A DNA stretch of 64,000 bases, taken from positions 470,456,001 to 470,520,000 of the forward strand of contig NC_091282.1 in NCBI RefSeq assembly GCF_032444005.1, in the 5' to 3' direction. Positions 1-64,000 of this stretch are shown piece after piece; positions within the stretch are counted from its first letter, which is position 1, and each line of letters opens with the position of its first letter. The notes under the pieces were generated by a model that made no database searches, was not told the DNA's origin, and worked only from the letters and a program-made list of their open reading frames with translations. Made by a program: the position numbers and the translations under genes. The stretch is from Ranitomeya imitator (taxonomy: Eukaryota).

Positions 1-609
1 GATATGTGTCTTATTGATACCTCTCCATTACTAAGTCGGCTTAATGTCACCTTACAATAAAAAAGGTAACATTAACCCCTTATTACCCAATATGTCACCA
101 CTACAGGGCAGTGGGAAGAGAGATGCTAAGTGACAGAATTGGCGTATCTTACAGATTGTTAGCCCAATAACCATGGTCCCTCTCTTGGCTATTAATATAT
201 GTCCTCAGTCTTTGGCTTTCCCTCTCTGGTGCAGAAAATTGCGCAGGAGCCTATGCCAGTTTTTTCCGTGAATACATTATTTTATTACATGCATACAGGT
301 CCCAAATGTTACACACTCATACTACTAACAGTATTAGACACTGACATATATAAATCTAACTGTTCTGCAATAGTTTACTGTATGTTAACCATGTCTCCTA
401 TCCTGTCAGCTTCGCAATTATTTCACAGAAGCCGACAAATGAATTACTGGCTTTTCTGCTATCCGTCTATGAAATATATATATACAGTACAGATCAAAAG
501 TTTGGACACACCTTTACATTTAAAGATTTTTCTGTATTTTCATGACTATGAAAATTGTACATTCACACTGAAGGCATCAGAACTATGAATTAACACATGT
601 GGAATTATA

Positions 610-2482
610 GCAACTGCAAAGAATTAGAAACCGCGCTTGAAAGGGGGGGTTAATAACTGGAAGGCAGATGTACGTAGTCTACATGAGCAAATGCTCAATA
701 GTAGAGAGGGGAAAATTAAATAATGATACATGTATACCTGGAAGAAAAGGTGATTACAGCAGGTAAAATACACGTGGCTGTGGAATAGAAGATAGAAGAT
801 CTGGTAGATAAAATATATGTTACACACTATCGTGCGGAATCCTGCAGGTAACACAAATATACAACTGTGAAATAGCGTCAATGGGTAAAAAACATGGACT
901 ATACCAAAACTAGTGTCTGAGCTCTAGGAGGCTACAACCGTGTAGCTGAGGCAGGGTCAGTAGAGAAACCACATAGTAAATGTGCATCAGGGTGACTGAT
1001 GCATAGACGTGAAACTCACCAAAAAGCAGGTGGAACGCTGACAGCGGGGAAAGGACAAGTGAGCTGCAGCAGAGGCGAGGCAGGTGCTTGTGGGCTGCAG
1101 ATGGAGGTGCACTACGCAGAGCCAGAGGAAGCCCCGGCCGGTGGCGTCTTTGGATGCGTGCACGAGGAGAAAAGATGGCCGACAAAGGTATCCAGCGTGT
1201 GACGTCACAAGGAGCTACGGAGGAATGCTGGGGCCAAAAAAAGCTATCAACGCGTTTAAAAGGAACAGCGTCCTTCTTCATCAGGGTTGCGTGTTCCCTG
1301 TTGCCCCGAGCTATTTACACCAGTACCCTGTCGATCACTGTCAGAATAGCCCGCCCATCTACCTAAATGTATGGACAGCTAATGTATAATAATGGGCACA
1401 GACAGAGGTGTGGTAATGTGAATAAATGAGCCACTGAACTAGGAAGGTGAATATGTGAAACCCTAAGGAGTGAATGAAGGTATAAAGGATGACAATAATA
1501 AGAAATGTGATAAACTCATGGCCATACCGCTATTAACAAACGCTGATGCCTGTAGCTGATGGGGAAATGTATAAAATGCGTACATCGGTATATGAACTGA
1601 TAAAAACAATATTTAATAAATAATACATTAAAAAAATTCTCCTAGGAGAATAGATAAAACCAATGTGAGAAACATACAATAGGAAAACCAAATAATAAAT
1701 GCGAGAAAAAAACAAACAAATTTGAATAAGAACGAGGCAGAGAAATTCCCGTAGAAATTTATTGTCCACGCCCTCGTGTGTACTAAACTACTAAGGGATG
1801 GGTACTATAACATATCCACACAGGACCACAGGATAAAATGTAATAAAATACAAAAATTTCAAAAAATTACCAAAAAATTACAAATATTAAAAGGTGTTTG
1901 TACACACCCACATAAATATAATACGCATGGAGAATGAGGGGAAAAGAAGAGAAAAGAGAAATATTGGACCTAAGTATCACACTCTTTTAAAAAGCATACA
2001 GCTCTAACCCGTGGTTGAGGCCCTTAGGTGCAAGGCAATCTAATGTAAAAATTCAGTTGGACTCTGCCCTAGACATAACCTGTACTAGATTGCCGCCCCT
2101 TATATTCGGGTGAATTCTTTGAATCCCACAAAAGCGAACCTCTTTAATAGATTTGTTATGCTTATCGCTAAAGTGCCGTGAAAGTGGATGGCCTGCAAAG
2201 CCTTTCTGAATGTAAGTCAGATGTTCCTTAATCCGCACCATAAGGGGCCTCTTCGTGCGGCCTACATAAAGTTTGTTACACAGGCGCTCAATAAAATATA
2301 TAACCTGGGTGGTATAACATGTGATTTTATCATTGATACTGAAGATGGTCATAGAATCAGAATCCGTAAATGTACGTTGACAGGTTTTTTTTGTAAAGGA
2401 AGTACTTCTACAACAGTAACACCTCCCGCAAGGGGCAAAACCTGGCCTACCATCCCTAAAGGAACTTGTAGGGTGTTTCTTC
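610..2482 (-). mobile_element. 5'-truncated Penelope-like retroelement (GIY-YIG C-terminus plus ~1.4 kb 3' region)
   Basis: GIY-YIG endonuclease remnant at the right end. Flanked by a 17-bp near-direct repeat ACACATGTGGAA(T/A)TATA at 593-609 and 2483-2499. Confidence 0.75.
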
Positions 2483-2484
2483 AC
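1987..2484 (-). pseudogene. GIY-YIG endonuclease domain of a Penelope-like element
   Basis: CGRCYCC, then VIYFIERLCNKLYVGRTKRPLMVRIKEH and HPLSRHF. After an in-frame TGA at 2053-2055 the frame continues IFTLDCLAPKGLN, the typical PLE C-terminus. Confidence 0.8.
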
Positions 2485-2793
2485 ACATGTGGAAATATAT
2501 ACTTAACAAAAAAGTGTGAAACAACTGAAATTATGTCTTATATTCTAGGTTCTTCCAAGTAGCCACCTTTTGCTTTGATGACTGCTTTGCACACTATTGG
2601 CATTCTCTTGATGATCTTCAAGAGATAGTCAGCGGGAATGGTTTTCACTTCACAGGTGTGCCCTGTCAGGTTTAATAAGTGGGATTTCTGGCCTTAAACA
2701 GTAAATGGGGTTGGGGCCATCAGTTGTGTTGTGCAGAAGTCTGGTGGATACATAGCTGATAGTCCTACTGAACACACTTTTAGAAATTGTATT

Positions 2794-3837
2794 ATGGCAA
2801 GAAAAAAGCAGCTAAGTAAAGAAAAATGAGTGGCCATCATTACTTTAAGAAATTAATTTCAGTCAGTTCAAAAAATTGGGAAAATTTTGAAAGTGTCCCC
2901 AAGTGCAGTGGCAAAAACCATCAATCGCTACAAAGAAACTGGCTCACATGAGGACTGCCCCAGGACAGGAAGACCAAGAGTCACCTCCGCATCTCAGGAT
3001 AAGTTTCTCCGAGTCACCAACCTCAGAAATCGCAGGTTAACAGCAGCTCAGAATAGAGACCAGGTCAGTGCTACACAGAGTTTTAGCAGCAGACACATCT
3101 TTACAACAACTGCTAAGAGGAGACTGTGCAGCAGGCTTTCATGGTAAAATAGCTGCTAGGAAACCACTGCTAAGGACAGGCAACAAGCAGAAGAGACTTG
3201 TTTGGGCTAAAGAACACAAGGAATGGACATTAGACCAGTGGAAATCTGTGCTTTGGTCTGATGAGTACAAATTTTAGATCTTTGGTTCCAATCACCGTGT
3301 CTTTGTGTGACGCAGAAAAGGTGAATGGATGGACTCTACATGCCTGGTTCCCACCGTGAAGCATGGAGGAGGACGTGTGATGGTGTGGGGGTGTTTTGCT
3401 GGTGACACTGTTTGGGATTTATTCAAAATTGAAGGCATATTGAACTAGCATGGCTACCACAGCATCTTGCAGCGGCATGCTATTTCATCCAGTTTGCGTT
3501 TAGTTGGACCATCATTTATTTTTCAACAGGACAATGACCCCAAACACACTTCCAGGCTGTGTAAAGGCTATTTGACCAAGAAGGAGAGTGATGGGGTGCT
3601 ATGCCAGATGACCTGTCCTCCACAGTCACCAGACCTGAATCCAATCGAGATGGTTTGGGGTGAGCTGGACGGCAGAGTGAAGGCAAAAGGGCCAATAAGT
3701 GCTAAGCATCTCTGGGAAGTCCGAGATTGAAGACCATTCCCGGTGACTACCTCTTGAAGCTCATCAAGAGAATGCCAAGAGTGTGCAAAGCAGTCATCAA
3801 AGCAAAAGGTGGCTACTTTGAAGAACCTAGAATATAA
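2794..3837 (+). pseudogene. Tc1 transposase pseudogene (stops and frameshifts)
   Basis: ORF fragments contain ETGSHEDCPRTGRPRVT, WKSVLWSDE, FQQDNDPKH and SPDLNPIE (Tc1 DDE motifs); ATG at 2794, natural stop at 3835-3837. Confidence 0.9.
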
Positions 3838-3994
3838 GACATAATTTCAGTTGTTTCACACTTTTTTGTTAATTATATAATTCCACATGTGTTAATTCAT
3901 AGTTTTGATGCCTTCAGTGTGAATGTACAATTTTCATAGTCATGAACATACAGAAAAATCCTTAAATCAGAAGGTGTGTCCAAACTTTTGGTCT

Positions 3995-3998
<4 letters not shown>

Positions 3999-4038
<40 letters not shown>
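3999..4038. repeat. (TA)n microsatellite at the Tc1 right end
   Basis: Pure TA run directly after the TIR. Confidence 0.95.
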
Positions 4039-4043
<5 letters not shown>

Positions 4044-4149
4044 CTATCCTATGTGTATATATGTAATCTATCTTTTATATTATGAACTGTCTGTGTGTTT
4101 TTTTTACATTAGTTGCATATGAAATGCTGGCTTTTCAAAGGATACCAGT

Positions 4150-6020
4150 GTGTAAAAATAGCACAGTACTCGCATGGTGCAAGTGCTGTGCGAGTGCTGT
4201 GTGATTTTTTCTCGCACCCATTGACCTCTATTGCGGGATGCGATCTGTTTTCTGATTACATTCACAGCATGCTGCAATTTTTTTCCAGCCTTATCATGAT
4301 CCAATCCGAGCTGGAAAAAAACGCAGATGAACACACAACCATAGATTAACATTGGCCCGAATTCAATCCGATTTTTTATCGGATGGAATTCATCTGATTT
4401 CATTGCAAGTGGGCATGAGTCCTAAGAAGGGAATTTAATTTAGAGAAGCCATCTTGCTGTAACACAGGATTGTCTTGTCTACAAGGCAGCTATTAGATTT
4501 TAGGGTAGACCACACCAAGCAAGACTTTTTTCCTTATCTTATAGGCAGCTTTTCTCATCAGTAGAGATGAGTGGATCATGCAAAATTCTAACTTACTTGT
4601 TTTTCTACAGAAATTTGATTCACAGAGAAGTTATTCTCCAAAAAATTAACATATTTTATTCTGCTCTGGGTTATCTATAGTACCCAGGGCATAACAAATA
4701 TAATATATGAAAAATACACTTGTGTCGGGCATCTGCACAGACCCCTCTTAGGCACCTTTACATATGAAAGTCTTGTACAAAGCAAGAGGTCGGAAGGTTC
4801 AGTTGCAAGAGAAGAGGTGATGCGGCAGGAGGACTGGAGATGAGTAGTGGAGTGGCTGAGGAAGAGAGTGATGAGGTGAGTATTATGATTTTTTATTTCT
4901 ATAACCTTTTGAAGGCTAATTATGGTTCATTCAGAAGTCTTCATTTTGCTGAATCCACGAGGAAGCGAATTACAAAAACATACCCATTTTAATGAACGCA
5001 AATTTTTTGAAAAATTTGATAAGAATTCAAGTACACTTCAATTCAATTGCTCATACCTACCAATCAGTTTTCACAAACAAATTGTGAAACAAATGGACTG
5101 TATTTTTCAAGACCCAAACTCGTATCCATTTTAGTCTATGGAGATGTTTACCTGTCCATTTTCTCAATGGAACATGGGGTGTTGAGAAAAATAGACACTA
5201 ATTTTAATCCAAGCCATGTATCAAACTCCCAAATGCAAACTTGGGCAAACACGGAGATGTCATCCATGTTGTCCATTTTGTTTTTGACTGTTTGATATGA
5301 GAAGGTTGAGAAACCTACATAGTGTTTTCTAAATATGAGAAAAACTGATGAACCTGATATGGTAAAAACTGACTCAATGGCTAAATTTTGATGAAAATCT
5401 TATTCAATACTTTTATGAAGCTCGTACCATTTTTTTAATGTAAGAAAAATCACTGATGTTTGAATGAGCCATAAGGCTGTGTTCACACAATGGATGCATA
5501 CAACAAATGATGTCTTGTACAAATCCATCTGATGCTCTATTAAATGCAAAACACACATTTCAATAAAGTCTCATGGATTCATTCATCCATCTCTTTTTGA
5601 AATAGATCTATATGTCCATTTTGTGAGATTGAGAGCATGTTCTATTCTGATCGATTTTATGAATTAGACCTAACCATTGTAGTCTAGGTGGATCACTTAA
5701 AACAGATGAAAAATTGAAAATATCCTTTTTTCTTTAGTTTTCTAATCATGTAAGAGTGAATGGATAAAATAATTCTCATGTAACGCCTTCAGTATTGAAA
5801 AGAGAATGAGAAAGAACAAAGGAATGTGGTTGTAAAACATGAAAGAAGAGGCCAAATGGTTGACAAGACAAAAACATAAATGCTTCTTTTTTGATGGATG
5901 TAAGAATGAATGTGGATATGATAATGTACTCTTAGAAATGTGGAGATCCTCTTTTGAGATTTAAACCCCTCCTGAACATCTGTACAGAGCATGTGTGTTG
6001 AGAATCTATAGAGACAGCCT
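4150..6020. repeat. Cluster of degenerate PIF/Harbinger-type MITE remnants
   Basis: Termini such as GGCTGTGTTCACAC (~5476) and TGAATGAGCC (~5470). The 4150-4410 segment shares motifs (CTCGCACCCAT, CCATAGATTAACATTGG) with the subterminal region of the Harbinger element at 54300-54470. Boundaries are approximate. Confidence 0.45.
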
Positions 6021-6227
6021 AGAAGTTGAGCATGTTGTATACACAGTTGGTTCTGGCTGTGTCATACAGCTAACTCTGCTTGCTAACCTCTGAAATGGCA
6101 TTGTCAATCATTGACAGCAGCTGTAAGAAGCACAATTCTGGTTTTTATTGGTGATCGAGATTTTGTATATAAACTATCTGTCTATAAATTGAACAAGTGA
6201 TCAAAGTTTTCAGGTTCAAATCCCATA

Positions 6228-6440
6228 ATGGAATTGCTTGCCTGAGGAGGTGGTGATGGCGAACTCAGTCAAGGGGTTCAAGAGAGGCCTGGATGTCTTC
6301 CTGGAGCAGAACAATATTGTATCATACAATTAGGTTCTGTAGAAGGACGTAGATCTGGGGATTTATTATGATGGAATATAGGCTGAACTGGATGGACAAA
6401 TGTCTTTTTTCGGCCTTACTAACTATGTTACTATGTTACT
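6228..6440 (+). mobile_element. CR1 LINE 3' end fragment
   Basis: Reads WNCLPEEVVMANSVKGFKRGLDVFLEQ (CR1 ORF2 C-terminus); the 3' UTR ends in tandem CTATGTTA octamer repeats. Confidence 0.8.
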
Positions 6441-6495
6441 TAAAAAGAGCAAAAAGAAAGTTTTCAAAAATATTAAACATCTAAAAAAATGCTTA

Positions 6496-7005
6496 CACTG
6501 TTCAAAAAAATAAAGGGAATACTTAAACAACAGAATATAAATCCAAGTAAATCAATCTTCTGTGAAATCAAACTGTCCACTTAGGAAGCAACACTGTTTG
6601 ACAATCAATTTCACATGCTGTTGTGCAAATAGAATAAACAACAGATGGAAATTGTTGGCAATTATCAAGACACACTCAATAAAGGAGTGGTTCTGCGGGT
6701 GGGGACCACAGACCACATCTCAGTACCAATGCTACCACACACACTACTGAGCATCATTTCCTTGTCTTGAGGCATTTCCACTGAAGTTGGATCAGCCTGT
6801 AACTTCATTTTCCACTTTGAGTTTGAGCATCATTCCAACTCCAGACCACTGTGGAATATTAGTTGTGATTGACCTTGATAATTTGTAGGTTTTATTGTTC
6901 TCCACACATTCCACTATGTAATGAATAAAGATTTACAACTGGAATATTTCATTCAGTGATATCTAGGATGGGATTTTAGAGTTCCCTTCATTTTTTTGAG
7001 CAGTG
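6496..7005. mobile_element. Non-autonomous Tc1-type element (510 bp)
   Basis: TA-flanked; inverted ends CACTGTTCAAAAAAATAAAGGGAA and TTCCCTTCATTTTTTTGAGCAGTG. Confidence 0.8.
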
Positions 7006-7103
7006 TATTTTTTTCCACAACATAGAACTAAAAATATAAAAAGGTAATTCATTAAAAATGTTATTTCCCTATCTCGATTTACCATTTTTTATTTTCATGC
7101 TTA

Positions 7104-8731
7104 CAGGCATGGCCTAATGTTTTGAAACCCTTGAAGTTATTCCAGAAAATTAAGTTTTTCTCACAGAAAATTATTGCAAACACACGTTTTGTTATATGCA
7201 TGCTTATTTCCTTTCTGTGTATTGGAACAAAGCAAAAACAAACAGAGAAAAGGCTAATTGGACATAATTTCACACGAAACCTCAAAAATGGGCCAGACAA
7301 AATTGTTTGCACCTTCCCAAAATTGTGGGTAAACAACTTTGTTTCAAGCTTTTGATGGTCGCTCAAACTCACTTGTGGCAAGTAGCAGGTGTAGGCAGTA
7401 TGAAAATCACATCGGAAGCTAAAAAAAGGAGACAAGCTGACTCAAACTTTTCATTGTGTGTCTGTGTGTGCCGCACTAAGCACGGAGAACAGAAAGAGAA
7501 GAAGACAACTGTCTAAGGGCTTGTGAACTAAATTGTTGAAAAATATCAGCAATCTCAAGGTTTCAAATCTTTCTCCAGAGATCTTGATGCTCCTTTGACC
7601 ATGGTGCGCAACATAATCAAGAAATTTACAACCCTTGGCACTGTAGCTAATCTCCCTTGGCATGGATGGCATAGAAAAACTGATTAAAGGTTGCAATGCA
7701 GGATAGTCCAAATTGTGGATAAGCAGCCCCAATCAAGCTCTAAATAAATTCAAACTGTATTGGAAGTGCAGAGTGCATCAACTATTCACTGACATTTGAA
7801 TGAAATGAAACGCTATGGCAGGAGACCAAGGAGGGTACCACTGCTGACACATAGATATGTAAAAAGAGATATATAAAAAGCTAGACTGCAGTTTGCCATA
7901 GTATAAGTGAGTCAGCCAAAATCATTAAAGAGTCTTGTGGACAGATGAGGCAAAGATAGAGCTTTTTTGGTAAAGCACATCATTGTACTGTGTACTGAAA
8001 ACTGAATGAAGTCTACAAAGAAAAGATCAGAGTACCTACTGTCAAATAGGATGTAGGTTCAAAGATGTTTTTGTTTTGTTTTGCTACTCTGGCACAGGGT
8101 GCCTTAACTGCTTGCAAGGCATCATTAAATCTGAAGATTGCCAAAGGATTTTGGGTTGCAGTGTAGTGCCCAGTGTCAGAAAGCTGGGTTTGCATCCTAG
8201 GTCATGGGTCTTCTAGCAAGATAATAACTCCAAACATACTTCACAAAGCAGCTAGAAATGGATGAAAACCAAGCACTGGAGAGTTCTTAAGTGGCCAGCA
8301 ATGAGTTCAGACATAAATCTCATTAAACAACTGTATAGAGATCTTAAAATTGAGGTTGCGAGAAGGCACCCTTCAAACATGAGATTCTTAGTACAGTTTG
8401 CAATAAAATAGTGGTTCAAAATTCAATTTGAGAGGTGTAAGAAGCATTTTGATCATTATATTAAGTGACTGATTGCAGTTATTTATTCCAAAGGAGGTGC
8501 AACCAAATATAAAGTTATGGGTGGTAACAATTTTGTCTGGTCCATTTTGGGGATTTTGTGTCAAATGATGTCCAATTTGCCTAATCTTTTTTTTTTGTTT
8601 TGTTCCAATACAGACAAAGGAAGTGAACATGTGTATAACAAACCATTTGTAATTGAAATAATAATTTTCTGGGAGAATTACTCCATTTTCTGGAACAACT
8701 TCAAGTGTGCCAACACTTTTGGCCATGATTG
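7104..8731 (+). mobile_element. Tc1/mariner transposon, heavily decayed
   Basis: TA-flanked imperfect TIRs (CAGGCATGGCC...TTGAAGTTATTCCAGAAAAT and inverse); fragmentary transposase-like sequence at ~7600-8500. Confidence 0.75.
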
Positions 8732-9001
8732 TATGTAACGGTGCTAATGAAAACTGCAGCTTGCGAAGCAAAACACAAGAAATCAAACAGCTCAAATATT
8801 GAAAAGCAAAAAAGTGACATTCTTCAGGAAACATTAAAACAAACCTCAAAGTTTTATGTTTTTACAAATTTCTGATTTTTTTTAACCACTGAAGAATACA
8901 GTAATCTTTAGATGTATACTTTCTCTATAATCATACCAGCCAGCAGAATCATAATATCAGGTGCAATTAATGTAGTTAAAACAAACCTAAAAAACTATGA
9001 C

Positions 9002-9776
9002 TAGTGTTGAGCATTCCGATACCGCAAGTATCGGGTATCGGCCGATACTTGCGGTATCGGAATTCCGATACCGAGATCCGATATTTTTGTGATATCGGGT
9101 ATCGGTATCGGAAGTGTAAAATAAAGAATTAAAATAAAAAATATTGTTATATTCACCTCTCCGGCGGCCCCTGGACATCAGCGGGAGGATCCGGCGTCCG
9201 GCACGGCTTCTTTCTTCAAAATGCGCGCCTTCAGGACCTGTGGAATGACGTCCCGGCTTCTGATTGGTCGCGTGCCGCCCATGTGACCGCCACGCGACCA
9301 ATCAGAAGCCGCGACGTCATTCCTCAGCTAAAGTCCTAGAATGAGCGCCTTTTAGGACCTGAGGAATGACGTCGCGGCTTCTGATTGGTCGCGTGGCGGT
9401 CACATGGGCGGCACGCGACCAATCAGAAGCCGGGACGTCATTCCACAGGTCCTGAAGGCGCGCATTTTGAAGAAAGAAGCCGTGCCGGACGCCGGATCCT
9501 CCCGCTGATGTCCAGGGGCCGCCGGAGAGGTGAATATAACAATATTTTTTATTTTAATTCTTTATTTTACACTTTAATATGGATCCCAGGGCCTGAAGGA
9601 GAGTTTCCTCTCCTTCAGACCCTGGGATCCATGAGGATACATTCCGATACTTGATGTCCCATTGACTTGTATTGGTATCGGATATCGGTATCGGCGATAT
9701 CCGATATTTTTCGGGTATCGGCCGATACTATCCGATACCGATACTTTCAAGTATCGGACGGTATCGCTCAACACTA
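9002..9776 (+). mobile_element. hAT-superfamily MITE with long internal palindrome
   Basis: TIR TAGTGTTGAGC / GCTCAACACTA; 8-bp TSD ACTATGAC at 8994-9001 and 9777-9784; internal inverted arms 9112-9327 and 9359-9574. Confidence 0.93.
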
Positions 9777-11398
9777 ACTATGACAGAAATTAAGTTTTTC
9801 TTACAATTTTACTGCAACTGGATTTTTTTCCCTGTGTTTCTGTACATGATATAGTAAAATTAATGATGTCAATGAAAACTATAACGCATTCAAAATATAT
9901 CCAACTTTTAATATAGCTTCTTTAGAAGGACAGCACAAATCACACCAGTTTATAGATCTCAGGTGCTTTCAAATTTTTATATATTATTTTTTTTCTTCTT
10001 TTGAGTATAGCAGCATGCACTGGGATATTAAAAAAAGCAAGATCATAAAGGAAGTAGGGAAAAAAATAAAAGAGTAGTTAGATAGTGTAGTTAGGGAAAG
10101 ATATGGAATTTCTAATGTAAGTGAATTAGAAAACAGTTTAGATTATGGCACTAAAAAGGAATTTAAAATGAAAATTAATTTGTGTTTTGTACCACCCCTT
10201 TAAGGATTGCATTAAATATGACTTAGACTATTCAGTTATGAATAGTGTTGAGCATTCCAATACTACAAATATCGGGTATTGGCCGATATTCGCGGTATCG
10301 GAATTCCGATACTGAGTTCCGATACTTTCTCAATATCGGATACCGGAATCGAAAGTTCCCCTAATGCAAATAGCCAGTTCCATTTAATTCAGCCAATAAA
10401 GAATCATTAGAAGTGTGGGCACATCCTGTTCTGCATGTTAGTCATGTAACTACTGGCGTGGCTGTGATTGGCTGTTGAAATGATGTCATCATGCACTATA
10501 AAAGTCGCCGTCGCCATTTTGGGTTCACTCTGCTGTGAATTCAGTTAGGGATAGGACACTGTGTTCTGACTGAGAGGGCCAGTTTGAGATAGCAATTTGT
10601 TTCATTGTGCTTTACCCAGGCTAATTTAGCAACCGATGTGTGAGAACCTTGTTTTTGCCTTACAGCGCTGTTCACGGCTGTCTGCAAGGTCTCTGCTTGT
10701 GTGAGTGAGGCTCACTCTGTAGTCTGTTCTGCAGCCACAGCCAGTTGTAGACAGCTCAGGGGGCATCAATGCCCTTTTTTGAATTAGTGCTGCCTGCTGC
10801 ACATTGTTCCAGATTTATCCTATTAGTGGGTTTCCATCCGTATTCTGCTAGATTGTGGAAAAACGCTATATAGGACTACATATAGGAGCTTTTTTGGGCC
10901 TTGCAGCGCCGTTCACAGCTGTCCGCAAGGTCTCTGTGTGAGTTCAGCTCATGCTGTAGTCTGTTCTGCAGCCACAGCTGGTTGTAGTCAGCTCAGCGTG
11001 CATCACTGACTCATACTTTTCCATCGTCCTTTTTTCAATTAGTTCTGTCTGCTGCACATTGTTCCAGACTTATCCTATTAGTGGGTTTCCATCCATATCC
11101 TGCAAGATAGTGGAAAAACACTATATAAGACTACATAGAGGAGCTTTTTTTGGCCTTGCAGCGCCGATCATGGCTGTCTGCAAGGTCTCTGTGAGACTTC
11201 AGGTCGCAAAAAAAAAAAAAACAGTTAATAAAGTTCACCAAACATTCCACTTTACAGTTGTGTAGGCCACATTAGCTCATATTAAATTCTAATCCACACT
11301 TTATAAAATTAGTGTTTCTTATATCTGTTAGCAGCTGTTCAGGAATAAGTACACTAAGCTCTTCGTACTTTTCTGCCTCTCTTTATCAGTCCACCAAG

Positions 11399-14300
11399 AT
11401 GAAGAAGGCAGGGAGTAAGGCACGTGGGCATGGAGGTGGAGCAGGTGGGCACCGGTGACTCATCATCCCCCAGTTTTAGCAGGGAACAGTCCTTCATGCG
11501 CCGCTTTGTAGGAGCTTGCCGTACCCCACTGCTGCGGGACAAACAAATTGAAGCTGTTGTCAGATGGATGGCAGCTAACACATCGACTTCAATTAGTGCC
11601 ACATTCTCTCAGGCTCAGAGCACTGAAGAGCACCCATCTGTCTCTTCACCACCTGCCAAATTGCACAGGCAGTCAGAGAGCCCAGGAAAGGAGCCATCTC
11701 TACTTCTGTTCTCTGAATCTCTTGGCTTGGAAAGAGGGGGCCAGCCAAGCAGCATTCGAGAAATGGAAGAAGAGGCAGTGTGCAGTGATGCCCAAAAGCT
11801 TTGTCTCTCTGAATATGAAGAGGCGGGTGGGCCAGTGCCTCCGGTCAGCACACCTCAGTACGCATCTGATAATGAGACTCAGGTGCCACTTTCTGGAGCG
11901 TACTGTGCTGTCGAGACTGCCCAGGAGAAGCAGTTGGTGGAAGAGGGTAGTGTAGATGATGAGGTCCTTGACCTATCATGGCATGAGGTACAGGAAGGTG
12001 GTGGAAGCAGCTCTGAGGAAGAGATTCCCTGAACAGCCCAAAAAGGTGGGAGGGGGAAGAGTGCGTTGCCTGTAGCCTCCACTTTGGCACCCATTAGGAG
12101 TATGCCTCTTCCAAAAGCCAAAACGGGCGCTCCCAAGACTTGCAGTGCCTGGTCCTTTTTTGACACAGTTGCAGATGACATTTGCTTTGTCAAATTCAAG
12201 CTCTGTAATCAGAAAGTCAAAAGAGGGAAAAGTGCCAGCAACCTCAATACCACACATTTGTGGAAACATGTGCGGACCCAGAACGTGGTGGAGTTACAAA
12301 AACACACTGAATACCTAGGCCAACCTACAGCGGCACCTAACACCTCTTCAGCTCGTGTTGTAGCCTCTTCCTCCAGTTCACATACAGCTGGTTCGGCTTC
12401 CTCACAGGACCCATGGAATAACCTCTGGCACTGTTGTCCAGAGACCCAGTGTAATTCCACCCACAGCACCATGTTCCCAGTCATCCTCACACTCCCAGCC
12501 CAGTCTACAGCCATTGTTAGCACAGACATGGGAGAAAAGGCCGCCATTCTTGACAAACCACCCCCGAGCACAGGCTTTGAATGCTGGCATTGCAAAACTA
12601 CTGTCCCTTGAAATACTGTCATTCAGGCTGGTGGAGACTGACACCTTCCGTAACTTGATGGCATTAGCAGTCCCACAATACAACATGCCCAGCCGCTTTA
12701 ATGTCAGGAGGCAAGCTGTCCCTGCCCTGCAAAAGCATGTGGGGGGAAACAATAAACATGCGCTACTAAACACCATCATATACTCCAGACCATACATGCA
12801 CCACTACGTAAAATACCACGGGTGCTCGGATATATTAAAGGTTCAGTGCAACCAAGAGTAAATATAGAAACCTAAAAAAACAGCACTACAAAGAACCAAA
12901 TAAAAGATAACAATCTTTATTAAATAACCAATATAAACAACATGCAGATATCAAAAAGGGAATCCAGGACATGACAAATGATCACCAAACACAGACAGTG
13001 TGGAGACCCGCAGGTAAGTGATACACAGTGCATCATAGACTAATATTCACTCCTATAAAGTGCAAGTACGCTCTGTTACACAGTGCAGTAAAACATATCA
13101 GCCCCTACCAATGCATGGATATATAGATAAGTAAACAGCAGAAAGTGCAAAGTATTACCTAAACATGCAAGGCGAAGCTATAATCTAATAAAGAGAGGAG
13201 TGAACAAGCATAAAGTTAACCGGTCATAATACCTGAGGGGAAACCACACTGCCATGTAGCAAGGTCCACCTCACCACCGATGCGTGGACCAGTCACCATA
13301 GACAGGGACGATACCTTTCCCTCACTTCACTTTGGGTTAATGTTGTAGAGCCAGGTACAGATCGTGAGAGTGGCGCTGTACGTGTTCTGCAAACCCCAAG
13401 GATTGCAGGAATCCAGTCTGTACACATTGACTCCTCCTCATACTCCAGTTCCTCTGAATCAGTGCTGCAGGAGCCTTCACAGTCCACCTCCACATGGACC
13501 CGTGAATGCTTGCCTGTTATGACCGATATGAGCACAGCTGTGGCCAAACATCAACAGGCCGTATTGAAATTAATTTCTTTGGGGAATCGAAGCAACACAG
13601 TGCAGGACCTCTGGAATGCCATCAAGCAGGAGAGCGACATGTGGTTTGTGCCAGTGAATCTCCAGCCAAGCATGGTAGTGTGTGACAATGGCCAAAAGCT
13701 GGTGGCAGCTCTGGGCCTAGGCAACCTCACTCACATCCCATGTCTGGCACATGTGCTCAATTTGGTCATGCAGAGTTTTTTGAGGGACTTGATGCACTGC
13801 TGCACAAGGTCCGCCTAGACTGTGCTCACTTGCGGCGTTCCAGCATGGCAAGATCGTGCATTGCAGCTCTGCAACGCCGATTCCGCCTTCCAGAACATTG
13901 CATCATATGTGACCTTTCCACCAGGTGGAATTCAACGTTACATATGTTGGAGCGGTTGTGTGAGCAGCAGCCAGCAGTAATGGAGTACCAGCTGCATCAG
14001 GCGCAAAGAAGTCGCCCATGCGTGCCGTTTAGACTTTACAACCACTGAGTGGGCCACTATGAAGGACATCTGCCAGGTTTTGTGTGCCTTCGATGATTCC
14101 ATGTGGATGGTGAGTGCAGATGATGCACTAGTCAGCATGACTATCCCCCTTATCTGCCTGTTTGAAAAAACACTGCAAGCGCTAAGGGATGAGGTTGTGG
14201 AAGAGGTGGAGGATGAGGAGTCACAAATGCCATTTGCTTCTGGACAGTCTGCGCAATGTGGTTCCTCACAAAGATCTAGGCAGGGGACAGTTTGTGAGGA

Positions 14301-15160
14301 GGATGAGGAGGAGTCAATGGAGGAGGAAGACATCTGTCCAGATGAGGGAGTTACATAATTCTCCAGTAGTCAGTATGTAGAGCGAGGGTGGGGTGATGCA
14401 GAGCAGGCAGAGATCATGCCTCAAGCAGGGGACAGCATTTCTTGGCCAGTTGGCAGTCTGCAGCACATGGTTGATTTCATGCTGAAGTGCCTGAGAAACG
14501 ACCGCCGCATCGCCCACATTCTCAACAAGGCTGATTATTGGGTGTACACCCTCCCAGATCCTTGCTACCGGGACAATTTTCAAAGCCTCATAACACCGTT
14601 TAACCGGGAACGTAAAATGCGGGAGTACCAAAACACACTTGTGCAGTCCATCATCTTCTCCAGTCCAATCAAGAGCAGTGCTGCTACTAGTGCTTTACAA
14701 AGCAGCTCAGTGCGTCAAGGCAGTGGAGGAAGCTCTGCACAAAGAGGGAGCAGAAGCAGTGCCTCAGCACAAGGCAAGACCAGTATGGCCCAACTGTGGC
14801 AAAGTTTTGTGTGCCCGCCACAAATCTCTACACCATGCTCCAGTCAGCAGGAGGCAACGTTTCCGTCAGATCGTGACAGGCTACATGGCTTGCCCTCTCA
14901 GTGTACTCCCAGACGGCTCTTCCCCCTTCAAGTTTTGGGTCTCTAAGCAGGATACATGGCCAGAGCTTAGCCAGTATGCATTGGAGGTGCTGGCTTGCCC
15001 TGCTGCTAGTGTATTATCGGACCGCATCTTTAGTGCCGCAGGTGGTGTACTAATAAACCGTTGCATGCGACTATCCTTCGATAACTTTGACTGGCTTACT
15101 TTTCTGAAAATGAACAAGGCCTGGATCTCGCAGGAATTTGCCACTACTCTTCCAGATTAA
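11399..15160 (+). pseudogene. hAT transposase pseudogene (BED finger, DDE core, hATC dimerisation domain)
   Basis: BED-like AWSFF...KLCNQKVKRGKSASNLNTTHLWKH; KVHLTTDAWTS at ~13260-13295; TRWNSTLHML; WPELSQYALEVLACPAASVLSDRIFSAAG. Several stops and frameshifts, and an insertion at ~12778-13250. Confidence 0.9.
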
Positions 15161-15224
15161 ATAATTGGTTGGCAACAGTATCCAGGTCTCCTGTTGTGTT
15201 CATGTTTCTACCACCTGAACTGTA

Positions 15225-16680
15225 ATCCCTGGGCTCCAACACCACCAGTTGCTGCTCAGAAGTGCCGTCTGCACAATAATCACATGACCCAGTGTTATAC
15301 ATAGGGTTTCAGTAGCAACAAATGATCCCCAGCTGTGTATCTGGCAATTTCTCCTGCTACCTCCACACTCACACAACTTCAGATATTAAACTTGCTCCAA
15401 TTAGGCCTCGGTCTACACTCTGCTTCTCCTGGATTCCTTGTTCTCCATCACCTCTAATTGCAGCTCGGAAGTGTCACCTGCACAGTCAACACTTGGTGCC
15501 ATGTTATTGGGTTTCAGTAACATTAGCTGATCCCCCGCTGTGTATCCGGCAATTTCTCCTGCTACCTCCACACTCACACTACTTCAGATATTAAACTTGC
15601 TCCAATTAGGCCTCAGCCTACACTCTGCTTCTCCGAGATTCCTTGGGCTCCAACAACGCCAGTTGCTGCTCGGAATTGCCGTCTGGACAGAGAAAAACAC
15701 TAGCTCCTGTGTTAGTGGGGTTCAGTAATGTCAGCTGCTCCCCTGCTGTATGTGCGGCAATTTCTCCATTGAGTTTCTAGCATTGACCCTGAGCTCCAAC
15801 AACGCCAGTTGCTGCCCGGAAGTGCTGCCTGCACAGTCACCAGTTGCTCCTCTGTTATTGGGGTTCAGTAATGTCAGCTGCTCCCCTGCTGTGTATCCAT
15901 CAATTTCTCCTGCTCCCTCCACACTAAGACTCTAACAGATATTAAACTTGCTCCAATTAGGCCTCGCCCTGCACTATGCTTCTAGCATTGACCCTGGGCT
16001 CCAACACCACCAGTTGCTGCCTGGAAGTGCTGTCTGCACAGTCAACAGTTGCTCCTCTGTTATTGGGGTTCAGTAATGCTAGCTGCTCCCCTGCAGTGTG
16101 TGTGGCAATTTCTCCACTCAGGGTCTAGCATTGACCCTGGGCTCCAACACTGCCAGTTGCTGCCCGGAAGTACTGTCTTCACAGTCAACAGTTGCTCCTC
16201 TGTTATTGGGGTTCAGTAATGTCAGCTGCTCCCTTGCTGTGTGTGCGGCAATTTCTCGTGCTCCCTCCACACTAACACTACTACAGAAATGAAAGGGAAG
16301 CTTTCCCCTCAGGCATTTGTAACTAAAAGAGCCCGCTTGTGCAGCACTAATGGTGCACAAGGAAAAGGTGGCTCTTTTAGTTATGCTCTTTGCACACGCT
16401 GAACTAAACACTTATAAAATGTAAACCCCTCATACGGTTCAACAGTTTGAGGGGCACATTTTATAAGTGTTAACTTGAGCGTGTGCAAGGAGAATAAGTA
16501 AAAGAGCCACCTTTTCCTTGTGCAGCATTAGGGCTGCACAAGGTGGCTCTTTTAGTTGCAAATGCCTGGGGGGGTTACAGGTTCCTTTTCAACCTGCTCA
16601 AATTAGGCCTCAGCCTACACTCTATTTCTCCTGTAATCCCTGGGCTCCAACACCGCCAGTTACTGCTCAGAAGTGTCTTT
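15225..16680 (+). repeat. Degenerate tandem repeats (~150-210 bp units) and a ~260-bp hairpin within the hAT 3' region
   Basis: Recurring GGGCTCCAACACCACCAGTTGCTGC...GTTATTGGGGTTCAGTA units; inverted repeat at ~16310-16570. Confidence 0.75.
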
Positions 16681-17329
16681 TGCACAGGTACTCCCTCCTG
16701 CCCAGTCTGGTTCCAGCACGCCAGCTGTTTCTCGGTAGTGTCAAGGTCACTTTGTCTCCAATACGTTGTCCTGTCGGGTTGCGGTCAGGTTAGCCAACTC
16801 TATGGTGCTTGCAGTTTAGGTGCTTCCTATGTGGGCTGCGGGAACTGCCAATCAAGGCTGGTTCCGTAGTGCCAATGGGACAAGCTCCCCCTGTAGGACT
16901 GTGGTTTTTTTTTGTAACTACGGCTGGCTCGTGGCCTAGCAATTTTTTTTCCCTGTGGACCTTCTGCTGCCTATCTGAGTTCCAGCACCATTAGCTGGTT
17001 CTTTGGCAGACAATCTTGAATAGGTCCCCCTGGTTCCAGTACCGTCATCTGGTTTCAGGCAGAGCCTTTGGCTTAGGTGCCTCCTTCTGGGTATCCGAGT
17101 TCCACCAACGTCTGGTGGTCCTTGGTAATGCTTTCTGGCACGGGTACCTCCTGCTTAGTAACCGGGTACCAGTACCTTCAGCTGGTCATCGGTAGTGATG
17201 AAGAAGTAGAATATGAAGAAGAATAATAGTTGAATAAAAAGAATATGAAGAATGTAAAAAAAGAATAACAGGAAGAAGGTTTCTAAAATCTGCACCCCTC
17301 AAGGTGCTCAAAACCACATTCAATAAGTT

Positions 17330-19110
17330 TATTAACCCTTCAGGTGTTTCACAGGAATTTTTTCACAAAAAATTTATTCAGCTACAATTTGTTTTATTTT
17401 ACCAAGGGTAACAGGAGAAAATGGACCCCAATAGTTGCTGTACAATTTGACCTGAGTACGCTGATACCCCATATGTGGGGGTAAACCACTGTTTGGGCGC
17501 AAGGGAGAGCTCGGAAGGGAAGGAGCGCCATTTGACTTTTCAATGCAAAATTGACAGGAATTGAGATGGGACGCCATGTTGCGTTTGGAGTGCCACTGAT
17601 GTGCCTAATCATTGAAACCCCCACAAAGGACACCATTTTGGAAAGTAGACCCCCTAAGGAACTTATCTAGTTGTGTGGTGAGCACTTTGACCCATTAAAT
17701 GCTTCACAGAAGCTTATAATGCAGAGCTGTAAAAATAAAAATTTTCACAACAATGAACTTTTCGCCCCCAATTTTTCATTTTCTCAAGGGTAAGAGAAGA
17801 AATTGGACACCAAAGTTGTTGTACAATTTGTCCTGAGTACGCTGATACCCCATATGTCGGGGTAAACCACTGTTTGGGCGCAAGGGAGAGCTCAGAAGGG
17901 AAGGAGCGCCATCTCAGGAATTGAGATGGGACGCCATGTTGCGTTTGGAGAGCCACTGATGTGCCTAAACATTGAAGTTCCCCACAAGTGACACCATTTT
18001 GGAAAGTAGACCCCCTAAGGAATTCATCTAGATGTGTTGTGAGAGCTTTGAACCCCCAAATGTTTCACTACAGTTTATAAAGCAGAGCCGTGAAAAAAAT
18101 TTTTTCCCACAAAAATTATTTTTTAGCCCCCAGTTTTGTATTTTCCCAAGGGTAACAGGAGAAATTGGCCCCAAAAGTTGTTGTCCAATTTGTCCTGAGT
18201 ACACTGATACCCCATATGTGGGGGGAACCACCATTTGGTGCATGGGAGATCACGGGAGGGAAGGAGCAGACTTAGATGGATTGGTCTGCAGGCGTCACGT
18301 TGCGTTTGCAGAGCCCCTAATGTACCTAAACAGTAGAAACCCCCACAAGTGACCCCATATTGGAAACTAGACCACCAAGGAACTTATCTAGATGTGTTAT
18401 GAGAACTTTGAACCCCCAAGTGTTTCACTACAGTTTATAACGCAGAGCTGTGAAAATAAAAAATCTTTTTTTTTCCACAAAAATTATTTTTTAGCTCCCA
18501 GTTTTGTATTTTCCCAATGGTAAGAGAAGAAATTGGACCCCAATCGTTGTTGTCTAATTTGTCCTGAGTACGCTGATACCCAACATGTGTGGGGGAACCA
18601 CCATTTGGGCGCATGGCAGAGCTCGGAAGGGAAGGAACGCCATTTGGAATGCAGACTTAGATGGATTGGTCTGCAGGCTTCATGTTGCATTTGCAGAGCC
18701 CCTGATGTAACTAAACAGTAGAAAACCCCCACAACTGACCCCATATTGGAAACTAGACCCCCCAAGGAACTTATCTAGATGTGTTGTGAGAAGTTTGAAC
18801 CCCCAAGTGTTTCAATACAGTTTATATCGCAGAGCCGTGAAAATAAAAAATCTTTTTTTCCCACAAAAATTATTTTTTAGCCCCCAGTTTTGTATTTTCC
18901 CAAGGGTAACAAGATAAATTGGACACCAAAGCTGTTGTCCAATATCTCCTGAGTATGCTGATACCCCATATGTTGGGGTAAACCCCTGTTTGGGCGCACG
19001 GGAGAGCTCGGAAGGGAAGGAGCACTGTTTTACTTTTTCAACGCAGAATTGGCTGGAATTGAGATCGGACGCCATATAATGTTTGGAGAGCCCCTGATGT
19101 GCCTAAACAG
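17330..19110 (+). repeat. Tandem array of ~5 units of 362-385 bp
   Basis: Marker GAGTA(C/T)(G/A)CTGATACCC at 17454, 17835, 18197, 18566 and 18951. Fragments of the same unit occur at ~37230-37560 and ~40300-40430. Confidence 0.85.
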
Positions 19111-19132
19111 TTTAAACCCCCCAATTATAACT

Positions 19133-19315
19133 GAAACCCTAATCCGAACACACCCCTAACCCTAATCTCAATGGTAACCCTAACCACACCCCTAACCCTT
19201 ACACGCTCCTAACCCTAATCCCAACCCTATTCCCAATCGTAAATGCAATCCAAACCCTAACCCTAACTTTAGCCACAACCCTAACCCTAACTTTAGCCCC
19301 AACCCTAACCCTAAC
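19133..19315 (+). repeat. Degenerate telomere-like (CCCTAA)n tract
   Basis: Multiple AACCCTAACCCTAA units interspersed with CTTTAGCC variants; resumes as CCTAAC at 20082. Confidence 0.8.
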
Positions 19316-20081
19316 TGTTGTGAATTCTGTGATCAAGCTCCCTCCTGTGGTCACGAGTGGTACTGCGGCTTCTGAGTTTCCTTCCTCAGGTGATGAGGTT
19401 AAGTCGTTAGGTGCTGCTCTATTTAACTCCACCTAGTGCTTTGATCCTGGCCTCCAGTCAATGTTCTAGTATTGGTCTTGCTTCCTCCTGGATCGTTCCT
19501 GTGGCCTGTCTGCTCAGCATAAGCTCAGTTCTGCTTGTGTTACTTTTTGCTATTTTTCTGTCCAGCTTGCTTTTTGGGTTTTGCTTGCTTGCTGGTAGCT
19601 CTGAGACGCAGAGGGAGCACCTCCGTACCATTAGTCGGTGCGGAGGGTCTTTTCGCCCCTCTGCGTGGTTGTTTGTAGGTTTTTGTGTTGACCGCAAAGC
19701 TATCTTTCCTATCCTCGGTCTATTCAGTAAGTCGGGCCTCACTTTGCTAAATCTATTTCATCTCTGTGTTTGTATTTTCATCTTAACTCACAGTCATTAT
19801 ATATGGGGGGCTGCCTTTTCCTTTGGGGAATTTCTCTGAGGCAAGGTAGGCTTATTTTTCTATCTTCAGGTCTAGCTAGTTTCTCAGGCTGTGCCGAGTT
19901 GCATAGGGAGCGTTAGGCGCAATCCACGGCTACCTCTAGTGTGGTTTGATAGGTTTAGGGATTGCGGTCAGCAGAGTTTCCACGTCTCAGAGCTCGTCCT
20001 ATGTTTTGTGGATTTTGTCAAGTTACTTGTGTGCTCTGAACTGCAAGGTCCATTGTGGTTCTGAATTACCTATTCATAACA
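19316..20081. mobile_element. Solo LTR (766 bp)
   Basis: TGTTGTG...CATAACA termini; CCTAAC on both flanks. Confidence 0.8.
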
Positions 20082-21449
20082 CCTAACCACCTGTTTTTTG
20101 CAGGACGAGTAGACGTTTTTATTGGTAACATTTTCGGGCACGTTACATTTTTTAATCGCTTTTTATTCCGATTTTTGTGAGGCAGAATGACCAAAAACCA
20201 GCTATTCATGAACTTCTATTGGGGGGCGGGCGTTTATACCGTTCCGCATTTGCTAAAATTGATAAAGCAGTTTTATTCTTCGGGTCAGTACGATTACAGC
20301 GATACCTCATTTATATCATTTTTTATGTTTTGTCGCTTTTATACGATAAAAACTCTTTTATAGAAAAATAATTATTTTTGCATCGCTTTATTCTGAGGAC
20401 TATAACTTTTTTATTTTTTTGCTGATGATGCTGTTTGGTGGCTCGTTTTTTGCGGGACAAGATGCCGTTTTCAGCGGTACCATGGTTATTTATATCCGTT
20501 TTTTTGATCGCGTGTTATTCCACTTTTTTTTCGGTGGTATGATAATAAAGTGTTGTTTTTTGCCTTTTTTTATGGTGTTCACTGAAGGGGTTAACTAGTG
20601 GGACATTTTTATAGGACGGGTCGTTATGGACACGGAGATACTAAATATGTGTACTTTTTTTATTTAGATAAAGGAATGTATTTATTGGAACAATATATTT
20701 TTTATATAATTATCTATTTAGGAATTTTTTTTTTCACACAAGTAAAAAATTTTATTTTTGTACTTTGCCCCGGGGGATAGAGGGGGGGGCATCACAGTTT
20801 GTTGACAGATCGCTGATCTGACACTTTGCCGTGCACTGTGTCAGATCAGCGATCACACAGGCAAAGCAGGGAAGCTTACCAGTGCTTGCTCTGAGCAGGC
20901 GCTGGTAAGCCACCTCCCTGCAGGACTCGGATGCAGCCCACCGGCCATTTTGGATCCGGGCCTGCAGGGAGGAACAGGTAAGAGACCCTCGCAGCAATGT
21001 GATCACATCGCGTTGCTCCGAAGGTCTCAGGGAAGCACGCAGCGAGCCCTCTCCCTGCACGATGCTTCCCTATGCCGCCGGAACACTGCAACGCCGGGGG
21101 TTAATGTGTCGGGGACAGTCCGTGACTGCTCCTGGAACATAGTGCCAGATATCAGCTGCGATAGTCAGCTGACACCCGGCCGCGATTATCGGCGCTCCCC
21201 CCGTGAGAGCGGCTGATCGCGCTGGACGTACTATTCCGTCCTTGGGATGTAGGGCCCATCCCACATGGACGGAATAGTACATCCAATGGCAGTAAGGGGT
21301 AAATTCTTAACTTTAGATCCCTCTTCTGGCTTCAGTAGGACAGACAACAAAAAAAGACTGAAAGGTGAAAGAAATTTTCACAGCATCTTATTTTGATTTT
21401 TTCTAAAAAACTGTATTATTTACTTAAAGGGGTTGTACCACAAACAAAG

Positions 21450-22424
21450 TGTTAGGACTGGCGGAACGCACCTAGACAGATGATAAAGGTGCGTTCGCAG
21501 TCCGGGGTCCACCGTGCAGGTGAGAACCTGCTGCTAGCAATTTGCAGACAATATGGCGGTACACTAAAGTATACACGCGTGGGTTAAACCTCACACAGCG
21601 TGAAGAAAGCGATCCTGTTAATTCACAGGACCGCAGTACCGCACTAGTGCGCGAGCAAGTGGTCAGCGGACTTAACCCCAGAAGGGATTGAAGCCCGATT
21701 AGACCCTTGCTGGCGTAACACCGCAACTGGGTGTGTAGAGAACCTTAAGAAATATAAGTGCACAAGAGTGCAAGCGATGCCGCACTAACGGACGCCACTA
21801 ACCACCCAGACTCGGGTATGGAAAGCGCAAGGCAGGCGCACGGCGCCGTACTGGCAGGCACAGCTACAGGACGCTGAGATGTGTGTTTAGTGCTGTAGGC
21901 TAAGTCGGGCGCTAGATAGCAGCCATACACCTTCCGCGAACAGACATTCAATAGGGTAGGGGTTTCCAAGGACGACTTGCACTCACAACATACACACATA
22001 AGCAATTGTCAGATAATACTAGCGCATGGCCGTGCGGTCATGCGCAGTTTATATAGCAGCAGCACAGGAAGAGGCCACAGCACCTTTGCCCTTCCAGGGC
22101 CTGCAAAGAGGACCAATGGAATGTGCTGCAGAGCCTGAGCACATGACCCTCGATCTCCAACGGGAGACCTTATGCTGGGCATGCTCAGTACGTGCAGACA
22201 AGGACTTAGTCCCAGGGAAGTCCGCTCGCTGCTGACCAGCATTGACTTTAATGGCAGAGACTGGAGAAGCAGCAGTAACTCTCAGAACAGAGTGAGGATG
22301 AGCAAGACGCTGGGACCGACGTCTTTGCTGAGCAGACTCCACTGCGGCTGGACAAGAATGGGAGACCGCAGCGGAGGCGGCTCGAGATTCCCCCTGTGCA
22401 GAAGCGGGAACTCGACCCCTAACA
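21450..22424 (-). repeat. 3' LTR
   Basis: Direct repeat of 26598-27572; preceded on the - strand by the polypurine tract AGGAGGGGGGGGTAA. Confidence 0.97.
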
Positions 22425-25400
22425 TTACCCCCCCCTCCTAGGGCCCCCCCCTCCTTGGGCCTCGCTACGTTCGAAGGCAGCAATGAGCTGCGGAGCCCGA
22501 ATGTGCTCAGCAGGCTCCCAGGATCTATCCTCAGGGCCGTAACCCCTCCAGTCCACTAAATAAAATTTTTTGCCACGAACCACCTTGTACCCCAAGATCG
22601 CGTTCACCTCGTAATCGTCCGTAGACGAACCCGACGTCTCAGTAGATGACTCAGAAAACCGGGACATGTAGACGGGCTTAAGGAGGGACACGTGAAAGGT
22701 GTCGGTGATACCCAGGCGTGGAGGAAGGGCCAGACGGTAAACCACAGGATTAACCTGTTCGAGGACCTTAAAAGGACCTAAGTAGCGAGGTGCAAACTTG
22801 GTGGACTCAACTCGCAGCCTGATGTTACGGGCGGAGAGCCACACTAAGTCGCCAGGAGCAAAGGTTGGAGCGGGGCGCCGATGTGCATCGGCGGAGGACC
22901 TCATTCTCTCCTTGGAAGCCTGAATAGCATCCTGAGTGCGATCCCAAATGTCCCGTGCCTCCACAGCCCAGTCTGCCACCCTGGAATCGGCGGAAGACAC
23001 GGGCATGGGCACAGGTACCCTCGGATGCTGACCATAGTTAAGGAGGAATGGAGTCTGTCCAGTGGAATCAGCGACAGCATTGTTAAGAGCAAACTCCGCC
23101 CACGGTAGCAAAGATGCCCAGTCATCCTGCTTAGCAGAAACAAAATGTCGCAGATATGTGACCAAGGTCTGGTTGGCTCTCTCTACCAACCCATTCGTCT
23201 CGGGATGATAAGCCGAAGAGAGATTCAACTCGATACTGAGAAGACGACAAAGCTCTCTCCAGAACCGAGACGCAAACTGGGGACCTCGGTCACTGACAAT
23301 TTTGTCTGGCATACCGTGAAGACGAAAGATGTGTTTGACAAACAACGCTGCCAAGGCCCGTGCAGAAGGTAACCGGGGAAGTGGCACCAAATGCACCATT
23401 TTAGAAAAATGGTCGGTGATTACCCAAATAATGGTACAGCCACGAGACTTGGGCAAACCCACAACAAAATCCATCCCGACCATTTCCCAGGGCCTGTCTG
23501 CCACCGGCAGAGGGTATAACAAACCAGCTGGCCGTTGTCGGGAAGACTTATTCTTGGCACAAGAGACACATGCCCGAACGTAGTCTCCGACGTCACGAAC
23601 CATATGTGGCCACCAGGACGTCCTCGCCAGTAGCTCAGAGGTCCTTTTAGCCCCAAAGTGTCCACCCACTCTGGACGAATGAGCCCAAGAGAGAACCTCC
23701 GGACGCAAATTGATGGGAACAAAAGTCTTGCCCGGGGGCACAGACTCCAGCGAAACCGGAGCTACAGTTCTCAGACTCTCCGAAGGGACAATGAGCCGAG
23801 GCTCGTCCTCCTCCTCCTCAGCTGACACGAAGGAGCGAGAGAGAGCGTCGGCACGAATGTTCTTCTCCCCGGCGAGATAATGTAGGGTAAAGTGGAACCG
23901 GGAGAAAAACAAGGACCATCTGGCCTGACGAGAATTCAGCCGCTGGGCTGTTTGTAAATAGACCAAATTCTTGTGATCCGTGAAAACCTGGAATGGGAAT
24001 CGGGCACCCTCCAAGAGATGTCTCCACTCAGAAAAGGCCAACTTCATTGCCAACAACTCTCTATCCCCGATGGAGTAATTTCTCTCCGCTGGTGTGAAGG
24101 TCTTAGAGAAAAAGAAGCATGGATGCTTCCGACCCTGAGCATCCTTTTGATAGAGGACTGCTCCAGCACCAACGGATGAGGCATCCACTTCCAAAAGGAA
24201 TGGCTTACCCACATCGGAACGATGTAAGATAGGAGCGCTGGCAAAATGGGTCTTTATAGAAGAGAAGGCCTTGGAGACCCCTTCGGACCACAATTTGGGA
24301 TTCGCTCCCTTCTTGGTGAGGGATACCAAGGGAGCTACCAAAGTTGAAAAGTGGGGAATGAACTGGCGATAGTAATTTATGAACCCCATAAAGCGCTGCA
24401 CCGCTTTAAGAGAATGGGGTTCCTGCCAGTCCATCACTGCTTGTAGTTTGGCAGGATCCATAGCCAATCCCTGGGCCGAGACAATATAGCCCAGGAAAGG
24501 CAAGGACTCCTGTTCAAACACACACTTCTCCAACTTTGCATACAAGGAATTTGCCCGTAAGAGTTCGAAGACTCTGCCAACATCTCTCCGGTGGGAGTCA
24601 ATATCTGGAGAAAAGATGAGAATATCATCCAGATAGACTACGACCGAGGTAGAAAGCATATCCCGGAAGATATCGTTGACGAAGTCCTGAAAAACGGCTG
24701 GGGCATTACAGAGCCCGACAGGCATCACCAGGTACTCATAGTGCCCATCCCTGGTATTGAAAGCCGTCTTCCACTCGTCCCCCTCACGGATACGAATCAG
24801 ATTGTAGGCACCCCGCAGATCTAACTTGGTGAATATTTTAGCTCCCCTTAACCTGTCAAAGAGCTCCGATATCAGGGGCAACGGGTATTTATTCTTAATG
24901 GTGATAGCATTGAGACCCCTGTAATCGATGCAAGGACGTAACTCTCCGTTCTTCTTCTGCACGAAGAAGAATCCCGCCCCTGCCGGAGACACTGACTTCC
25001 TTATAAATCCTCTTGCTAAATTCTCCTGAATGTATTGAGACATAGCCTCCGTCTCAGGGAGAGAGAGGGGATATACCCTTCCCCTAGGAGGTTCAGCTCC
25101 CGGCAAGAGGTCGATAGGACAGTCGTAAGGGCGATGGGGCGGTAGAGTCTCAGCAGCCTTTTTAGAGAACACGTCTGCATAACACCAATAATACCTGGGA
25201 AGCGACGAGAGATCTGCGGGTACCTGGGTAGTAGAGACCTGTACACACTCACTCACACATCTGCCCAAACATGACTTACTCCAGCCCAATATTTTCCCTG
25301 AGGACCACTCAATATGTGGCGAGTGGAAACGGAGCCAGGGTATTCCCAGCAAAATCTCATCCATTCCCTCAGGAAGGACAAGAAGGGAAATAATCTCCTG

Positions 25401-25697
25401 GTGGGAAGGAGACATGGACAGCGATAACGGGACTGTCTGGTGCGTGATTTGCAGTGGGAGTGTTGCCCCATTCACAACTCTAACCGTTATTGGTTTGGCG
25501 AGCATGACCAGTGGTATAGCATGACGTGTAGCAAAAGCAGAGGACATGAAACTTCCCTCTGCTCCTGAATCCACACAAAGGTCGACTGTAAGAGTGGAGG
25601 AGCCTAACAGGATTGTCCCTTTAAAGGACAGTTTGGAGGAGAATGCTGCTGTGTCTAGTGAACCTCCCCCAATGGCCACTAGACGCGATCGTTTCCC
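22425..25697 (-). CDS. pol: Pol polyprotein (protease-RT-RNase H-integrase-chromodomain), expressed by -1 frameshift
   Basis: ORF 22425-25712 (1095 aa): LCVDSGA protease, YLDDILIFS RT, VDASSVGAGAVL RNase H, H-H-C-C plus DDE integrase, GPF motif, chromodomain YEVNAIL...YLVDWRGYGPEDRSWEP. Confidence 0.96.
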   Translation of the reverse strand, partial: GKRSRLVAIGGGSLDTAAFSSKLSFKGTILLGSSTLTVDLCVDSGAEGSFMSSAFATRHAIPLVMLAKPITVRVVNGATLPLQITHQTVPLSLSMSPSHQEIISLLVLPEGMDEILLGIPWLRFHSPHIEWSSGKILGWSKSCLGRCVSECVQVSTTQVPADLSSLPRYYWCYADVFSKKAAETLPPHRPYDCPIDLLPGAEPPRGRVYPLSLPETEAMSQYIQENLARGFIRKSVSPAGAGFFFVQKKNGELRPCIDYRGLNAITIKNKYPLPLISELFDRLRGAKIFTKLDLRGAYNLIRIREGDEWKTAFNTRDGHYEYLVMPVGLCNAPAVFQDFVNDIFRDMLSTSVVVYLDDILIFSPDIDSHRRDVGRVFELLRANSLYAKLEKCVFEQESLPFLGYIVSAQGLAMDPAKLQAVMDWQEPHSLKAVQRFMGFINYYRQFIPHFSTLVAPLVSLTKKGANPKLWSEGVSKAFSSIKTHFASAPILHRSDVGKPFLLEVDASSVGAGAVLYQKDAQGRKHPCFFFSKTFTPAERNYSIGDRELLAMKLAFSEWRHLLEGARFPFQVFTDHKNLVYLQTAQRLNSRQARWSLFFSRFHFTLHYLAGEKNIRADALSRSFVSAEEEEDEPRLIVPSESLRTVAPVSLESVPPGKTFVPINLRPEVLSWAHSSRVGGHFGAKRTSELLARTSWWPHMVRDVGDYVRACVSCAKNKSSRQRPAGLLYPLPVADRPWEMVGMDFVVGLPKSRGCTIIWVITDHFSKMVHLVPLPRLPSARALAALFVKHIFRLHGMPDKIVSDRGPQFASRFWRELCRLLSIELNLSSAYHPETNGLVERANQTLVTYLRHFVSAKQDDWASLLPWAEFALNNAVADSTGQTPFLLNYGQHPRVPVPMPVSSADSRVADWAVEARDIWDRTQDAIQASKERMRSSADAHRRPAPTFAPGDLVWLSARNIRLRVESTKFAPRYLGPFKVLEQVNPVVYRLALPPRLGITDTFHVSLLKPVYMSRFSESSTETSGSSTDDYEVNAILGYKVVRGKKFYLVDWRGYGPEDRSWEPAEHIRAPQLIAAFERSEAQGGGGPRRGG
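25653..25697 (-). promoter_or_regulatory. Programmed -1 ribosomal frameshift signal
   Basis: G GGA AAC heptamer (25697-25691) in the gag frame, 6-nt spacer, then an 8-bp stem GTCTAGTG/CACTAGAC; pol is in the -1 frame. Confidence 0.85.
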
Positions 25698-26566
25698 GAC
25701 CGCCGCGGACATTTATTGGCGTAATGTCCATGTTGTCGACAGTTATTACAAACTACGGGTACTCGAGCGGCTAGAGATTTAGGTCCCGCTCGAGAAACCT
25801 CCATGGCCTCATGAGAATCTGACGCCAAGACAGGAGATTCCAGAGGTCTGGCGAAAGTTGGAGCCAGCCGAAACCTCTGCCTACACTGGGTCCGCTCCAA
25901 CCTCCGCTCGTGAAAACGGAGGTCGATGCGGGTAGACACGGAAATAAGTTCCTCCAGTGTGGCCGGTATCTCCCTAGTGGCCAAGGCGTCTTTCACGTGG
26001 TCTGCCAGTCCCCTCCAGAACACCGGAATAAGAACTTTGTCTGGCCACTCTAACTCTGAAGCTAGAGTCCGGAACTGAATGGCAAACTGGCTGACCACGG
26101 AGGTACCCTGTGTAATGGACAACAATTGGAGTGCGGTGTCGTGGGTAACCCGAGGCCCTAAAAAGACCTGCTTCAGAGTGTCCAAGAAGAGAGGAGCACT
26201 CTGTACCACACGATCATCTCGCTCCCAGAGTGGCGTTGCCCACTCCAACGCCCTGCCCGACAAGAGAGATAGGATAAATCCCACTCTCGCCCGCTCCGTA
26301 GGAAAACGTGACGCCAGGAGCTCAAGATGTATAGAGCACTGACTCACGAATCCACGACAATGTTTGCTGTCGCCAGCAAACTTGTCAGGTAGTGGGAGAC
26401 GGGATAAAGTCGGAGCAGGGGTGGCAGTGGACAAACTGGCTGCGGCTACACTTGCAGCCTGCACAGCTACAGCAGTGACATCCACAGCTGAGGTTGTACG
26501 CTCAAGAGCCGCCAACCTTCCCTCCAGCTGCTGGATGTACCGCTGTAAACGCTGGTCGTCCGCCAT
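25679..26566 (-). CDS. gag: Gag (PEG10/RTL-like capsid with CCHC knuckle), 295 aa
   Basis: LPLPDKFAGD...CRGFVSQC...ALEWATPLWE capsid-like segment; CNNCRQHGHYANKC zinc knuckle. Confidence 0.95.
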   Translation of the reverse strand: MADDQRLQRYIQQLEGRLAALERTTSAVDVTAVAVQAASVAAASLSTATPAPTLSRLPLPDKFAGDSKHCRGFVSQCSIHLELLASRFPTERARVGFILSLLSGRALEWATPLWERDDRVVQSAPLFLDTLKQVFLGPRVTHDTALQLLSITQGTSVVSQFAIQFRTLASELEWPDKVLIPVFWRGLADHVKDALATREIPATLEELISVSTRIDLRFHERRLERTQCRQRFRLAPTFARPLESPVLASDSHEAMEVSRAGPKSLAARVPVVCNNCRQHGHYANKCPRRSGNDRV

Positions 26567-26585
26567 TTTTACTAGCCAGACCCTG

Positions 26586-26596
26586 GCGCTAGTATT
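26586..26596 (-). promoter_or_regulatory. Self-priming primer binding site (AATACTAGCGC)
   Basis: Lies 1 nt inside the 5' LTR boundary; perfectly complementary to GCGCTAGTATT at 27173-27163, which starts 30 nt downstream of the first T of TATATAAA (27203-27196). Confidence 0.85.
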
Positions 26597-26597
26597 C

Positions 26598-27572
26598 TGT
26601 TAGGACTGGCGGAACGCACCTAGACAGATGATAAAGGTGCGTTCGCAGTCCGGGGTCCACCGTGCAGGTGAGAACCTGCTGCTAGCAATTTGCAGACAAT
26701 ATGGCGGTACACTAAAGTATACACGCGTGGGTTAAACCTCACCCAGCGTGAAGAAAGCGATCCTGTTAATTCACAGGACCGCAGTACCGCACTAGTGCGC
26801 GAGCAAGTGGTCAGCGGACTTAACCCCAGAAGGGATTGAAGCCCGATTAGACCCTTGCTGGCGTAACACCGCAACTGGGTGTGTAGAGAACCTTAAGAAA
26901 TATAAGTGCACAAGAGTGCAAGCGATGCCGCTCTAACGGACGCCACTAACCACCCAGACTCGGGTATGGAAAGCGCAAGGCAGGCGCACGGCGCCGTACT
27001 GGCAGGCACAGCTACAGGACGCTGAGATGTGTGTTTAGTGCTGTAGGCTAAGTTGGGCGCTAGATAGCAGCCATACACCTTCCGCGAACAGACATTCAAT
27101 AGGGTAGGGGTTTCCAAGGACGACTTGCACTCACAACATACACACATAAACAATTGTCAGATAATACTAGCGCATGGCCGTGCGGTCATGCGCAGTTTAT
27201 ATAGCAGCAGCACAGGAAGAGGCCACAGCACCTTTGCCCTTCCAGGGCCTGCAAAGAGGACCAATGGAATGTGCTGCAGAGCCTGAGCACATGACCCTCG
27301 ATCTCCAACGGGAGACCTTATGCTGGGCATGCTCAGTACGTGCAGACAAGGACTTAGTCCCAGGGAAGTCCGCTCGCTGCTGACCAGCATTGACTTTAAT
27401 GGCAGAGACTGGAGAAGCAGCAGTAACTCTCAGAACAGAGTGAGGATGAGCAAGACGCTGGGACCGACGTCTTTGCTGAGCAGACTCCACTGCGGCTGGA
27501 CAAGAATGGGAGACCGCAGCGGAGGCGGCTCGAGATTCCCCCTGTGCAGAAGCGGGAACTCGACCCCTAACA
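26598..27572 (-). repeat. 5' LTR with TATA box
   Basis: Near-identical to the 3' LTR (four substitutions seen by eye); TATATAAA on the - strand at 27203-27196. Confidence 0.97.
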
Positions 27573-29101
27573 CAAAGTTCATTGTAATCAATAGATCTTG
27601 GAATAATAATAATTTTCAAAATTAGATGTTTTAAAAAAAATGTTGCTGTACTGAGATAATCTTATACATGTGCCCTTGCTATGTGCTGTCCAATTGTTAT
27701 GTCTGAACATGCAAGGACATGGTCTGATCATACCACAGCTCCAGGGCTGGGGGGGAAGTAAAAAAGTATACTGATATTACAGCATGGGATCACAAATAAT
27801 TATTTCTTTGATGTAAAACATTTATTTAAAAGAGGCAGGGAAATGCTTTATCTCACAACAAGAATCAGCTGTGATCCCCTGCTGTCCTGTCTGTATACTC
27901 TTTTGCTTCCTCCCCTGCCCAGGAGATGCGGTATGAGCAGACCATGTCCCTGTACGGTCAGACACGACCATTGCACAGTACACAGCAGGGACACATTTAT
28001 AAGATTATCTCAGCACAAGAACATTTTCATTAAACACATCCAGTTGTGGAAATTATTATTATTCCAAGATCTATTGATTAAATCAACTAGAAAAGTAGCT
28101 TTGTTTGAGGGAAAATCTCTTTATGCCTTTTCATTTCCTCTACAATTCTGGTACAGAAACTCACAATCCATGCAGAAACTATATAGAAAATATTGCCTGT
28201 GTCTTGAAAAAAATGAAATCACAATTACATATTTAGAATTCATATTTATATTTGTGTGTGAGCTAGTTGTAAATTATCATTTTTTTCCTCTGATTGAATA
28301 ATTTTTTGACTAAAATATTATAGCTGTAGGAGTTGTGACAGTTCACTCCATTTACGTAGTCTTTACTAACGTGTCAAACAGTAAACATGAAATGATACTT
28401 TGTCAATCACAAGTTTCTTTGCCGGAATGGTAGGGAAAGCTGGATTAATTTTCTATGCCTTTTGTTTTTTTTTTCTTCCCTTTGTAAAAGAACATACATC
28501 TACAAGATTAGGAATATGTTGCAGAAGCGTCTCCTGTGGGCACCCCAGGCATAAGATGCTTTGTTTGAGGATGTGTCAAACAGAAGTATTGATTTGCCTC
28601 TTCATAGAATGCAAGAGGGAGGGAGATTAATTATTTCCTTTGAAATGCCAAGCAAAACAAGACAATGAACATAAAAGGACATCATATGAATAAAATATAT
28701 ATGAGACAAGTTTATATATCCTAATTATAAACCCCTGCATAGGTATCTTCTTGTAAATTGTTATGCACCAACTAAACATTTTTTTCTTAGGAATACTGCT
28801 GTGAATATCATTGTGGTTAAAGTCATTTGTCCTCTGAACAACAGTAAACCCAGCTGTGTAGTCTTACGTACTTGCCTACTCAAATATTGAAACTATGTTT
28901 TTATATAGCAGTTTTAGGTGCATAATTACAAAACATTTGGGATATAGTTCATCCATTCCTGTAAATTCCAATAATTTCGCTGGTGTTCCAAACACCACAC
29001 TAAGGTCACACTTAGCCTATGTGATGTCGTTATGACTATGTTGCTCTCCATCTCAATCTCACAATCACTCCCAATGAAGCTATGGATTAAACCCAACACA
29101 C

Positions 29102-29901
29102 TAATAAGAATAATCTATATTTTTATATAGCGCTAACATACAGTACAGACCAAAAGTTTGGACACACCTAAATAAATGATGACTGACCTTCATTTCTTAA
29201 AGTAATGATGGCTGCTCATTTTTCTTAGCTGCATTTTTCTTGCCATAATACACATTCTAACAGTCTATTCAGTAGGACTATCAACTGTGTATCCACCAGA
29301 CTTCTGCACAACACAACTAATGGTCCCAACCCCATTTATAAGGCAAGAAATCCCACTTATTAAACCTGACAGGGCACACCTGTGAAGTGAAAACCATTCC
29401 CGGTGACTACCTCTTGAAGCTCATCAAGAGAATGCCAATAGTGTGCAAAGCAGTCATCAAAGCAAAAGGTGGCTACTTTGAAGAACCTAGAATAGAAGAC
29501 ATATTTTCAGTTGTTTCACACTTTTTTTTTAAGTATATAATTCCACATGTGTTAATTCATAGTTTTGATGCCTTCAGTGTGAATTTACAATTTTCATAGT
29601 CAGGAAAATACAGAAAAATCTTTAAATGAGAAGGTGTGTCCAAACTTTTGGTCTGTACTGCATTCTGCAGTGCTTTACAGTTGCACACGTTATCATTGCT
29701 GTCCCTGATGGGGCTCACAATCTAAATTCCCTGTCAGTATGTTTATGGAATGTGGGAGGAAACTGGGTTACCCAGAGGAAACCCACGCAAACGCGGGGAG
29801 AATATACAAACTCCTTGCAGATGTTATCCTTGGTGGGATTTGAACTCAGGACTCCAACGCTGCAAGGCTTCAGTGCTAACCACTGAGCCATCGTGCTGCC
29901 C
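29102..29901 (-). mobile_element. tRNA-derived SINE (V-SINE-like core, L2-like tail) interrupted by a Tc1 derivative
   Basis: On the - strand: A box TGGCTCAGTGG, B box GAGTTCAAATCC, core GTTTGCGTGGGTTTCCTC, (TTA)n-type tail. Confidence 0.85.
29141..29660 (+). mobile_element. Internally deleted Tc1 copy (same family as 485-4000)
   Basis: CAGTACAGACCAAAAGTTTGGACACACC start and the same inverted end; retains only the transposase C-terminus (KTIPGDYLLKLIKRMP). Confidence 0.9.
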
Positions 29902-29999
29902 TGCACTGAAAATTAAGGGTATTGAAAGTGTAGATACTTTCCCTGCTCCAGACATTTACTAGAAAGCACAAAAACCCAGCTACCCACCCACAGGCCCAA

Positions 30000-32030
30000 A
30001 TGGTAAACAACCACATTGCCATATTGCTAGACCTGGAAATGTTTCGATTTGTGGGAACTGAGTCTTTCTGTGATTTCTTGGCGGTGGTAGCCCCACAGTA
30101 CTCATTCCCAGCCAACACTATTTTTCCCAGTGTTTCGTCCCCACGTTGCATAAGCATGTGTTACGCAATATCAGTCGTGCTCTGGCCAATGCAATCACAG
30201 GGAAGGTCCAGCTAACTTCAGACACGTGGACAAGTTCTTGTGGACATTGAGAATACATTTCCCAGACAGCACACTGGGCTAACCTGGTGGAGTCTTGCAC
30301 AGAATCATAAGCTGGGACATCACACATCTTACCCACACCAAAAATAGTGGGCCCAACGTCCATCAGGGTTTCAGTCTCCTCATATTCCACTTCCTGTCTC
30401 TCCTCATCCTCAATGAAACTAGCCTCCCCATCACTCCCCAGCTGAGAAATATGCAGCACTGCCTTGGTGAAGCAGCAGCACACACTGCTGAGGCTCATCT
30501 GTGTAGGTGATAAAGCTCACAATACAGCTGAGCTGTTGAAAGGGATAAAAGAGCAGACAGATCAGTGGCTCTCCCTGCTGAACCTCCAAGCAGGTCTGGT
30601 TGTGTGCAATAATGGGCATAACTTGGTGGCAGCTTTAAAGCTTGGCAAGCTGGTAGAAATTCCATGCATGGCCCACCTACTGAACTTGGTTGTACAGTGG
30701 ATTTTAAAAACATTCCCTGACTTACCTGACCTACTTGCTAAGGTACGCTGTTTCAGCCCACATTTCCAAAAGTTATCTCAGGCTTTTGTCGGTCTAGCTT
30801 TACTGCAGCAGCACTTTAATTTGCCTCCTTCACCAACTGATTTGTGAGGTGCCCACATGCTGGAATTCAACCTTCCATATGTTGGCAAGGCTTAGTGAGC
30901 AGCAGAGGGCAGTATCTGAATTCCAGATTCTCAATGCCCATCAGAGTAACACTCAGCCCTCACAAATAACAACTGAAGAATGGATGTGGATTACTGACTT
31001 ATGTGAGGGTCTTCAAAACTTTGAGTACTGCACGAAAATGGTGAGCGCTGATGACACTTATGAGCGTAACCATCCCACTGCTCTGTCTATTAAAACGTTC
31101 ACTGCAGAATGTGAAAGTGGAAGCTTTGAATGCCGAGCAAGTGGCTATGGAGCAAGATTGCAAAGTGGCTGATGTCACACACCCCAGCCTCACACAGTAT
31201 TCTCAGGTCACATTGGGTGATGATGAGGAACAGAAGTAGGAGGATGATGATGAGGAACAGGATTATTTGCTCTGCGCTACAGAGCAGACTCCAGCATGGA
31301 TGGCCTGAAGAGAATGAGGAGGCTATGCATTGTGGGGTGGAGAGGATGGTTAATGTTGTTCTTGGTAAGGACACTGAATATATGACTTTTTGTAATCTGC
31401 CACACATGGTAAATCTCATGTCCAGGTACCTTTCCCAAGACCTTCGCGTGAAAGACATTTTGTCTACCATGAAAAAATGGCTGTGCATCTTTCTTGACCC
31501 ACGGTACAAGACAAAAATTTGCTTCTCTCATGTCAGAGGCAGACGTGACATTTTCAGCGCATGCATGTCAGATGGCCGTTGTGGAAGACTAGCTCAAAAG
31601 ATTACCATCAGACAATGCTGGTGGCAGAGGCACTGGCTCTTTATGGTCCACAAGGATTACAGGGGAGGAACATAAACATAAGGTGCAACTCAGGGGGTAA
31701 TGTCCACCAACTGGGCCATTTTCATGAGACAATCACATCAGTAAGGGCTATTTGTGGGTGTAACTATGACAAGGAGGGAGAAATTGACCAAGATGGTAAA
31801 GGACTACTTAAGTGACCATACCAGCATCCTTTCTGATTCTTCTTCGCCCTTTAACTATAGGTTGCCCAAGCTGCACACTTGGTCCAACCTCTCATTGTAC
31901 ACCTTGGAGGTGCTTCTATGCACTGCCGTGAGTGTGTTTTCTAAGCGGGTTTTTCGTTCAGTAGGTGCAATCATAATGGATATGCGCACACACCTGTCAA
32001 AAGAAAATGCAGACACTCTACCTCTTGGAA
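30000..32030 (+). pseudogene. Second, more diverged hAT transposase pseudogene
   Basis: NNGHNLVAALKLGKLVEIPCMAHLLNLVVQ, TCWNSTFHMLARL, and hATC-like WSNLSLYTLEVLLCTAVSVFSKRVF. Confidence 0.8.
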
Positions 32031-32037
32031 TAACATA

Positions 32038-32293
32038 TAATAATAATAATCTTTATTTTTACATAGCGCTAACATATTCTGCAGCGCTTTACAGTTTGTA
32101 CACATTATCATCAATCACTGTCCCCGATGGGGCTCACAATCGAAATTCCCTATCAATATGTCTTTGGAATGTGGGAGGAAGCCCACGCAAACACGGAGAG
32201 AACATACAAACTCTTTGCAGATGTTGTCCTTGGTGGGGTTTGAACCCAGGACTCCAGCGCTGCAATGCTAACCACTGCGCCACCGTGCCGCCC
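32038..32293 (-). mobile_element. tRNA-derived SINE, second copy
   Basis: Same family as 29102-29901; A box TGGCGCAGTGG, B box GGGTTCAAACC, TTATTATTA tail. Confidence 0.85.
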
Positions 32294-32299
32294 TTCTAA

Positions 32300-32700
32300 G
32301 TGTATTGTGATATCTCCAGCATGGAGTCTTTCAGCTGTCTGAGAGAGGCCCATTGGATAATTTTTGGAAACATTTGCACAATGTGCAATGGTGAAACTTG
32401 TACTCTCTATCTTTACCTCTTGTAATAACTGCAAAGTGCATTGTGATGTCCCCATGATGGCGTCTTTTAGCCTGTATGATATTGACCTATTGAGTAATTT
32501 TGGGAAACCTTTGCAGATTGTGCAATGGTGAAACTTGTACTCTCTATCTATATCTCTTGTAATAAGTGCAAAGTGTATTGTGATGTCCCCATGACAGCAT
32601 CTTTCTGCGTGTATAATATAGACCCCTTGGGTAATTTTGGGAAACCTTTGTACATTGTGCAATGGTCAAATTTCTACTCTCAATCTCTATATATTCTATA
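32300..32700 (+). repeat. ~137-bp tandem repeat (about 3 units), probably hAT 3' region
   Basis: TGTGCAATGGT(G/C)AAA recurs at ~32383, ~32518 and ~32657. Confidence 0.7.
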
Positions 32701-32721
32701 TTATTTTTTTTATTGTGTTGC

Positions 32722-33234
32722 TGTAATGTGCTGCTGCAGTGCAGTATAGAGCAACCTCCACCAGGGGGTGCTGGTTAAGAGAAAGAGGTTGTACACACAG
32801 CGCAGCAACACTGAACAACAACATTGGTGTCACAGGTAATGAAAGAGACGTGAGACAAGCCAAGGTCATACACAGAGATAGCAGCGCGGTACAGAAGGGG
32901 CGAGCAGAGAATTATCGGGTACAAGCAAGACGTCAGAACCTACCGGGAAAGTGGTAACCAAAATGTGAGACGTAAGACGGAGTCGGGGTACAGGCCAGAG
33001 GTCAGAACAAGTCATAAATGGGTGCAGGTAGTCAGAGGCAAACAGGAACACTATTACAGGGATCAGGTCAGGAGCTCAAACAGTGCAGCATGAACTATAG
33101 CTGACAATGGCCCACAGGCTGCAGAGGACTTAAATAGCTCAGCAGGTTTCAAAGTGAGGCAGAGAGGATTAACTCCCACATGACCAGTCCAGAGACAAGA
33201 CAGCTGAACACAACCTCAGAATTGGATCATGACA
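32722..33234. mobile_element. Solo LTR (513 bp)
   Basis: TGTAATG...CATGACA; 5-bp TSD GTTGC; related to 43170-43768 (shared CCACCAGGGGGTGCTG). Confidence 0.85.
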
Positions 33235-35474
33235 GTTGCCCTTTGTACGGTTTCTTTAAGTGTCTATCTGGTAGCCTAGTGTTGATTTTTGGTTGTGCAC
33301 TTGGATATATTGGAAAATAAATGCATTAATGTGCTCTATACAGTTCGTCATGTTTCAACCTTAAACAGAATAAAAACATGAGCAATGAAACATGCTCTAT
33401 GTATGCGGCTAGTTCGAAAATCTTACCCACACATACCTTTATAAAGGAAAATTCAACATAATACCTCTGTTAGCATATGCCATATCCTGTTCATCTAAGC
33501 ATCACTCCAGTAGGTGGGTGGAAAGGCTGGGTACAATATCTGTGTCCGACGGTGAAACTACTGGCCCTTCCCCTATGTTACGCAATTCCCACTCTGCTGT
33601 CCAGGAAGGAGAGCGCAGATGCCTCCAGTCCACAACCTGCAGTTCTACAGACACAATAGTCAGAAACTACTTCCAGTTTGTTGTTCCAGCACATCATTTA
33701 GTTGCCACTTGTCAGCATATATGTCTGTTCACAAATTTTTAGTTAGATATGGCATACATATTTGTTAACAATTTACATTGTCCACTGCTGGACAAAGACC
33801 ATTGCTGACTTTTCCAGGCTCCTAAATGAGACTTTTGTCTTTTTATTAAGCTTTTGCTTCCTTTATACTTTCTAAAGTTGGGTCCTTACAAAAAAGTGGT
33901 GTTAGTGTTTTGGCCAGTCTAAGAGACTGGGTTAATGCGCTCCACAGACCTATACAGGGCGAAGCCTTGCACATATTGAAACATGGTAATTGCCACGGTA
34001 AGGCCTTTACCTGATCTCTATAGCCCTGCCTGTCACCTGAGTAATATGCTCCACAGAGGTCGTCACTCTCTGGGACACAGCCTGTACTTCATTGTTGCTC
34101 AAAACCATGCAAATGATACATTCTGCCTGGTTGGGTAGTTTTCAGAAGAAATTATGAAGGAAAAAATGTTTCTTTGCATTTTTCCTTTTAAAAAATGTTG
34201 GTTTGGTTTGGTAGGTCTTTTTAAAAATCTGTAAAACTAGCGCAATAGTCTGACAGCATTATACTCAGATACCATAAGTGAGTCAGAAGGCATGCAGGCA
34301 TCTTCTCCATGCAGTTCCCATTTCGTTGTTTCTCTTTCCCATCGATTTCAGCTGTTTTCCCATGCCCCCAGTCCTGTTTGTTGTGCCCAACAGAAAAATA
34401 TTCGTCTTTCCCATTGACTTGCATTGGAGTCGCTATTCAGTACGAATACACGGATATTAGATAACATTTGTGCTGATTTTCCCAAATCTGAATATTTGAC
34501 AATTCGATAATTACTATTAGGTTTTTCTTAGGCTTCAATGGAGCAATTTCATATCGCCCATTAACTCTGTATGTCCAGCAAAATTAATTAGGGTCAGTAA
34601 ATACATATTTGTTAAGACAAAATACATTGCGCAGGTAGGACTTCAATTCGATTGGTGATAGGTGTCGAGCTCCCGACTTTGCACAGGGGGAATCTCGAAC
34701 CACCTCCTCTGCGATCTCCCATCCTTCTCCAGCCACAGTGGAGCCTGCAAAGTGGAGACGTCGGTCCCAGCACCTGGCTCAGGCTGATACTGGGCAGCTG
34801 GTTGCTACTGTTCTTCCAGGTTCTGCCTTTGTAACCAGTATTGGTCAGCGGCGAGCAGACGTCTCTGTGACTAAGTCATGCTTTTCCCCTTCTGAGCATG
34901 CCCAGGGTAAGACCTCTCATTGGAGGTCGGAGGTCACATGCTCAGATACTGCAGCAGCTCCCATTGGTCCTCTAGGAAGGTCTTGAAGTTGCTCAGGTAC
35001 TGCAGCAGCTCCCATTGGTCCTCTAGGAAGGTCTTGAATATTGCTGCAGCTATAAAAGGTTCGCATGGCCGCATGGCCATGCGCTAGTATCAAACCAATG
35101 TCTATGAGCTCATCGCCAGTGTGGTCATGTCTGGATGTGGTTAGGGTTTGGCTGAAATAAGCCCCTAGAATACCGGCACCTCCGGTGAGGAGTTAGTGTG
35201 AATGTATTCAGGGCCTTGGCTGAAATAAGCTGCTAGAATACCGGCACCTCCGGTGAGGAGTTGTTTGTCTATTTTCTCTGACTGCATGACCACAGTTTGC
35301 TCTGGTTGGTAGCTGTGTACCTCTGTGAGGTTAACAGGGCACAGCATTGTTCCTAGTGACTCTGTGGAGTTAACAGAGATTGCTTATATTGCCATATAGG
35401 GCTGACATTTGCCAGCATCAGGTTCCTCTCCTGCACGGTGGACCCCGGGTTGCGAACGCACCTAATAATACATA

Positions 35475-37081
35475 CAGTGGGGCAAAAAAGTATTTAGTCA
35501 GTCAGCAATAGTGCAAGTTCCACCACTTAAAAAGATGAGAGGCGTCTGTAATTTACATCATAGGTACACCTCAACTATGGGAGACAAACTGAGAAAAAAA
35601 AATCCAGAAAATCATATTGTCTGTTTTTTTAACATTTTATTTGCATATTATGGTAGAAAATAAGTATTTGGTCAGAAACAAAATTTCATCTCAATACTTT
35701 GTAATATATCCTTTGTTGGCAATGACAGAGGTCAAACGTTTTCTGTAAGTCTTCACAAGGTTGCCACACACTGTTGTTGGTATGTTGGCCCATTCCTCCA
35801 TGCAGATCTCCTCTAGAGCAGTGATGTTTTTGGCTTTTCGCTTGGCAACACGGACTTTCAACTCCCTCCAAAGGTTTTCTATAGGGTTGAGATCTGGAAA
35901 CTGGCTAGGCCACTCCAGGACCTTGAAATGCTTCTTACAAAGCCACTCCTTCGTTGCCCTGGCGGTGTGCTTTGGATCATTGTCATGTTGAAAGACCCAG
36001 CCACATTTCATCTTCAATGCCCTTGCTGATGGAAGGAGGTTTGCACTCAAAATCTCACGATACATGGCCCCATTCATTCTTTCATGTACCCGGATCAGTC
36101 GTCCTGGCCCCTTTGCAGAGAAACAGCCCCAAAGCATGATGTTTCCACCACCGTGCTTTACAGTAGGTATGGTGTTTGATGGATGCAACTCAGTATTCTT
36201 TTTCCTCCAAACACGACAAGTTGTGTTTCTACCAAACAGTTCCAGTTTGGTTTCATCAGACCATAGGACATTCTCCCAAAACTCCTCTGGATCATCCAAA
36301 TGCTCTCTAGCAAACTTCAGACAGGCCCGGACATGTACTGGCTTAAGCAGTGGGACATGTCTGGCACTGCAGGATCTGAGTCCATGGTGGCGTAGTGTGT
36401 TACTTATGGTAGGCCTTGTTACATTGGTCCCAGCTCTCTGCAGTTCATTGACTAGGTCCCCCCGCGTGGTTCTGGGATTTTTGCTCACCGTTCTTGTGAT
36501 CATTCTGACCCCACGGGGTGGGATTTTGCGTGGAGCCCCAGATCGAGGGAGATTATCAGTGGTCTTGTATGTCTTCCATTTTCTAATTATTGCTCCCACT
36601 GTTGATTTCTTCACTCCAAGCTGGTTGGCTATTGCAGATTCAGTCTTCCCAGCCTGGTGCAGGGCTACAATTTTGTTTCTGGTGTCCTTTGACAGCTCTT
36701 TGGTCTTCACCATAGAGGAGTTTGGAGTCAGACTGTTTGAGGGTGTGCACAAGTGTCTTTTTATACTGATAACAAGTTTAAACAGGTGCCATTACTACAG
36801 GTAATGAGTGGAGGAAAGAGGAGACTCTTAAAGAAGAAGTTACAGGTCTGTGAGAGCCAGAAATCTTGATTGTTTGTTTCTGACCAAATACTTATTTTCC
36901 ACCATAAAATGCAAAAAAAATGATAAAAAAAACAGACAATGTGATTTTCTGGATTTTTTTTTCTCAGTTTGTCTCCCATAGTTGAGGTCTACCTATGATG
37001 TAAATTACAGACGCCTCTCATCTTTTTAAGTGGTGGAACTTGCACTATTGCTGACTGACTAAATACTTTTTTGCCCCACTG
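35475..37081 (-). mobile_element. Full-length Tc1 transposon with ~200-bp TIRs
   Basis: TA|CAGTGGGGCAAAAAAGTATTTAG...CTAAATACTTTTTTGCCCCACTG|TA. Confidence 0.96.
35691..36713 (-). CDS. Tc1 DD34E transposase, intact ORF (340 aa from [10 protein letters not shown])
   Basis: [25 protein letters not shown]; no stops within ORF 35691-36752. Confidence 0.92.
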
Positions 37082-37559
37082 TATATTTATACTCGGTGCG
37101 TTCCGTCAACCCTACCAATTGGTTACTGCTGGTCACATTAATCACTATCCAGGGAGGCAAACTTCCAAATCATGGTTGCTACAATCATCTTTGTAAAAAC
37201 TAAATAAATATATATATATATATATATACTTTAGCTCCAAATTTGTTATTTTCACAAGGGTAACAGGTGAAAATGCCTGCAATTTCTTCTGAGTAGTCCA
37301 ATACCCTATAAGTGGTAGAAATTCACTGTTTAAGCGCACAGCAGGGCTCAGATTTGAAGGAGCACTGTTTGACTTTTTGAATGCAAAAACAGCTGGAATC
37401 GAGAGCGGACACCATGTCATGTTTGGAGAGCCCCTGATGTTCCTAAGCAGTGGAAATCCCCCCAAATTGACTCCATTTTGGAAACTAGACCCCTTAGGGA
37501 ACTTATCGAGATGTGTCATGAACATCTTGATCCTCCAGGTGCTTCACAGAATTTTATAA

Positions 37560-38530
37560 CATAGAGTAGTCCAGAGGTCACCGCAGTTCAGCACGGCTGG
37601 GAGCGCAGCCTCAGTGATGTCACTGAGGCTGCGCTTGCAGCATCTCATTCATCAGTGGTTCTCAGCCTGGACAGTCGCATCTTGGCACCATCTAGGTTGA
37701 AAGCTAATTCTCCCCAGACATGGATCAACTGACAGGTATGGCATATTGTTGTTTGCTGACCAAGGGGTTAGTAATGGGGGTATCTTATTGATGCCCCTCC
37801 ATTACTAACCTCGGGGCTTGATGTCACCAAACAATACAAAGGTGACATCAACCCCCCCACTATTATCCCACTGGCCACTGCTACAGGGCAAGTGTGAAGA
37901 GCGAAGCTAAGTGCCGGAATTGGCGCATCTTAGATATATGCCTCTTCTGGGGCGGCTGAGAACTGATGTTTTTAGCCAAAATCCATAACCCCTTCCTTGG
38001 CTATTCATGTCAGCTCACAGCTGTCTGCGTAGCCTTTGCTGGTTAGTAATTATAGGGTGACCCCATGTCATTTTTGGGGGGGGTACCCCATTTTAATAAC
38101 CAGTAAAGGATAAGTATACAGTTGTGAGCTGATTTTAATAGCCTGTTAAGCTCCATGGGTATTACCCTCTTCCCAGGCTATAAACATCTTCCCCCAGTCG
38201 TCGGCTTTTCTTCTGCTGGTTACAAAAATTGAGTGGGAGCCCTCGCCATTTTTTTTCAAAAAATAATCTTTAATTAATTAAATACATGTACGGTAATTTG
38301 CACAGATACTGCACTAATTGTATTTGTCACTTATATCTATATATCTACCTATTCTATTTGTATTTACTGTATGTAATCCATCTCTTCTATCCTGTAGGCT
38401 CATGCAGTGCTTTTACAGTACATGGCAGACGATTTGCCGGTTTTTCTTGTATCTATCTATCCATGCAATATAAGTACATATATACATGTGTGTGTCACTG
38501 ACATATATGTACATCTATTCTATGTGTATA
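37560..38530. repeat. Unclassified interspersed repeat (also at window start 1-200; resumes after Tc1 at ~40187)
   Basis: 37770-37930 aligns by eye with 1-160 (TTATTGAT...CCATTACTAA...CTACAGGGCA). Confidence 0.55.
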
Positions 38531-38534
38531 TATA

Positions 38535-40186
38535 CAGTTAGGGCCAGAAATATTTGGACAGTGACAGAAGTTTTGTTATTTTAGCTGTTTACAAAAACAT
38601 GTTCAGAAATACAATTATATATATAATATGGGCTGAAAGTGCACACTCCCAGCTGCAATATGATAGTTTCCACATCCAAATCGGAGAAAGGGTTTAGGAA
38701 TCATAGCTCTGTAATGCATAGCGTCCTCTTTTTCAAGGGACCAAAAGTAATTGGACAATGGACTCTAAGGGCTGCAATTAACTCTGAAGGCGTCTCCTCC
38801 GTTAACCTGTAATCAATGAAGTAGTTAAAAGGTCAGGGGTGGATTCCAGGTGTGTGGTTTTGCATTTGGAAGCTGTTGCTGTGAGCAGACAACATGCGGT
38901 CAAAGGAACTCTCAATTGAGGTGAAGCAGAACATCCTGAGGCTGAAAAAAAAGAAAAAATCCATCAGAAAGATAGCAGACATGCTTGGAGTAGCAAAATC
39001 AACAGTTGGGTACATTCTGAGAAAAAAGGAATTGACTGGTGAGCTTGGGAACTCAAAAAGGCCTGGGCGTCCACGGATGACAACAGTGGTGGATGATCGC
39101 TGCATACTTAATTTGGTGAAGAAGAACCCGTTCACAACATCAACTGAAGTCCAGAACACTCTCAGTGAAGTAGGTGTATCTGTCTCTAAGTCAACAGTAA
39201 AGAGAAGACTCCATGACAGTAAATACAAAGGGTTCACATCTAGATGCAAACCATTCATCAATACCAAAAATAGACAGGCCAGAGTTAAATTTGCAGAAAA
39301 ACACCTCAAGAAGCCAGCTCAGTTCTGGAAAAGTATTCTATGGACAGATGAGACAAAGATCAACCTGTACCAGAATGATGGGAAGAAAAAAGTTTGGAGA
39401 AGAAAGGGAACGGTACATGATCCAAGGCACACCACATCCTCTGTAAAACATGGTGGAGGCAACGTGATGGCATGGGCATGCATGGCTTTCAATGGCACTG
39501 GGTCACTTGTGTTTATTGATGACATAAGAGCAGACAAGAGTAGCCGGATGAATTCTGAAGTGTACCGGGATATACTTTCAGCCCTGATTCAGCCAAATGC
39601 TGCAAAGTTGATTGGACGGCGCTTCATAGTACAGATGGACAATGACCCCAAGCATACATCCAAAGCTACCCAGGAGTTCATGAGTGCCAAAAAGTGGAAC
39701 ATTCTGCAATGGCCAAGTCAATCTCCAGATCTAAACCCAATTGAGCATGCATTTCACTTTCTCAAATCTAGACTTAAGACGGAAAGACCCACAAACAAGC
39801 AAGACCTGAAGGCTGCGGCTGTAAAGGCCTGGCAAAGCCTTAAGAAGGAGGAAACCCAGCGTTTGGTGATGTCCATGGGTTCCAGACTTAAGGCAGTGAT
39901 TGCCTCCAAAGGATTTGCAACAAAATATTGAAAATAAAAATATTTTGTTTGGGTTATGTTTATTTGTCCAATTACTTTTGACCTCCTAAAATGTGGAGTG
40001 TTTGTAAAGAAATGTGTACAATTCCTACATTTTCTATCAGATATTTTTGTTCAACCCTTCAAATTAAACGTTACAATCTGCACTTGAATTCTGTTGTAGA
40101 GGTTTCATTTCAAATCCAATGTGGTGGCATGCAGAGCCCAACTCGCGAAAATTGTGTCACTGTCCAAATATTTCTGGCCCTAACTG
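38535..40186 (+). mobile_element. Full-length Tc1 transposon with ~32-bp TIRs
   Basis: TA|CAGTTAGGGCCAGAAATATTTGGACAGTGACA and its exact inverse ending at 40186|TA. Confidence 0.96.
38894..39931 (+). CDS. Tc1 DD34E transposase, intact ORF (345 aa)
   Basis: N-terminal HTH with GRPR motif; [24 protein letters not shown]. Confidence 0.93.
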   Translation: MRSKELSIEVKQNILRLKKKKKSIRKIADMLGVAKSTVGYILRKKELTGELGNSKRPGRPRMTTVVDDRCILNLVKKNPFTTSTEVQNTLSEVGVSVSKSTVKRRLHDSKYKGFTSRCKPFINTKNRQARVKFAEKHLKKPAQFWKSILWTDETKINLYQNDGKKKVWRRKGTVHDPRHTTSSVKHGGGNVMAWACMAFNGTGSLVFIDDIRADKSSRMNSEVYRDILSALIQPNAAKLIGRRFIVQMDNDPKHTSKATQEFMSAKKWNILQWPSQSPDLNPIEHAFHFLKSRLKTERPTNKQDLKAAAVKAWQSLKKEETQRLVMSMGSRLKAVIASKGFATKY

Positions 40187-41697
40187 TATCTATTCTATCT
40201 ATTCTATTTTAACTTGTCACTTGTCACTCTGTGATTATACTGTATGCGGCAGATGTTTTGCCAGCTTTTCTTGTATCTATCTAAGCAATAAAAAGCACAA
40301 ATTTTGGTAGAATAGTTTGCGGTTGATATTTGGGGAGCCCGAAAGGTGCCAGAACAACAGAAAACCCCCAAAAGTGACCCCATTGTAGAAACTGTTCCTC
40401 TCAATGAATTCATCTACTGCTCCATTAACCATTTTGTAACATCTACGCTGTGCTTTATTTTGGAGAATTGCAAATCTGCCTGTATTGTACCCATATATTG
40501 TGCGCCCATATAGTGTAGAGACTCCACATATTGTAGCACCCCCATACATTGTACCCAGCTTGTGCGATACCAGTTTTATATTTTTTTTTTATGATTTGCT
40601 ATTTTTAGACACTAAAAACAATATTTCCATAAAATGAATTTGTTTTTGCATCGTCCTATTCTGAGAGCTGTAACTGTTTTTTACTTTTCTCCCGAATGAG
40701 CCATATTAGTACTTGTTTGTTGCGGGACGATTTGGTGGTTTCACTGATATGATATATTTTTACATATCACTTTTTGTTCGCTTTTTATTCCCTTGAAAAA
40801 GTGACATTTTGGAGCTTTTTTTATTATTTTTTATGGCGTTCACCAAACGGAAAAAAAAAACATGCCAGTTTTATTGAGCAGGTCATTACAGATGCGGCAA
40901 TACCAATTATGTGTACTTTTTTAGTTTATTATTGTTTTATCAGAAACTGAGTTGGCAGGATAAAAGGGAAATTTCTCAAAATTCTTTAGACATTTAGGAC
41001 TCTGTGTAAGATATTTGGAAATTACTACTATTTTATAGAAAAGAATACACATAAATTACATAGGCCTATCTTCACAACAACCAGGTTTGTTTTACAATTT
41101 TTTACCCCAAAATACATCTGCAGTGAATTGATTCACCACAAATCTAGGAATACTGCATGCCTCTAATTGAACTGAAAATACATGTGTAGCACTCTGAGGT
41201 CTCATAGGACTGGATCTAATTTCTTTCAAGCTTTGTAACAGAATCACAGCCTTAGTAATGTCAAAATGACCTCTCCAAAGAAATGGATGGTAACCTGGAA
41301 TTAACCAACAAACCATTTAATAACATAATGCACTGACAGACTTTTCATATTTTTAAATTGACATATGATCAAAAAAATATTGCTCTTTGTCATTTATGAT
41401 CATTCTTTGGACTGATTCAAACTGATGTTGTCTCTGTAGCTCTGTCAGAGGTAACATAAACATATCTTCCTACCTCTTTTGCTGAGCTTAAAGTTCTGAC
41501 TTCATCTCATTATGCTACTCTGTTTGCATGTTTCAGAAGACTTATACTATTGCACAAATAACTATAGATAATACAGTATGTTACTTTTATTTTTCTATAT
41601 ACATAATAAAAGTCAATACAATAATTTTTTGTCTGTTTTACACTGCGTTTACATCACATTTATTGCTTGCGTACAAAAGGAAAGCTCAATGAATATA

Positions 41698-43010
41698 CAG
41701 CTCTGGCAAAAATTAAGAGACCACCACATCAAATCCTTGTCATGCCCAGCCCAATCTCCAGACCTGAACCCCATTGAAAACCTCTGGAATGTAATCAAGA
41801 GGATGATGGATAGTCACAAGTAGTGTTGAGCGATACCGTCCGATACTTGAAAGTATCGGTATCGGATAGTATCGGCCGATACCCGAAAAGTATCGGATAT
41901 CGCCGATACCGATACCCGATACCAATACAAGTCAATGGGACACCAAGTATCGGAAGGTATCCTGATGGTTCCCAGGGTCTGAAGGAGAGGAAACTCTCCT
42001 TCAGGCCCTGGGATCCATATTAATGTGTAAAATAAAGAATTAAAATAAAAAAATATTGATATAATTACCTCTCCGGAGGCCCCTGGACATCACCGCTGGT
42101 AACCGGCAGCCTTCTTTGCTTAAAATGAGCGCGTTTAGCACCTGAGAATGACGTCACGGCTTCTGATTGGTCGTGTGCCGCTCATGTGACCGCCACGCAA
42201 CCAATCAGAAGCCGCGACGTCATTCTCAGGTCCTAAATTCCTAGAATGAGGAGTTTAGGACCTGAGAATGACGTCGCGGCTTCTGATTGGTCGCGTGGCG
42301 GTCACATGAGCGGCACGCGACCAATCAGAAGCCGTGATGTCATGGAAGTCCCTAAACGCGCTCATTTTAAACAAAGAAGGCTGCCGGTTACCAGCGGTGA
42401 TGTCCAGGGGCCTCCGGAGAGGTGAGTATATCAATATTATTTATTTTAATTCTTTATTTTACACATTAATATGGATCCGATACCGATTCCCGATACCACA
42501 AAAGTATCGGAACTCGGTATCGGAATTCCGATACTGCAAGTATCGGCCGATACCCGATACTTGCGGTATCGGAATGCTCAACACTAGTCACAAGCCATCA
42601 AACAAAGAAGAACTGCTTACATTTTTGTGCCAGAAGCAGTGTGAAAGACTGGTGGAAAGCATGCCAAGACGCATGAAAGCTGTGATTAAAAATCATGGTT
42701 ACTCCACAAAATATTGATTTCTGAACTCTTCCTGAGTTAAAACATTAGTACTGTTGTTTCTAAATGATTATGAACTTGTTTTCTTTGCATTATTTGAGGT
42801 CTGAAATGACTGGTTATTTTTTTTTCTAGTTTTGACAATTTTTCCTTTTCAGAAAAAAAATACAAAATGTATTGCTTGTAAATTTGGAGACATGTCAGAA
42901 GTTTATAGAATAAAAGAACAATTTACATTTTACTCAAAAATATACATATTAAGAGAAAAATCAGACAAACTGAACATTTTGCAGTGGTCCCTAAATTTTT
43001 GCCAGAGCTG
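41698..43010 (+). mobile_element. Non-autonomous Tc1 deletion derivative with nested hAT MITE
   Basis: TA|CAGCTCTGGCAAAAATTAAG ends; same derivative as 58261-58801 in the opposite orientation. Confidence 0.88.
41821..42586 (-). mobile_element. hAT MITE, second copy (inverted relative to 9002-9776)
   Basis: TIR TAGTGTTGAGC; 8-bp TSD GTCACAAG at 41813-41820 and 42587-42594. Confidence 0.93.
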
Positions 43011-43169
43011 TATGTAAAACATATGCATAGGGGCTTTATGTAGCCAGAGAATGCCATTACCGAGCTTTTTGGTATACAGAATGGAAGGCTGATATTTGTG
43101 CTTGCCTTGTTATTTTTAACTATACAGGAGCATACAAAACCTAAGACAGAAACAAAATGAGCATATACC

Positions 43170-43768
43170 TGTAATGCAACTGCGGAGCAGTTGTGCTCAG
43201 CCACCACCAGGGGGTGCTGTTACGGGAAAAAAGAGTTGCACTTACTGTGTGGCATTTCAGTACAGAAGTGCAGGCTGCCACCAGGAGTCGGCAGAGTAGT
43301 TGGACAGGCCGAAATCAGCAACACACAGGGAGATGAAGTACCAGAGGTCACAGCAAAGCACGAGGTCAGAGACGAGCCAAAAGTCAGAGCCAGGTGGGAG
43401 TGTGGTATCCAAAACGTGAGATAGAAAGGGGAGTCAAGATACAAGCCAGAGGGTCAAAAGCTGTCCCGGAACACAGTACCAGAGACAGAAAAAGCAGAGG
43501 CGGAGTTCAGAGTTCAAGCCGAGTCATACACTGTAAGGAAATCACCAAACATACACTGAATCAGGGATAGGGAACAGAGGCAGAAGGATCACTAGGGTAT
43601 ACGGGTCAGCTGCTCCAAGCAAGGACCAGAACTATTACTACAAAGGCTATCAAAAATAGCACCAATTAATAGCCACAAAGAACCAATGAGAGGCAGCAAA
43701 AGTTAATCCCTCAGTGACCAGGCCAAGCAAAGAGAAACAAAATGCAAGCCCCAACCTGCATCATGACA
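43170..43768. mobile_element. Solo LTR (599 bp)
   Basis: TGTAATG...CATGACA; 5-bp TSD ATACC. Confidence 0.85.
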
Positions 43769-46242
43769 ATACCCTACTGTAACTAAATAAGTAAAAGCAA
43801 TAATCCATAGAAATAAATAAGGTACTTAGTAAACATTGTTTTGATTAAAAAAAGCATAAAAGCCATCTCACCAGCATCAATATGTACCCAAATTTAGTGC
43901 AGGTAAGGATGTGGCCGCCCTTCCTTTGAGCTAGATACATTTATATTGCTTCTCATTTGCTATGAGTCCATGTTCCGGCCCCAATCCTGCCCTAATTCAC
44001 ACTGACGTTACTATGACACATGTTAAGGTTTGAATAATAGAGATTTTGAGGACCATCCCACATTTTGGTAAATCTTGACACTGGTGGGATGGCTTTTACA
44101 CTGTTTTTAAATAAAAAAAACAGTGTTTACTAAGTACATTATTTATCTATATGCATTATTCCTTTAACTTATATAGTTACAGCCGTGTATATGTTCATTT
44201 TGTTTCTGTCTTAGGTTTTGTCTATTTAATGGCCAATGTGAACATGCTCCTATTTTGCATGCAAAATGGGGGCATAATAAATGAGAGACCGAGACTTTTG
44301 TAGGCCACTGAGTCAGTTGCTGATGAATGCCACTGTGTTCCTATCGAGTGGCTTATGACATGGGATACAATGAAATGTTCGTACATTCTTGACATATTCC
44401 TCTGAAGAAATTACAAAATTATGAGAATGGAAGCAAAAGGGAGCCATACATATTAAATAAATCGTGTACTCGCTGTAACAATCTAATGTTCATTAGATGT
44501 CTCAGAAAGAAGGATCAGGCAGATTGTTTTCAACACGCATGACCCCTTTCTTTTGGAAATAAAGCCATAGGCTTGCAGCAGCTTATTCAACATCCTCGTA
44601 GTTAAGCATGCATGTGTACGAGCCAATCAGGAAGAATAGCTTCCACAAAAAAATAGTTCAGCCAACACTTTTTCCAATCATATGGTTAGCTTTACTTTTT
44701 TGGGGGCAATAGGCAAATTTTGATTGTTAGGCAAATATAAATTTTGACTTTGTGCAATGAATTATTTCTAAATTTCAGATTATGTAAATTAATAATGATA
44801 CCACAGCACATTTATAGAAAGCACCAAGGTGTAGCTATTACTCTTGGATTAAGAAACAGTTTTGCAGGATGGCTTAATTAGAGATACTGTACATTCTGGT
44901 TGTGCTTCTTATAGAGCAGTAAAGATAGTATGCTGGTCCTATATTGTACTTATTGCTTTCTTTATAAAATTCACAGCACTTTTCATTATTATATGCAGCC
45001 GCTTTTGTAATTTGCTTTGAATAAACATAGATGTTAGGGATTAGAAAGCTACAGTGGGAAGTAAGAAATGCTTCAAAATATATCTACAATATATCGGGCA
45101 GGTTAATCTGTTATTGGACAATGTTGCATGCAGTAAGTTTAGAGGCAGCTAGAAGAGGCAAAATATGCCAAAACATGTTGAGAACATATTGTTAAAGTTA
45201 GAAGATGAGATACAGGAATATATTTTTACACTGTGGTGTGATGGATACAGTCTGCTGAGAATCTGGTATTTCTGCTTCTTAGCTAAATGCTGAAATAAAT
45301 CCTTTTCAAGATTTCAAGAATTAGAGGCATTAAAATGGAAATTATTTGTATTATATTCTCATTCTTAACTAAGCAGCAAAATTCAATTGGGGTATAATTT
45401 CATTAATCTTTGTGTCTGATCTATTTCCAATAGAGTCAGTTTGAAAAAAACTGGTAATCACAAGTTAATTGCCTTGCCTTGCGCAGGCGTGTACTATGGA
45501 GGACATAGCATGAACTTCAATCCAATATTGCAGCCAGCATGCAGCCAGCGGGTAAGGAAAGGGTGAATCAAACATCCAAAAACCCCGCCCCTATGACTGA
45601 AGATTGTTCCCTCCAAATTCAGGTGACAGTGTCCCTTTAAATTGTGAAATAAGACCTGCCTTCAATGACTGAGAGCTCCATGCTGTTCTGAAAAAAAGAC
45701 TTCCATGTTTTGATTATGATTATGAAACTTCTCTTCTACATAACTAAAGGGGAATTTATCAAGACTGGCATTTCATACCTCAGTCTTGAACCTAGAGTGA
45801 GGGATAACAAATTTATTCAGATGAGCTGGCACCCTGAGGTGGCATAGATTTCTGCTATAATGCACAACAGTTTTCTGGGTAATTTATAGCAAGTATGTCA
45901 CAATGTGAACGGACACACGTCATTTACTAGAACTATTAATTTACCAATTTTGGGGAAATTGATGTCAAATTTTGCTACATTCGGATGACAATTTTGTGGC
46001 ATATAATTTATGAAAAATTCCCACCATTTACACTTAGATGTGGCTGGCTTTATAGTGAGACTTTATGGATACTTGATGACAGAGTCAGAAATGAAAGAAA
46101 AATAAGCACAAAATTGATACATATCAGCACAGGTAAAAAAGGGTTTAGTACATGTAACATCGGTTGCAGGGAATGTGTTACCAGATTTTTGCTAGCTCAC
46201 CTGGGAGAAAGAGAGACCCTAATTCTAGTGATTTATCACATA

Positions 46243-47840
46243 CAGTGCCTTGCGAAAGTATTCGGCCCCCTGGAACTTTTCAACTTTTCCCACATATCAT
46301 GCATCAAACATAAAGATACCAAATGTAAATTTTTGGCAAATAATCAACAACAAGTGGAACACAATTGTGAAGTTGAACAAAATGTATTGCTTATTTTACA
46401 TTTTTGTGGAAATTGAAAAACTGAAAAGTGGGGCATGCAATATTAACGTAATACTTTGTTGCGCCACCTTTTGCTGCGATTACAGCTGCAAGTCGCTTGG
46501 GGTATGTCTGTATTGGTTTTGTAGATCGAGAGACTGAAATTCTTGCCCATTCTTCTTTAGCAAACAGCTCGAGCTCAGTGAGGTCTGATGGAGTTCGTTT
46601 GTGAACAGCAGTTTTCAGCTCTTTCCACAGATTCTCGATTGGATTGAGGTCTGGACTTTGACTTGGCCATTCTAACACCTGGATGCCTTTATTTGTGAAC
46701 CATTCCATTGTAGATTTTGCTTTATGTTTGGGATCATTGTCTTGTTGGAAGACAAATCTCCGTCCCAGTCTCAGGTCTTTTGCAGACTCCAACAGGTTTT
46801 CTTCAAGAATGGTCCTGTATTTGGCTCCATCCATCTTCCCATCAATTTTAATTATCTTCCCTGTCCATGCTGAAGAAAAGCAGGCCCAAACCATGATTCT
46901 GCCACCACCATGTTTGACTGTGGGGATGGGGTGTTCAGTGTGATGAGCTGTGTTGCCTTTACGCCAAGCATGTCATTTGGCATCGTTGCCAAAAAGTTTG
47001 ATTTTGGTTTCATCTGACCATAGCACCTTCTTCCACGCAATTGGTGTGTCTCCCAGGTGGCTTGTTGTAAACTCTAAACTACACTTTTTATCTTTGAGAA
47101 ATAGCTTTCTTCTTGCCACTCTTCCATAAAGACCCGATTTGTGCAGTGTACGACTGATTGTTGTCCTAAGGACAGACTGTCCGACCTCTGCTGTAGATCT
47201 CTGCAGTTCATCCAGAGTGAACACGGGCCTCTTGGCTGCATCTCTGATCAGTCTTCTCCTTGTTTGAGATGAAAATTTAGAGGCATGGCCGGGTCTTGGT
47301 AGATTTTCAGTGGTATGATACTCCTTCCATTTTAATATAATCACTTGCACAGTGCTCCTTGGGATGTTTAAACTTTTGGATATCATTTTGTATCCAAATC
47401 CGGCTTTAAACTTCTCCGCAACAGTATCACGGACCTGCCTGTTGTGTTGCTTGGTCTTCATGATGCTTTCTGTGCTTCAGACAGAACATTGAGACAATCA
47501 CAGAGCAGGTGCATTTATACTGAGATGTGATTACACACAGGTGGATTATAATTATCATCATTAGGCATTTAGGACAACATTGGATCATTCAGAGATCCAC
47601 AAAGAACTTCTGGAGTGAGTTTGCTGCACTGAAAGTAAAGGGGCACACCCCACTTTTCAGTTTTTGAATTTTCACAAATATTTAAAATAACCAATAAATT
47701 TTGTTCAATTTCACAATTGTGTTCCACTTTTTGTTGATTCTTCACAAAACAATTTACGTTTGATATCTTTATGTTTGAAGCCTGATATGTGGGAAAAGGT
47801 TGAAAAGTTCCAGGGGACCGAATACTTTCGCAAGGCACTG
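46243..47840 (-). mobile_element. Full-length Tc1 transposon, frameshifted transposase
   Basis: TA|CAGTGCCTTGCGAAAGTATTCGG TIRs; ORF fragments 46973-47461 (to WSDETK) and 46391-46894 ([20 protein letters not shown]). Confidence 0.93.
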
Positions 47841-49106
47841 TACATACGCTATTACTCCCAACTTCCCTGGGTGGTGGAGGAGGACAGATAAAGGACTGAT
47901 TTAGGAGGTTAGCAAGGTATGTGGCCCCTGCTTCTTCACTATAAGAAGTAATCTGGTGAGCAGGGATAGCTAGGATGCCCCAGCATTAGGGACAGGTAAG
48001 GAGAAAATCTGTGTCTTAGCCCCTACCTCATGCTGTCCACAGATTACATAGCAAAAACCTGCTGACAGATTGCCCTTAAGTATATGTGACATGATTAGTG
48101 AGTAGAAATGAGCCCAACTCCCAAAATTTGTTTTGAGGAGATTTGAGTCAAATTTTCATCAGAGTTGACTTGATAAGAAAAAAAATTGGTTGGAATAAAA
48201 TCTGACCTGAAAATACTTTTTGTTATGCTTTTAGGTCTTCCCACACTGGAAAATGATTAAATATATACAGTATTTCCTTTCAGAAACAAATTAATAGGCA
48301 ATCTATTATGCTGTACTTTTGGACACACCAGAAGAGTCATATAACATTAGCAAGCTTATGGTTAGCAAGGTGCTTGTGGCCATGCCTTACATACTGTTCG
48401 TAAATCTGTGTCCATTCTTAGGAACGTACTACTATGTCCACTGACATGAAAGGAATAAACAGCCTTTGATAGCAAGTCAAATGAGCAAAATATTTCTCCT
48501 ATCAAAATGTGTCATATTCCCTAGGCAACAATATAAAAAGAATGTGTATACTCTCGCCAATTTTTATAGCTACTTAATACTTGACCCTGTGAGGCTAAAA
48601 AATCAGACATTATCAATAGTTTTTCTAAATTGGCAGAATAGCTAATAAATGTGGTTTTCGTTGCTATTTTGTGGCTTGTAAATGTGTTTTCTAAAATGGA
48701 ATATTTTGTTTTCTTATACTAATCGATTGCATGGTTTTATTTGGGTGTTACAGTGCTGTACAAACGATAGTTCTGCGGTTATTTCACTTTATTTTTTACA
48801 GTCCTTTTTTATATATTTATAATTTGTCATAAAACAATCTTTATGTTTGCCATAAAAAGATGCAATTGCATATAGTAATTATGTTGCAGGAAAGCAGGAT
48901 CGAAGTGTTACTTTAAAGTTATAGTTCCGCAAATACAGGAACTCGAGTGAGACAATGATAGACTGTCCAGAATATCTTCAACTCGGTTTTTAGCTGTTAA
49001 TACTTTGTTATTTTTAGGTCAAACTTCTGAGATGGTGATTATCTTCACTGTTTATTTATATAGTTGTTTTATCCGTAATAATTTTATTTTTTGTTTTGGT
49101 TTTACC

Positions 49107-49377
49107 NNNNNNNNNNNNNNNNNNNNNNNNNNNNNNNNNNNNNNNNNNNNNNNNNNNNNNNNNNNNNNNNNNNNNNNNNNNNNNNNNNNNNNNNNNNNNN
49201 NNNNNNNNNNNNNNNNNNNNNNNNNNNNNNNNNNNNNNNNNNNNNNNNNNNNNNNNNNNNNNNNNNNNNNNNNNNNNNNNNNNNNNNNNNNNNNNNNNNN
49301 NNNNNNNNNNNNNNNNNNNNNNNNNNNNNNNNNNNNNNNNNNNNNNNNNNNNNNNNNNNNNNNNNNNNNNNNNNNNN
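49107..49377. other. Assembly gap (271 N)
   Basis: Run of N characters. Confidence 1.
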
Positions 49378-51471
49378 CACTGTAACTGTACCTGCACAGT
49401 TCCAAACATTAGCTGGCTCATTGACAATTGTTACTACTAGGGCTGTGCTGGTCTAGTTAGATTAAGCTGCTTCTGCGTGTGCCAGGATCCCAGTGATCTT
49501 GTCATCAGTCACAGGTGAACAGCTCCAATTGACTAAGCTGTGTGATTAATCAGGTAGCTGTCAGAAACCTGCAATGTAAATGTGCAATGACAATTACCAA
49601 GATTCCCATTTTATAGACATTATCGGTGGTCTTAAAGTGGTAAGCAAAATAAAATTGTTACATTCGCTTTCAAAATAATATTTCCCCATCAACTAATCAG
49701 GATAACTAAAAAAAATTATATGTAAATAAATGATTTTAATGTTCACCCTTTTAAAAAAATATATTTAGAGGTTTTGCTTTGTCAGAGACGTTAGCCAAGG
49801 CTTCCAAATATTGTCACATTTTCTAAGTTTTAAAATATGCAATCTTGGAAAAACACCAATGTAATTTGGAAGCAATATTTAATGTCAAATCAAGAAGTGT
49901 ATCCAGCAAGAAGGAGAAGTGTAAGTCCTTCATTTATATTTTTATTTCTTTCAAATTTATTTTTGGCTTTTGGCAGAAAAAATGTTTTTATGGCCTATTT
50001 CTTCAGCATGATGAAATGTCACAGAAAAATTAGTTAACTAGATACATTGAGTCAGTGCATGAGTATAACCAGAAAACCAGAAAACAATGAGATCATTTGG
50101 TTAAATTATAATATTTTCCTTGATTATTCAAGTTTAAAGTATTGAAAATTGAACAAAAACTTAATGTAATCCTGCTTAGATAATGTCACACTATGTAGGA
50201 ACATACCTTAACCCCTTCACTCCGCAGCCCTTTTTCATTTTTGCATTTTCGTTTTTTCGCTCCCCTCTTTCCCAGAGCCATAATTTTTTTATTTTTCTGT
50301 CAACATGGTCATGTGAGGGCTTATTTTTTGCGGGACGAGTTGTCCTTTTGAACAACACCATTGGTTTTACCTTGCCTTGTACTAGAAAATGGGAAAAAAT
50401 ATTCCAAGTGTGGTGAAATTGCAAAAAAAGTGCAATCCCAAACTTGTTTTTTGTTTTGGTTCACTAAATGCTAAGACTGACGTTATATTGTGATTCTCCA
50501 GGTCATTACTGGTTCATAGACACCTAACATGTCTAGATTATGTTTTATCTAAGTGGTGAAAAAAATTCCAAACTTTGCTATAAAAAAGCGCCATTTTCCA
50601 ATACCCGTAGTGTCTCCATTTTTCATGATCTGGAGTCGGTTGAGGGCTTATTTTTTGCGTGCCGAGCTGATGTTTTTAATGACCCTACATTTGTGCAGAT
50701 ACGTTCTTTTGATCGCCCGTTATTGCATTTTAATGCAATGTCGCGGCGACCAAAAAAACATAATTCTGGGGTTTCAAATTTTTTTCTCGCTATGCTGTTT
50801 AGTGATCAGGTTAATGCTTCTTTTTATTGATAGATCGGGCGATTCTGAATGCGGAGATACCAAATATGTGTAGGTTTGATTTTTTTTTTTTTTATTTTGG
50901 ATGGGGTGAAAGAGGGTGATTTAAACTTTTATATTTTTTTTCTTTTATTCATATTTTTTTAAATATTTTTTAACTTTTGCCAAGCTTCAATAGCTTCCAT
51001 GGGTGGCTAGAAGCTGACACCACTCGATCGGCTCAGCTATATAGCAGCGATCATCACTGCTATGTAGCTGAAATTCAGGCTTGCTATGAGCGCTGCCCTA
51101 TCATGTGACGGGGTCGACCATGCACTCATTTCCGGCTGCGCGGCCTGAAGCGGTAGTTAAATGCTGCTGTCAGCATTTGACATCGGCATTTAACAGGTTA
51201 ATAGCAGCAGGTGAATCGCCATTTCACCCGCCGCTATTGCGCGCACATGTCAGCTGTACAAAACAGCTGACATGTCGTGACTTTGATGTGGGCTCACCGC
51301 CGGAGCCCACATCAAAGGCTGGGGACACACACAACGTATTTAAAAACGGTCCGTTTTTGACGGACGAGAATCGCACAAATTTTTACAAAACAGTGATCCG
51401 TGTGCAGTGCGAGGATGCGATTTTCTCGCATCAAATGATCCGTTTGACATCCGTGTGACATCCATGTAGGT

Positions 51472-52134
51472 AAGCCGCCAGGTTCAGGGACCCAATTCTA
51501 TAATTATAAACAGTTTTTCTCTGTAGTGCTGTTGGCCCTAGTCGACAGCAACTACAGGTTTATAATTGTAGATATTGGGGCCTATGGGAGAACTGGAGAC
51601 TCTAGAGTCTTCAGTTCTTCCATTATGGGTCGGCGGCTGCGCAACAATGAATTGGATCTCCCACCCCCAAGTCACATACCAGGGGCTAATTTGGATGCGG
51701 TCCCTTACATGATGGTTGCAGATGAGGCCTTTCAATTATCAAGGAACGTCATGAGACCCTATCCACGGAGAGGCCTGGACTACCGGTGCAGAATCTTTAA
51801 TTTGCGTCTTTCCCGTGCCCGCCATCTGGTCGAGTGTTCATTCGGCATTCTCAGTGCAAAATGGCGGGTCCTTCAGTCTGCAATCCAACTGAGTGAAGGC
51901 AATGTAAATGGCGTGATTAAAGCATGTGTTGTTCTTCACAACTTTACAAGAGACCATGATTGCCCATCATCTGCTGCAGATGACATTGATTATGCAAATA
52001 CTGTCTTGACAACTACACGTGTTCGTCCTTCACGTCGTCAGCCCTCTGGCCTAAAAGTTCGGGATGTTTTAACCAATTTTTTTGTGTCACCAGAGGGATC
52101 TACGGTTTGGCAAGACAATGCTGTTTTGCCTTAA
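51472..52134 (+). pseudogene. Harbinger (HARBI1-like DDE_Tnp_4) transposase, N-terminal half deleted
   Basis: KPPGSGTQFYNYKQFFSVVLLALVDSNYRF...GRTGDSRVF...VADEAFQL...RIFNLRLSRARHLVECSFGILSAKWR...ACVVLHNF. Confidence 0.88.
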
Positions 52135-52443
52135 TTTTATTTTAGATTGTAAGTTAATAAATCACATAATTTGCTTCAGAAATTGGTGTAATATGTATCT
52201 GATGATGAAAAGATGTAAGTGTGTAAAGTTGACAAATCATGTATGTAGCTGGACCAAGACATAAGACTCTGTTTTCCGAACAAATTTTTACTGCTCAGAG
52301 CATATATATGTATTCAAACAACATATTTCCTTTCTCATATGTAATTTGAGAAAAATAAACAACACAGCTTTACATGCCTTGGTCACAAAAAACTAAGGCC
52401 AACAAAAAGCCAAAATGACAGCCAAAATATAACATCCAAAACA

Positions 52444-54130
52444 TTACAGGTTATGGTAGGTTGGGGGTGGTGATGGTGATGGCGGGTGTCCAGCATGTGC
52501 GGAACTTGGCCTGGGTGGTTGACCAACCACTCTGTCTACCTGTGTTAGTGCAGATATAAATTGCGGGTGTTGCTGCAAGTTGCGATCATGTGTATGAGCT
52601 AACACTTGATGTTGAGGGTAGAAGGGCATCAAGTCCTGGGTACTGGATTGACCCATTTGGTCAGAACCCCCAATATGGCCATGTCGAGCAGACACATGTT
52701 GGGACCAGCCTCCAAACATGTGTCTGTTCAAGTGGTCAGATTGGGGATGTGCTGGAAAATCATAACTACCCCTGTTTTGGGCTTGTTGTGTGGTTTGTGC
52801 AGGCTGTTGTTGGGGAGCTAGAGGTTGCGGGGGTGGTGCTGACACAGTTTGTGATTGGTCCTGTGGAAGGTCTTGCACCGCCAGAAGGTTTGTAGATGAC
52901 ATTTGCCACCGTTCCAGATAATTAAAGATATTAGTGGGGTTGTTTGGGGGTGTTGCCGCATCTAGCAAAATTTGGATGCAACCTCTGGTCCGCAGCCTGA
53001 GCGAGCGGGGAATGGGCCGTAAATAGCGGGCAAGACTGCGGAAGTAAGCTTCCTCCCCATCATCATTGGCAGCTCGGGACAAATAGTCCAACACCCCGGT
53101 ATCAACTTGCCTCCTGGTGCCAATGTTCAAAGCCACCCTTCTGCGACGACCACGGTTTGGTCTGGTAGTAGGCTATGATGATGTATCCAGAGCCAATGTT
53201 GGACTGCTGCTCTGGCCTCCTTCATCAACCTCAGGATTTGCCTCCTGTGGAGCGGAAGACGCTGCTGCTGGTTGTGGTGGTGGGTGGTTGCTGCCTGCTG
53301 CTTGCCCAGATGGTCCAGCCATTTCTGCATCTTCAGCAACAGGGTCAATCAGCAACTCTGAGTCAGATCCAGTCTCTCTTTCAGTCAGATTTGACTCTGT
53401 TCTGTATTTCACAAAAGATTATTTATATTAAAAAATACCTACATATTCACATCATAAGATGTGTAACATATTTGTAGACATGCATGCACTTACGGTCATA
53501 GCTCCATCACCGGGGCAAGAAAATTTAGACGGTCATAATAAAGGTATTTCCTTTTTTGGGGGGCTGCATCACCACTCCGACCAGAAAGTTGTCGTTCACT
53601 GCGGTATTGGTCCCGGCAACTCCGCCAGCGTCTATTTACATCATTGACTGCAAATATACAAAATATTTGATATAAATATCACACACAAACAGTTACAGGG
53701 TTTGCAATAACACATGGGCCCAGGAGGCTAGGGGGACATAAAATTCCTTTGGCCCTATATTAACGGACTATAGCTAAAATAATTTCAATCCATATTTGTG
53801 TCTCTTGGTAATGTTTTTGCATCTTCAACCAAGAGCATGGATGATTTACTCCCATCATAAACAAAACACATATGATGGTTTCAGGCTTATTTTTTTATCA
53901 TGAAAAATCAAATAATAAACATCATTTTTTGGTGAAGAATGGTACTTACATATTTCTTGCTGAACCTCTTGAGGTCGCTCATCAAAATCGGGGAACATGT
54001 GGCGACATATTGCCCTCCATGCTGCGTCTTTACGTGCACGGTCCGCATAATGTGCGTCGCGTTGGTCCCATAATTCGGGCCTATCATGGACCAGAGCAAT
54101 GAGCATCTCCACATTAATATGCCTGGCCAT
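52444..54130 (-). pseudogene. Harbinger Myb/SANT-like (MADF) protein gene, 3 exons, two nonsense codons
   Basis: Exons 54130-53950, 53647-53494 and 53401-52444 have GT-AG boundaries and join in frame (1293 nt). MADF motif LIALVHDRPELWD...RKDAAWRAIC...RRWRSCRDQY; in-frame TGA at 53498-53496 and TAG at 53175-53173. Confidence 0.8.
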
Positions 54131-56149
54131 GCTGCTACAACAGAACACTCCGTGGAGGCGTGCTTCCTGGTTTGCAATCCAGCGTGGGCCAGAAATTAGC
54201 ATGCCAAAGCTTCCTGATAATGGATGATTCAATTTCCTGTCACCTGGAGAAGTCTTCCGTATTTCTCGCAATGCACACGCATGGTCCGTATGTAATCCGA
54301 TTTTTTCTCGCACCCATAGACTTGCATTGGCGATTCTCGGCCGAGATACGCTGACAATCGCAGCATGCTGAGATTTCACTCGGATCCGGAATACGGCCGA
54401 GAAAATATCGGATGATGGGAGCTGCCCCATAGATTAACATTGGGACGAGTGCTATGCGATTTTTTAGCGCACTGCACTCGTCCGTAATGCGGTCTAGTGT
54501 GACCCCGGCCAAAGGGGGAGACACGACATGCGCTGTACTAGTACAGGGCATGTCGTGAAGGGGTTAATGACAAATAGAATGATAACATCAGATATCAATA
54601 TAGTTATACATTTCCAGGCATAGTACCATTCAGGGTTTTAAAAACGGAAACGTTGTTATTGTCTAGTTATTTTCTAAAACATACAGGTTATGGAAAAAGA
54701 CAAGTCATCTTCAGCAATGTATGGAATGGAAACTATGAACAAAGATAAGGACAGTTCTCCATTCCTTGTGTATGTAACAAAATTCTATTGATTACTGTAC
54801 ATATGAAGGTAATTTTACAAGGCATAAATTCTATTTGAACATTCAGAGAGCTTATATTCCTGTGGAGAAAAATGATCCACGGTATTGTATTTGTGAACTG
54901 CATAAGTTCAAGCAGGGTGCAGCACTATAAATCTTTGAAATAAAAACCAAAGGGCAGTGTGGAAAGAAGAAGAATCACATATCACAAATAGTTACGAAGA
55001 GGGTAAATATCAGAGTCTTTATGCTGGATTTATTGCTTAATGTTAAAACAAGTAGCCTGGCAGTACATTGCCATGGCACATAGTATAACATTTTCCAGAC
55101 TCTGTCTCACATAGATACACTGAAGTAAAGGAATTTATTGAGTACCGAGACCCGGCAGGTCACAATAAATTTTGTTTAAGACTTGAAATAATTTTGTTTG
55201 CTGAAAAGCAAGGTGCTAAAAAATGGCAAGCTACTGTTTTTTTCAAACATATAGTTAATAGATGTTTCTAGTTATTATTCTAATTTGTTATAAAACAAAG
55301 AAACTTAAAAAAAGAAGGAAAATAAGTTCTCCTTTTGTGGTAGACCAGCAGAGTCTACCCTGATATCATCAAAAATACTTTCAAAACAGTCAGAAATGGC
55401 ATTATTAATTGAAATATCCTTCAGCTTAAAGGTCATGTAATGCCTCTATTTTTTGTATATTGCACATTATAATGAGAAGGAATCTTGTCGAACGGTTAAT
55501 AGAATTCATAAGTGTGCTTTGCAATAAGCACTTGGAGTATAAGAAGCAAAAGGCAAAAATAATCATTGAATTTTATAGTACAATTTTCTAGACATCTGTG
55601 ATCTGAGCACTTTTACTATGCAAGGTGGAGGAGGTGAGCTGTGGTGGTCACCTATTGTGAACGTAATGATTAGAGATGAGCAAACCCGAACTTACAAGCT
55701 CTGCGTTCATATCAGACAGTGTCTGGTGCTAAACACTGAGCACGAACTTTCCCTGTAAGTCAGTTGCAATGTTCGGAGTTCTGGGGAGAGAGAAATAGAT
55801 TTTTCTTACCCAGATCCAAAATGTTTGTTCAAGTTCAGGTACAGTCCTGGTACCTGAACTGAACTTTGGGATAAAGTTTTAATCAGGTACCAAAACCTGA
55901 GTTTCCATGGTTCTGGTAAAAAAAATAATTGAAACAATAGGTAATTTTTTGATGTCTCATTGTTTTAAAGAAGATACTCACACTTTAGATATGTGAATAT
56001 GTATCCATGAAACAAGCCTTTTATTTCTAAAAAATGGGGTTCTATCAATCTCCATACCTTGGTTCCCTGATTATCATTTCTCCTGGTTGTGACAGCAACT
56101 GTGAATGTAAAGGTGGTTTCAGACAGTTGTGCTCAAACGTTGACATACC

Positions 56150-56570
56150 CCGGCAGAATTTTTGTTTTCTTGTCCTTTTTTTCCGAGAATATGAATAATA
56201 ACACCAAAACTTTTTCTCCACTCATGGTTAGTGGTTGGGTGAAGCCATTTATTGTCAAACTACTGTGCTTTCTCTTTTTAAATCAAAATGACAACCCAAA
56301 ACATCCAAACGACCCTGATCAAAAGTGTGCATACCCCATTTCTTAAAACCGTATATTGCCCCTTCTAACATCAATAACAGCTTGAAGTCTTTTGTGGTAG
56401 TTGTGGATGAGGTTCTTTATTTTCTCAGATGGTAAAGCTGCCCACTCTTCTTGGCAAAAAGCTTCCAGTTCCTGTAAATTCCCTGGCTGTCTAGCATGAA
56501 CTGGCCAAGAAAGCAAAAAGGCGAAGAAAGCAAAAATTCTGCCATGGTATGTAAACTTTTGACCATAAGT
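56150..56570 (-). mobile_element. Tc1 fragment (transposase C-terminus and a terminus)
   Basis: The - strand reads QPGNLQELEAFCQEEWAALPSEKIKNLIHNYHKRLQAVI; TIR-like GTATGTAAACTTTTGACC near 56547. Confidence 0.6.
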
Positions 56571-56573
56571 GTA

Positions 56574-58179
56574 CAGTGGGGCAAAAAAGTATTTAGTCAG
56601 TCAGCAATAGTGCAAGTTCCACCACTTAAAAAGATGAGAGGCGTCTGTAATTTACATCATAGGTAGACCTCAACTATGGGAGACAAACTGAGAAAAAAAA
56701 ATCCAGAAAATCACATTGTCTGTTTTTTTATCATTTTTTTTGCATATTATGGTGGAAAATAAGTATTTGGTCAGAAACAAACAACCAAGATTTCTGGCTC
56801 TCACAGACCTGTAACTTCTTCTTTAAGAGTCTCCTCTTTCCTCCACTCATTACCTGTAGGAATGGCACCTGTTTAAACTTGTTATCAGTATAAAAAGACA
56901 CCTGTGCACACCCTCAAACAGTCTGACTCCAAACTCCACTATGGTGAAGACCAAAGAGCTGTCAAAGGACACCAGAAACAAAATTGTAGCCCTGCACCAG
57001 GCTGGGAAGACTGAATCTGCAATAGCCAACCAGCTTGGAGTGAAGAAATCAACAGTGGGAGCTATAATTAGAAAATGGAAGACATACAAGACCACTGATA
57101 ATCTCCCTTGATCTGGGGCTCCACGCAAAATCCCACCCCGTGGGGTCAGAATGATCACAAGAACGGTGAGCAAAAATCCCAGAACCACGCGGGGGGACCT
57201 AGTGAATGAACTGCAGAGAGCTGGGACCAATGTAACAAGGCCTACCATAAGTAACACACTACGCCACCATGGACTCAGATCCTGCAGTGCCAGACGTGTC
57301 CCACTCCTTAAGCCAGTACATGTCCGGGCCCGTCTGAAGTTTGCTAGAGAGCATTTGGATGATCCAGAGGAGTTTTGGGAGAATGTCCTATGGTCTGATG
57401 AAACCAAACTGGAACTGTTTGGTAGAAACACAACTTGTCGTGTTTGGAGGAAAAAGAATACTGAGTTGCATCCATCAAACACCATACCTACTGTAAAGCA
57501 TGGTGGTGGAAACATCTTGCTTTGGGGCTGTTTCTCTGCAAATGGGCCAGGATGACTGATCCGGGTGCATGAAAGAATGAATGGGGCCATGTATCGTGAG
57601 ATTTTGAGTGCAAACCTCCTTCCATCAGCAAGGGCATTGAAGATGAAACGTGGCTGGGTCTTTCAACATGACAATGATCCAAAGCACACTGCCAGGGCAA
57701 CGAAGGAGTGGCTTCGTAAGAAGCATTTCAAGGTCCTGGAGTGGCCTAGCCAGTCTCCAGATCTCAACCCTATAGAAAACCTTTGGAGGGAGTTGAAAGT
57801 CCGTGTTGCCAAGCGAAAAGCCAAAAACATCACTGCTCTAGAGGAGATCTGCATGGAGGAATGGGCCAACATACCAACAACAGTGTGTGGCAACCTTGTG
57901 AAGACTTACAGAAAACGTTTGACCTCTGTCATTGCCAACAAAGGATATATTACAAAGTATTGAGATGAAATTTTGTTTCTGACCAAATACTTATTTTCCA
58001 CCATAATATGCAAATAAAATGTTAAAAAAACAGACAATGTGATTTTCTGGATTTTTTTTTATCAGTTTGTCTCCCATAGTTGAGGTCTACCTATGATGTA
58101 AATTACAGACGCCTCTCATCTTTTTAAGTGGTGGAACTTGCACTATTGCTGACTGACTAAATACTTTTTTGCCCCACTG
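56574..58179 (+). mobile_element. Tc1 transposon, second copy of the 35475-37081 family; transposase (56941-57963) has two premature stops
   Basis: Same TIRs; TGA at 57109-57111 and 57553-57555 where the other copy has CGA (Arg). Confidence 0.95.
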
Positions 58180-58260
58180 TATATGGCATAACCTTTGACT
58201 ACGTCATATATGTTTTATATGAAGTTAATTTTTAAAACCTTGATCTACTTATGGAATCTA

Positions 58261-58801
58261 CAGCTCTGGCAAAAATTAAGAGACCACTGCAAAATGTTCA
58301 GTTTGTCTGATTTTTCTCTTCATGGGTATATTTTTTGAGTAAAATGTAAATTGTTCTTTTATTCTATAAACTTCTGACAACATATCTCCAAATTTCCAAG
58401 CAATAAATTTTGTAATTTTTTTTCTGAAAAGGAGAAATGGTCAAAATTGAAAAAAAAATAACCAGTGCTTTCAGACCTCAAATAATGCAAGGAAAACAAG
58501 TTCATAATCATTTAGAAACAACAATACTAATGTTTTAACTCAGGGAGAGTTCAGAAATCAATATTTTATGGAATAACTATGATTTTTAATCACAGCTTTC
58601 ATGAGTCTTGGCATGCTTTCCACCAGTCTTTCACACTGCTTCTGGCGCAAAAATTTAAGCAGTTCTTCTTTGTTTGATGGCTTGTGACTATCCATCATCC
58701 TCTTAATTACATTCCAAGGATTCACTGGGGTTCAGGTCTGGAGATTGGATTGCCCATGATAGGGTTTTGATGTGGTGGTCCCTTAATTTTTGCCTCAGCT
58801 G
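58261..58801 (-). mobile_element. Non-autonomous Tc1 deletion derivative (541 bp)
   Basis: TA-flanked CAGCTCTGGCAAAAATTAAG ends; reverse-complement match to 41698-43010 minus the MITE. Confidence 0.88.
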
Positions 58802-61399
58802 TATATTCTAGGATGTAGATAAATAGGGGTACATTAATAACATAAGAAAAAGAAAAACATATGTCACGCACAACACTATTTCTGTACTATATGCATGATT
58901 CCTGTCATTTCTATAGGAAAACATATAGATTTACCAGCTGAAGTAGTAAAACACCTTCTTAAAGCAAGGATGAGAAGTATTGGCATTTTGCTTATTCCGA
59001 CATAAGACATGCATGTACGTCACACATTGGATTCCTGCGTATACAGCAAGCTCAGGAGCTGAGATCACTTTACAGGCAGAAGATGGCAGCTTTATCATCA
59101 ACAACCAACATCCATGTCTAACATCATTGACCATATCTAGTTCCAATTGTGTTCACTGTCAATGGGGTACTAATAGGCAGTCATGGGCCTGCTGAAGGCC
59201 CTCAGGGCTTTCATCCTAGCACTTTTTTGCTTCATATGGAAGATAACCATTTCAATAAAAACTATGATTTTCTATCCAGTATATAGTGTGGTAAAGTGAT
59301 GTCATGCAAAAAAACAAAACTTCAATTGGAAATGGATACTGAAAAATGTAATGGTTAAGCCTCTTAATACAGAGCATGGGAAAAAAAAAACAAAAGAGCA
59401 AGAAAATAAATAATGGTGAAAGCGGGAAGGGAATAAAAACTTATCGCTCAAAACATATGTACTCTACATTGTGGTTTTAAATATATATAGCATAAGAATA
59501 GTTAGTTTGTCCTTTATGTACAATGACTACCAGCAACTTGCAGTACATTGCTAACTGTTATCTTTGCTTATATTTTTGACCAAAACAAGACAATGCTTGA
59601 AATTGCAAAAAAAAATTGTACTGCTTTATTATGATAAAAAAAAGAATAGTCTAATAGTCAAACTGAAATAATAGAAAAAAAAATAAATGGACATAGAATA
59701 GATTTAATCAATTAATTGAATTATCAATTAATTTATATGTTGATATTAAACTGAAATAATGTACTGTATATTTTACTTTAATATTTGGTACAGTGCCATA
59801 TGAAAATGACTGCCTTTTCTATAACTGAACATGTGGCACATATAAATATTTTAAGATTTATGTGGTAAAGAGATTTGTTTTATTCAGTAGGGACTTTCTA
59901 GACTTTTTTAATATATGTTTTGATGTTCAATAAAGGGAAATTTTCCATTAAAAATTCAGTTTTCTCAAAGGCTTAGATTATTTTCATGAGTTCAAGGGCA
60001 TTTGTGATAAAAGTTTTAAAGTGAAACCAATTGAATTTCCCTTGATACTTATTAAAACTAGAAATTAACAATCTAGATTCTGGATATGCCTTTGACACTT
60101 GGCTCCTTTCAGTTTGACTAATGAAAACATGTTTAAGAATGACAATTTAAGTTTTAGGGTTCCTGTAGTTCACATTTTCATTGGTATTTGTAAGAAGCAA
60201 TTGTGCATAAAAGTACAATTCTGTCTAGTACAGGAATCAAAGACGTAGATATAGGGAGTACCTAGATAGAAGTCAAAATCGTCCATTTTAGGGGAATCAA
60301 AACCCTCTTCTACAATTATTAAAAATGGCACAAGCCCTGTTAAAGATTTTAAGTTGGGGACCAGTGGATTCAAAGTATGCATCCAAAAGAAAATATTGTG
60401 CAATGTCCTGACAAATTCTTTAATCTTTGTACTTAGAATTGTCAAATATTCTATAGAATATCTAAAACAAGACTGATCTTCTTGTGTTCTGATCTTACAA
60501 AGATTCAGCTTCAAAAGAAAAAAGCACCACAAACCGACCATGCAGTCCAATGTAATATAATTTTATTGATGTATAATTCAAGTAAGTGGAGGCAAAAAAA
60601 GGAAAATAAATGCAGGTAAGAAATAATGATACGGACCACAATGCAAAAGTGCAAAGAAAAAGGTGACGCACACCCAGGGGTAGAAAGAAAAAATAGAACT
60701 GGGTGAAACACAACGGTGTATATGGCAATAAGGATCAACATGAATCGTATATGCACAAAAATCACTAAAAAACAAAAATGTATCCAAAATGAAAGTGCAA
60801 ATGCAAAATCACAAGAAGAATTACCCTAGTATCAAAAACATGGGTATAATTATAAATCAAGCAATGATCAAAACTAATGCAATGATTAAAAATAAGCCAA
60901 AACACACAAATATGTGAAACACACGTTGTGCTGAGGTGATTCAGCTTATAATATTCATTTTTATTACCACACTTCCTTCATTTTTCTGACTTTTCATATA
61001 TCTGGAATTCCTGACAATGAAGCTGCAAGCTCTATGTTAAGTCAGTGTTCAATATGAAGCAAACCTTCTATTTCCTTTTCCTTTCTTTTAGAGATCTAAT
61101 CTACATAGCTAAGTCTTAATTTCAGTGTTTCACACATAATGGAATTGAAAAACCCCAACAATAGCAATTTTTTAATTAGGACTCCTTGCAATATTTCTTA
61201 TTGTCTTTTGTATCTATATGAAAGATTTACATAGCTCATTTTACATTTCTCTTTAATTTAATATAAATTGCCTTTTCAGCCAGGAAGAGAACAAGAACTC
61301 TAGTGCCATCTATTGGAAGTAGCAATCCTAACAGTCAATGTCGACCCTTTAACGAGCCTTGTCACATGACTTAGGATAAAAGCCAAACCAGAATCTCAA

Positions 61400-61444
61400 T
61401 TTGCAGACACTGTGTTTTGGGGTACTGCTCCTCATCGGTGCAAA
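61400..61444 (-). ncRNA. Type I hammerhead ribozyme motif, core-mutated copy
   Basis: - strand: TTTGCA CCGATGA GGAG CAGTA CCCC AAAA CACAGT GTC TGCAAA. Stem I is perfect, but the core has U4C and G12A changes. Confidence 0.75.
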
Positions 61445-61507
61445 GTGTGAGATCTGGATTGGGTGTAGGAGAGGCGTCTTACTGGGATCCAAGAGGTATC
61501 ATTTCTC

Positions 61508-61585
61508 CTTGCGGAGAGTGAAATGTTAAGCATGCCGAGATGAGGAGACTTAAAGCCGCAATGCTTCTCTGGGAAATATGCAAAT
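61508..61585 (-). promoter_or_regulatory. snRNA-type promoter motifs: octamer, SPH-like and PSE-like
   Basis: ATGCAAAT at 61578-61585; TTCCCAGAGAAGCATTGCGG (-) at 61575-61556; TCACTCTCCGCAAG (-) at 61521-61508, identical in unit 2 at 61838-61825. Confidence 0.55.
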
Positions 61586-61716
61586 TGTCTCTTCAGAGAG
61601 GAAAAGGACTAGAACTCTAGTGCCACCTATTGGAAGTAGCAATCCTACCAGTCAATGTCGGCCCTTTAACGAGCCTTGTCACATGACTTAGGATAATAGC
61701 CAAACCAGAATCTCAA

Positions 61717-61761
61717 TTTGTAGACACTGTGTTTCGGGGTACTGTCTCTCGTCAGTGCAAA
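61717..61761 (-). ncRNA. Type I hammerhead ribozyme motif, intact catalytic core
   Basis: - strand: TTTGCA CTGACGA GAGA CAGTA CCCC GAAA CACAGT GTC TACAAA. CUGANGA, GAAA and GUC are intact; stem II has two A-C mismatches. Confidence 0.85.
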
Positions 61762-62237
61762 GTATGAGATCTAGTTTGGCTGTATGAGAAGCGTCTGACC
61801 GGGATCTAAGAAGTATCATTTCTCCTTGCGGAGAGTGACATGTTAAGCATGCCAAGATAAGGAGACTTAAAGCCACAATGCTCCTCTGGCAAATTTAATT
61901 TCAGAAAAATGTCAACTCATAACTATTAATTAAACTCTGATATAGAACAAATATATTTACAGATATGCGAAGATCAATTAATATTTGCTATAACATGACA
62001 ACATTTTTTATAAAATATATGTATAAATAATCTATATACATTTATAATACACTTTATTTGTTTAATTCTCTATAAATATGATATATTTGGTATATAACAA
62101 AAATAAAATATTTACATATATACATACAATACAGTTAATATTTGCTATATAATATATTTGATATTTGCTATATGTATTATAAAAATTACCTAGACACTGC
62201 TGTATCAGAATAACTACATATATATGCTAGAGTAGTA

Positions 62238-63710
62238 TGTGGTTACTATATATAGTGGTAGTTCAACTCATGTGTTGGAATATTGAGATAGAAAATAGGA
62301 ACACCGTCTCTTTAAATCCTTTGTTGGTTTATTATTATGCGGCATAAACCAACAAGAGGGGAAAGTAAACATAAACATAGCCTTTCTGACTAAAACAGGA
62401 AAAGAATAAGGAAAAACAAAAACACTGCTAGATAGTCCATACTTATGCAGGTAACATCCCACTCTAGAGCAACACAGGTTCAGTATTTCTTCTACAAGAC
62501 ACAAAACCAATGGAGAATCCTCTCTCCAGTCTTGCTGATCAAAGACTGCCCCAACAGCTCAGTTATTTAAACCTAAGACCATATAACTCTTTCCATCATG
62601 TGACTGACCACATGATTATGACAACACACAAGTTGTTAGCTCTGCATATGGAGATATGGTGGACCTCCTTCCTCCCGCTTTATGAAGGTCCACTAAAACC
62701 AGCCCATTATTCAAATTTAACTTAACCCTCACAACACGTAGTGTGCTGTTCAAAAATACTCTGGTTTCATATCACTGATGCCATTAAGCACAGTGACACA
62801 TATCTCCCATCTATTACATTACCAGTGATTTTATCACATATTCTCCCCTCTGCCCAAAGCCGGGGGTTTTGACACCTTCACTCGCTAAGGAGGAGTCTGG
62901 ACAGGGCATCTGCATTTCCATGTAACTTTCCTGGCCTATGCTTGACGTAAAATGTGAAATCTTGGAGGCCTTAGAACCACCTTGTCAGCCAAGCATTTTT
63001 ACCCTTAGTTTCCCTCAACCACCTCAGAGGGGCATGGCTAGATACCAGCTTCAATCTATGGCCTAGCAGGCTGTACCTCAGGGTATCTACGGCCCAATTT
63101 ATGGCTAGGCACTCCTCTACGATGGCATAGTTTATCTCGCATGAAGAGAGCTTTCGGCTCAGATAAAGGATGGGATGCTCCACCCCATTTACTTTCTGAG
63201 ACAGCACGGCTCCCAAGCCAACTTCTGACGCATCTTTCCAGACCACAAACTCTGCTGAACTCTGGTGAGATCAGAAGTGGATGTTTACACAGAGCCTGCT
63301 TCTGCTCCTGAAAAGCCACCTCAGACTCAGCAGACCATTTAATCAATGATGATCTTGTGCCTTGAAAAAGGTCCATCAACGGTGTGTCAATCATGGCAAA
63401 CCTTGGGATAAACCACAGGTACTAACCCACATTTCCAAGAAATGCCTTCACTTGCTTCTTGGAAAGTGGTTGTGGCCATTTCAGGATTGCATCAATCTTG
63501 TTTATCTGAGGCTTGATTTTGCCCCTCCCAACAAAATAGTCTAGGTATTTGGCCTCTTCCTTCCCTATGGAACACATTTTTAGGGTTTATGGTGAACCAT
63601 GCTTTCCTCAAAGCATCCACGACTACCCGTATCTTATGGTTCCCAGTTTCTCAATGAGTACATCCAGCCAGGGCATCAGATACGCATCACATTTGGAGAC
63701 CTGATTCAGC
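62238..63710 (-). mobile_element. Gypsy remnant: partial RT, RNase H, PPT and 3' LTR (Gmr1-like order)
   Basis: KDASEVGLGAVLSQ...HPILYLSRKL, then HRPGKLHGNADALSR ending at 62896; GGGGAGAA PPT at ~62848-62841; putative LTR 62238-62838. Confidence 0.75.
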
Positions 63711-64000
63711 TGCAATAATCATTATCTTTGGGGTTGCAGAACAAGGATAATCATTGCAACACAATTCATGTATACTTTTTGCATATCTTGTAGTGTTCAG
63801 GTGAAGGTGCATATTGAAATGATTGTAGGATATTCAGAAATTACCTTTCAAGTAATGTAATTGACTACATATCCTACTTTTTGTAGATTCACATAGAGTA
63901 AGATCAGTAAGTGGCTGTTATTTCCCCAACATACTGACATCTACATAAACCTCACCAATAGCACTTTATCAACATAATATGTTTCTGCACTTTTATGACA

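What the first reader, a model, noticed from the sequence alone, without database searches (positions are those of the whole stretch)
26586..27203. tRNA-independent self-priming signature (11-nt PBS complementary to the predicted transcript 5' end)
There is no TGG-type tRNA PBS. Instead AATACTAGCGC just inside the 5' LTR pairs perfectly with GCGCTAGTATT located 30 nt downstream of the TATA box, i.e. at the expected transcription start. This is the architecture of Tf1-type self-priming, in which the first 11 nt anneal to the PBS and are cleaved by RNase H to form the primer (established for Tf1; inferred here).
Basis: partly seen in the sequence, partly recalled or inferred. Interest (0 to 1): 0.7.

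Follow-up and report, generated by a model that had tools for sequence, protein, structure and literature searches.

The report
Self-priming frog gypsy retrotransposon
An intact, recently inserted jumping gene in a poison-frog-like genome carries, where a tRNA primer site would normally sit, an 11-base site that pairs with the predicted start of its own RNA; this self-priming layout is already known from yeast Tf1 and its vertebrate relatives, so it is real but ordinary.

Summary
The element lies on the minus strand: LTRs 27572..26598 and 22424..21450, 975 bp each with 4 mismatches, 5-bp target duplication CTTTG, intact gag and pol.

One base (G) after the 5' LTR end (..ACA) comes AATACTAGCGC (26596..26586). 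Its only exact complement in the LTR, GCGCTAGTATT (27173..27163), starts 30 nt after the first T of TATATAAA, has T at -1 and G at +1, and cannot be extended on either side.

Five related elements from fish assemblies and a marine sample (pol 47-50% identical where measured) show the same layout with different sequences: ACA, G, an 11-mer starting AA, and its complement in their own LTR 30-31 nt after a TATA-like box. The match is 11/11 in four and 10/11 in one. Eight of the 11 pairs covary, all Watson-Crick.

This rules out chance and a shared tRNA primer, and supports Tf1-type self-priming. That mechanism is described as a common feature of the Tf1/sushi chromovirus group, vertebrates included (Butler 2001, cited in PMC10085805 and PMC6317226). 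This scan reached the same reading on another piece of this genome (s1-288117).

The transcription start and RNase H cleavage were not shown: only contigs were available, no raw RNA reads. Verdict: new member of a known kind, low interest.

The parts
26598..27572 (-). 5' LTR (975 bp, TGTTAGG...CCTAACA). U3 is 27572..27174 (399 nt); predicted R-U5 is 27173..26598 (576 nt).
   Evidence: Offset comparison with 21450-22424 gives 4 mismatches in 975 bp; sequence.
21450..22424 (-). 3' LTR, with its own copy of the TATA box and the 11-mer (22025..22015)
27573..27577 (-). 5-bp target-site duplication CTTTG (5' copy); the 3' copy is at 21445-21449
   Evidence: Read; tabulated.
27196..27203 (-). TATA box TATATAAA; its first T is 30 nt upstream of the predicted start G at 27173
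   Evidence: The same -30/-31 spacing occurs in five relatives.
27163..27173 (-). Predicted self-primer: the first 11 nt of the RNA (GCGCUAGUAUU), with T at -1 and G at +1
   Evidence: Exact complement of the PBS. Kept as GCGCTAGTATc in a solo LTR that is only 71% identical.
26603..26651 (-). Predicted U5 stem-loop just upstream of the PBS: arms 26651..26635 and 26621..26603, 13-nt loop
   Evidence: Appears in the MFE and centroid folds. Two pairs change on both sides in the solo LTR arms (A-U to G-C, C-G to U-A), read.
26597..26597 (-). Single spacer base G between the LTR end (..ACA) and the PBS; the same base is found in all six families compared
26586..26596 (-). Primer-binding site AATACTAGCGC, complementary to the predicted RNA 5' end and not to a tRNA 3' end
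25679..26566 (-). gag ORF (295 aa): RTL1-8/LDOC-type and Ty3-type capsid domains plus a sub-threshold zinc-knuckle match
25691..25697 (-). GGGAAAC heptamer in the gag/pol overlap, phased G GGA AAC in the gag frame; candidate -1 frameshift site
   Evidence: pol is in the -1 frame relative to gag.
22425..25712 (-). pol ORF (1095 aa): protease, RT, RNase H, integrase, Tf2-type SH3 domain, chromodomain
   Evidence: The best solved relative is Ty3 Gag-Pol.
22428..22439 (-). Polypurine tract AGGAGGGGGGGG, followed by the pol stop codon TAA and then the 3' LTR
   Evidence: Relatives have the same G-run, then TAC, then TGT.
34656..37117 (+). Solo LTR of a sister family (TSD ATTGG at 34651-34655 and 37118-37122), split by a Tc1-like insertion at 35475-37081. 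It keeps the TATA box and the 11-mer (35081-35091).

Best explanation
This is an intact, young V-clade (Amn/sushi-like) chromovirus of the Ty3/gypsy group in a dendrobatid-frog-like genome, and it most likely primes its own reverse transcription as Tf1 does.

Inferred sequence of events: RNA polymerase II starts at G 27173, 30 nt after the TATA box. The first 11 nt of the RNA fold back over the 576-nt R-U5 and pair with the PBS, which begins one base after U5. The element's RNase H cuts after base 11. The freed 3' OH is extended through the spacer G and U5-R to give minus-strand strong-stop DNA. The rest follows the usual LTR scheme, with plus-strand priming from the polypurine tract at 22439..22428.

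Shown here: the anatomy, the exact and non-extendable 11-bp complementarity, its conservation with covariation across relatives, and the predicted fold. Not shown: the transcription start, the cleavage, and the priming.
For: (1) Complete element: LTRs 99.6% identical, TG..CA termini, 5-bp TSD, gag and pol ORFs with PR-RT-RH-IN-SH3(Tf2)-chromodomain.

(2) The PBS 11-mer sits at offset +1 from the LTR end and has one exact complement in the LTR, at -30 from the TATA box. It is the only internal 11-mer with an LTR complement.

(3) The same layout occurs in L001, L003, L004 and L005 (11/11) and in L006-L008 (10/11), with different sequences. Eight of 11 positions covary, all Watson-Crick. Each PBS reaches 11 only against its own LTR, or against L004/L005, which share the same 11-mer; otherwise the best cross-match is 5-7 nt, and none of 5 or more in one case.

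(4) T at -1, G at +1 and a TATA-like box at -30/-31 hold in all six families, and in the window's solo LTR.

(5) MFE folds pair 10-11 of the 11 bases, with mean pair probability 0.91-0.98.

(6) Literature: the first 11 bases of Tf1 RNA pair with the PBS and RNase H cuts between bases 11 and 12 (PMC7175516). Self-priming is a common feature of Tf1/sushi elements, vertebrate ones included (PMC10085805, PMC6317226, PMC4600332).
Against: There is no direct RNA evidence. Every run holding the stretch was served as contigs and none is on record as RNA, so the start at 27173 is a prediction.

The two flanking duplexes of the Tf1 'pretzel' structure were not better than shuffled controls in a rough duplex test.

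The fold-back spans 576 nt, which I recall as much longer than in Tf1.

No canonical AATAAA or ATTAAA lies in R-U5 of this LTR, so the R/U5 boundary is unknown.

A local 7-bp hairpin (26594..26588 with 26576..26570) could compete for the PBS.
Confidence: 0.85

Rival explanations
1. The element is primed by a host tRNA or tRNA fragment, and the LTR match is incidental.
For: tRNA priming is the default for LTR elements. I had no host tRNA set to search, only the window, which holds no tRNA gene.
Against: No TGG abuts the LTR; the nearest TGG is 19 nt downstream, which would give wrong LTR ends. Related elements carry four other 11-mers at this place, each matching its own LTR, whereas a host tRNA site would be shared. 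Rfam finds nothing tRNA-like.
Confidence: 0.03
2. The 5'-end/PBS-position pairing is real and selected, but it serves another purpose (circularising the RNA for packaging, dimerisation or translation control), and the primer is something else.
For: Covariation shows that pairing matters, not what it is for. Flanking 'pretzel' duplexes were not detected.
Against: The paired site sits exactly where minus-strand synthesis must begin to make correct LTR ends: one base after ..CA. No other candidate PBS is present. The strict 10-11 bp length and its end at the predicted +1 match Tf1, where priming was demonstrated (PMC7175516).
Confidence: 0.08
3. The match is a chance complementarity in a repeat-rich window.
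For: Short matches are common in 64 kb.
Against: Probability is about 2e-4 per element for a fixed 11-mer. The match is seen at the same offset in six families, is the only such internal 11-mer in four of the five elements scanned (L001 has one further match), and lies at -30 from a TATA box each time.
Confidence: 0.01

Closest known systems
Tf1 / Tf2 of Schizosaccharomyces pombe (founders of self-primed reverse transcription)
   Same: Chromodomain gypsy element. The PBS is complementary to the first 11 bases of its own RNA, next to the 5' LTR end ..CA. 5-bp TSD. Tf2-type SH3 domain in integrase (PMC7175516, PMC10085805).
   Different: Tf1 has a single gag-pol ORF; here gag and pol overlap with a -1 shift. 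The Tf1 three-duplex 'pretzel' was not recovered here; a strong U5 hairpin precedes the PBS instead. The fold-back loop is 576 nt. Cleavage and priming are shown for Tf1 and only inferred here.
sushi-ichi and other vertebrate Tf1/sushi elements (Butler et al. 2001, J Mol Evol 52:260; not held in the library, cited in PMC6317226, PMC4600332, PMC10085805)
   Same: Vertebrate host, chromodomain, gag of the RTL/LDOC (sushi-related) type, predicted self-priming.
   Different: I could not read that paper or fetch its sequences, so direct comparison of the 11-mers, the G spacer and the structures was not possible. Host here is a dendrobatid-like frog.
Amn-san / V-clade chromoviruses of frogs (PMC4131045, PMC2774666)
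   Same: The most abundant and most transcribed LTR elements in Silurana tropicalis, about 5 kb, chromodomain-bearing. The X. tropicalis proteins P0009 and P0011 are 53-54% identical to this pol.
   Different: PMC4131045 never mentions a PBS or self-priming; this window adds that anatomy for a frog copy.
Tj1 (S. japonicus) and the plant Tcn1 clade
   Same: Self-priming predicted from PBS/5'-LTR complementarity alone, as here (PMC4600332, PMC6317226).
   Different: Fungal and non-seed-plant hosts. Tj1 was also shown to transpose.

Membership tests
Tf1/sushi group of chromoviruses (self-priming Ty3/gypsy elements) | Ty3/gypsy domain order PR-RT-RH-IN | tested here: met
   Pfam hits in that order along the 1095-aa pol. 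Best solved relative is Ty3 Gag-Pol, E about 1e-137.
Tf1/sushi group of chromoviruses (self-priming Ty3/gypsy elements) | Chromodomain at the integrase C-terminus | tested here: met
   PF00385 at residues 1034-1082, E 1e-12; PF24626 SH3_Tf2-1 at 954-1014, E 4e-21.
Tf1/sushi group of chromoviruses (self-priming Ty3/gypsy elements) | PBS next to the 5' LTR complementary to a site in the LTR at the RNA 5' end, not to a tRNA | tested here: met
   Exact 11-nt complement, unique, at -30 from the TATA box, covarying in five relatives. That the site is the true RNA 5' end is predicted, not mapped.
Tf1/sushi group of chromoviruses (self-priming Ty3/gypsy elements) | Transcript actually begins at the self-primer; RNase H cuts between bases 11 and 12 | not testable with these tools
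   Only Logan contigs were available and no run is on record as RNA. Exact gag is not on record.
Tf1/sushi group of chromoviruses (self-priming Ty3/gypsy elements) | Three-duplex 'pretzel' RNA structure: primer-PBS duplex flanked by two duplexes between PBS-adjacent and LTR sequences (PMC10085805) | tested here: inconclusive
   The central duplex is strongly predicted. Flanking duplexes were no better than shuffled controls in all five elements tested. A U5 hairpin with two compensatory pairs precedes the PBS.
Tf1/sushi group of chromoviruses (self-priming Ty3/gypsy elements) | RT/IN phylogeny groups it with Tf1, sushi-ichi and Amn elements | not tested
Indirect support only: the closest full-length proteins are vertebrate chromodomain gypsy polyproteins, one named Tf2-6 by its source, and gag carries PF16297 RTL1-8/LDOC.
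tRNA-primed LTR retrotransposons | PBS of about 10-18 nt starting TGG, 0-5 nt after the LTR, complementary to a tRNA 3' end (or to an internal tRNA fragment shared across the family) | tested here: not met
   The sequence after the LTR is G then AATACTAGCGC, with no TGG. The site differs in every related family and tracks that family's own LTR.

The most novel reading that the evidence does not exclude
The vertebrate branch keeps a very strict rule: LTR end ACA, one G, an 11-mer beginning AA and followed by C, with T at -1 and G at +1 at the start site. It holds from fish to frog while the 11-mer itself changes freely. The frog lineage pairs the primer across a 576-nt loop with a covarying U5 hairpin and no detectable Tf1-style flanking duplexes. 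If real, the RT/RNase H would measure 11 bp from a capped 5' end without the 'pretzel', and this copy (99.6% identical LTRs, open frames) may still be mobile in the frog germline.
Probability: 0.3. Interest if true: 0.35.

Novelty: new member of a known kind. Interest (0 to 1): 0.22.

Why it matters
It gives a clean, fully annotated amphibian example of self-primed reverse transcription, with comparative (covariation) support and not just a single-sequence coincidence. That helps in annotating LTR elements whose PBS matches no tRNA, and in choosing start-site and primer coordinates for expression studies of the most active LTR family in frogs. It does not change what is known about the mechanism.

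Tried and rejected
- **RNA evidence for the start site.** The look-up of sequencing runs listed 17 holders, none on record as RNA and all kept as contigs. Read laying on 25700-27650 gave short fragments of a very abundant, variable family, with no starts or ends. Its only hint: three contig joints land at 27164, so family variants diverge just 3' of the primer.
- **Looking for transcript contigs.** Exact gag is not on record. gag homologues are only dendrobatid genome models plus distant relatives.
- **Close frog relatives** (Ranitomeya imitator P0001, P0008). The same happened for three ENA proteins.
- **L002** (pol 58% identical). It has ACA, G, TAAGATCCGGC and then the ATG, but the contig lacks the middle of the LTR, so the complement could not be checked.
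- **'Pretzel' flanking duplexes.** Not above shuffled controls.
- **tRNA and Rfam.** No tRNA gene in the window. Only a sub-threshold miRNA-model hit, 23 bits against a gathering score of 72; taken as chance.
- **Original Tf1 papers** (PMC1369541, PMC1563812, PMC109269, PMC230564). Not held; secondary sources used instead.
- **Solo LTR halves.** The two hairpin arms were compared separately by eye.

Full report
**What is at the coordinates.** The finding lies in the 5' LTR and leader of a complete LTR retrotransposon on the minus strand. The LTRs are 27572..26598 and 22424..21450. Each is 975 bp, they differ at 4 positions, and they begin TGTTAGG and end CCTAACA. The element is flanked by a 5-bp duplication, CTTTG.

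Between the LTRs lie two ORFs:
- A 295-aa gag (26566..25679) with RTL1-8/LDOC-type, Retrotrans_gag and Ty3-capsid domains, plus a zinc-knuckle match just below Pfam's cut-off.
- A 1095-aa pol (25712..22425) with protease, RT, RNase H, integrase zinc-binding and core domains, a Tf2-type SH3 domain and a C-terminal chromodomain.

Pol is in the -1 frame relative to gag. The overlap contains GGGAAAC, phased G GGA AAC in the gag frame. A polypurine tract (22439..22428) precedes the pol stop codon and the 3' LTR. The closest proteins are from Ranitomeya imitator (85-93% identical) and other dendrobatid frogs, followed by Xenopus tropicalis and many fish. The host is therefore a poison-frog-like anuran. 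Ty3 Gag-Pol is the best solved relative.

**The observation.** On the element strand the 5' LTR ends ..CCTAACA (26598). Then comes one G (26597), then AATACTAGCGC (26596..26586), then 19 nt before the gag ATG at 26566. The exact complement GCGCTAGTATT lies at 27173..27163, with a second copy in the 3' LTR. TATATAAA occupies 27203..27196, so its first T is 30 nt upstream of G 27173, and the base before that G is T.

The bases flanking both 11-mers cannot pair, so the duplex is exactly 11 bp.

A fixed 11-mer has a probability of about 2.3e-4 of finding an exact complement in 975 nt. Of the 4163 overlapping internal 11-mers of this element, the only one with a complement in the LTR is the one at offset +1.

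**Is it a tRNA site?** No TGG abuts the LTR, and the nearest TGG is 19 nt downstream. The window has no tRNA gene. Rfam gives only a far sub-threshold miRNA-model hit in 26400-27700. I had no host tRNA set, so the argument against a tRNA fragment rests on the comparative data below.

**Comparative test.** I fetched DNA for relatives of pol and gag. For each I defined the LTRs by self-comparison. In every family the 5' LTR ends ACA and is followed by a single G.

| Element | Source | PBS 11-mer | Complement in own LTR |
|---|---|---|---|
| L001 | GCA_977066385.1, pol 48% identical | AACGGTCAGAC | GTCTGACCGTT |
| L003 | Prochilodus magdalenae, pol 50% | AAAGACTGAGC | GCTCAGTCTTT |
| L004, L005 | two assemblies, pol 49% and 47%, LTRs of 425 and 452 bp | AACGATCTGAC | GTCAGATCGTT |
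| L006-L008 | marine metagenome contigs, one family | AACGAAACAGC | GCTGTTTCGTG (10 of 11; A-G at position 11) |

Features shared by all families:
- The complement has T at -1 and G at +1.
- A TATA-like box (TATTTAAGG, TACTTAAGAG, TATATATTC, TTTATC, TTTATAAGG) begins at -30 or -31.
- In the five elements scanned for this (window, L001, L003-L005), the 11/11 pairing cannot be extended, and the base after the PBS is C in all six families.
- The 5-bp TSD and the G-run, TAC, TGT junction at the 3' LTR are shared by L001 and L003-L005; the TSD of L005 has one mismatch.

Across the six families, positions 2-9 of the duplex each show two to four different Watson-Crick pairs. Positions 1 and 10 are invariant, and position 11 is T-A except in L006. 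Each PBS finds a full complement only in its own LTR, or in L004/L005, which share the same 11-mer. Against the other LTRs the longest match is 5-7 nt, and in one case there is none of 5 or more.

A solo LTR of a sister family in this window (34656-37117, TSD ATTGG) is split by a Tc1-like insertion. It is only 71% identical over the aligned U3, yet it keeps the TATA box, the spacing and GCGCTAGTATc.

Together these results exclude chance and exclude a shared host tRNA. They show that the pairing itself is under selection.

**Structure.** Folding the predicted R-U5-PBS RNA of each of the five elements with complete LTR pairs closes the molecule with the 5'-end/PBS duplex. Ten or eleven of the 11 pairs appear in the MFE, with mean pair probability 0.91-0.98. 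The window RNA folds 5.8 sd better than shuffles.

Directly upstream of the PBS, the frog LTR forms a 17-bp bulged hairpin (26651..26603). The arms of the solo LTR differ at two pairs on both sides (A-U to G-C and C-G to U-A), which preserves the stem. That is only two sequences, so it is weak evidence. I compared the arms separately and did not join the halves of the interrupted LTR.

Tf1 is reported to need two further duplexes flanking the primer-PBS duplex, the 'pretzel' structure (PMC10085805). A rough duplex search between PBS-adjacent segments and the 80 nt after the primer was no better than shuffled controls in any element. That feature is therefore inconclusive.

**What could not be shown.** The transcription start at 27173, the RNase H cut and the priming are all inferred. 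Every public run holding this stretch is served as contigs and none is on record as RNA. Laying four of those runs showed a very abundant, variable family in short pieces, with no molecule ends. Three contig joints land at 27164, meaning variants diverge immediately 3' of the primer. This fits a conserved primer but proves nothing.

The frog R-U5 has no AATAAA or ATTAAA, whereas L001, L004 and L005 have one about 50 nt before the LTR end. The R/U5 boundary here is therefore unknown.

**Comparison with what is known.**
- Self-priming is called a common feature of the Tf1/sushi group (PMC10085805).
- It has been described in the group from yeast and vertebrates (PMC6317226, citing Butler et al. 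2001, Lin and Levin 1997, Atwood-Moore et al. 2006).
- It has been implicated from fungi to vertebrates (PMC4600332).
- Vertebrate chromoviruses (V-clade: Amn-like and sushi-like) occur in fish, amphibians and amniotes (PMC2774666).
[quoted passage not shown] That paper does not mention a PBS or self-priming.

An earlier follow-up of this scan reached the same reading for sister families on another piece of this genome (s1-288117). My analysis was done independently, on this window and on fish relatives.

**Verdict.** What is present is a new, well-preserved frog member of a known self-priming group. The small additions are the strict ACA-G-AA(N9)-C layout with T/G at the start site, conserved from fish to frog; the long fold-back; and the U5 hairpin. 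Interest is low.

Noticed in passing
window 25691-25697 (minus strand): GGGAAAC in the gag/pol overlap, phased G GGA AAC in the gag frame with pol in the -1 frame. From memory, this is the heptamer reported for the sushi-derived mammalian gene PEG10. Candidate programmed -1 frameshift site.
   Followed up: partly
window 26570-26594 (minus strand): A local 7-bp inverted repeat: TACTAGC inside the PBS (26594..26588) pairs with GCTAGTA (26576..26570) across an 11-nt loop. It could compete with the primer for the PBS. The fish relative checked by eye (L001) lacks it.
   Followed up: partly
window 26598-27173 (minus strand); L001, L004, L005: The frog R-U5 (576 nt) has no AATAAA or ATTAAA, only ACTAAA at +135. 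Three fish relatives have a canonical signal 48-51 nt before the LTR end. Where this element's RNA is polyadenylated is open.
   Followed up: partly
window 34656-37117 and 56574-58179: A solo LTR of a sister chromovirus family (TSD ATTGG), interrupted in its U5 hairpin loop by a 1.6-kb Tc1-like transposon (35475-37081). A second copy with identical 27-nt terminal repeats lies at 56574-58179.
   Followed up: partly
window 27164 (contig joints in runs X1, X6, X12): Three different contig joints (from 26668, 27069 and 27088) all land at 27164, and a 6-base deletion sits at 27158. Family variants seem to differ in length right after the 11-mer while keeping the 11-mer itself.
   Followed up: no
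L006:1902-1912 and 3107-3117 (also L007, L008): A related element from marine-metagenome contigs pairs only 10 of 11 bases (A-G at position 11). L006 looks like two elements in tandem sharing one LTR (pol end, LTR, gag).
   Followed up: partly
L002:260-285: The closest non-dendrobatid relative (pol 58% identical) has ACA, G, TAAGATCCGGC and then directly the gag ATG. Its 11-mer starts with T, not A. The contig lacks the LTR middle, so pairing could not be tested.
   Followed up: partly
window 18012-19224: About three units of a roughly 385-bp tandem repeat (18012-19121), followed by degenerate CCCTAA-like telomere-type repeats (19128-19224).
   Followed up: no

What the first reader, a model, noticed from the sequence alone, without database searches (positions are those of the whole stretch)
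61275..61894. Tandem 317-bp hammerhead-ribozyme repeat: a satellite-2/retrozyme-like self-cleaving RNA cassette with no protein gene
Each unit has a type I hammerhead on the - strand. The two-copy consensus is TTTGCA CTGAYGA GGGG CAGTA CCCC GAAA CACAGT GTC TGCAAA. Stem I extends a further ~16 bp past an internal loop (GCCAAACCAGAATCTCA pairing with TGAGATCTAGTTTGGC on the + strand). Stem III (ACACAGTGT) is a short quasi-palindrome suited to dimeric cleavage. Head-to-tail units would be processed into ~317-nt monomers that could circularise and be copied by a PLE-type RT in trans. This matches newt satellite 2 and metazoan non-LTR retrozymes (established). Whether this anuran-type family is described is unknown to me. 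The two copies here carry different lesions, so active members are probably elsewhere (inference).
Basis: partly seen in the sequence, partly recalled or inferred. Interest (0 to 1): 0.9.

Follow-up and report, generated by a model that had tools for sequence, protein, structure and literature searches.

The report
Decayed two-unit frog-type hammerhead retrozyme copy
This is a real but mutated two-unit copy of a very abundant small non-coding mobile repeat that carries a self-cutting hammerhead RNA motif, a kind of element known in amphibians since 1987, so it is genuine but ordinary.

Summary
Window 61265-61894 is a 2.0-copy tandem repeat of 317 bp with 89% matches, and each unit carries a type I hammerhead motif on the minus strand.

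Both local copies are damaged. Copy 1 has two core lesions (CCGAUGA and AAAA). Copy 2 has an intact core but two stem II mismatches and one stem I mismatch. Neither passes a strict descriptor. Rfam Hammerhead_1 scores copy 2 at 20.9 bits (gathering 34) and does not see copy 1.

DNA contigs from four organisms hold about 19,000-27,000 related pieces each, and their majority letters revert all six lesions to a canonical hammerhead.

The unit is non-coding with 44-45% GC, has an extended 17-bp distal stem I and a weak, quasi-palindromic helix III. It matches published amphibian non-LTR retrozymes and newt satellite 2, whose mean amphibian unit is 316 bp.

The two units differ by K2P 0.128, so this is an old, almost certainly dead insertion. 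Expression, cleavage and circularisation could not be shown.

The scan had already noted this kind of element many times in the same genome: 222 unchecked notes mention hammerheads. Verdict: a new member of a known kind, of low interest.

The parts
61265..61581 (-). Unit 1 of the 317-bp tandem repeat (the downstream unit in the ribozyme sense)
   Evidence: TRF; pairwise alignment has 37 differences in 317 columns; GC 0.454.
61582..61894 (-). Unit 2 of the tandem repeat (the upstream unit in the ribozyme sense); homology ends at 61894
   Evidence: TRF; comparison of the boundary with the internal junction; GC 0.435.
61717..61761 (-). Copy 2 hammerhead. The core is intact (CUGACGA, GAAA, GUC). 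Stem II reads GAGA/CCCC, so 2 of 4 pairs are lost, and stem I reads UACAAA, so 1 of 6 pairs is lost. The predicted cut lies between 61723 and 61722.
   Evidence: Pattern match; Rfam RF00163 full-length match at 20.9 bits, E 0.0032, gathering 34; family majority C at 61721, 61745 and 61747.
61400..61444 (-). Copy 1 hammerhead remnant. It reads CCGAUGA (U4 to C) and AAAA (G12 to A), and stem II reads GGAG/CCCC. The former cut site lies between 61406 and 61405.
   Evidence: Sequence; no Rfam hammerhead match; family majority C at 61418, C at 61429 and A at 61437.
61699..61781 (-). Extended helix I of copy 2. A distal stem of about 17 bp with one bulge (61765-61781 pairing with 61699-61715) is separated from the 6-bp proximal stem by an internal loop: UAC on the 5' side and U on the 3' side.
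   Evidence: MFE fold, z = -5.1. The family variants at 61773/61774 (CU or UC opposite GG) both keep pairing through G-U.
61406..61722 (-). The 317-nt monomer that would be released between the two cleavage sites if both ribozymes were active
   Evidence: Positions of the two C17 residues. The fold of this decayed copy is unexceptional, z = -1.5.
61255..61262 (.). Left copy of the flanking direct repeat AATTTAAT (possible target-site duplication or A/T-rich target/tail)
   Evidence: The same 8-mer lies at 61892-61899. A shared 8-mer arises in 6% of shuffled flanks, so this is only suggestive.
61892..61899 (.). Right copy of the flanking direct repeat AATTTAAT, overlapping the last 3 nt of unit 2 (61892-61894)
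61578..61585 (+). Octamer ATGCAAAT, formed at the junction between the two units
   Evidence: Sequence. No majority difference is listed there despite very high depth. Any promoter role is untested.

Best explanation
The stretch is an old, inactivated two-unit insertion of a very high-copy, non-coding, non-autonomous retroelement of the metazoan 'non-LTR retrozyme' class, the same class as newt satellite 2.

The sequence evidence shows four things:
- Each 317-bp unit encodes a type I hammerhead on the minus strand.
- The family's majority sequence has a canonical core: CUGAUGA, a GGGG-CAGUA-CCCC helix II, GAAA and a GUC cut site.
- Helix I has a 6-bp proximal part, a small internal loop and a 17-bp distal extension.
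- Helix III is very short, and its segment ACACAGUGU is self-complementary.

The following steps are inferred from published work on amphibian retrozymes. Active multimeric copies are transcribed in the minus-strand sense. Two neighbouring hammerheads pair through helix III to form a double hammerhead and cut after GUC. [quoted passage not shown] A host tRNA ligase circularises them, and the circles or multimers are reverse-transcribed and integrated by a Penelope-like element's RT-endonuclease supplied in trans.

The local copy can no longer do this. Copy 1 has lost two invariant core bases and copy 2 has lost half of helix II.
For: Repeat structure.

Motif and lesions.

Family abundance: summed contig depth in four DNA runs from four organisms is 10^5-10^6 inside the repeat, against about 11 in the unique flank, with 18,697-27,122 laid contigs per run.

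Reversion of lesions: the majority letters revert all six lesions. 61418 T>C restores GAAA. 61437 G>A restores CUGAUGA. 61429, 61745 and 61747 T>C restore GGGG. 61721 T>C restores stem I. This holds in the DNA runs and again in four probable RNA runs.

Effect on folding: with those three letters per copy, the hammerhead pairing energy goes from +1.0 or -5.0 to -8.6 kcal/mol, and both copies satisfy the canonical scheme.

Other tests: Rfam Hammerhead_1 matches copy 2 over the full model, E 0.0032. The helix III self-duplex is -7.0 kcal/mol against 0.0 for the hairpin. There is no ORF above 68 codons and GC is 0.44-0.45.

Literature: amphibian retrozymes have units of 330-350 nt and hammerheads that need dimers (PMC7229834). 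All seven sampled amphibians carry non-LTR retrozymes with a mean consensus of 316 bp (bioRxiv 10.64898/2026.07.22.740005).
Against: No experiment or raw-read data show cleavage, ends at GUC, or circles.

The RNA status of runs X15, X16, X31 and X34 is only a guess, and contigs cannot tell tandem DNA from circular RNA.

Neither local copy reaches Rfam's gathering score.

No Penelope-like RT lies in the window. Its presence in the genome rests on unchecked scan notes.

Many family copies share one fixed end near 61577-61579, which is not the cleavage site. The circle model does not predict this in any simple way.

Proper covariation statistics could not be computed, because family sequences are available only as summary tables.
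Confidence: 0.85

Rival explanations
1. It is a SINE-like linear retroposon that merely carries a hammerhead. Units would be transcribed from an internal snRNA-type promoter as linear RNAs with fixed ends. They would then integrate by target-primed reverse transcription at A/T-rich sites, possibly by a LINE-type enzyme, with no circular intermediate.
For: Hundreds of contigs per run break into unrelated A/T-rich sequence at the same plus-strand positions, 61576-61579 (table 7). This is the same unit position at which the window array starts and ends.

Read on the minus strand, the consensus of those flanks in four organisms is ATTAAT(T/A)T followed by 7-12 A. The window's own flank reads ATTAAATTAAAGAGAAA.

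An ATGCAAAT octamer sits at the unit junction.
Against: Exact multiples of the unit, and the arrays of other sizes noted elsewhere in the genome, fit copying of a multimeric or circular template better.

The flank consensus has low agreement, about 0.38.

Published axolotl data show abundant circles for the same kind of element (PMC7229834).

A/T-rich targets and variable target-site duplications also fit Penelope-type integration.
Confidence: 0.08
2. It is a detached fragment of the pseudo-LTR of an autonomous Penelope-like element, not a separate non-autonomous family.
For: The 2026 preprint finds that Xenopus retrozyme families are sister to Penelope-like pLTR sequences. Scan notes report many Penelope-like elements and 'pLTR-only' insertions in this genome (unchecked).
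Against: Published Penelope-like hammerheads are minimal variants that lack helix III and the loop-loop contacts (PMC7761336). This one has helix III, a helix II loop and an internally looped helix I.

Both ends of the array abut A/T-rich unique DNA, and no RT or GIY-YIG ORF lies in the window.

The number of related contigs fits an independently amplified family.
Confidence: 0.05
3. It is an ordinary local tandem duplication or satellite in which a hammerhead-like string occurs by chance and has no function.
For: Both local copies fail strict hammerhead criteria and Rfam's gathering score.
Against: The family majority in at least four organisms is a perfect hammerhead at every lesion site. 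The chance expectation for the strict descriptor is 0.01 per 64 kb. The 33-nt core pattern had 0 matches in 100 shuffles.
Confidence: 0.02

Closest known systems
Newt/salamander satellite 2 and axolotl non-LTR retrozymes (Rtz331 with HHR_Amex1, Rtz353 with HHR_Amex2; Epstein & Gall 1987; Cervera & de la Pena 2020, PMC7229834)
   Same: Head-to-tail non-coding units of about 320-350 bp, each with one type I hammerhead. Helix III is very weak and palindromic, so efficient cleavage needs a dimer. Helix I is extended with an internal loop. Copy number is enormous.
   Different: Helix III here is 2 bp beyond A15.1-U16.1 with a 3-nt loop (CAG), not 1-2 bp with a tetraloop. The unit is 317 bp. Sequence homology to the salamander units was not tested, because no sequence was available. 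The host seems to be a large-genome frog-like chordate, which is unverified.
Vertebrate non-LTR retrozyme families catalogued in bioRxiv 10.64898/2026.07.22.740005 (57 Xenopus families, REP4_XT; all 7 sampled amphibians)
   Same: Same architecture and size (amphibian mean 316 bp). Mostly short arrays: 75% of families have at most 7 units. Many inactive copies.
   Different: None of the preprint's Xenopus primers matches this unit. The chromosome piece exceeds 660 Mb, so this is not Xenopus. I could not check whether this exact family is in their tables, because those supplements are not held.
Schistosoma mansoni Sm-alpha hammerhead (Rfam RF00163 Hammerhead_1)
   Same: Type I topology: a 6-bp proximal helix I followed by an asymmetric internal loop, a 4-bp helix II with a 5-6 nt loop, and a GUC cut site. 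The Sm-alpha loop layout (UAC opposite U) is from my memory, not from a tool.
   Different: Sm-alpha has a stable helix III and cleaves fast as a monomer. The local copies here score below Rfam's threshold.
Minimal hammerheads in Penelope-like element pseudo-LTRs (Cervera & de la Pena 2014; Lunse et al. 2017)
   Same: Tandem type I hammerheads that act as dimers. A likely evolutionary and functional link: RT supplied in trans.
   Different: Those lack helix III nucleotides and loop-loop contacts, and they are attached to RT/GIY-YIG coding elements. This unit is stand-alone and has full peripheral elements.

Membership tests
Hammerhead ribozyme, type I (Rfam RF00163) | Conserved core CUGANGA ... 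GAAA | tested here: inconclusive
   Copy 2 meets it (CUGACGA, GAAA). Copy 1 does not (CCGAUGA, AAAA). The family majority meets it (61437 G>A, 61418 T>C).
Hammerhead ribozyme, type I (Rfam RF00163) | Cleavage triplet NUH (not G) at the base of helix III, followed by the helix I 3' strand | tested here: met
   GUC is present in both copies, with C17 at 61723 and 61406.
Hammerhead ribozyme, type I (Rfam RF00163) | Helices I and II base-paired, with the open end in helix I | tested here: inconclusive
   Local copies: helix II has 3 of 4 pairs (copy 1) and 2 of 4 (copy 2); helix I has 6 of 6 and 5 of 6. The family majority has 4 of 4 G-C pairs and 6 of 6.
Hammerhead ribozyme, type I (Rfam RF00163) | Score at or above Rfam's gathering threshold (34 bits) | tested here: not met
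   Copy 2 scores 20.9 bits, E 0.0032 on 91 nt. Copy 1 has no hit. There is no hit in the whole-window scan. An intact family member could not be scored, because no natural sequence was reachable.
Hammerhead ribozyme, type I (Rfam RF00163) | Self-cleavage activity | not testable with these tools
   This needs in vitro transcription of natural intact copies.
Metazoan non-LTR retrozyme | Head-to-tail repeats of about 170-400 bp, each with a type I hammerhead | tested here: met
   Two units of 317 bp with one motif per unit.
Metazoan non-LTR retrozyme | Non-coding, GC below 50%, no LTRs | tested here: met
   The longest open frame is 68 codons and GC is 0.435-0.454. The only repeat is the tandem unit. 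PBS and PPT were not searched for specifically.
Metazoan non-LTR retrozyme | Dispersed at high copy number | tested here: met
   Between 18,697 and 27,122 related contigs per DNA run. Many break into unrelated flanks.
Metazoan non-LTR retrozyme | Target-site duplication longer than 4 bp, when present | tested here: inconclusive
   AATTTAAT lies at both ends, but 6% of shuffled A/T-rich flanks share an 8-mer.
Metazoan non-LTR retrozyme | Expressed as monomer-length linear and circular RNA | tested here: inconclusive
   Family contigs occur in four runs guessed to be RNA, with zero depth on the flanks. RNA status is unproven, and contigs cannot show ends or circles.
Metazoan non-LTR retrozyme | Co-occurrence with autonomous Penelope-like elements | not tested
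   None lies in the window. The only support is 84 unchecked scan notes elsewhere in the genome.
Amphibian-type (dimer-dependent) hammerhead | Weak helix III whose sequence can pair with a second copy to form a double hammerhead | tested here: met
   The ACACAGUGU self-duplex is 8 bp with a central A-A mismatch, at -7.0 kcal/mol. The hairpin is 0.0 kcal/mol.

The most novel reading that the evidence does not exclude
This frog-type family may not integrate from random points of a circle. It may have a fixed terminus at the octamer-bearing unit junction (61577-61579), about 145 nt downstream of the ribozyme cut site. That terminus is followed, in the ribozyme sense, by ATTAATTT and an A-run in thousands of copies across at least four species. 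This would point to site-specific priming of reverse transcription on the retrozyme RNA, or to mobilisation of a linear snRNA-promoter transcript with an A-rich tail. Either would make the still unknown integration step of animal retrozymes testable by sequence analysis alone.
Probability: 0.2. Interest if true: 0.5.

Novelty: new member of a known kind. Interest (0 to 1): 0.2.

Why it matters
On its own this locus matters little. It is a dead copy of a class of element that has been known in amphibians since 1987 and was recently surveyed across vertebrates.

It is useful as a clean annotation. The repeat should be masked as a retrozyme, not treated as a gene or regulatory element.

It also documents a family with an unusually long helix I extension and a triloop helix III, present at very high copy number in several related species.

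The one point that could reach beyond annotation is the apparently fixed element terminus away from the cleavage site. If confirmed genome-wide, it bears on how animal retrozymes are reverse-transcribed and inserted.

Tried and rejected
- Rfam at gathering score on the whole window, and at E<=10 on 751 nt, found no hammerhead. Copy 2 surfaced below threshold only on 91-nt inputs. Copy 1 never did.
- My strict type I descriptor found nothing in the raw window.
- Searches for natural intact family members in metagenome contigs (two patterns) and in viral contigs found nothing. Because of this I could not build a covariance model, count covariation or score an intact copy with Rfam.
- A literature search for the core sequence string gave 0 papers.
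- The held supplement of the 2026 preprint contains only primers, and none matches the unit.
- The whole-monomer fold is not more stable than shuffles on either strand, z = -1.5 and -1.0. The 'highly self-paired rod' feature is therefore not demonstrable on this decayed copy.
- Cofolding of two motif segments gave intermolecular distal-stem pairing, not a double hammerhead, and is uninformative.
- The protein-atlas look-up of the Gypsy polyprotein gave only 'Chordata' as a host hint.
- I did not build a full-length family consensus. I examined only the majority letters at the six motif positions.
Full report
**What is there**

Tandem Repeats Finder reports one array at 61265-61894 with period 317, 2.0 copies, 89% matches and no indels. 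The two units align over 317 columns with 37 differences, 24 transitions and 13 transversions, giving a K2P distance of 0.128. The unit has 43.5-45.4% GC, and the longest open frame on either strand is 68 codons. No other copy or fragment lies in the 64-kb window.

The window around it is rich in transposons. It holds two Tc1/mariner transposase ORFs, a Harbinger-type DDE ORF, a MADF ORF and a complete chromodomain Gypsy polyprotein. It holds no Penelope-like RT.

**The motif in the two local copies**

On the minus strand, copy 2 reads UUUGCA-CUGACGA-GAGA-CAGUA-CCCC-GAAA-CACAGUGUC-UACAAA. The stretch from CUGACGA to GUC occupies 61755 down to 61723. The core of copy 2 is intact, but two of the four helix II pairs and one of the six proximal helix I pairs are mismatched.

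Copy 1 reads CCGAUGA and AAAA, so it has lost two invariant core bases (U4 and G12). It also has one helix II mismatch.

A strict type I descriptor finds no hit in the raw window, against 0.01 hits per window in 100 shuffles. Rfam finds nothing at gathering score, or at E<=10 on 751 nt. On a 91-nt input, copy 2 gives a full-length Hammerhead_1 (RF00163) match at 61717-61761 on the minus strand. The score is 20.9 bits with E 0.0032, below the gathering score of 34. Copy 1 gives none.

**The family supplies that support**

Contigs from four DNA runs of four different organisms were laid on the stretch. The unique flanks have a depth of about 11 in the best holder. Summed depth inside the repeat reaches 10^5-10^6, and 18,697-27,122 contigs per run match. 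The tool warns that summed depth is not a copy number, so I read this only as 'very many copies'.

At each of the six lesion sites, the large majority of the depth carries the letter that restores a canonical hammerhead:

| Position (+ strand) | Majority change | What it restores |
|---|---|---|
| 61418 | T>C | GAAA |
| 61437 | G>A | CUGAUGA |
| 61429 | T>C | GGGG in helix II (copy 1) |
| 61745, 61747 | T>C | GGGG in helix II (copy 2) |
| 61721 | T>C | UGCAAA in helix I |

The same majority letters appear in four further runs guessed to be RNA, from three named organisms and one unlabelled sample.

When only those three letters per copy are put in, both motifs satisfy the scheme. They then have a 6-bp helix I, CUGAYGA, a 4-bp G-C helix II with a 5-nt loop, GAAA, helix III and GUC. 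The energy of the hammerhead pairing improves from +1.0 and -5.0 to -8.6 kcal/mol.

A subfamily with a different helix II loop (CAACA) and CUGAGGA is visible in the loose ends (table 7).

**Peripheral elements**

Helix I continues past an internal loop (UAC or CAC on the 5' side, U on the 3' side) into a distal stem of about 17 bp with one bulge. The 94-nt segment of copy 2 folds at -28.9 kcal/mol, z = -5.1. The family variants at 61773/61774 put CU or UC opposite GG, and both pair through G-U. This is weak support for conservation of the stem.

Helix III is only A-U, C-G and A-U around a CAG loop. As a hairpin it has no predicted stability (0.0 kcal/mol). Two copies of ACACAGUGU form an 8-bp duplex with a central A-A mismatch at -7.0 kcal/mol.

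This is the situation described for newt and axolotl hammerheads, which cleave poorly as monomers and well as dimers (PMC7229834; PMC6155905). [quoted passage not shown]

The MFE fold shows a competing pairing of GCACUG with CAGUGU that would disrupt the active core in a monomer.

**Boundaries**

Homology to the unit ends at 61894 on the right and begins at 61263-61265 on the left, so the array is an almost exact 2.0-mer. An 8-nt direct repeat, AATTTAAT, lies at 61255-61262 and 61892-61899. A shared 8-mer occurs in 6% of shuffles of these A/T-rich flanks, so a target-site duplication is possible but not shown.

At family level, hundreds of contigs per run break at 61576-61579 into sequence with low mutual agreement. 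This is the same unit position as the ends of the local array (table 7). Read on the minus strand, the consensus of those flanks in all four organisms is ATTAAT(T/A)T followed by 7-12 A.

The element terminus therefore appears fixed. It lies about 145 nt downstream of the cut site, at a junction that forms the octamer ATGCAAAT (61578-61585).

**What it is and how it works**

All sequence-level features of a metazoan non-LTR retrozyme are met. The published life cycle runs as follows (PMC7229834; PMC7761336; bioRxiv 10.64898/2026.07.22.740005):

1. Multimers are transcribed.
2. The hammerheads cleave the transcript into monomers.
3. A tRNA ligase circularises the monomers.
4. A Penelope-like RT reverse-transcribes and integrates them.

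None of these steps was observable here. The candidate RNA runs are contigs of unconfirmed type. They show zero depth on the flanks and the family inside, which fits either RNA or low-coverage DNA.

The local copy is old. If the two units were identical at insertion, each has accumulated about 0.064 substitutions per site. Both ribozymes are damaged, so this locus is almost certainly inert.

**Comparison with what is known**

The 2026 preprint reports non-LTR retrozymes in all seven sampled amphibians, with a mean consensus of 316 bp. It reports 57 families in Xenopus, most arrays with at most 7 units, and only one of nine tested Xenopus dimers active in vitro.

The present genome is not Xenopus, because scan notes place other findings more than 398 Mb before and 265 Mb after this window on the same piece. 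The host hint from a Gypsy protein is only 'Chordata', and 'frog' remains the first readers' guess.

I found no paper text containing the core sequence, and the preprint's primers do not match. The exact family may therefore be undescribed at sequence level. The scan itself has 222 unchecked notes on hammerheads in this genome, including tandem units of 312, 316, 331, 350-357 and 384 bp.

**Verdict**

This is a new member of a known kind, and this locus is a dead copy. Interest is low. The only thread worth pulling is the fixed terminus and A-rich flank pattern at family level.

Noticed in passing
window 61574-61579 (family level, table 7): Hundreds of contigs per run, in four organisms, leave the repeat at the same unit position. 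On the minus strand the flank consensus reads ATTAAT(T/A)T followed by an A-run of 7-12. This suggests a fixed element 3' terminus with an A-rich tail or a target preference, and it is not at the ribozyme cut site.
   Followed up: partly
window 61578-61585: A canonical octamer, ATGCAAAT, is formed at the junction between the two units. At the left end of the array the homologous site reads ATATAAAT, with 2 nt missing. This may relate to the snRNA-type promoter proposed in another first-reader note (s1-288166). Function untested.
   Followed up: no
window 61410 onward (table 7; table 5c): A subfamily has a different helix II loop (CAACA instead of CAGUA) and CUGAGGA. One contig has helix II as GGGU/ACCC, a double change that keeps the fourth pair, but in a copy with a damaged core.
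   Followed up: no
window 61723-61760, minus strand: In the predicted minimum-energy fold, GCACUG (the end of helix I plus the start of the core) pairs with CAGUGU (helix III). This is an inactive alternative conformer that would compete with the monomeric hammerhead.
   Followed up: no
window 61332 and 61649: Both units share C where most family depth in organisms C and D has A, while C is common in organisms A and B. This is a subfamily marker suggesting the window comes from organism A or a close relative. X1 also holds a 571-nt contig identical to 61100-61320.
   Followed up: no
window 61100-61260: Contigs from organisms C and D cover the unique left flank with several substitutions and 1-nt deletions, so the holders are related species. 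I did not establish whether the insertion itself is shared between them.
   Followed up: no
window 35691-36752 (-), 38894-39931 (+), 51526-52134 (+), 53855-54430 (-): Two Tc1/mariner (Sleeping Beauty-like) transposase ORFs, a Harbinger-type DDE_Tnp_4 ORF and a MADF-domain ORF. The neighbourhood is dense in transposons.
   Followed up: partly
window 22425-26566 (-): An intact 1095-aa Gypsy polyprotein (protease, RT, RNase H, integrase, chromodomain) with an overlapping 295-aa upstream ORF. This agrees with the first-reader note on a young Gypsy element.
   Followed up: partly
window 49107-49377; 60861-60895; 62124-62173: A 271-nt run of N (left untouched) and two short A/T-rich tandem repeats with periods of 18 and 23.
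   Followed up: no
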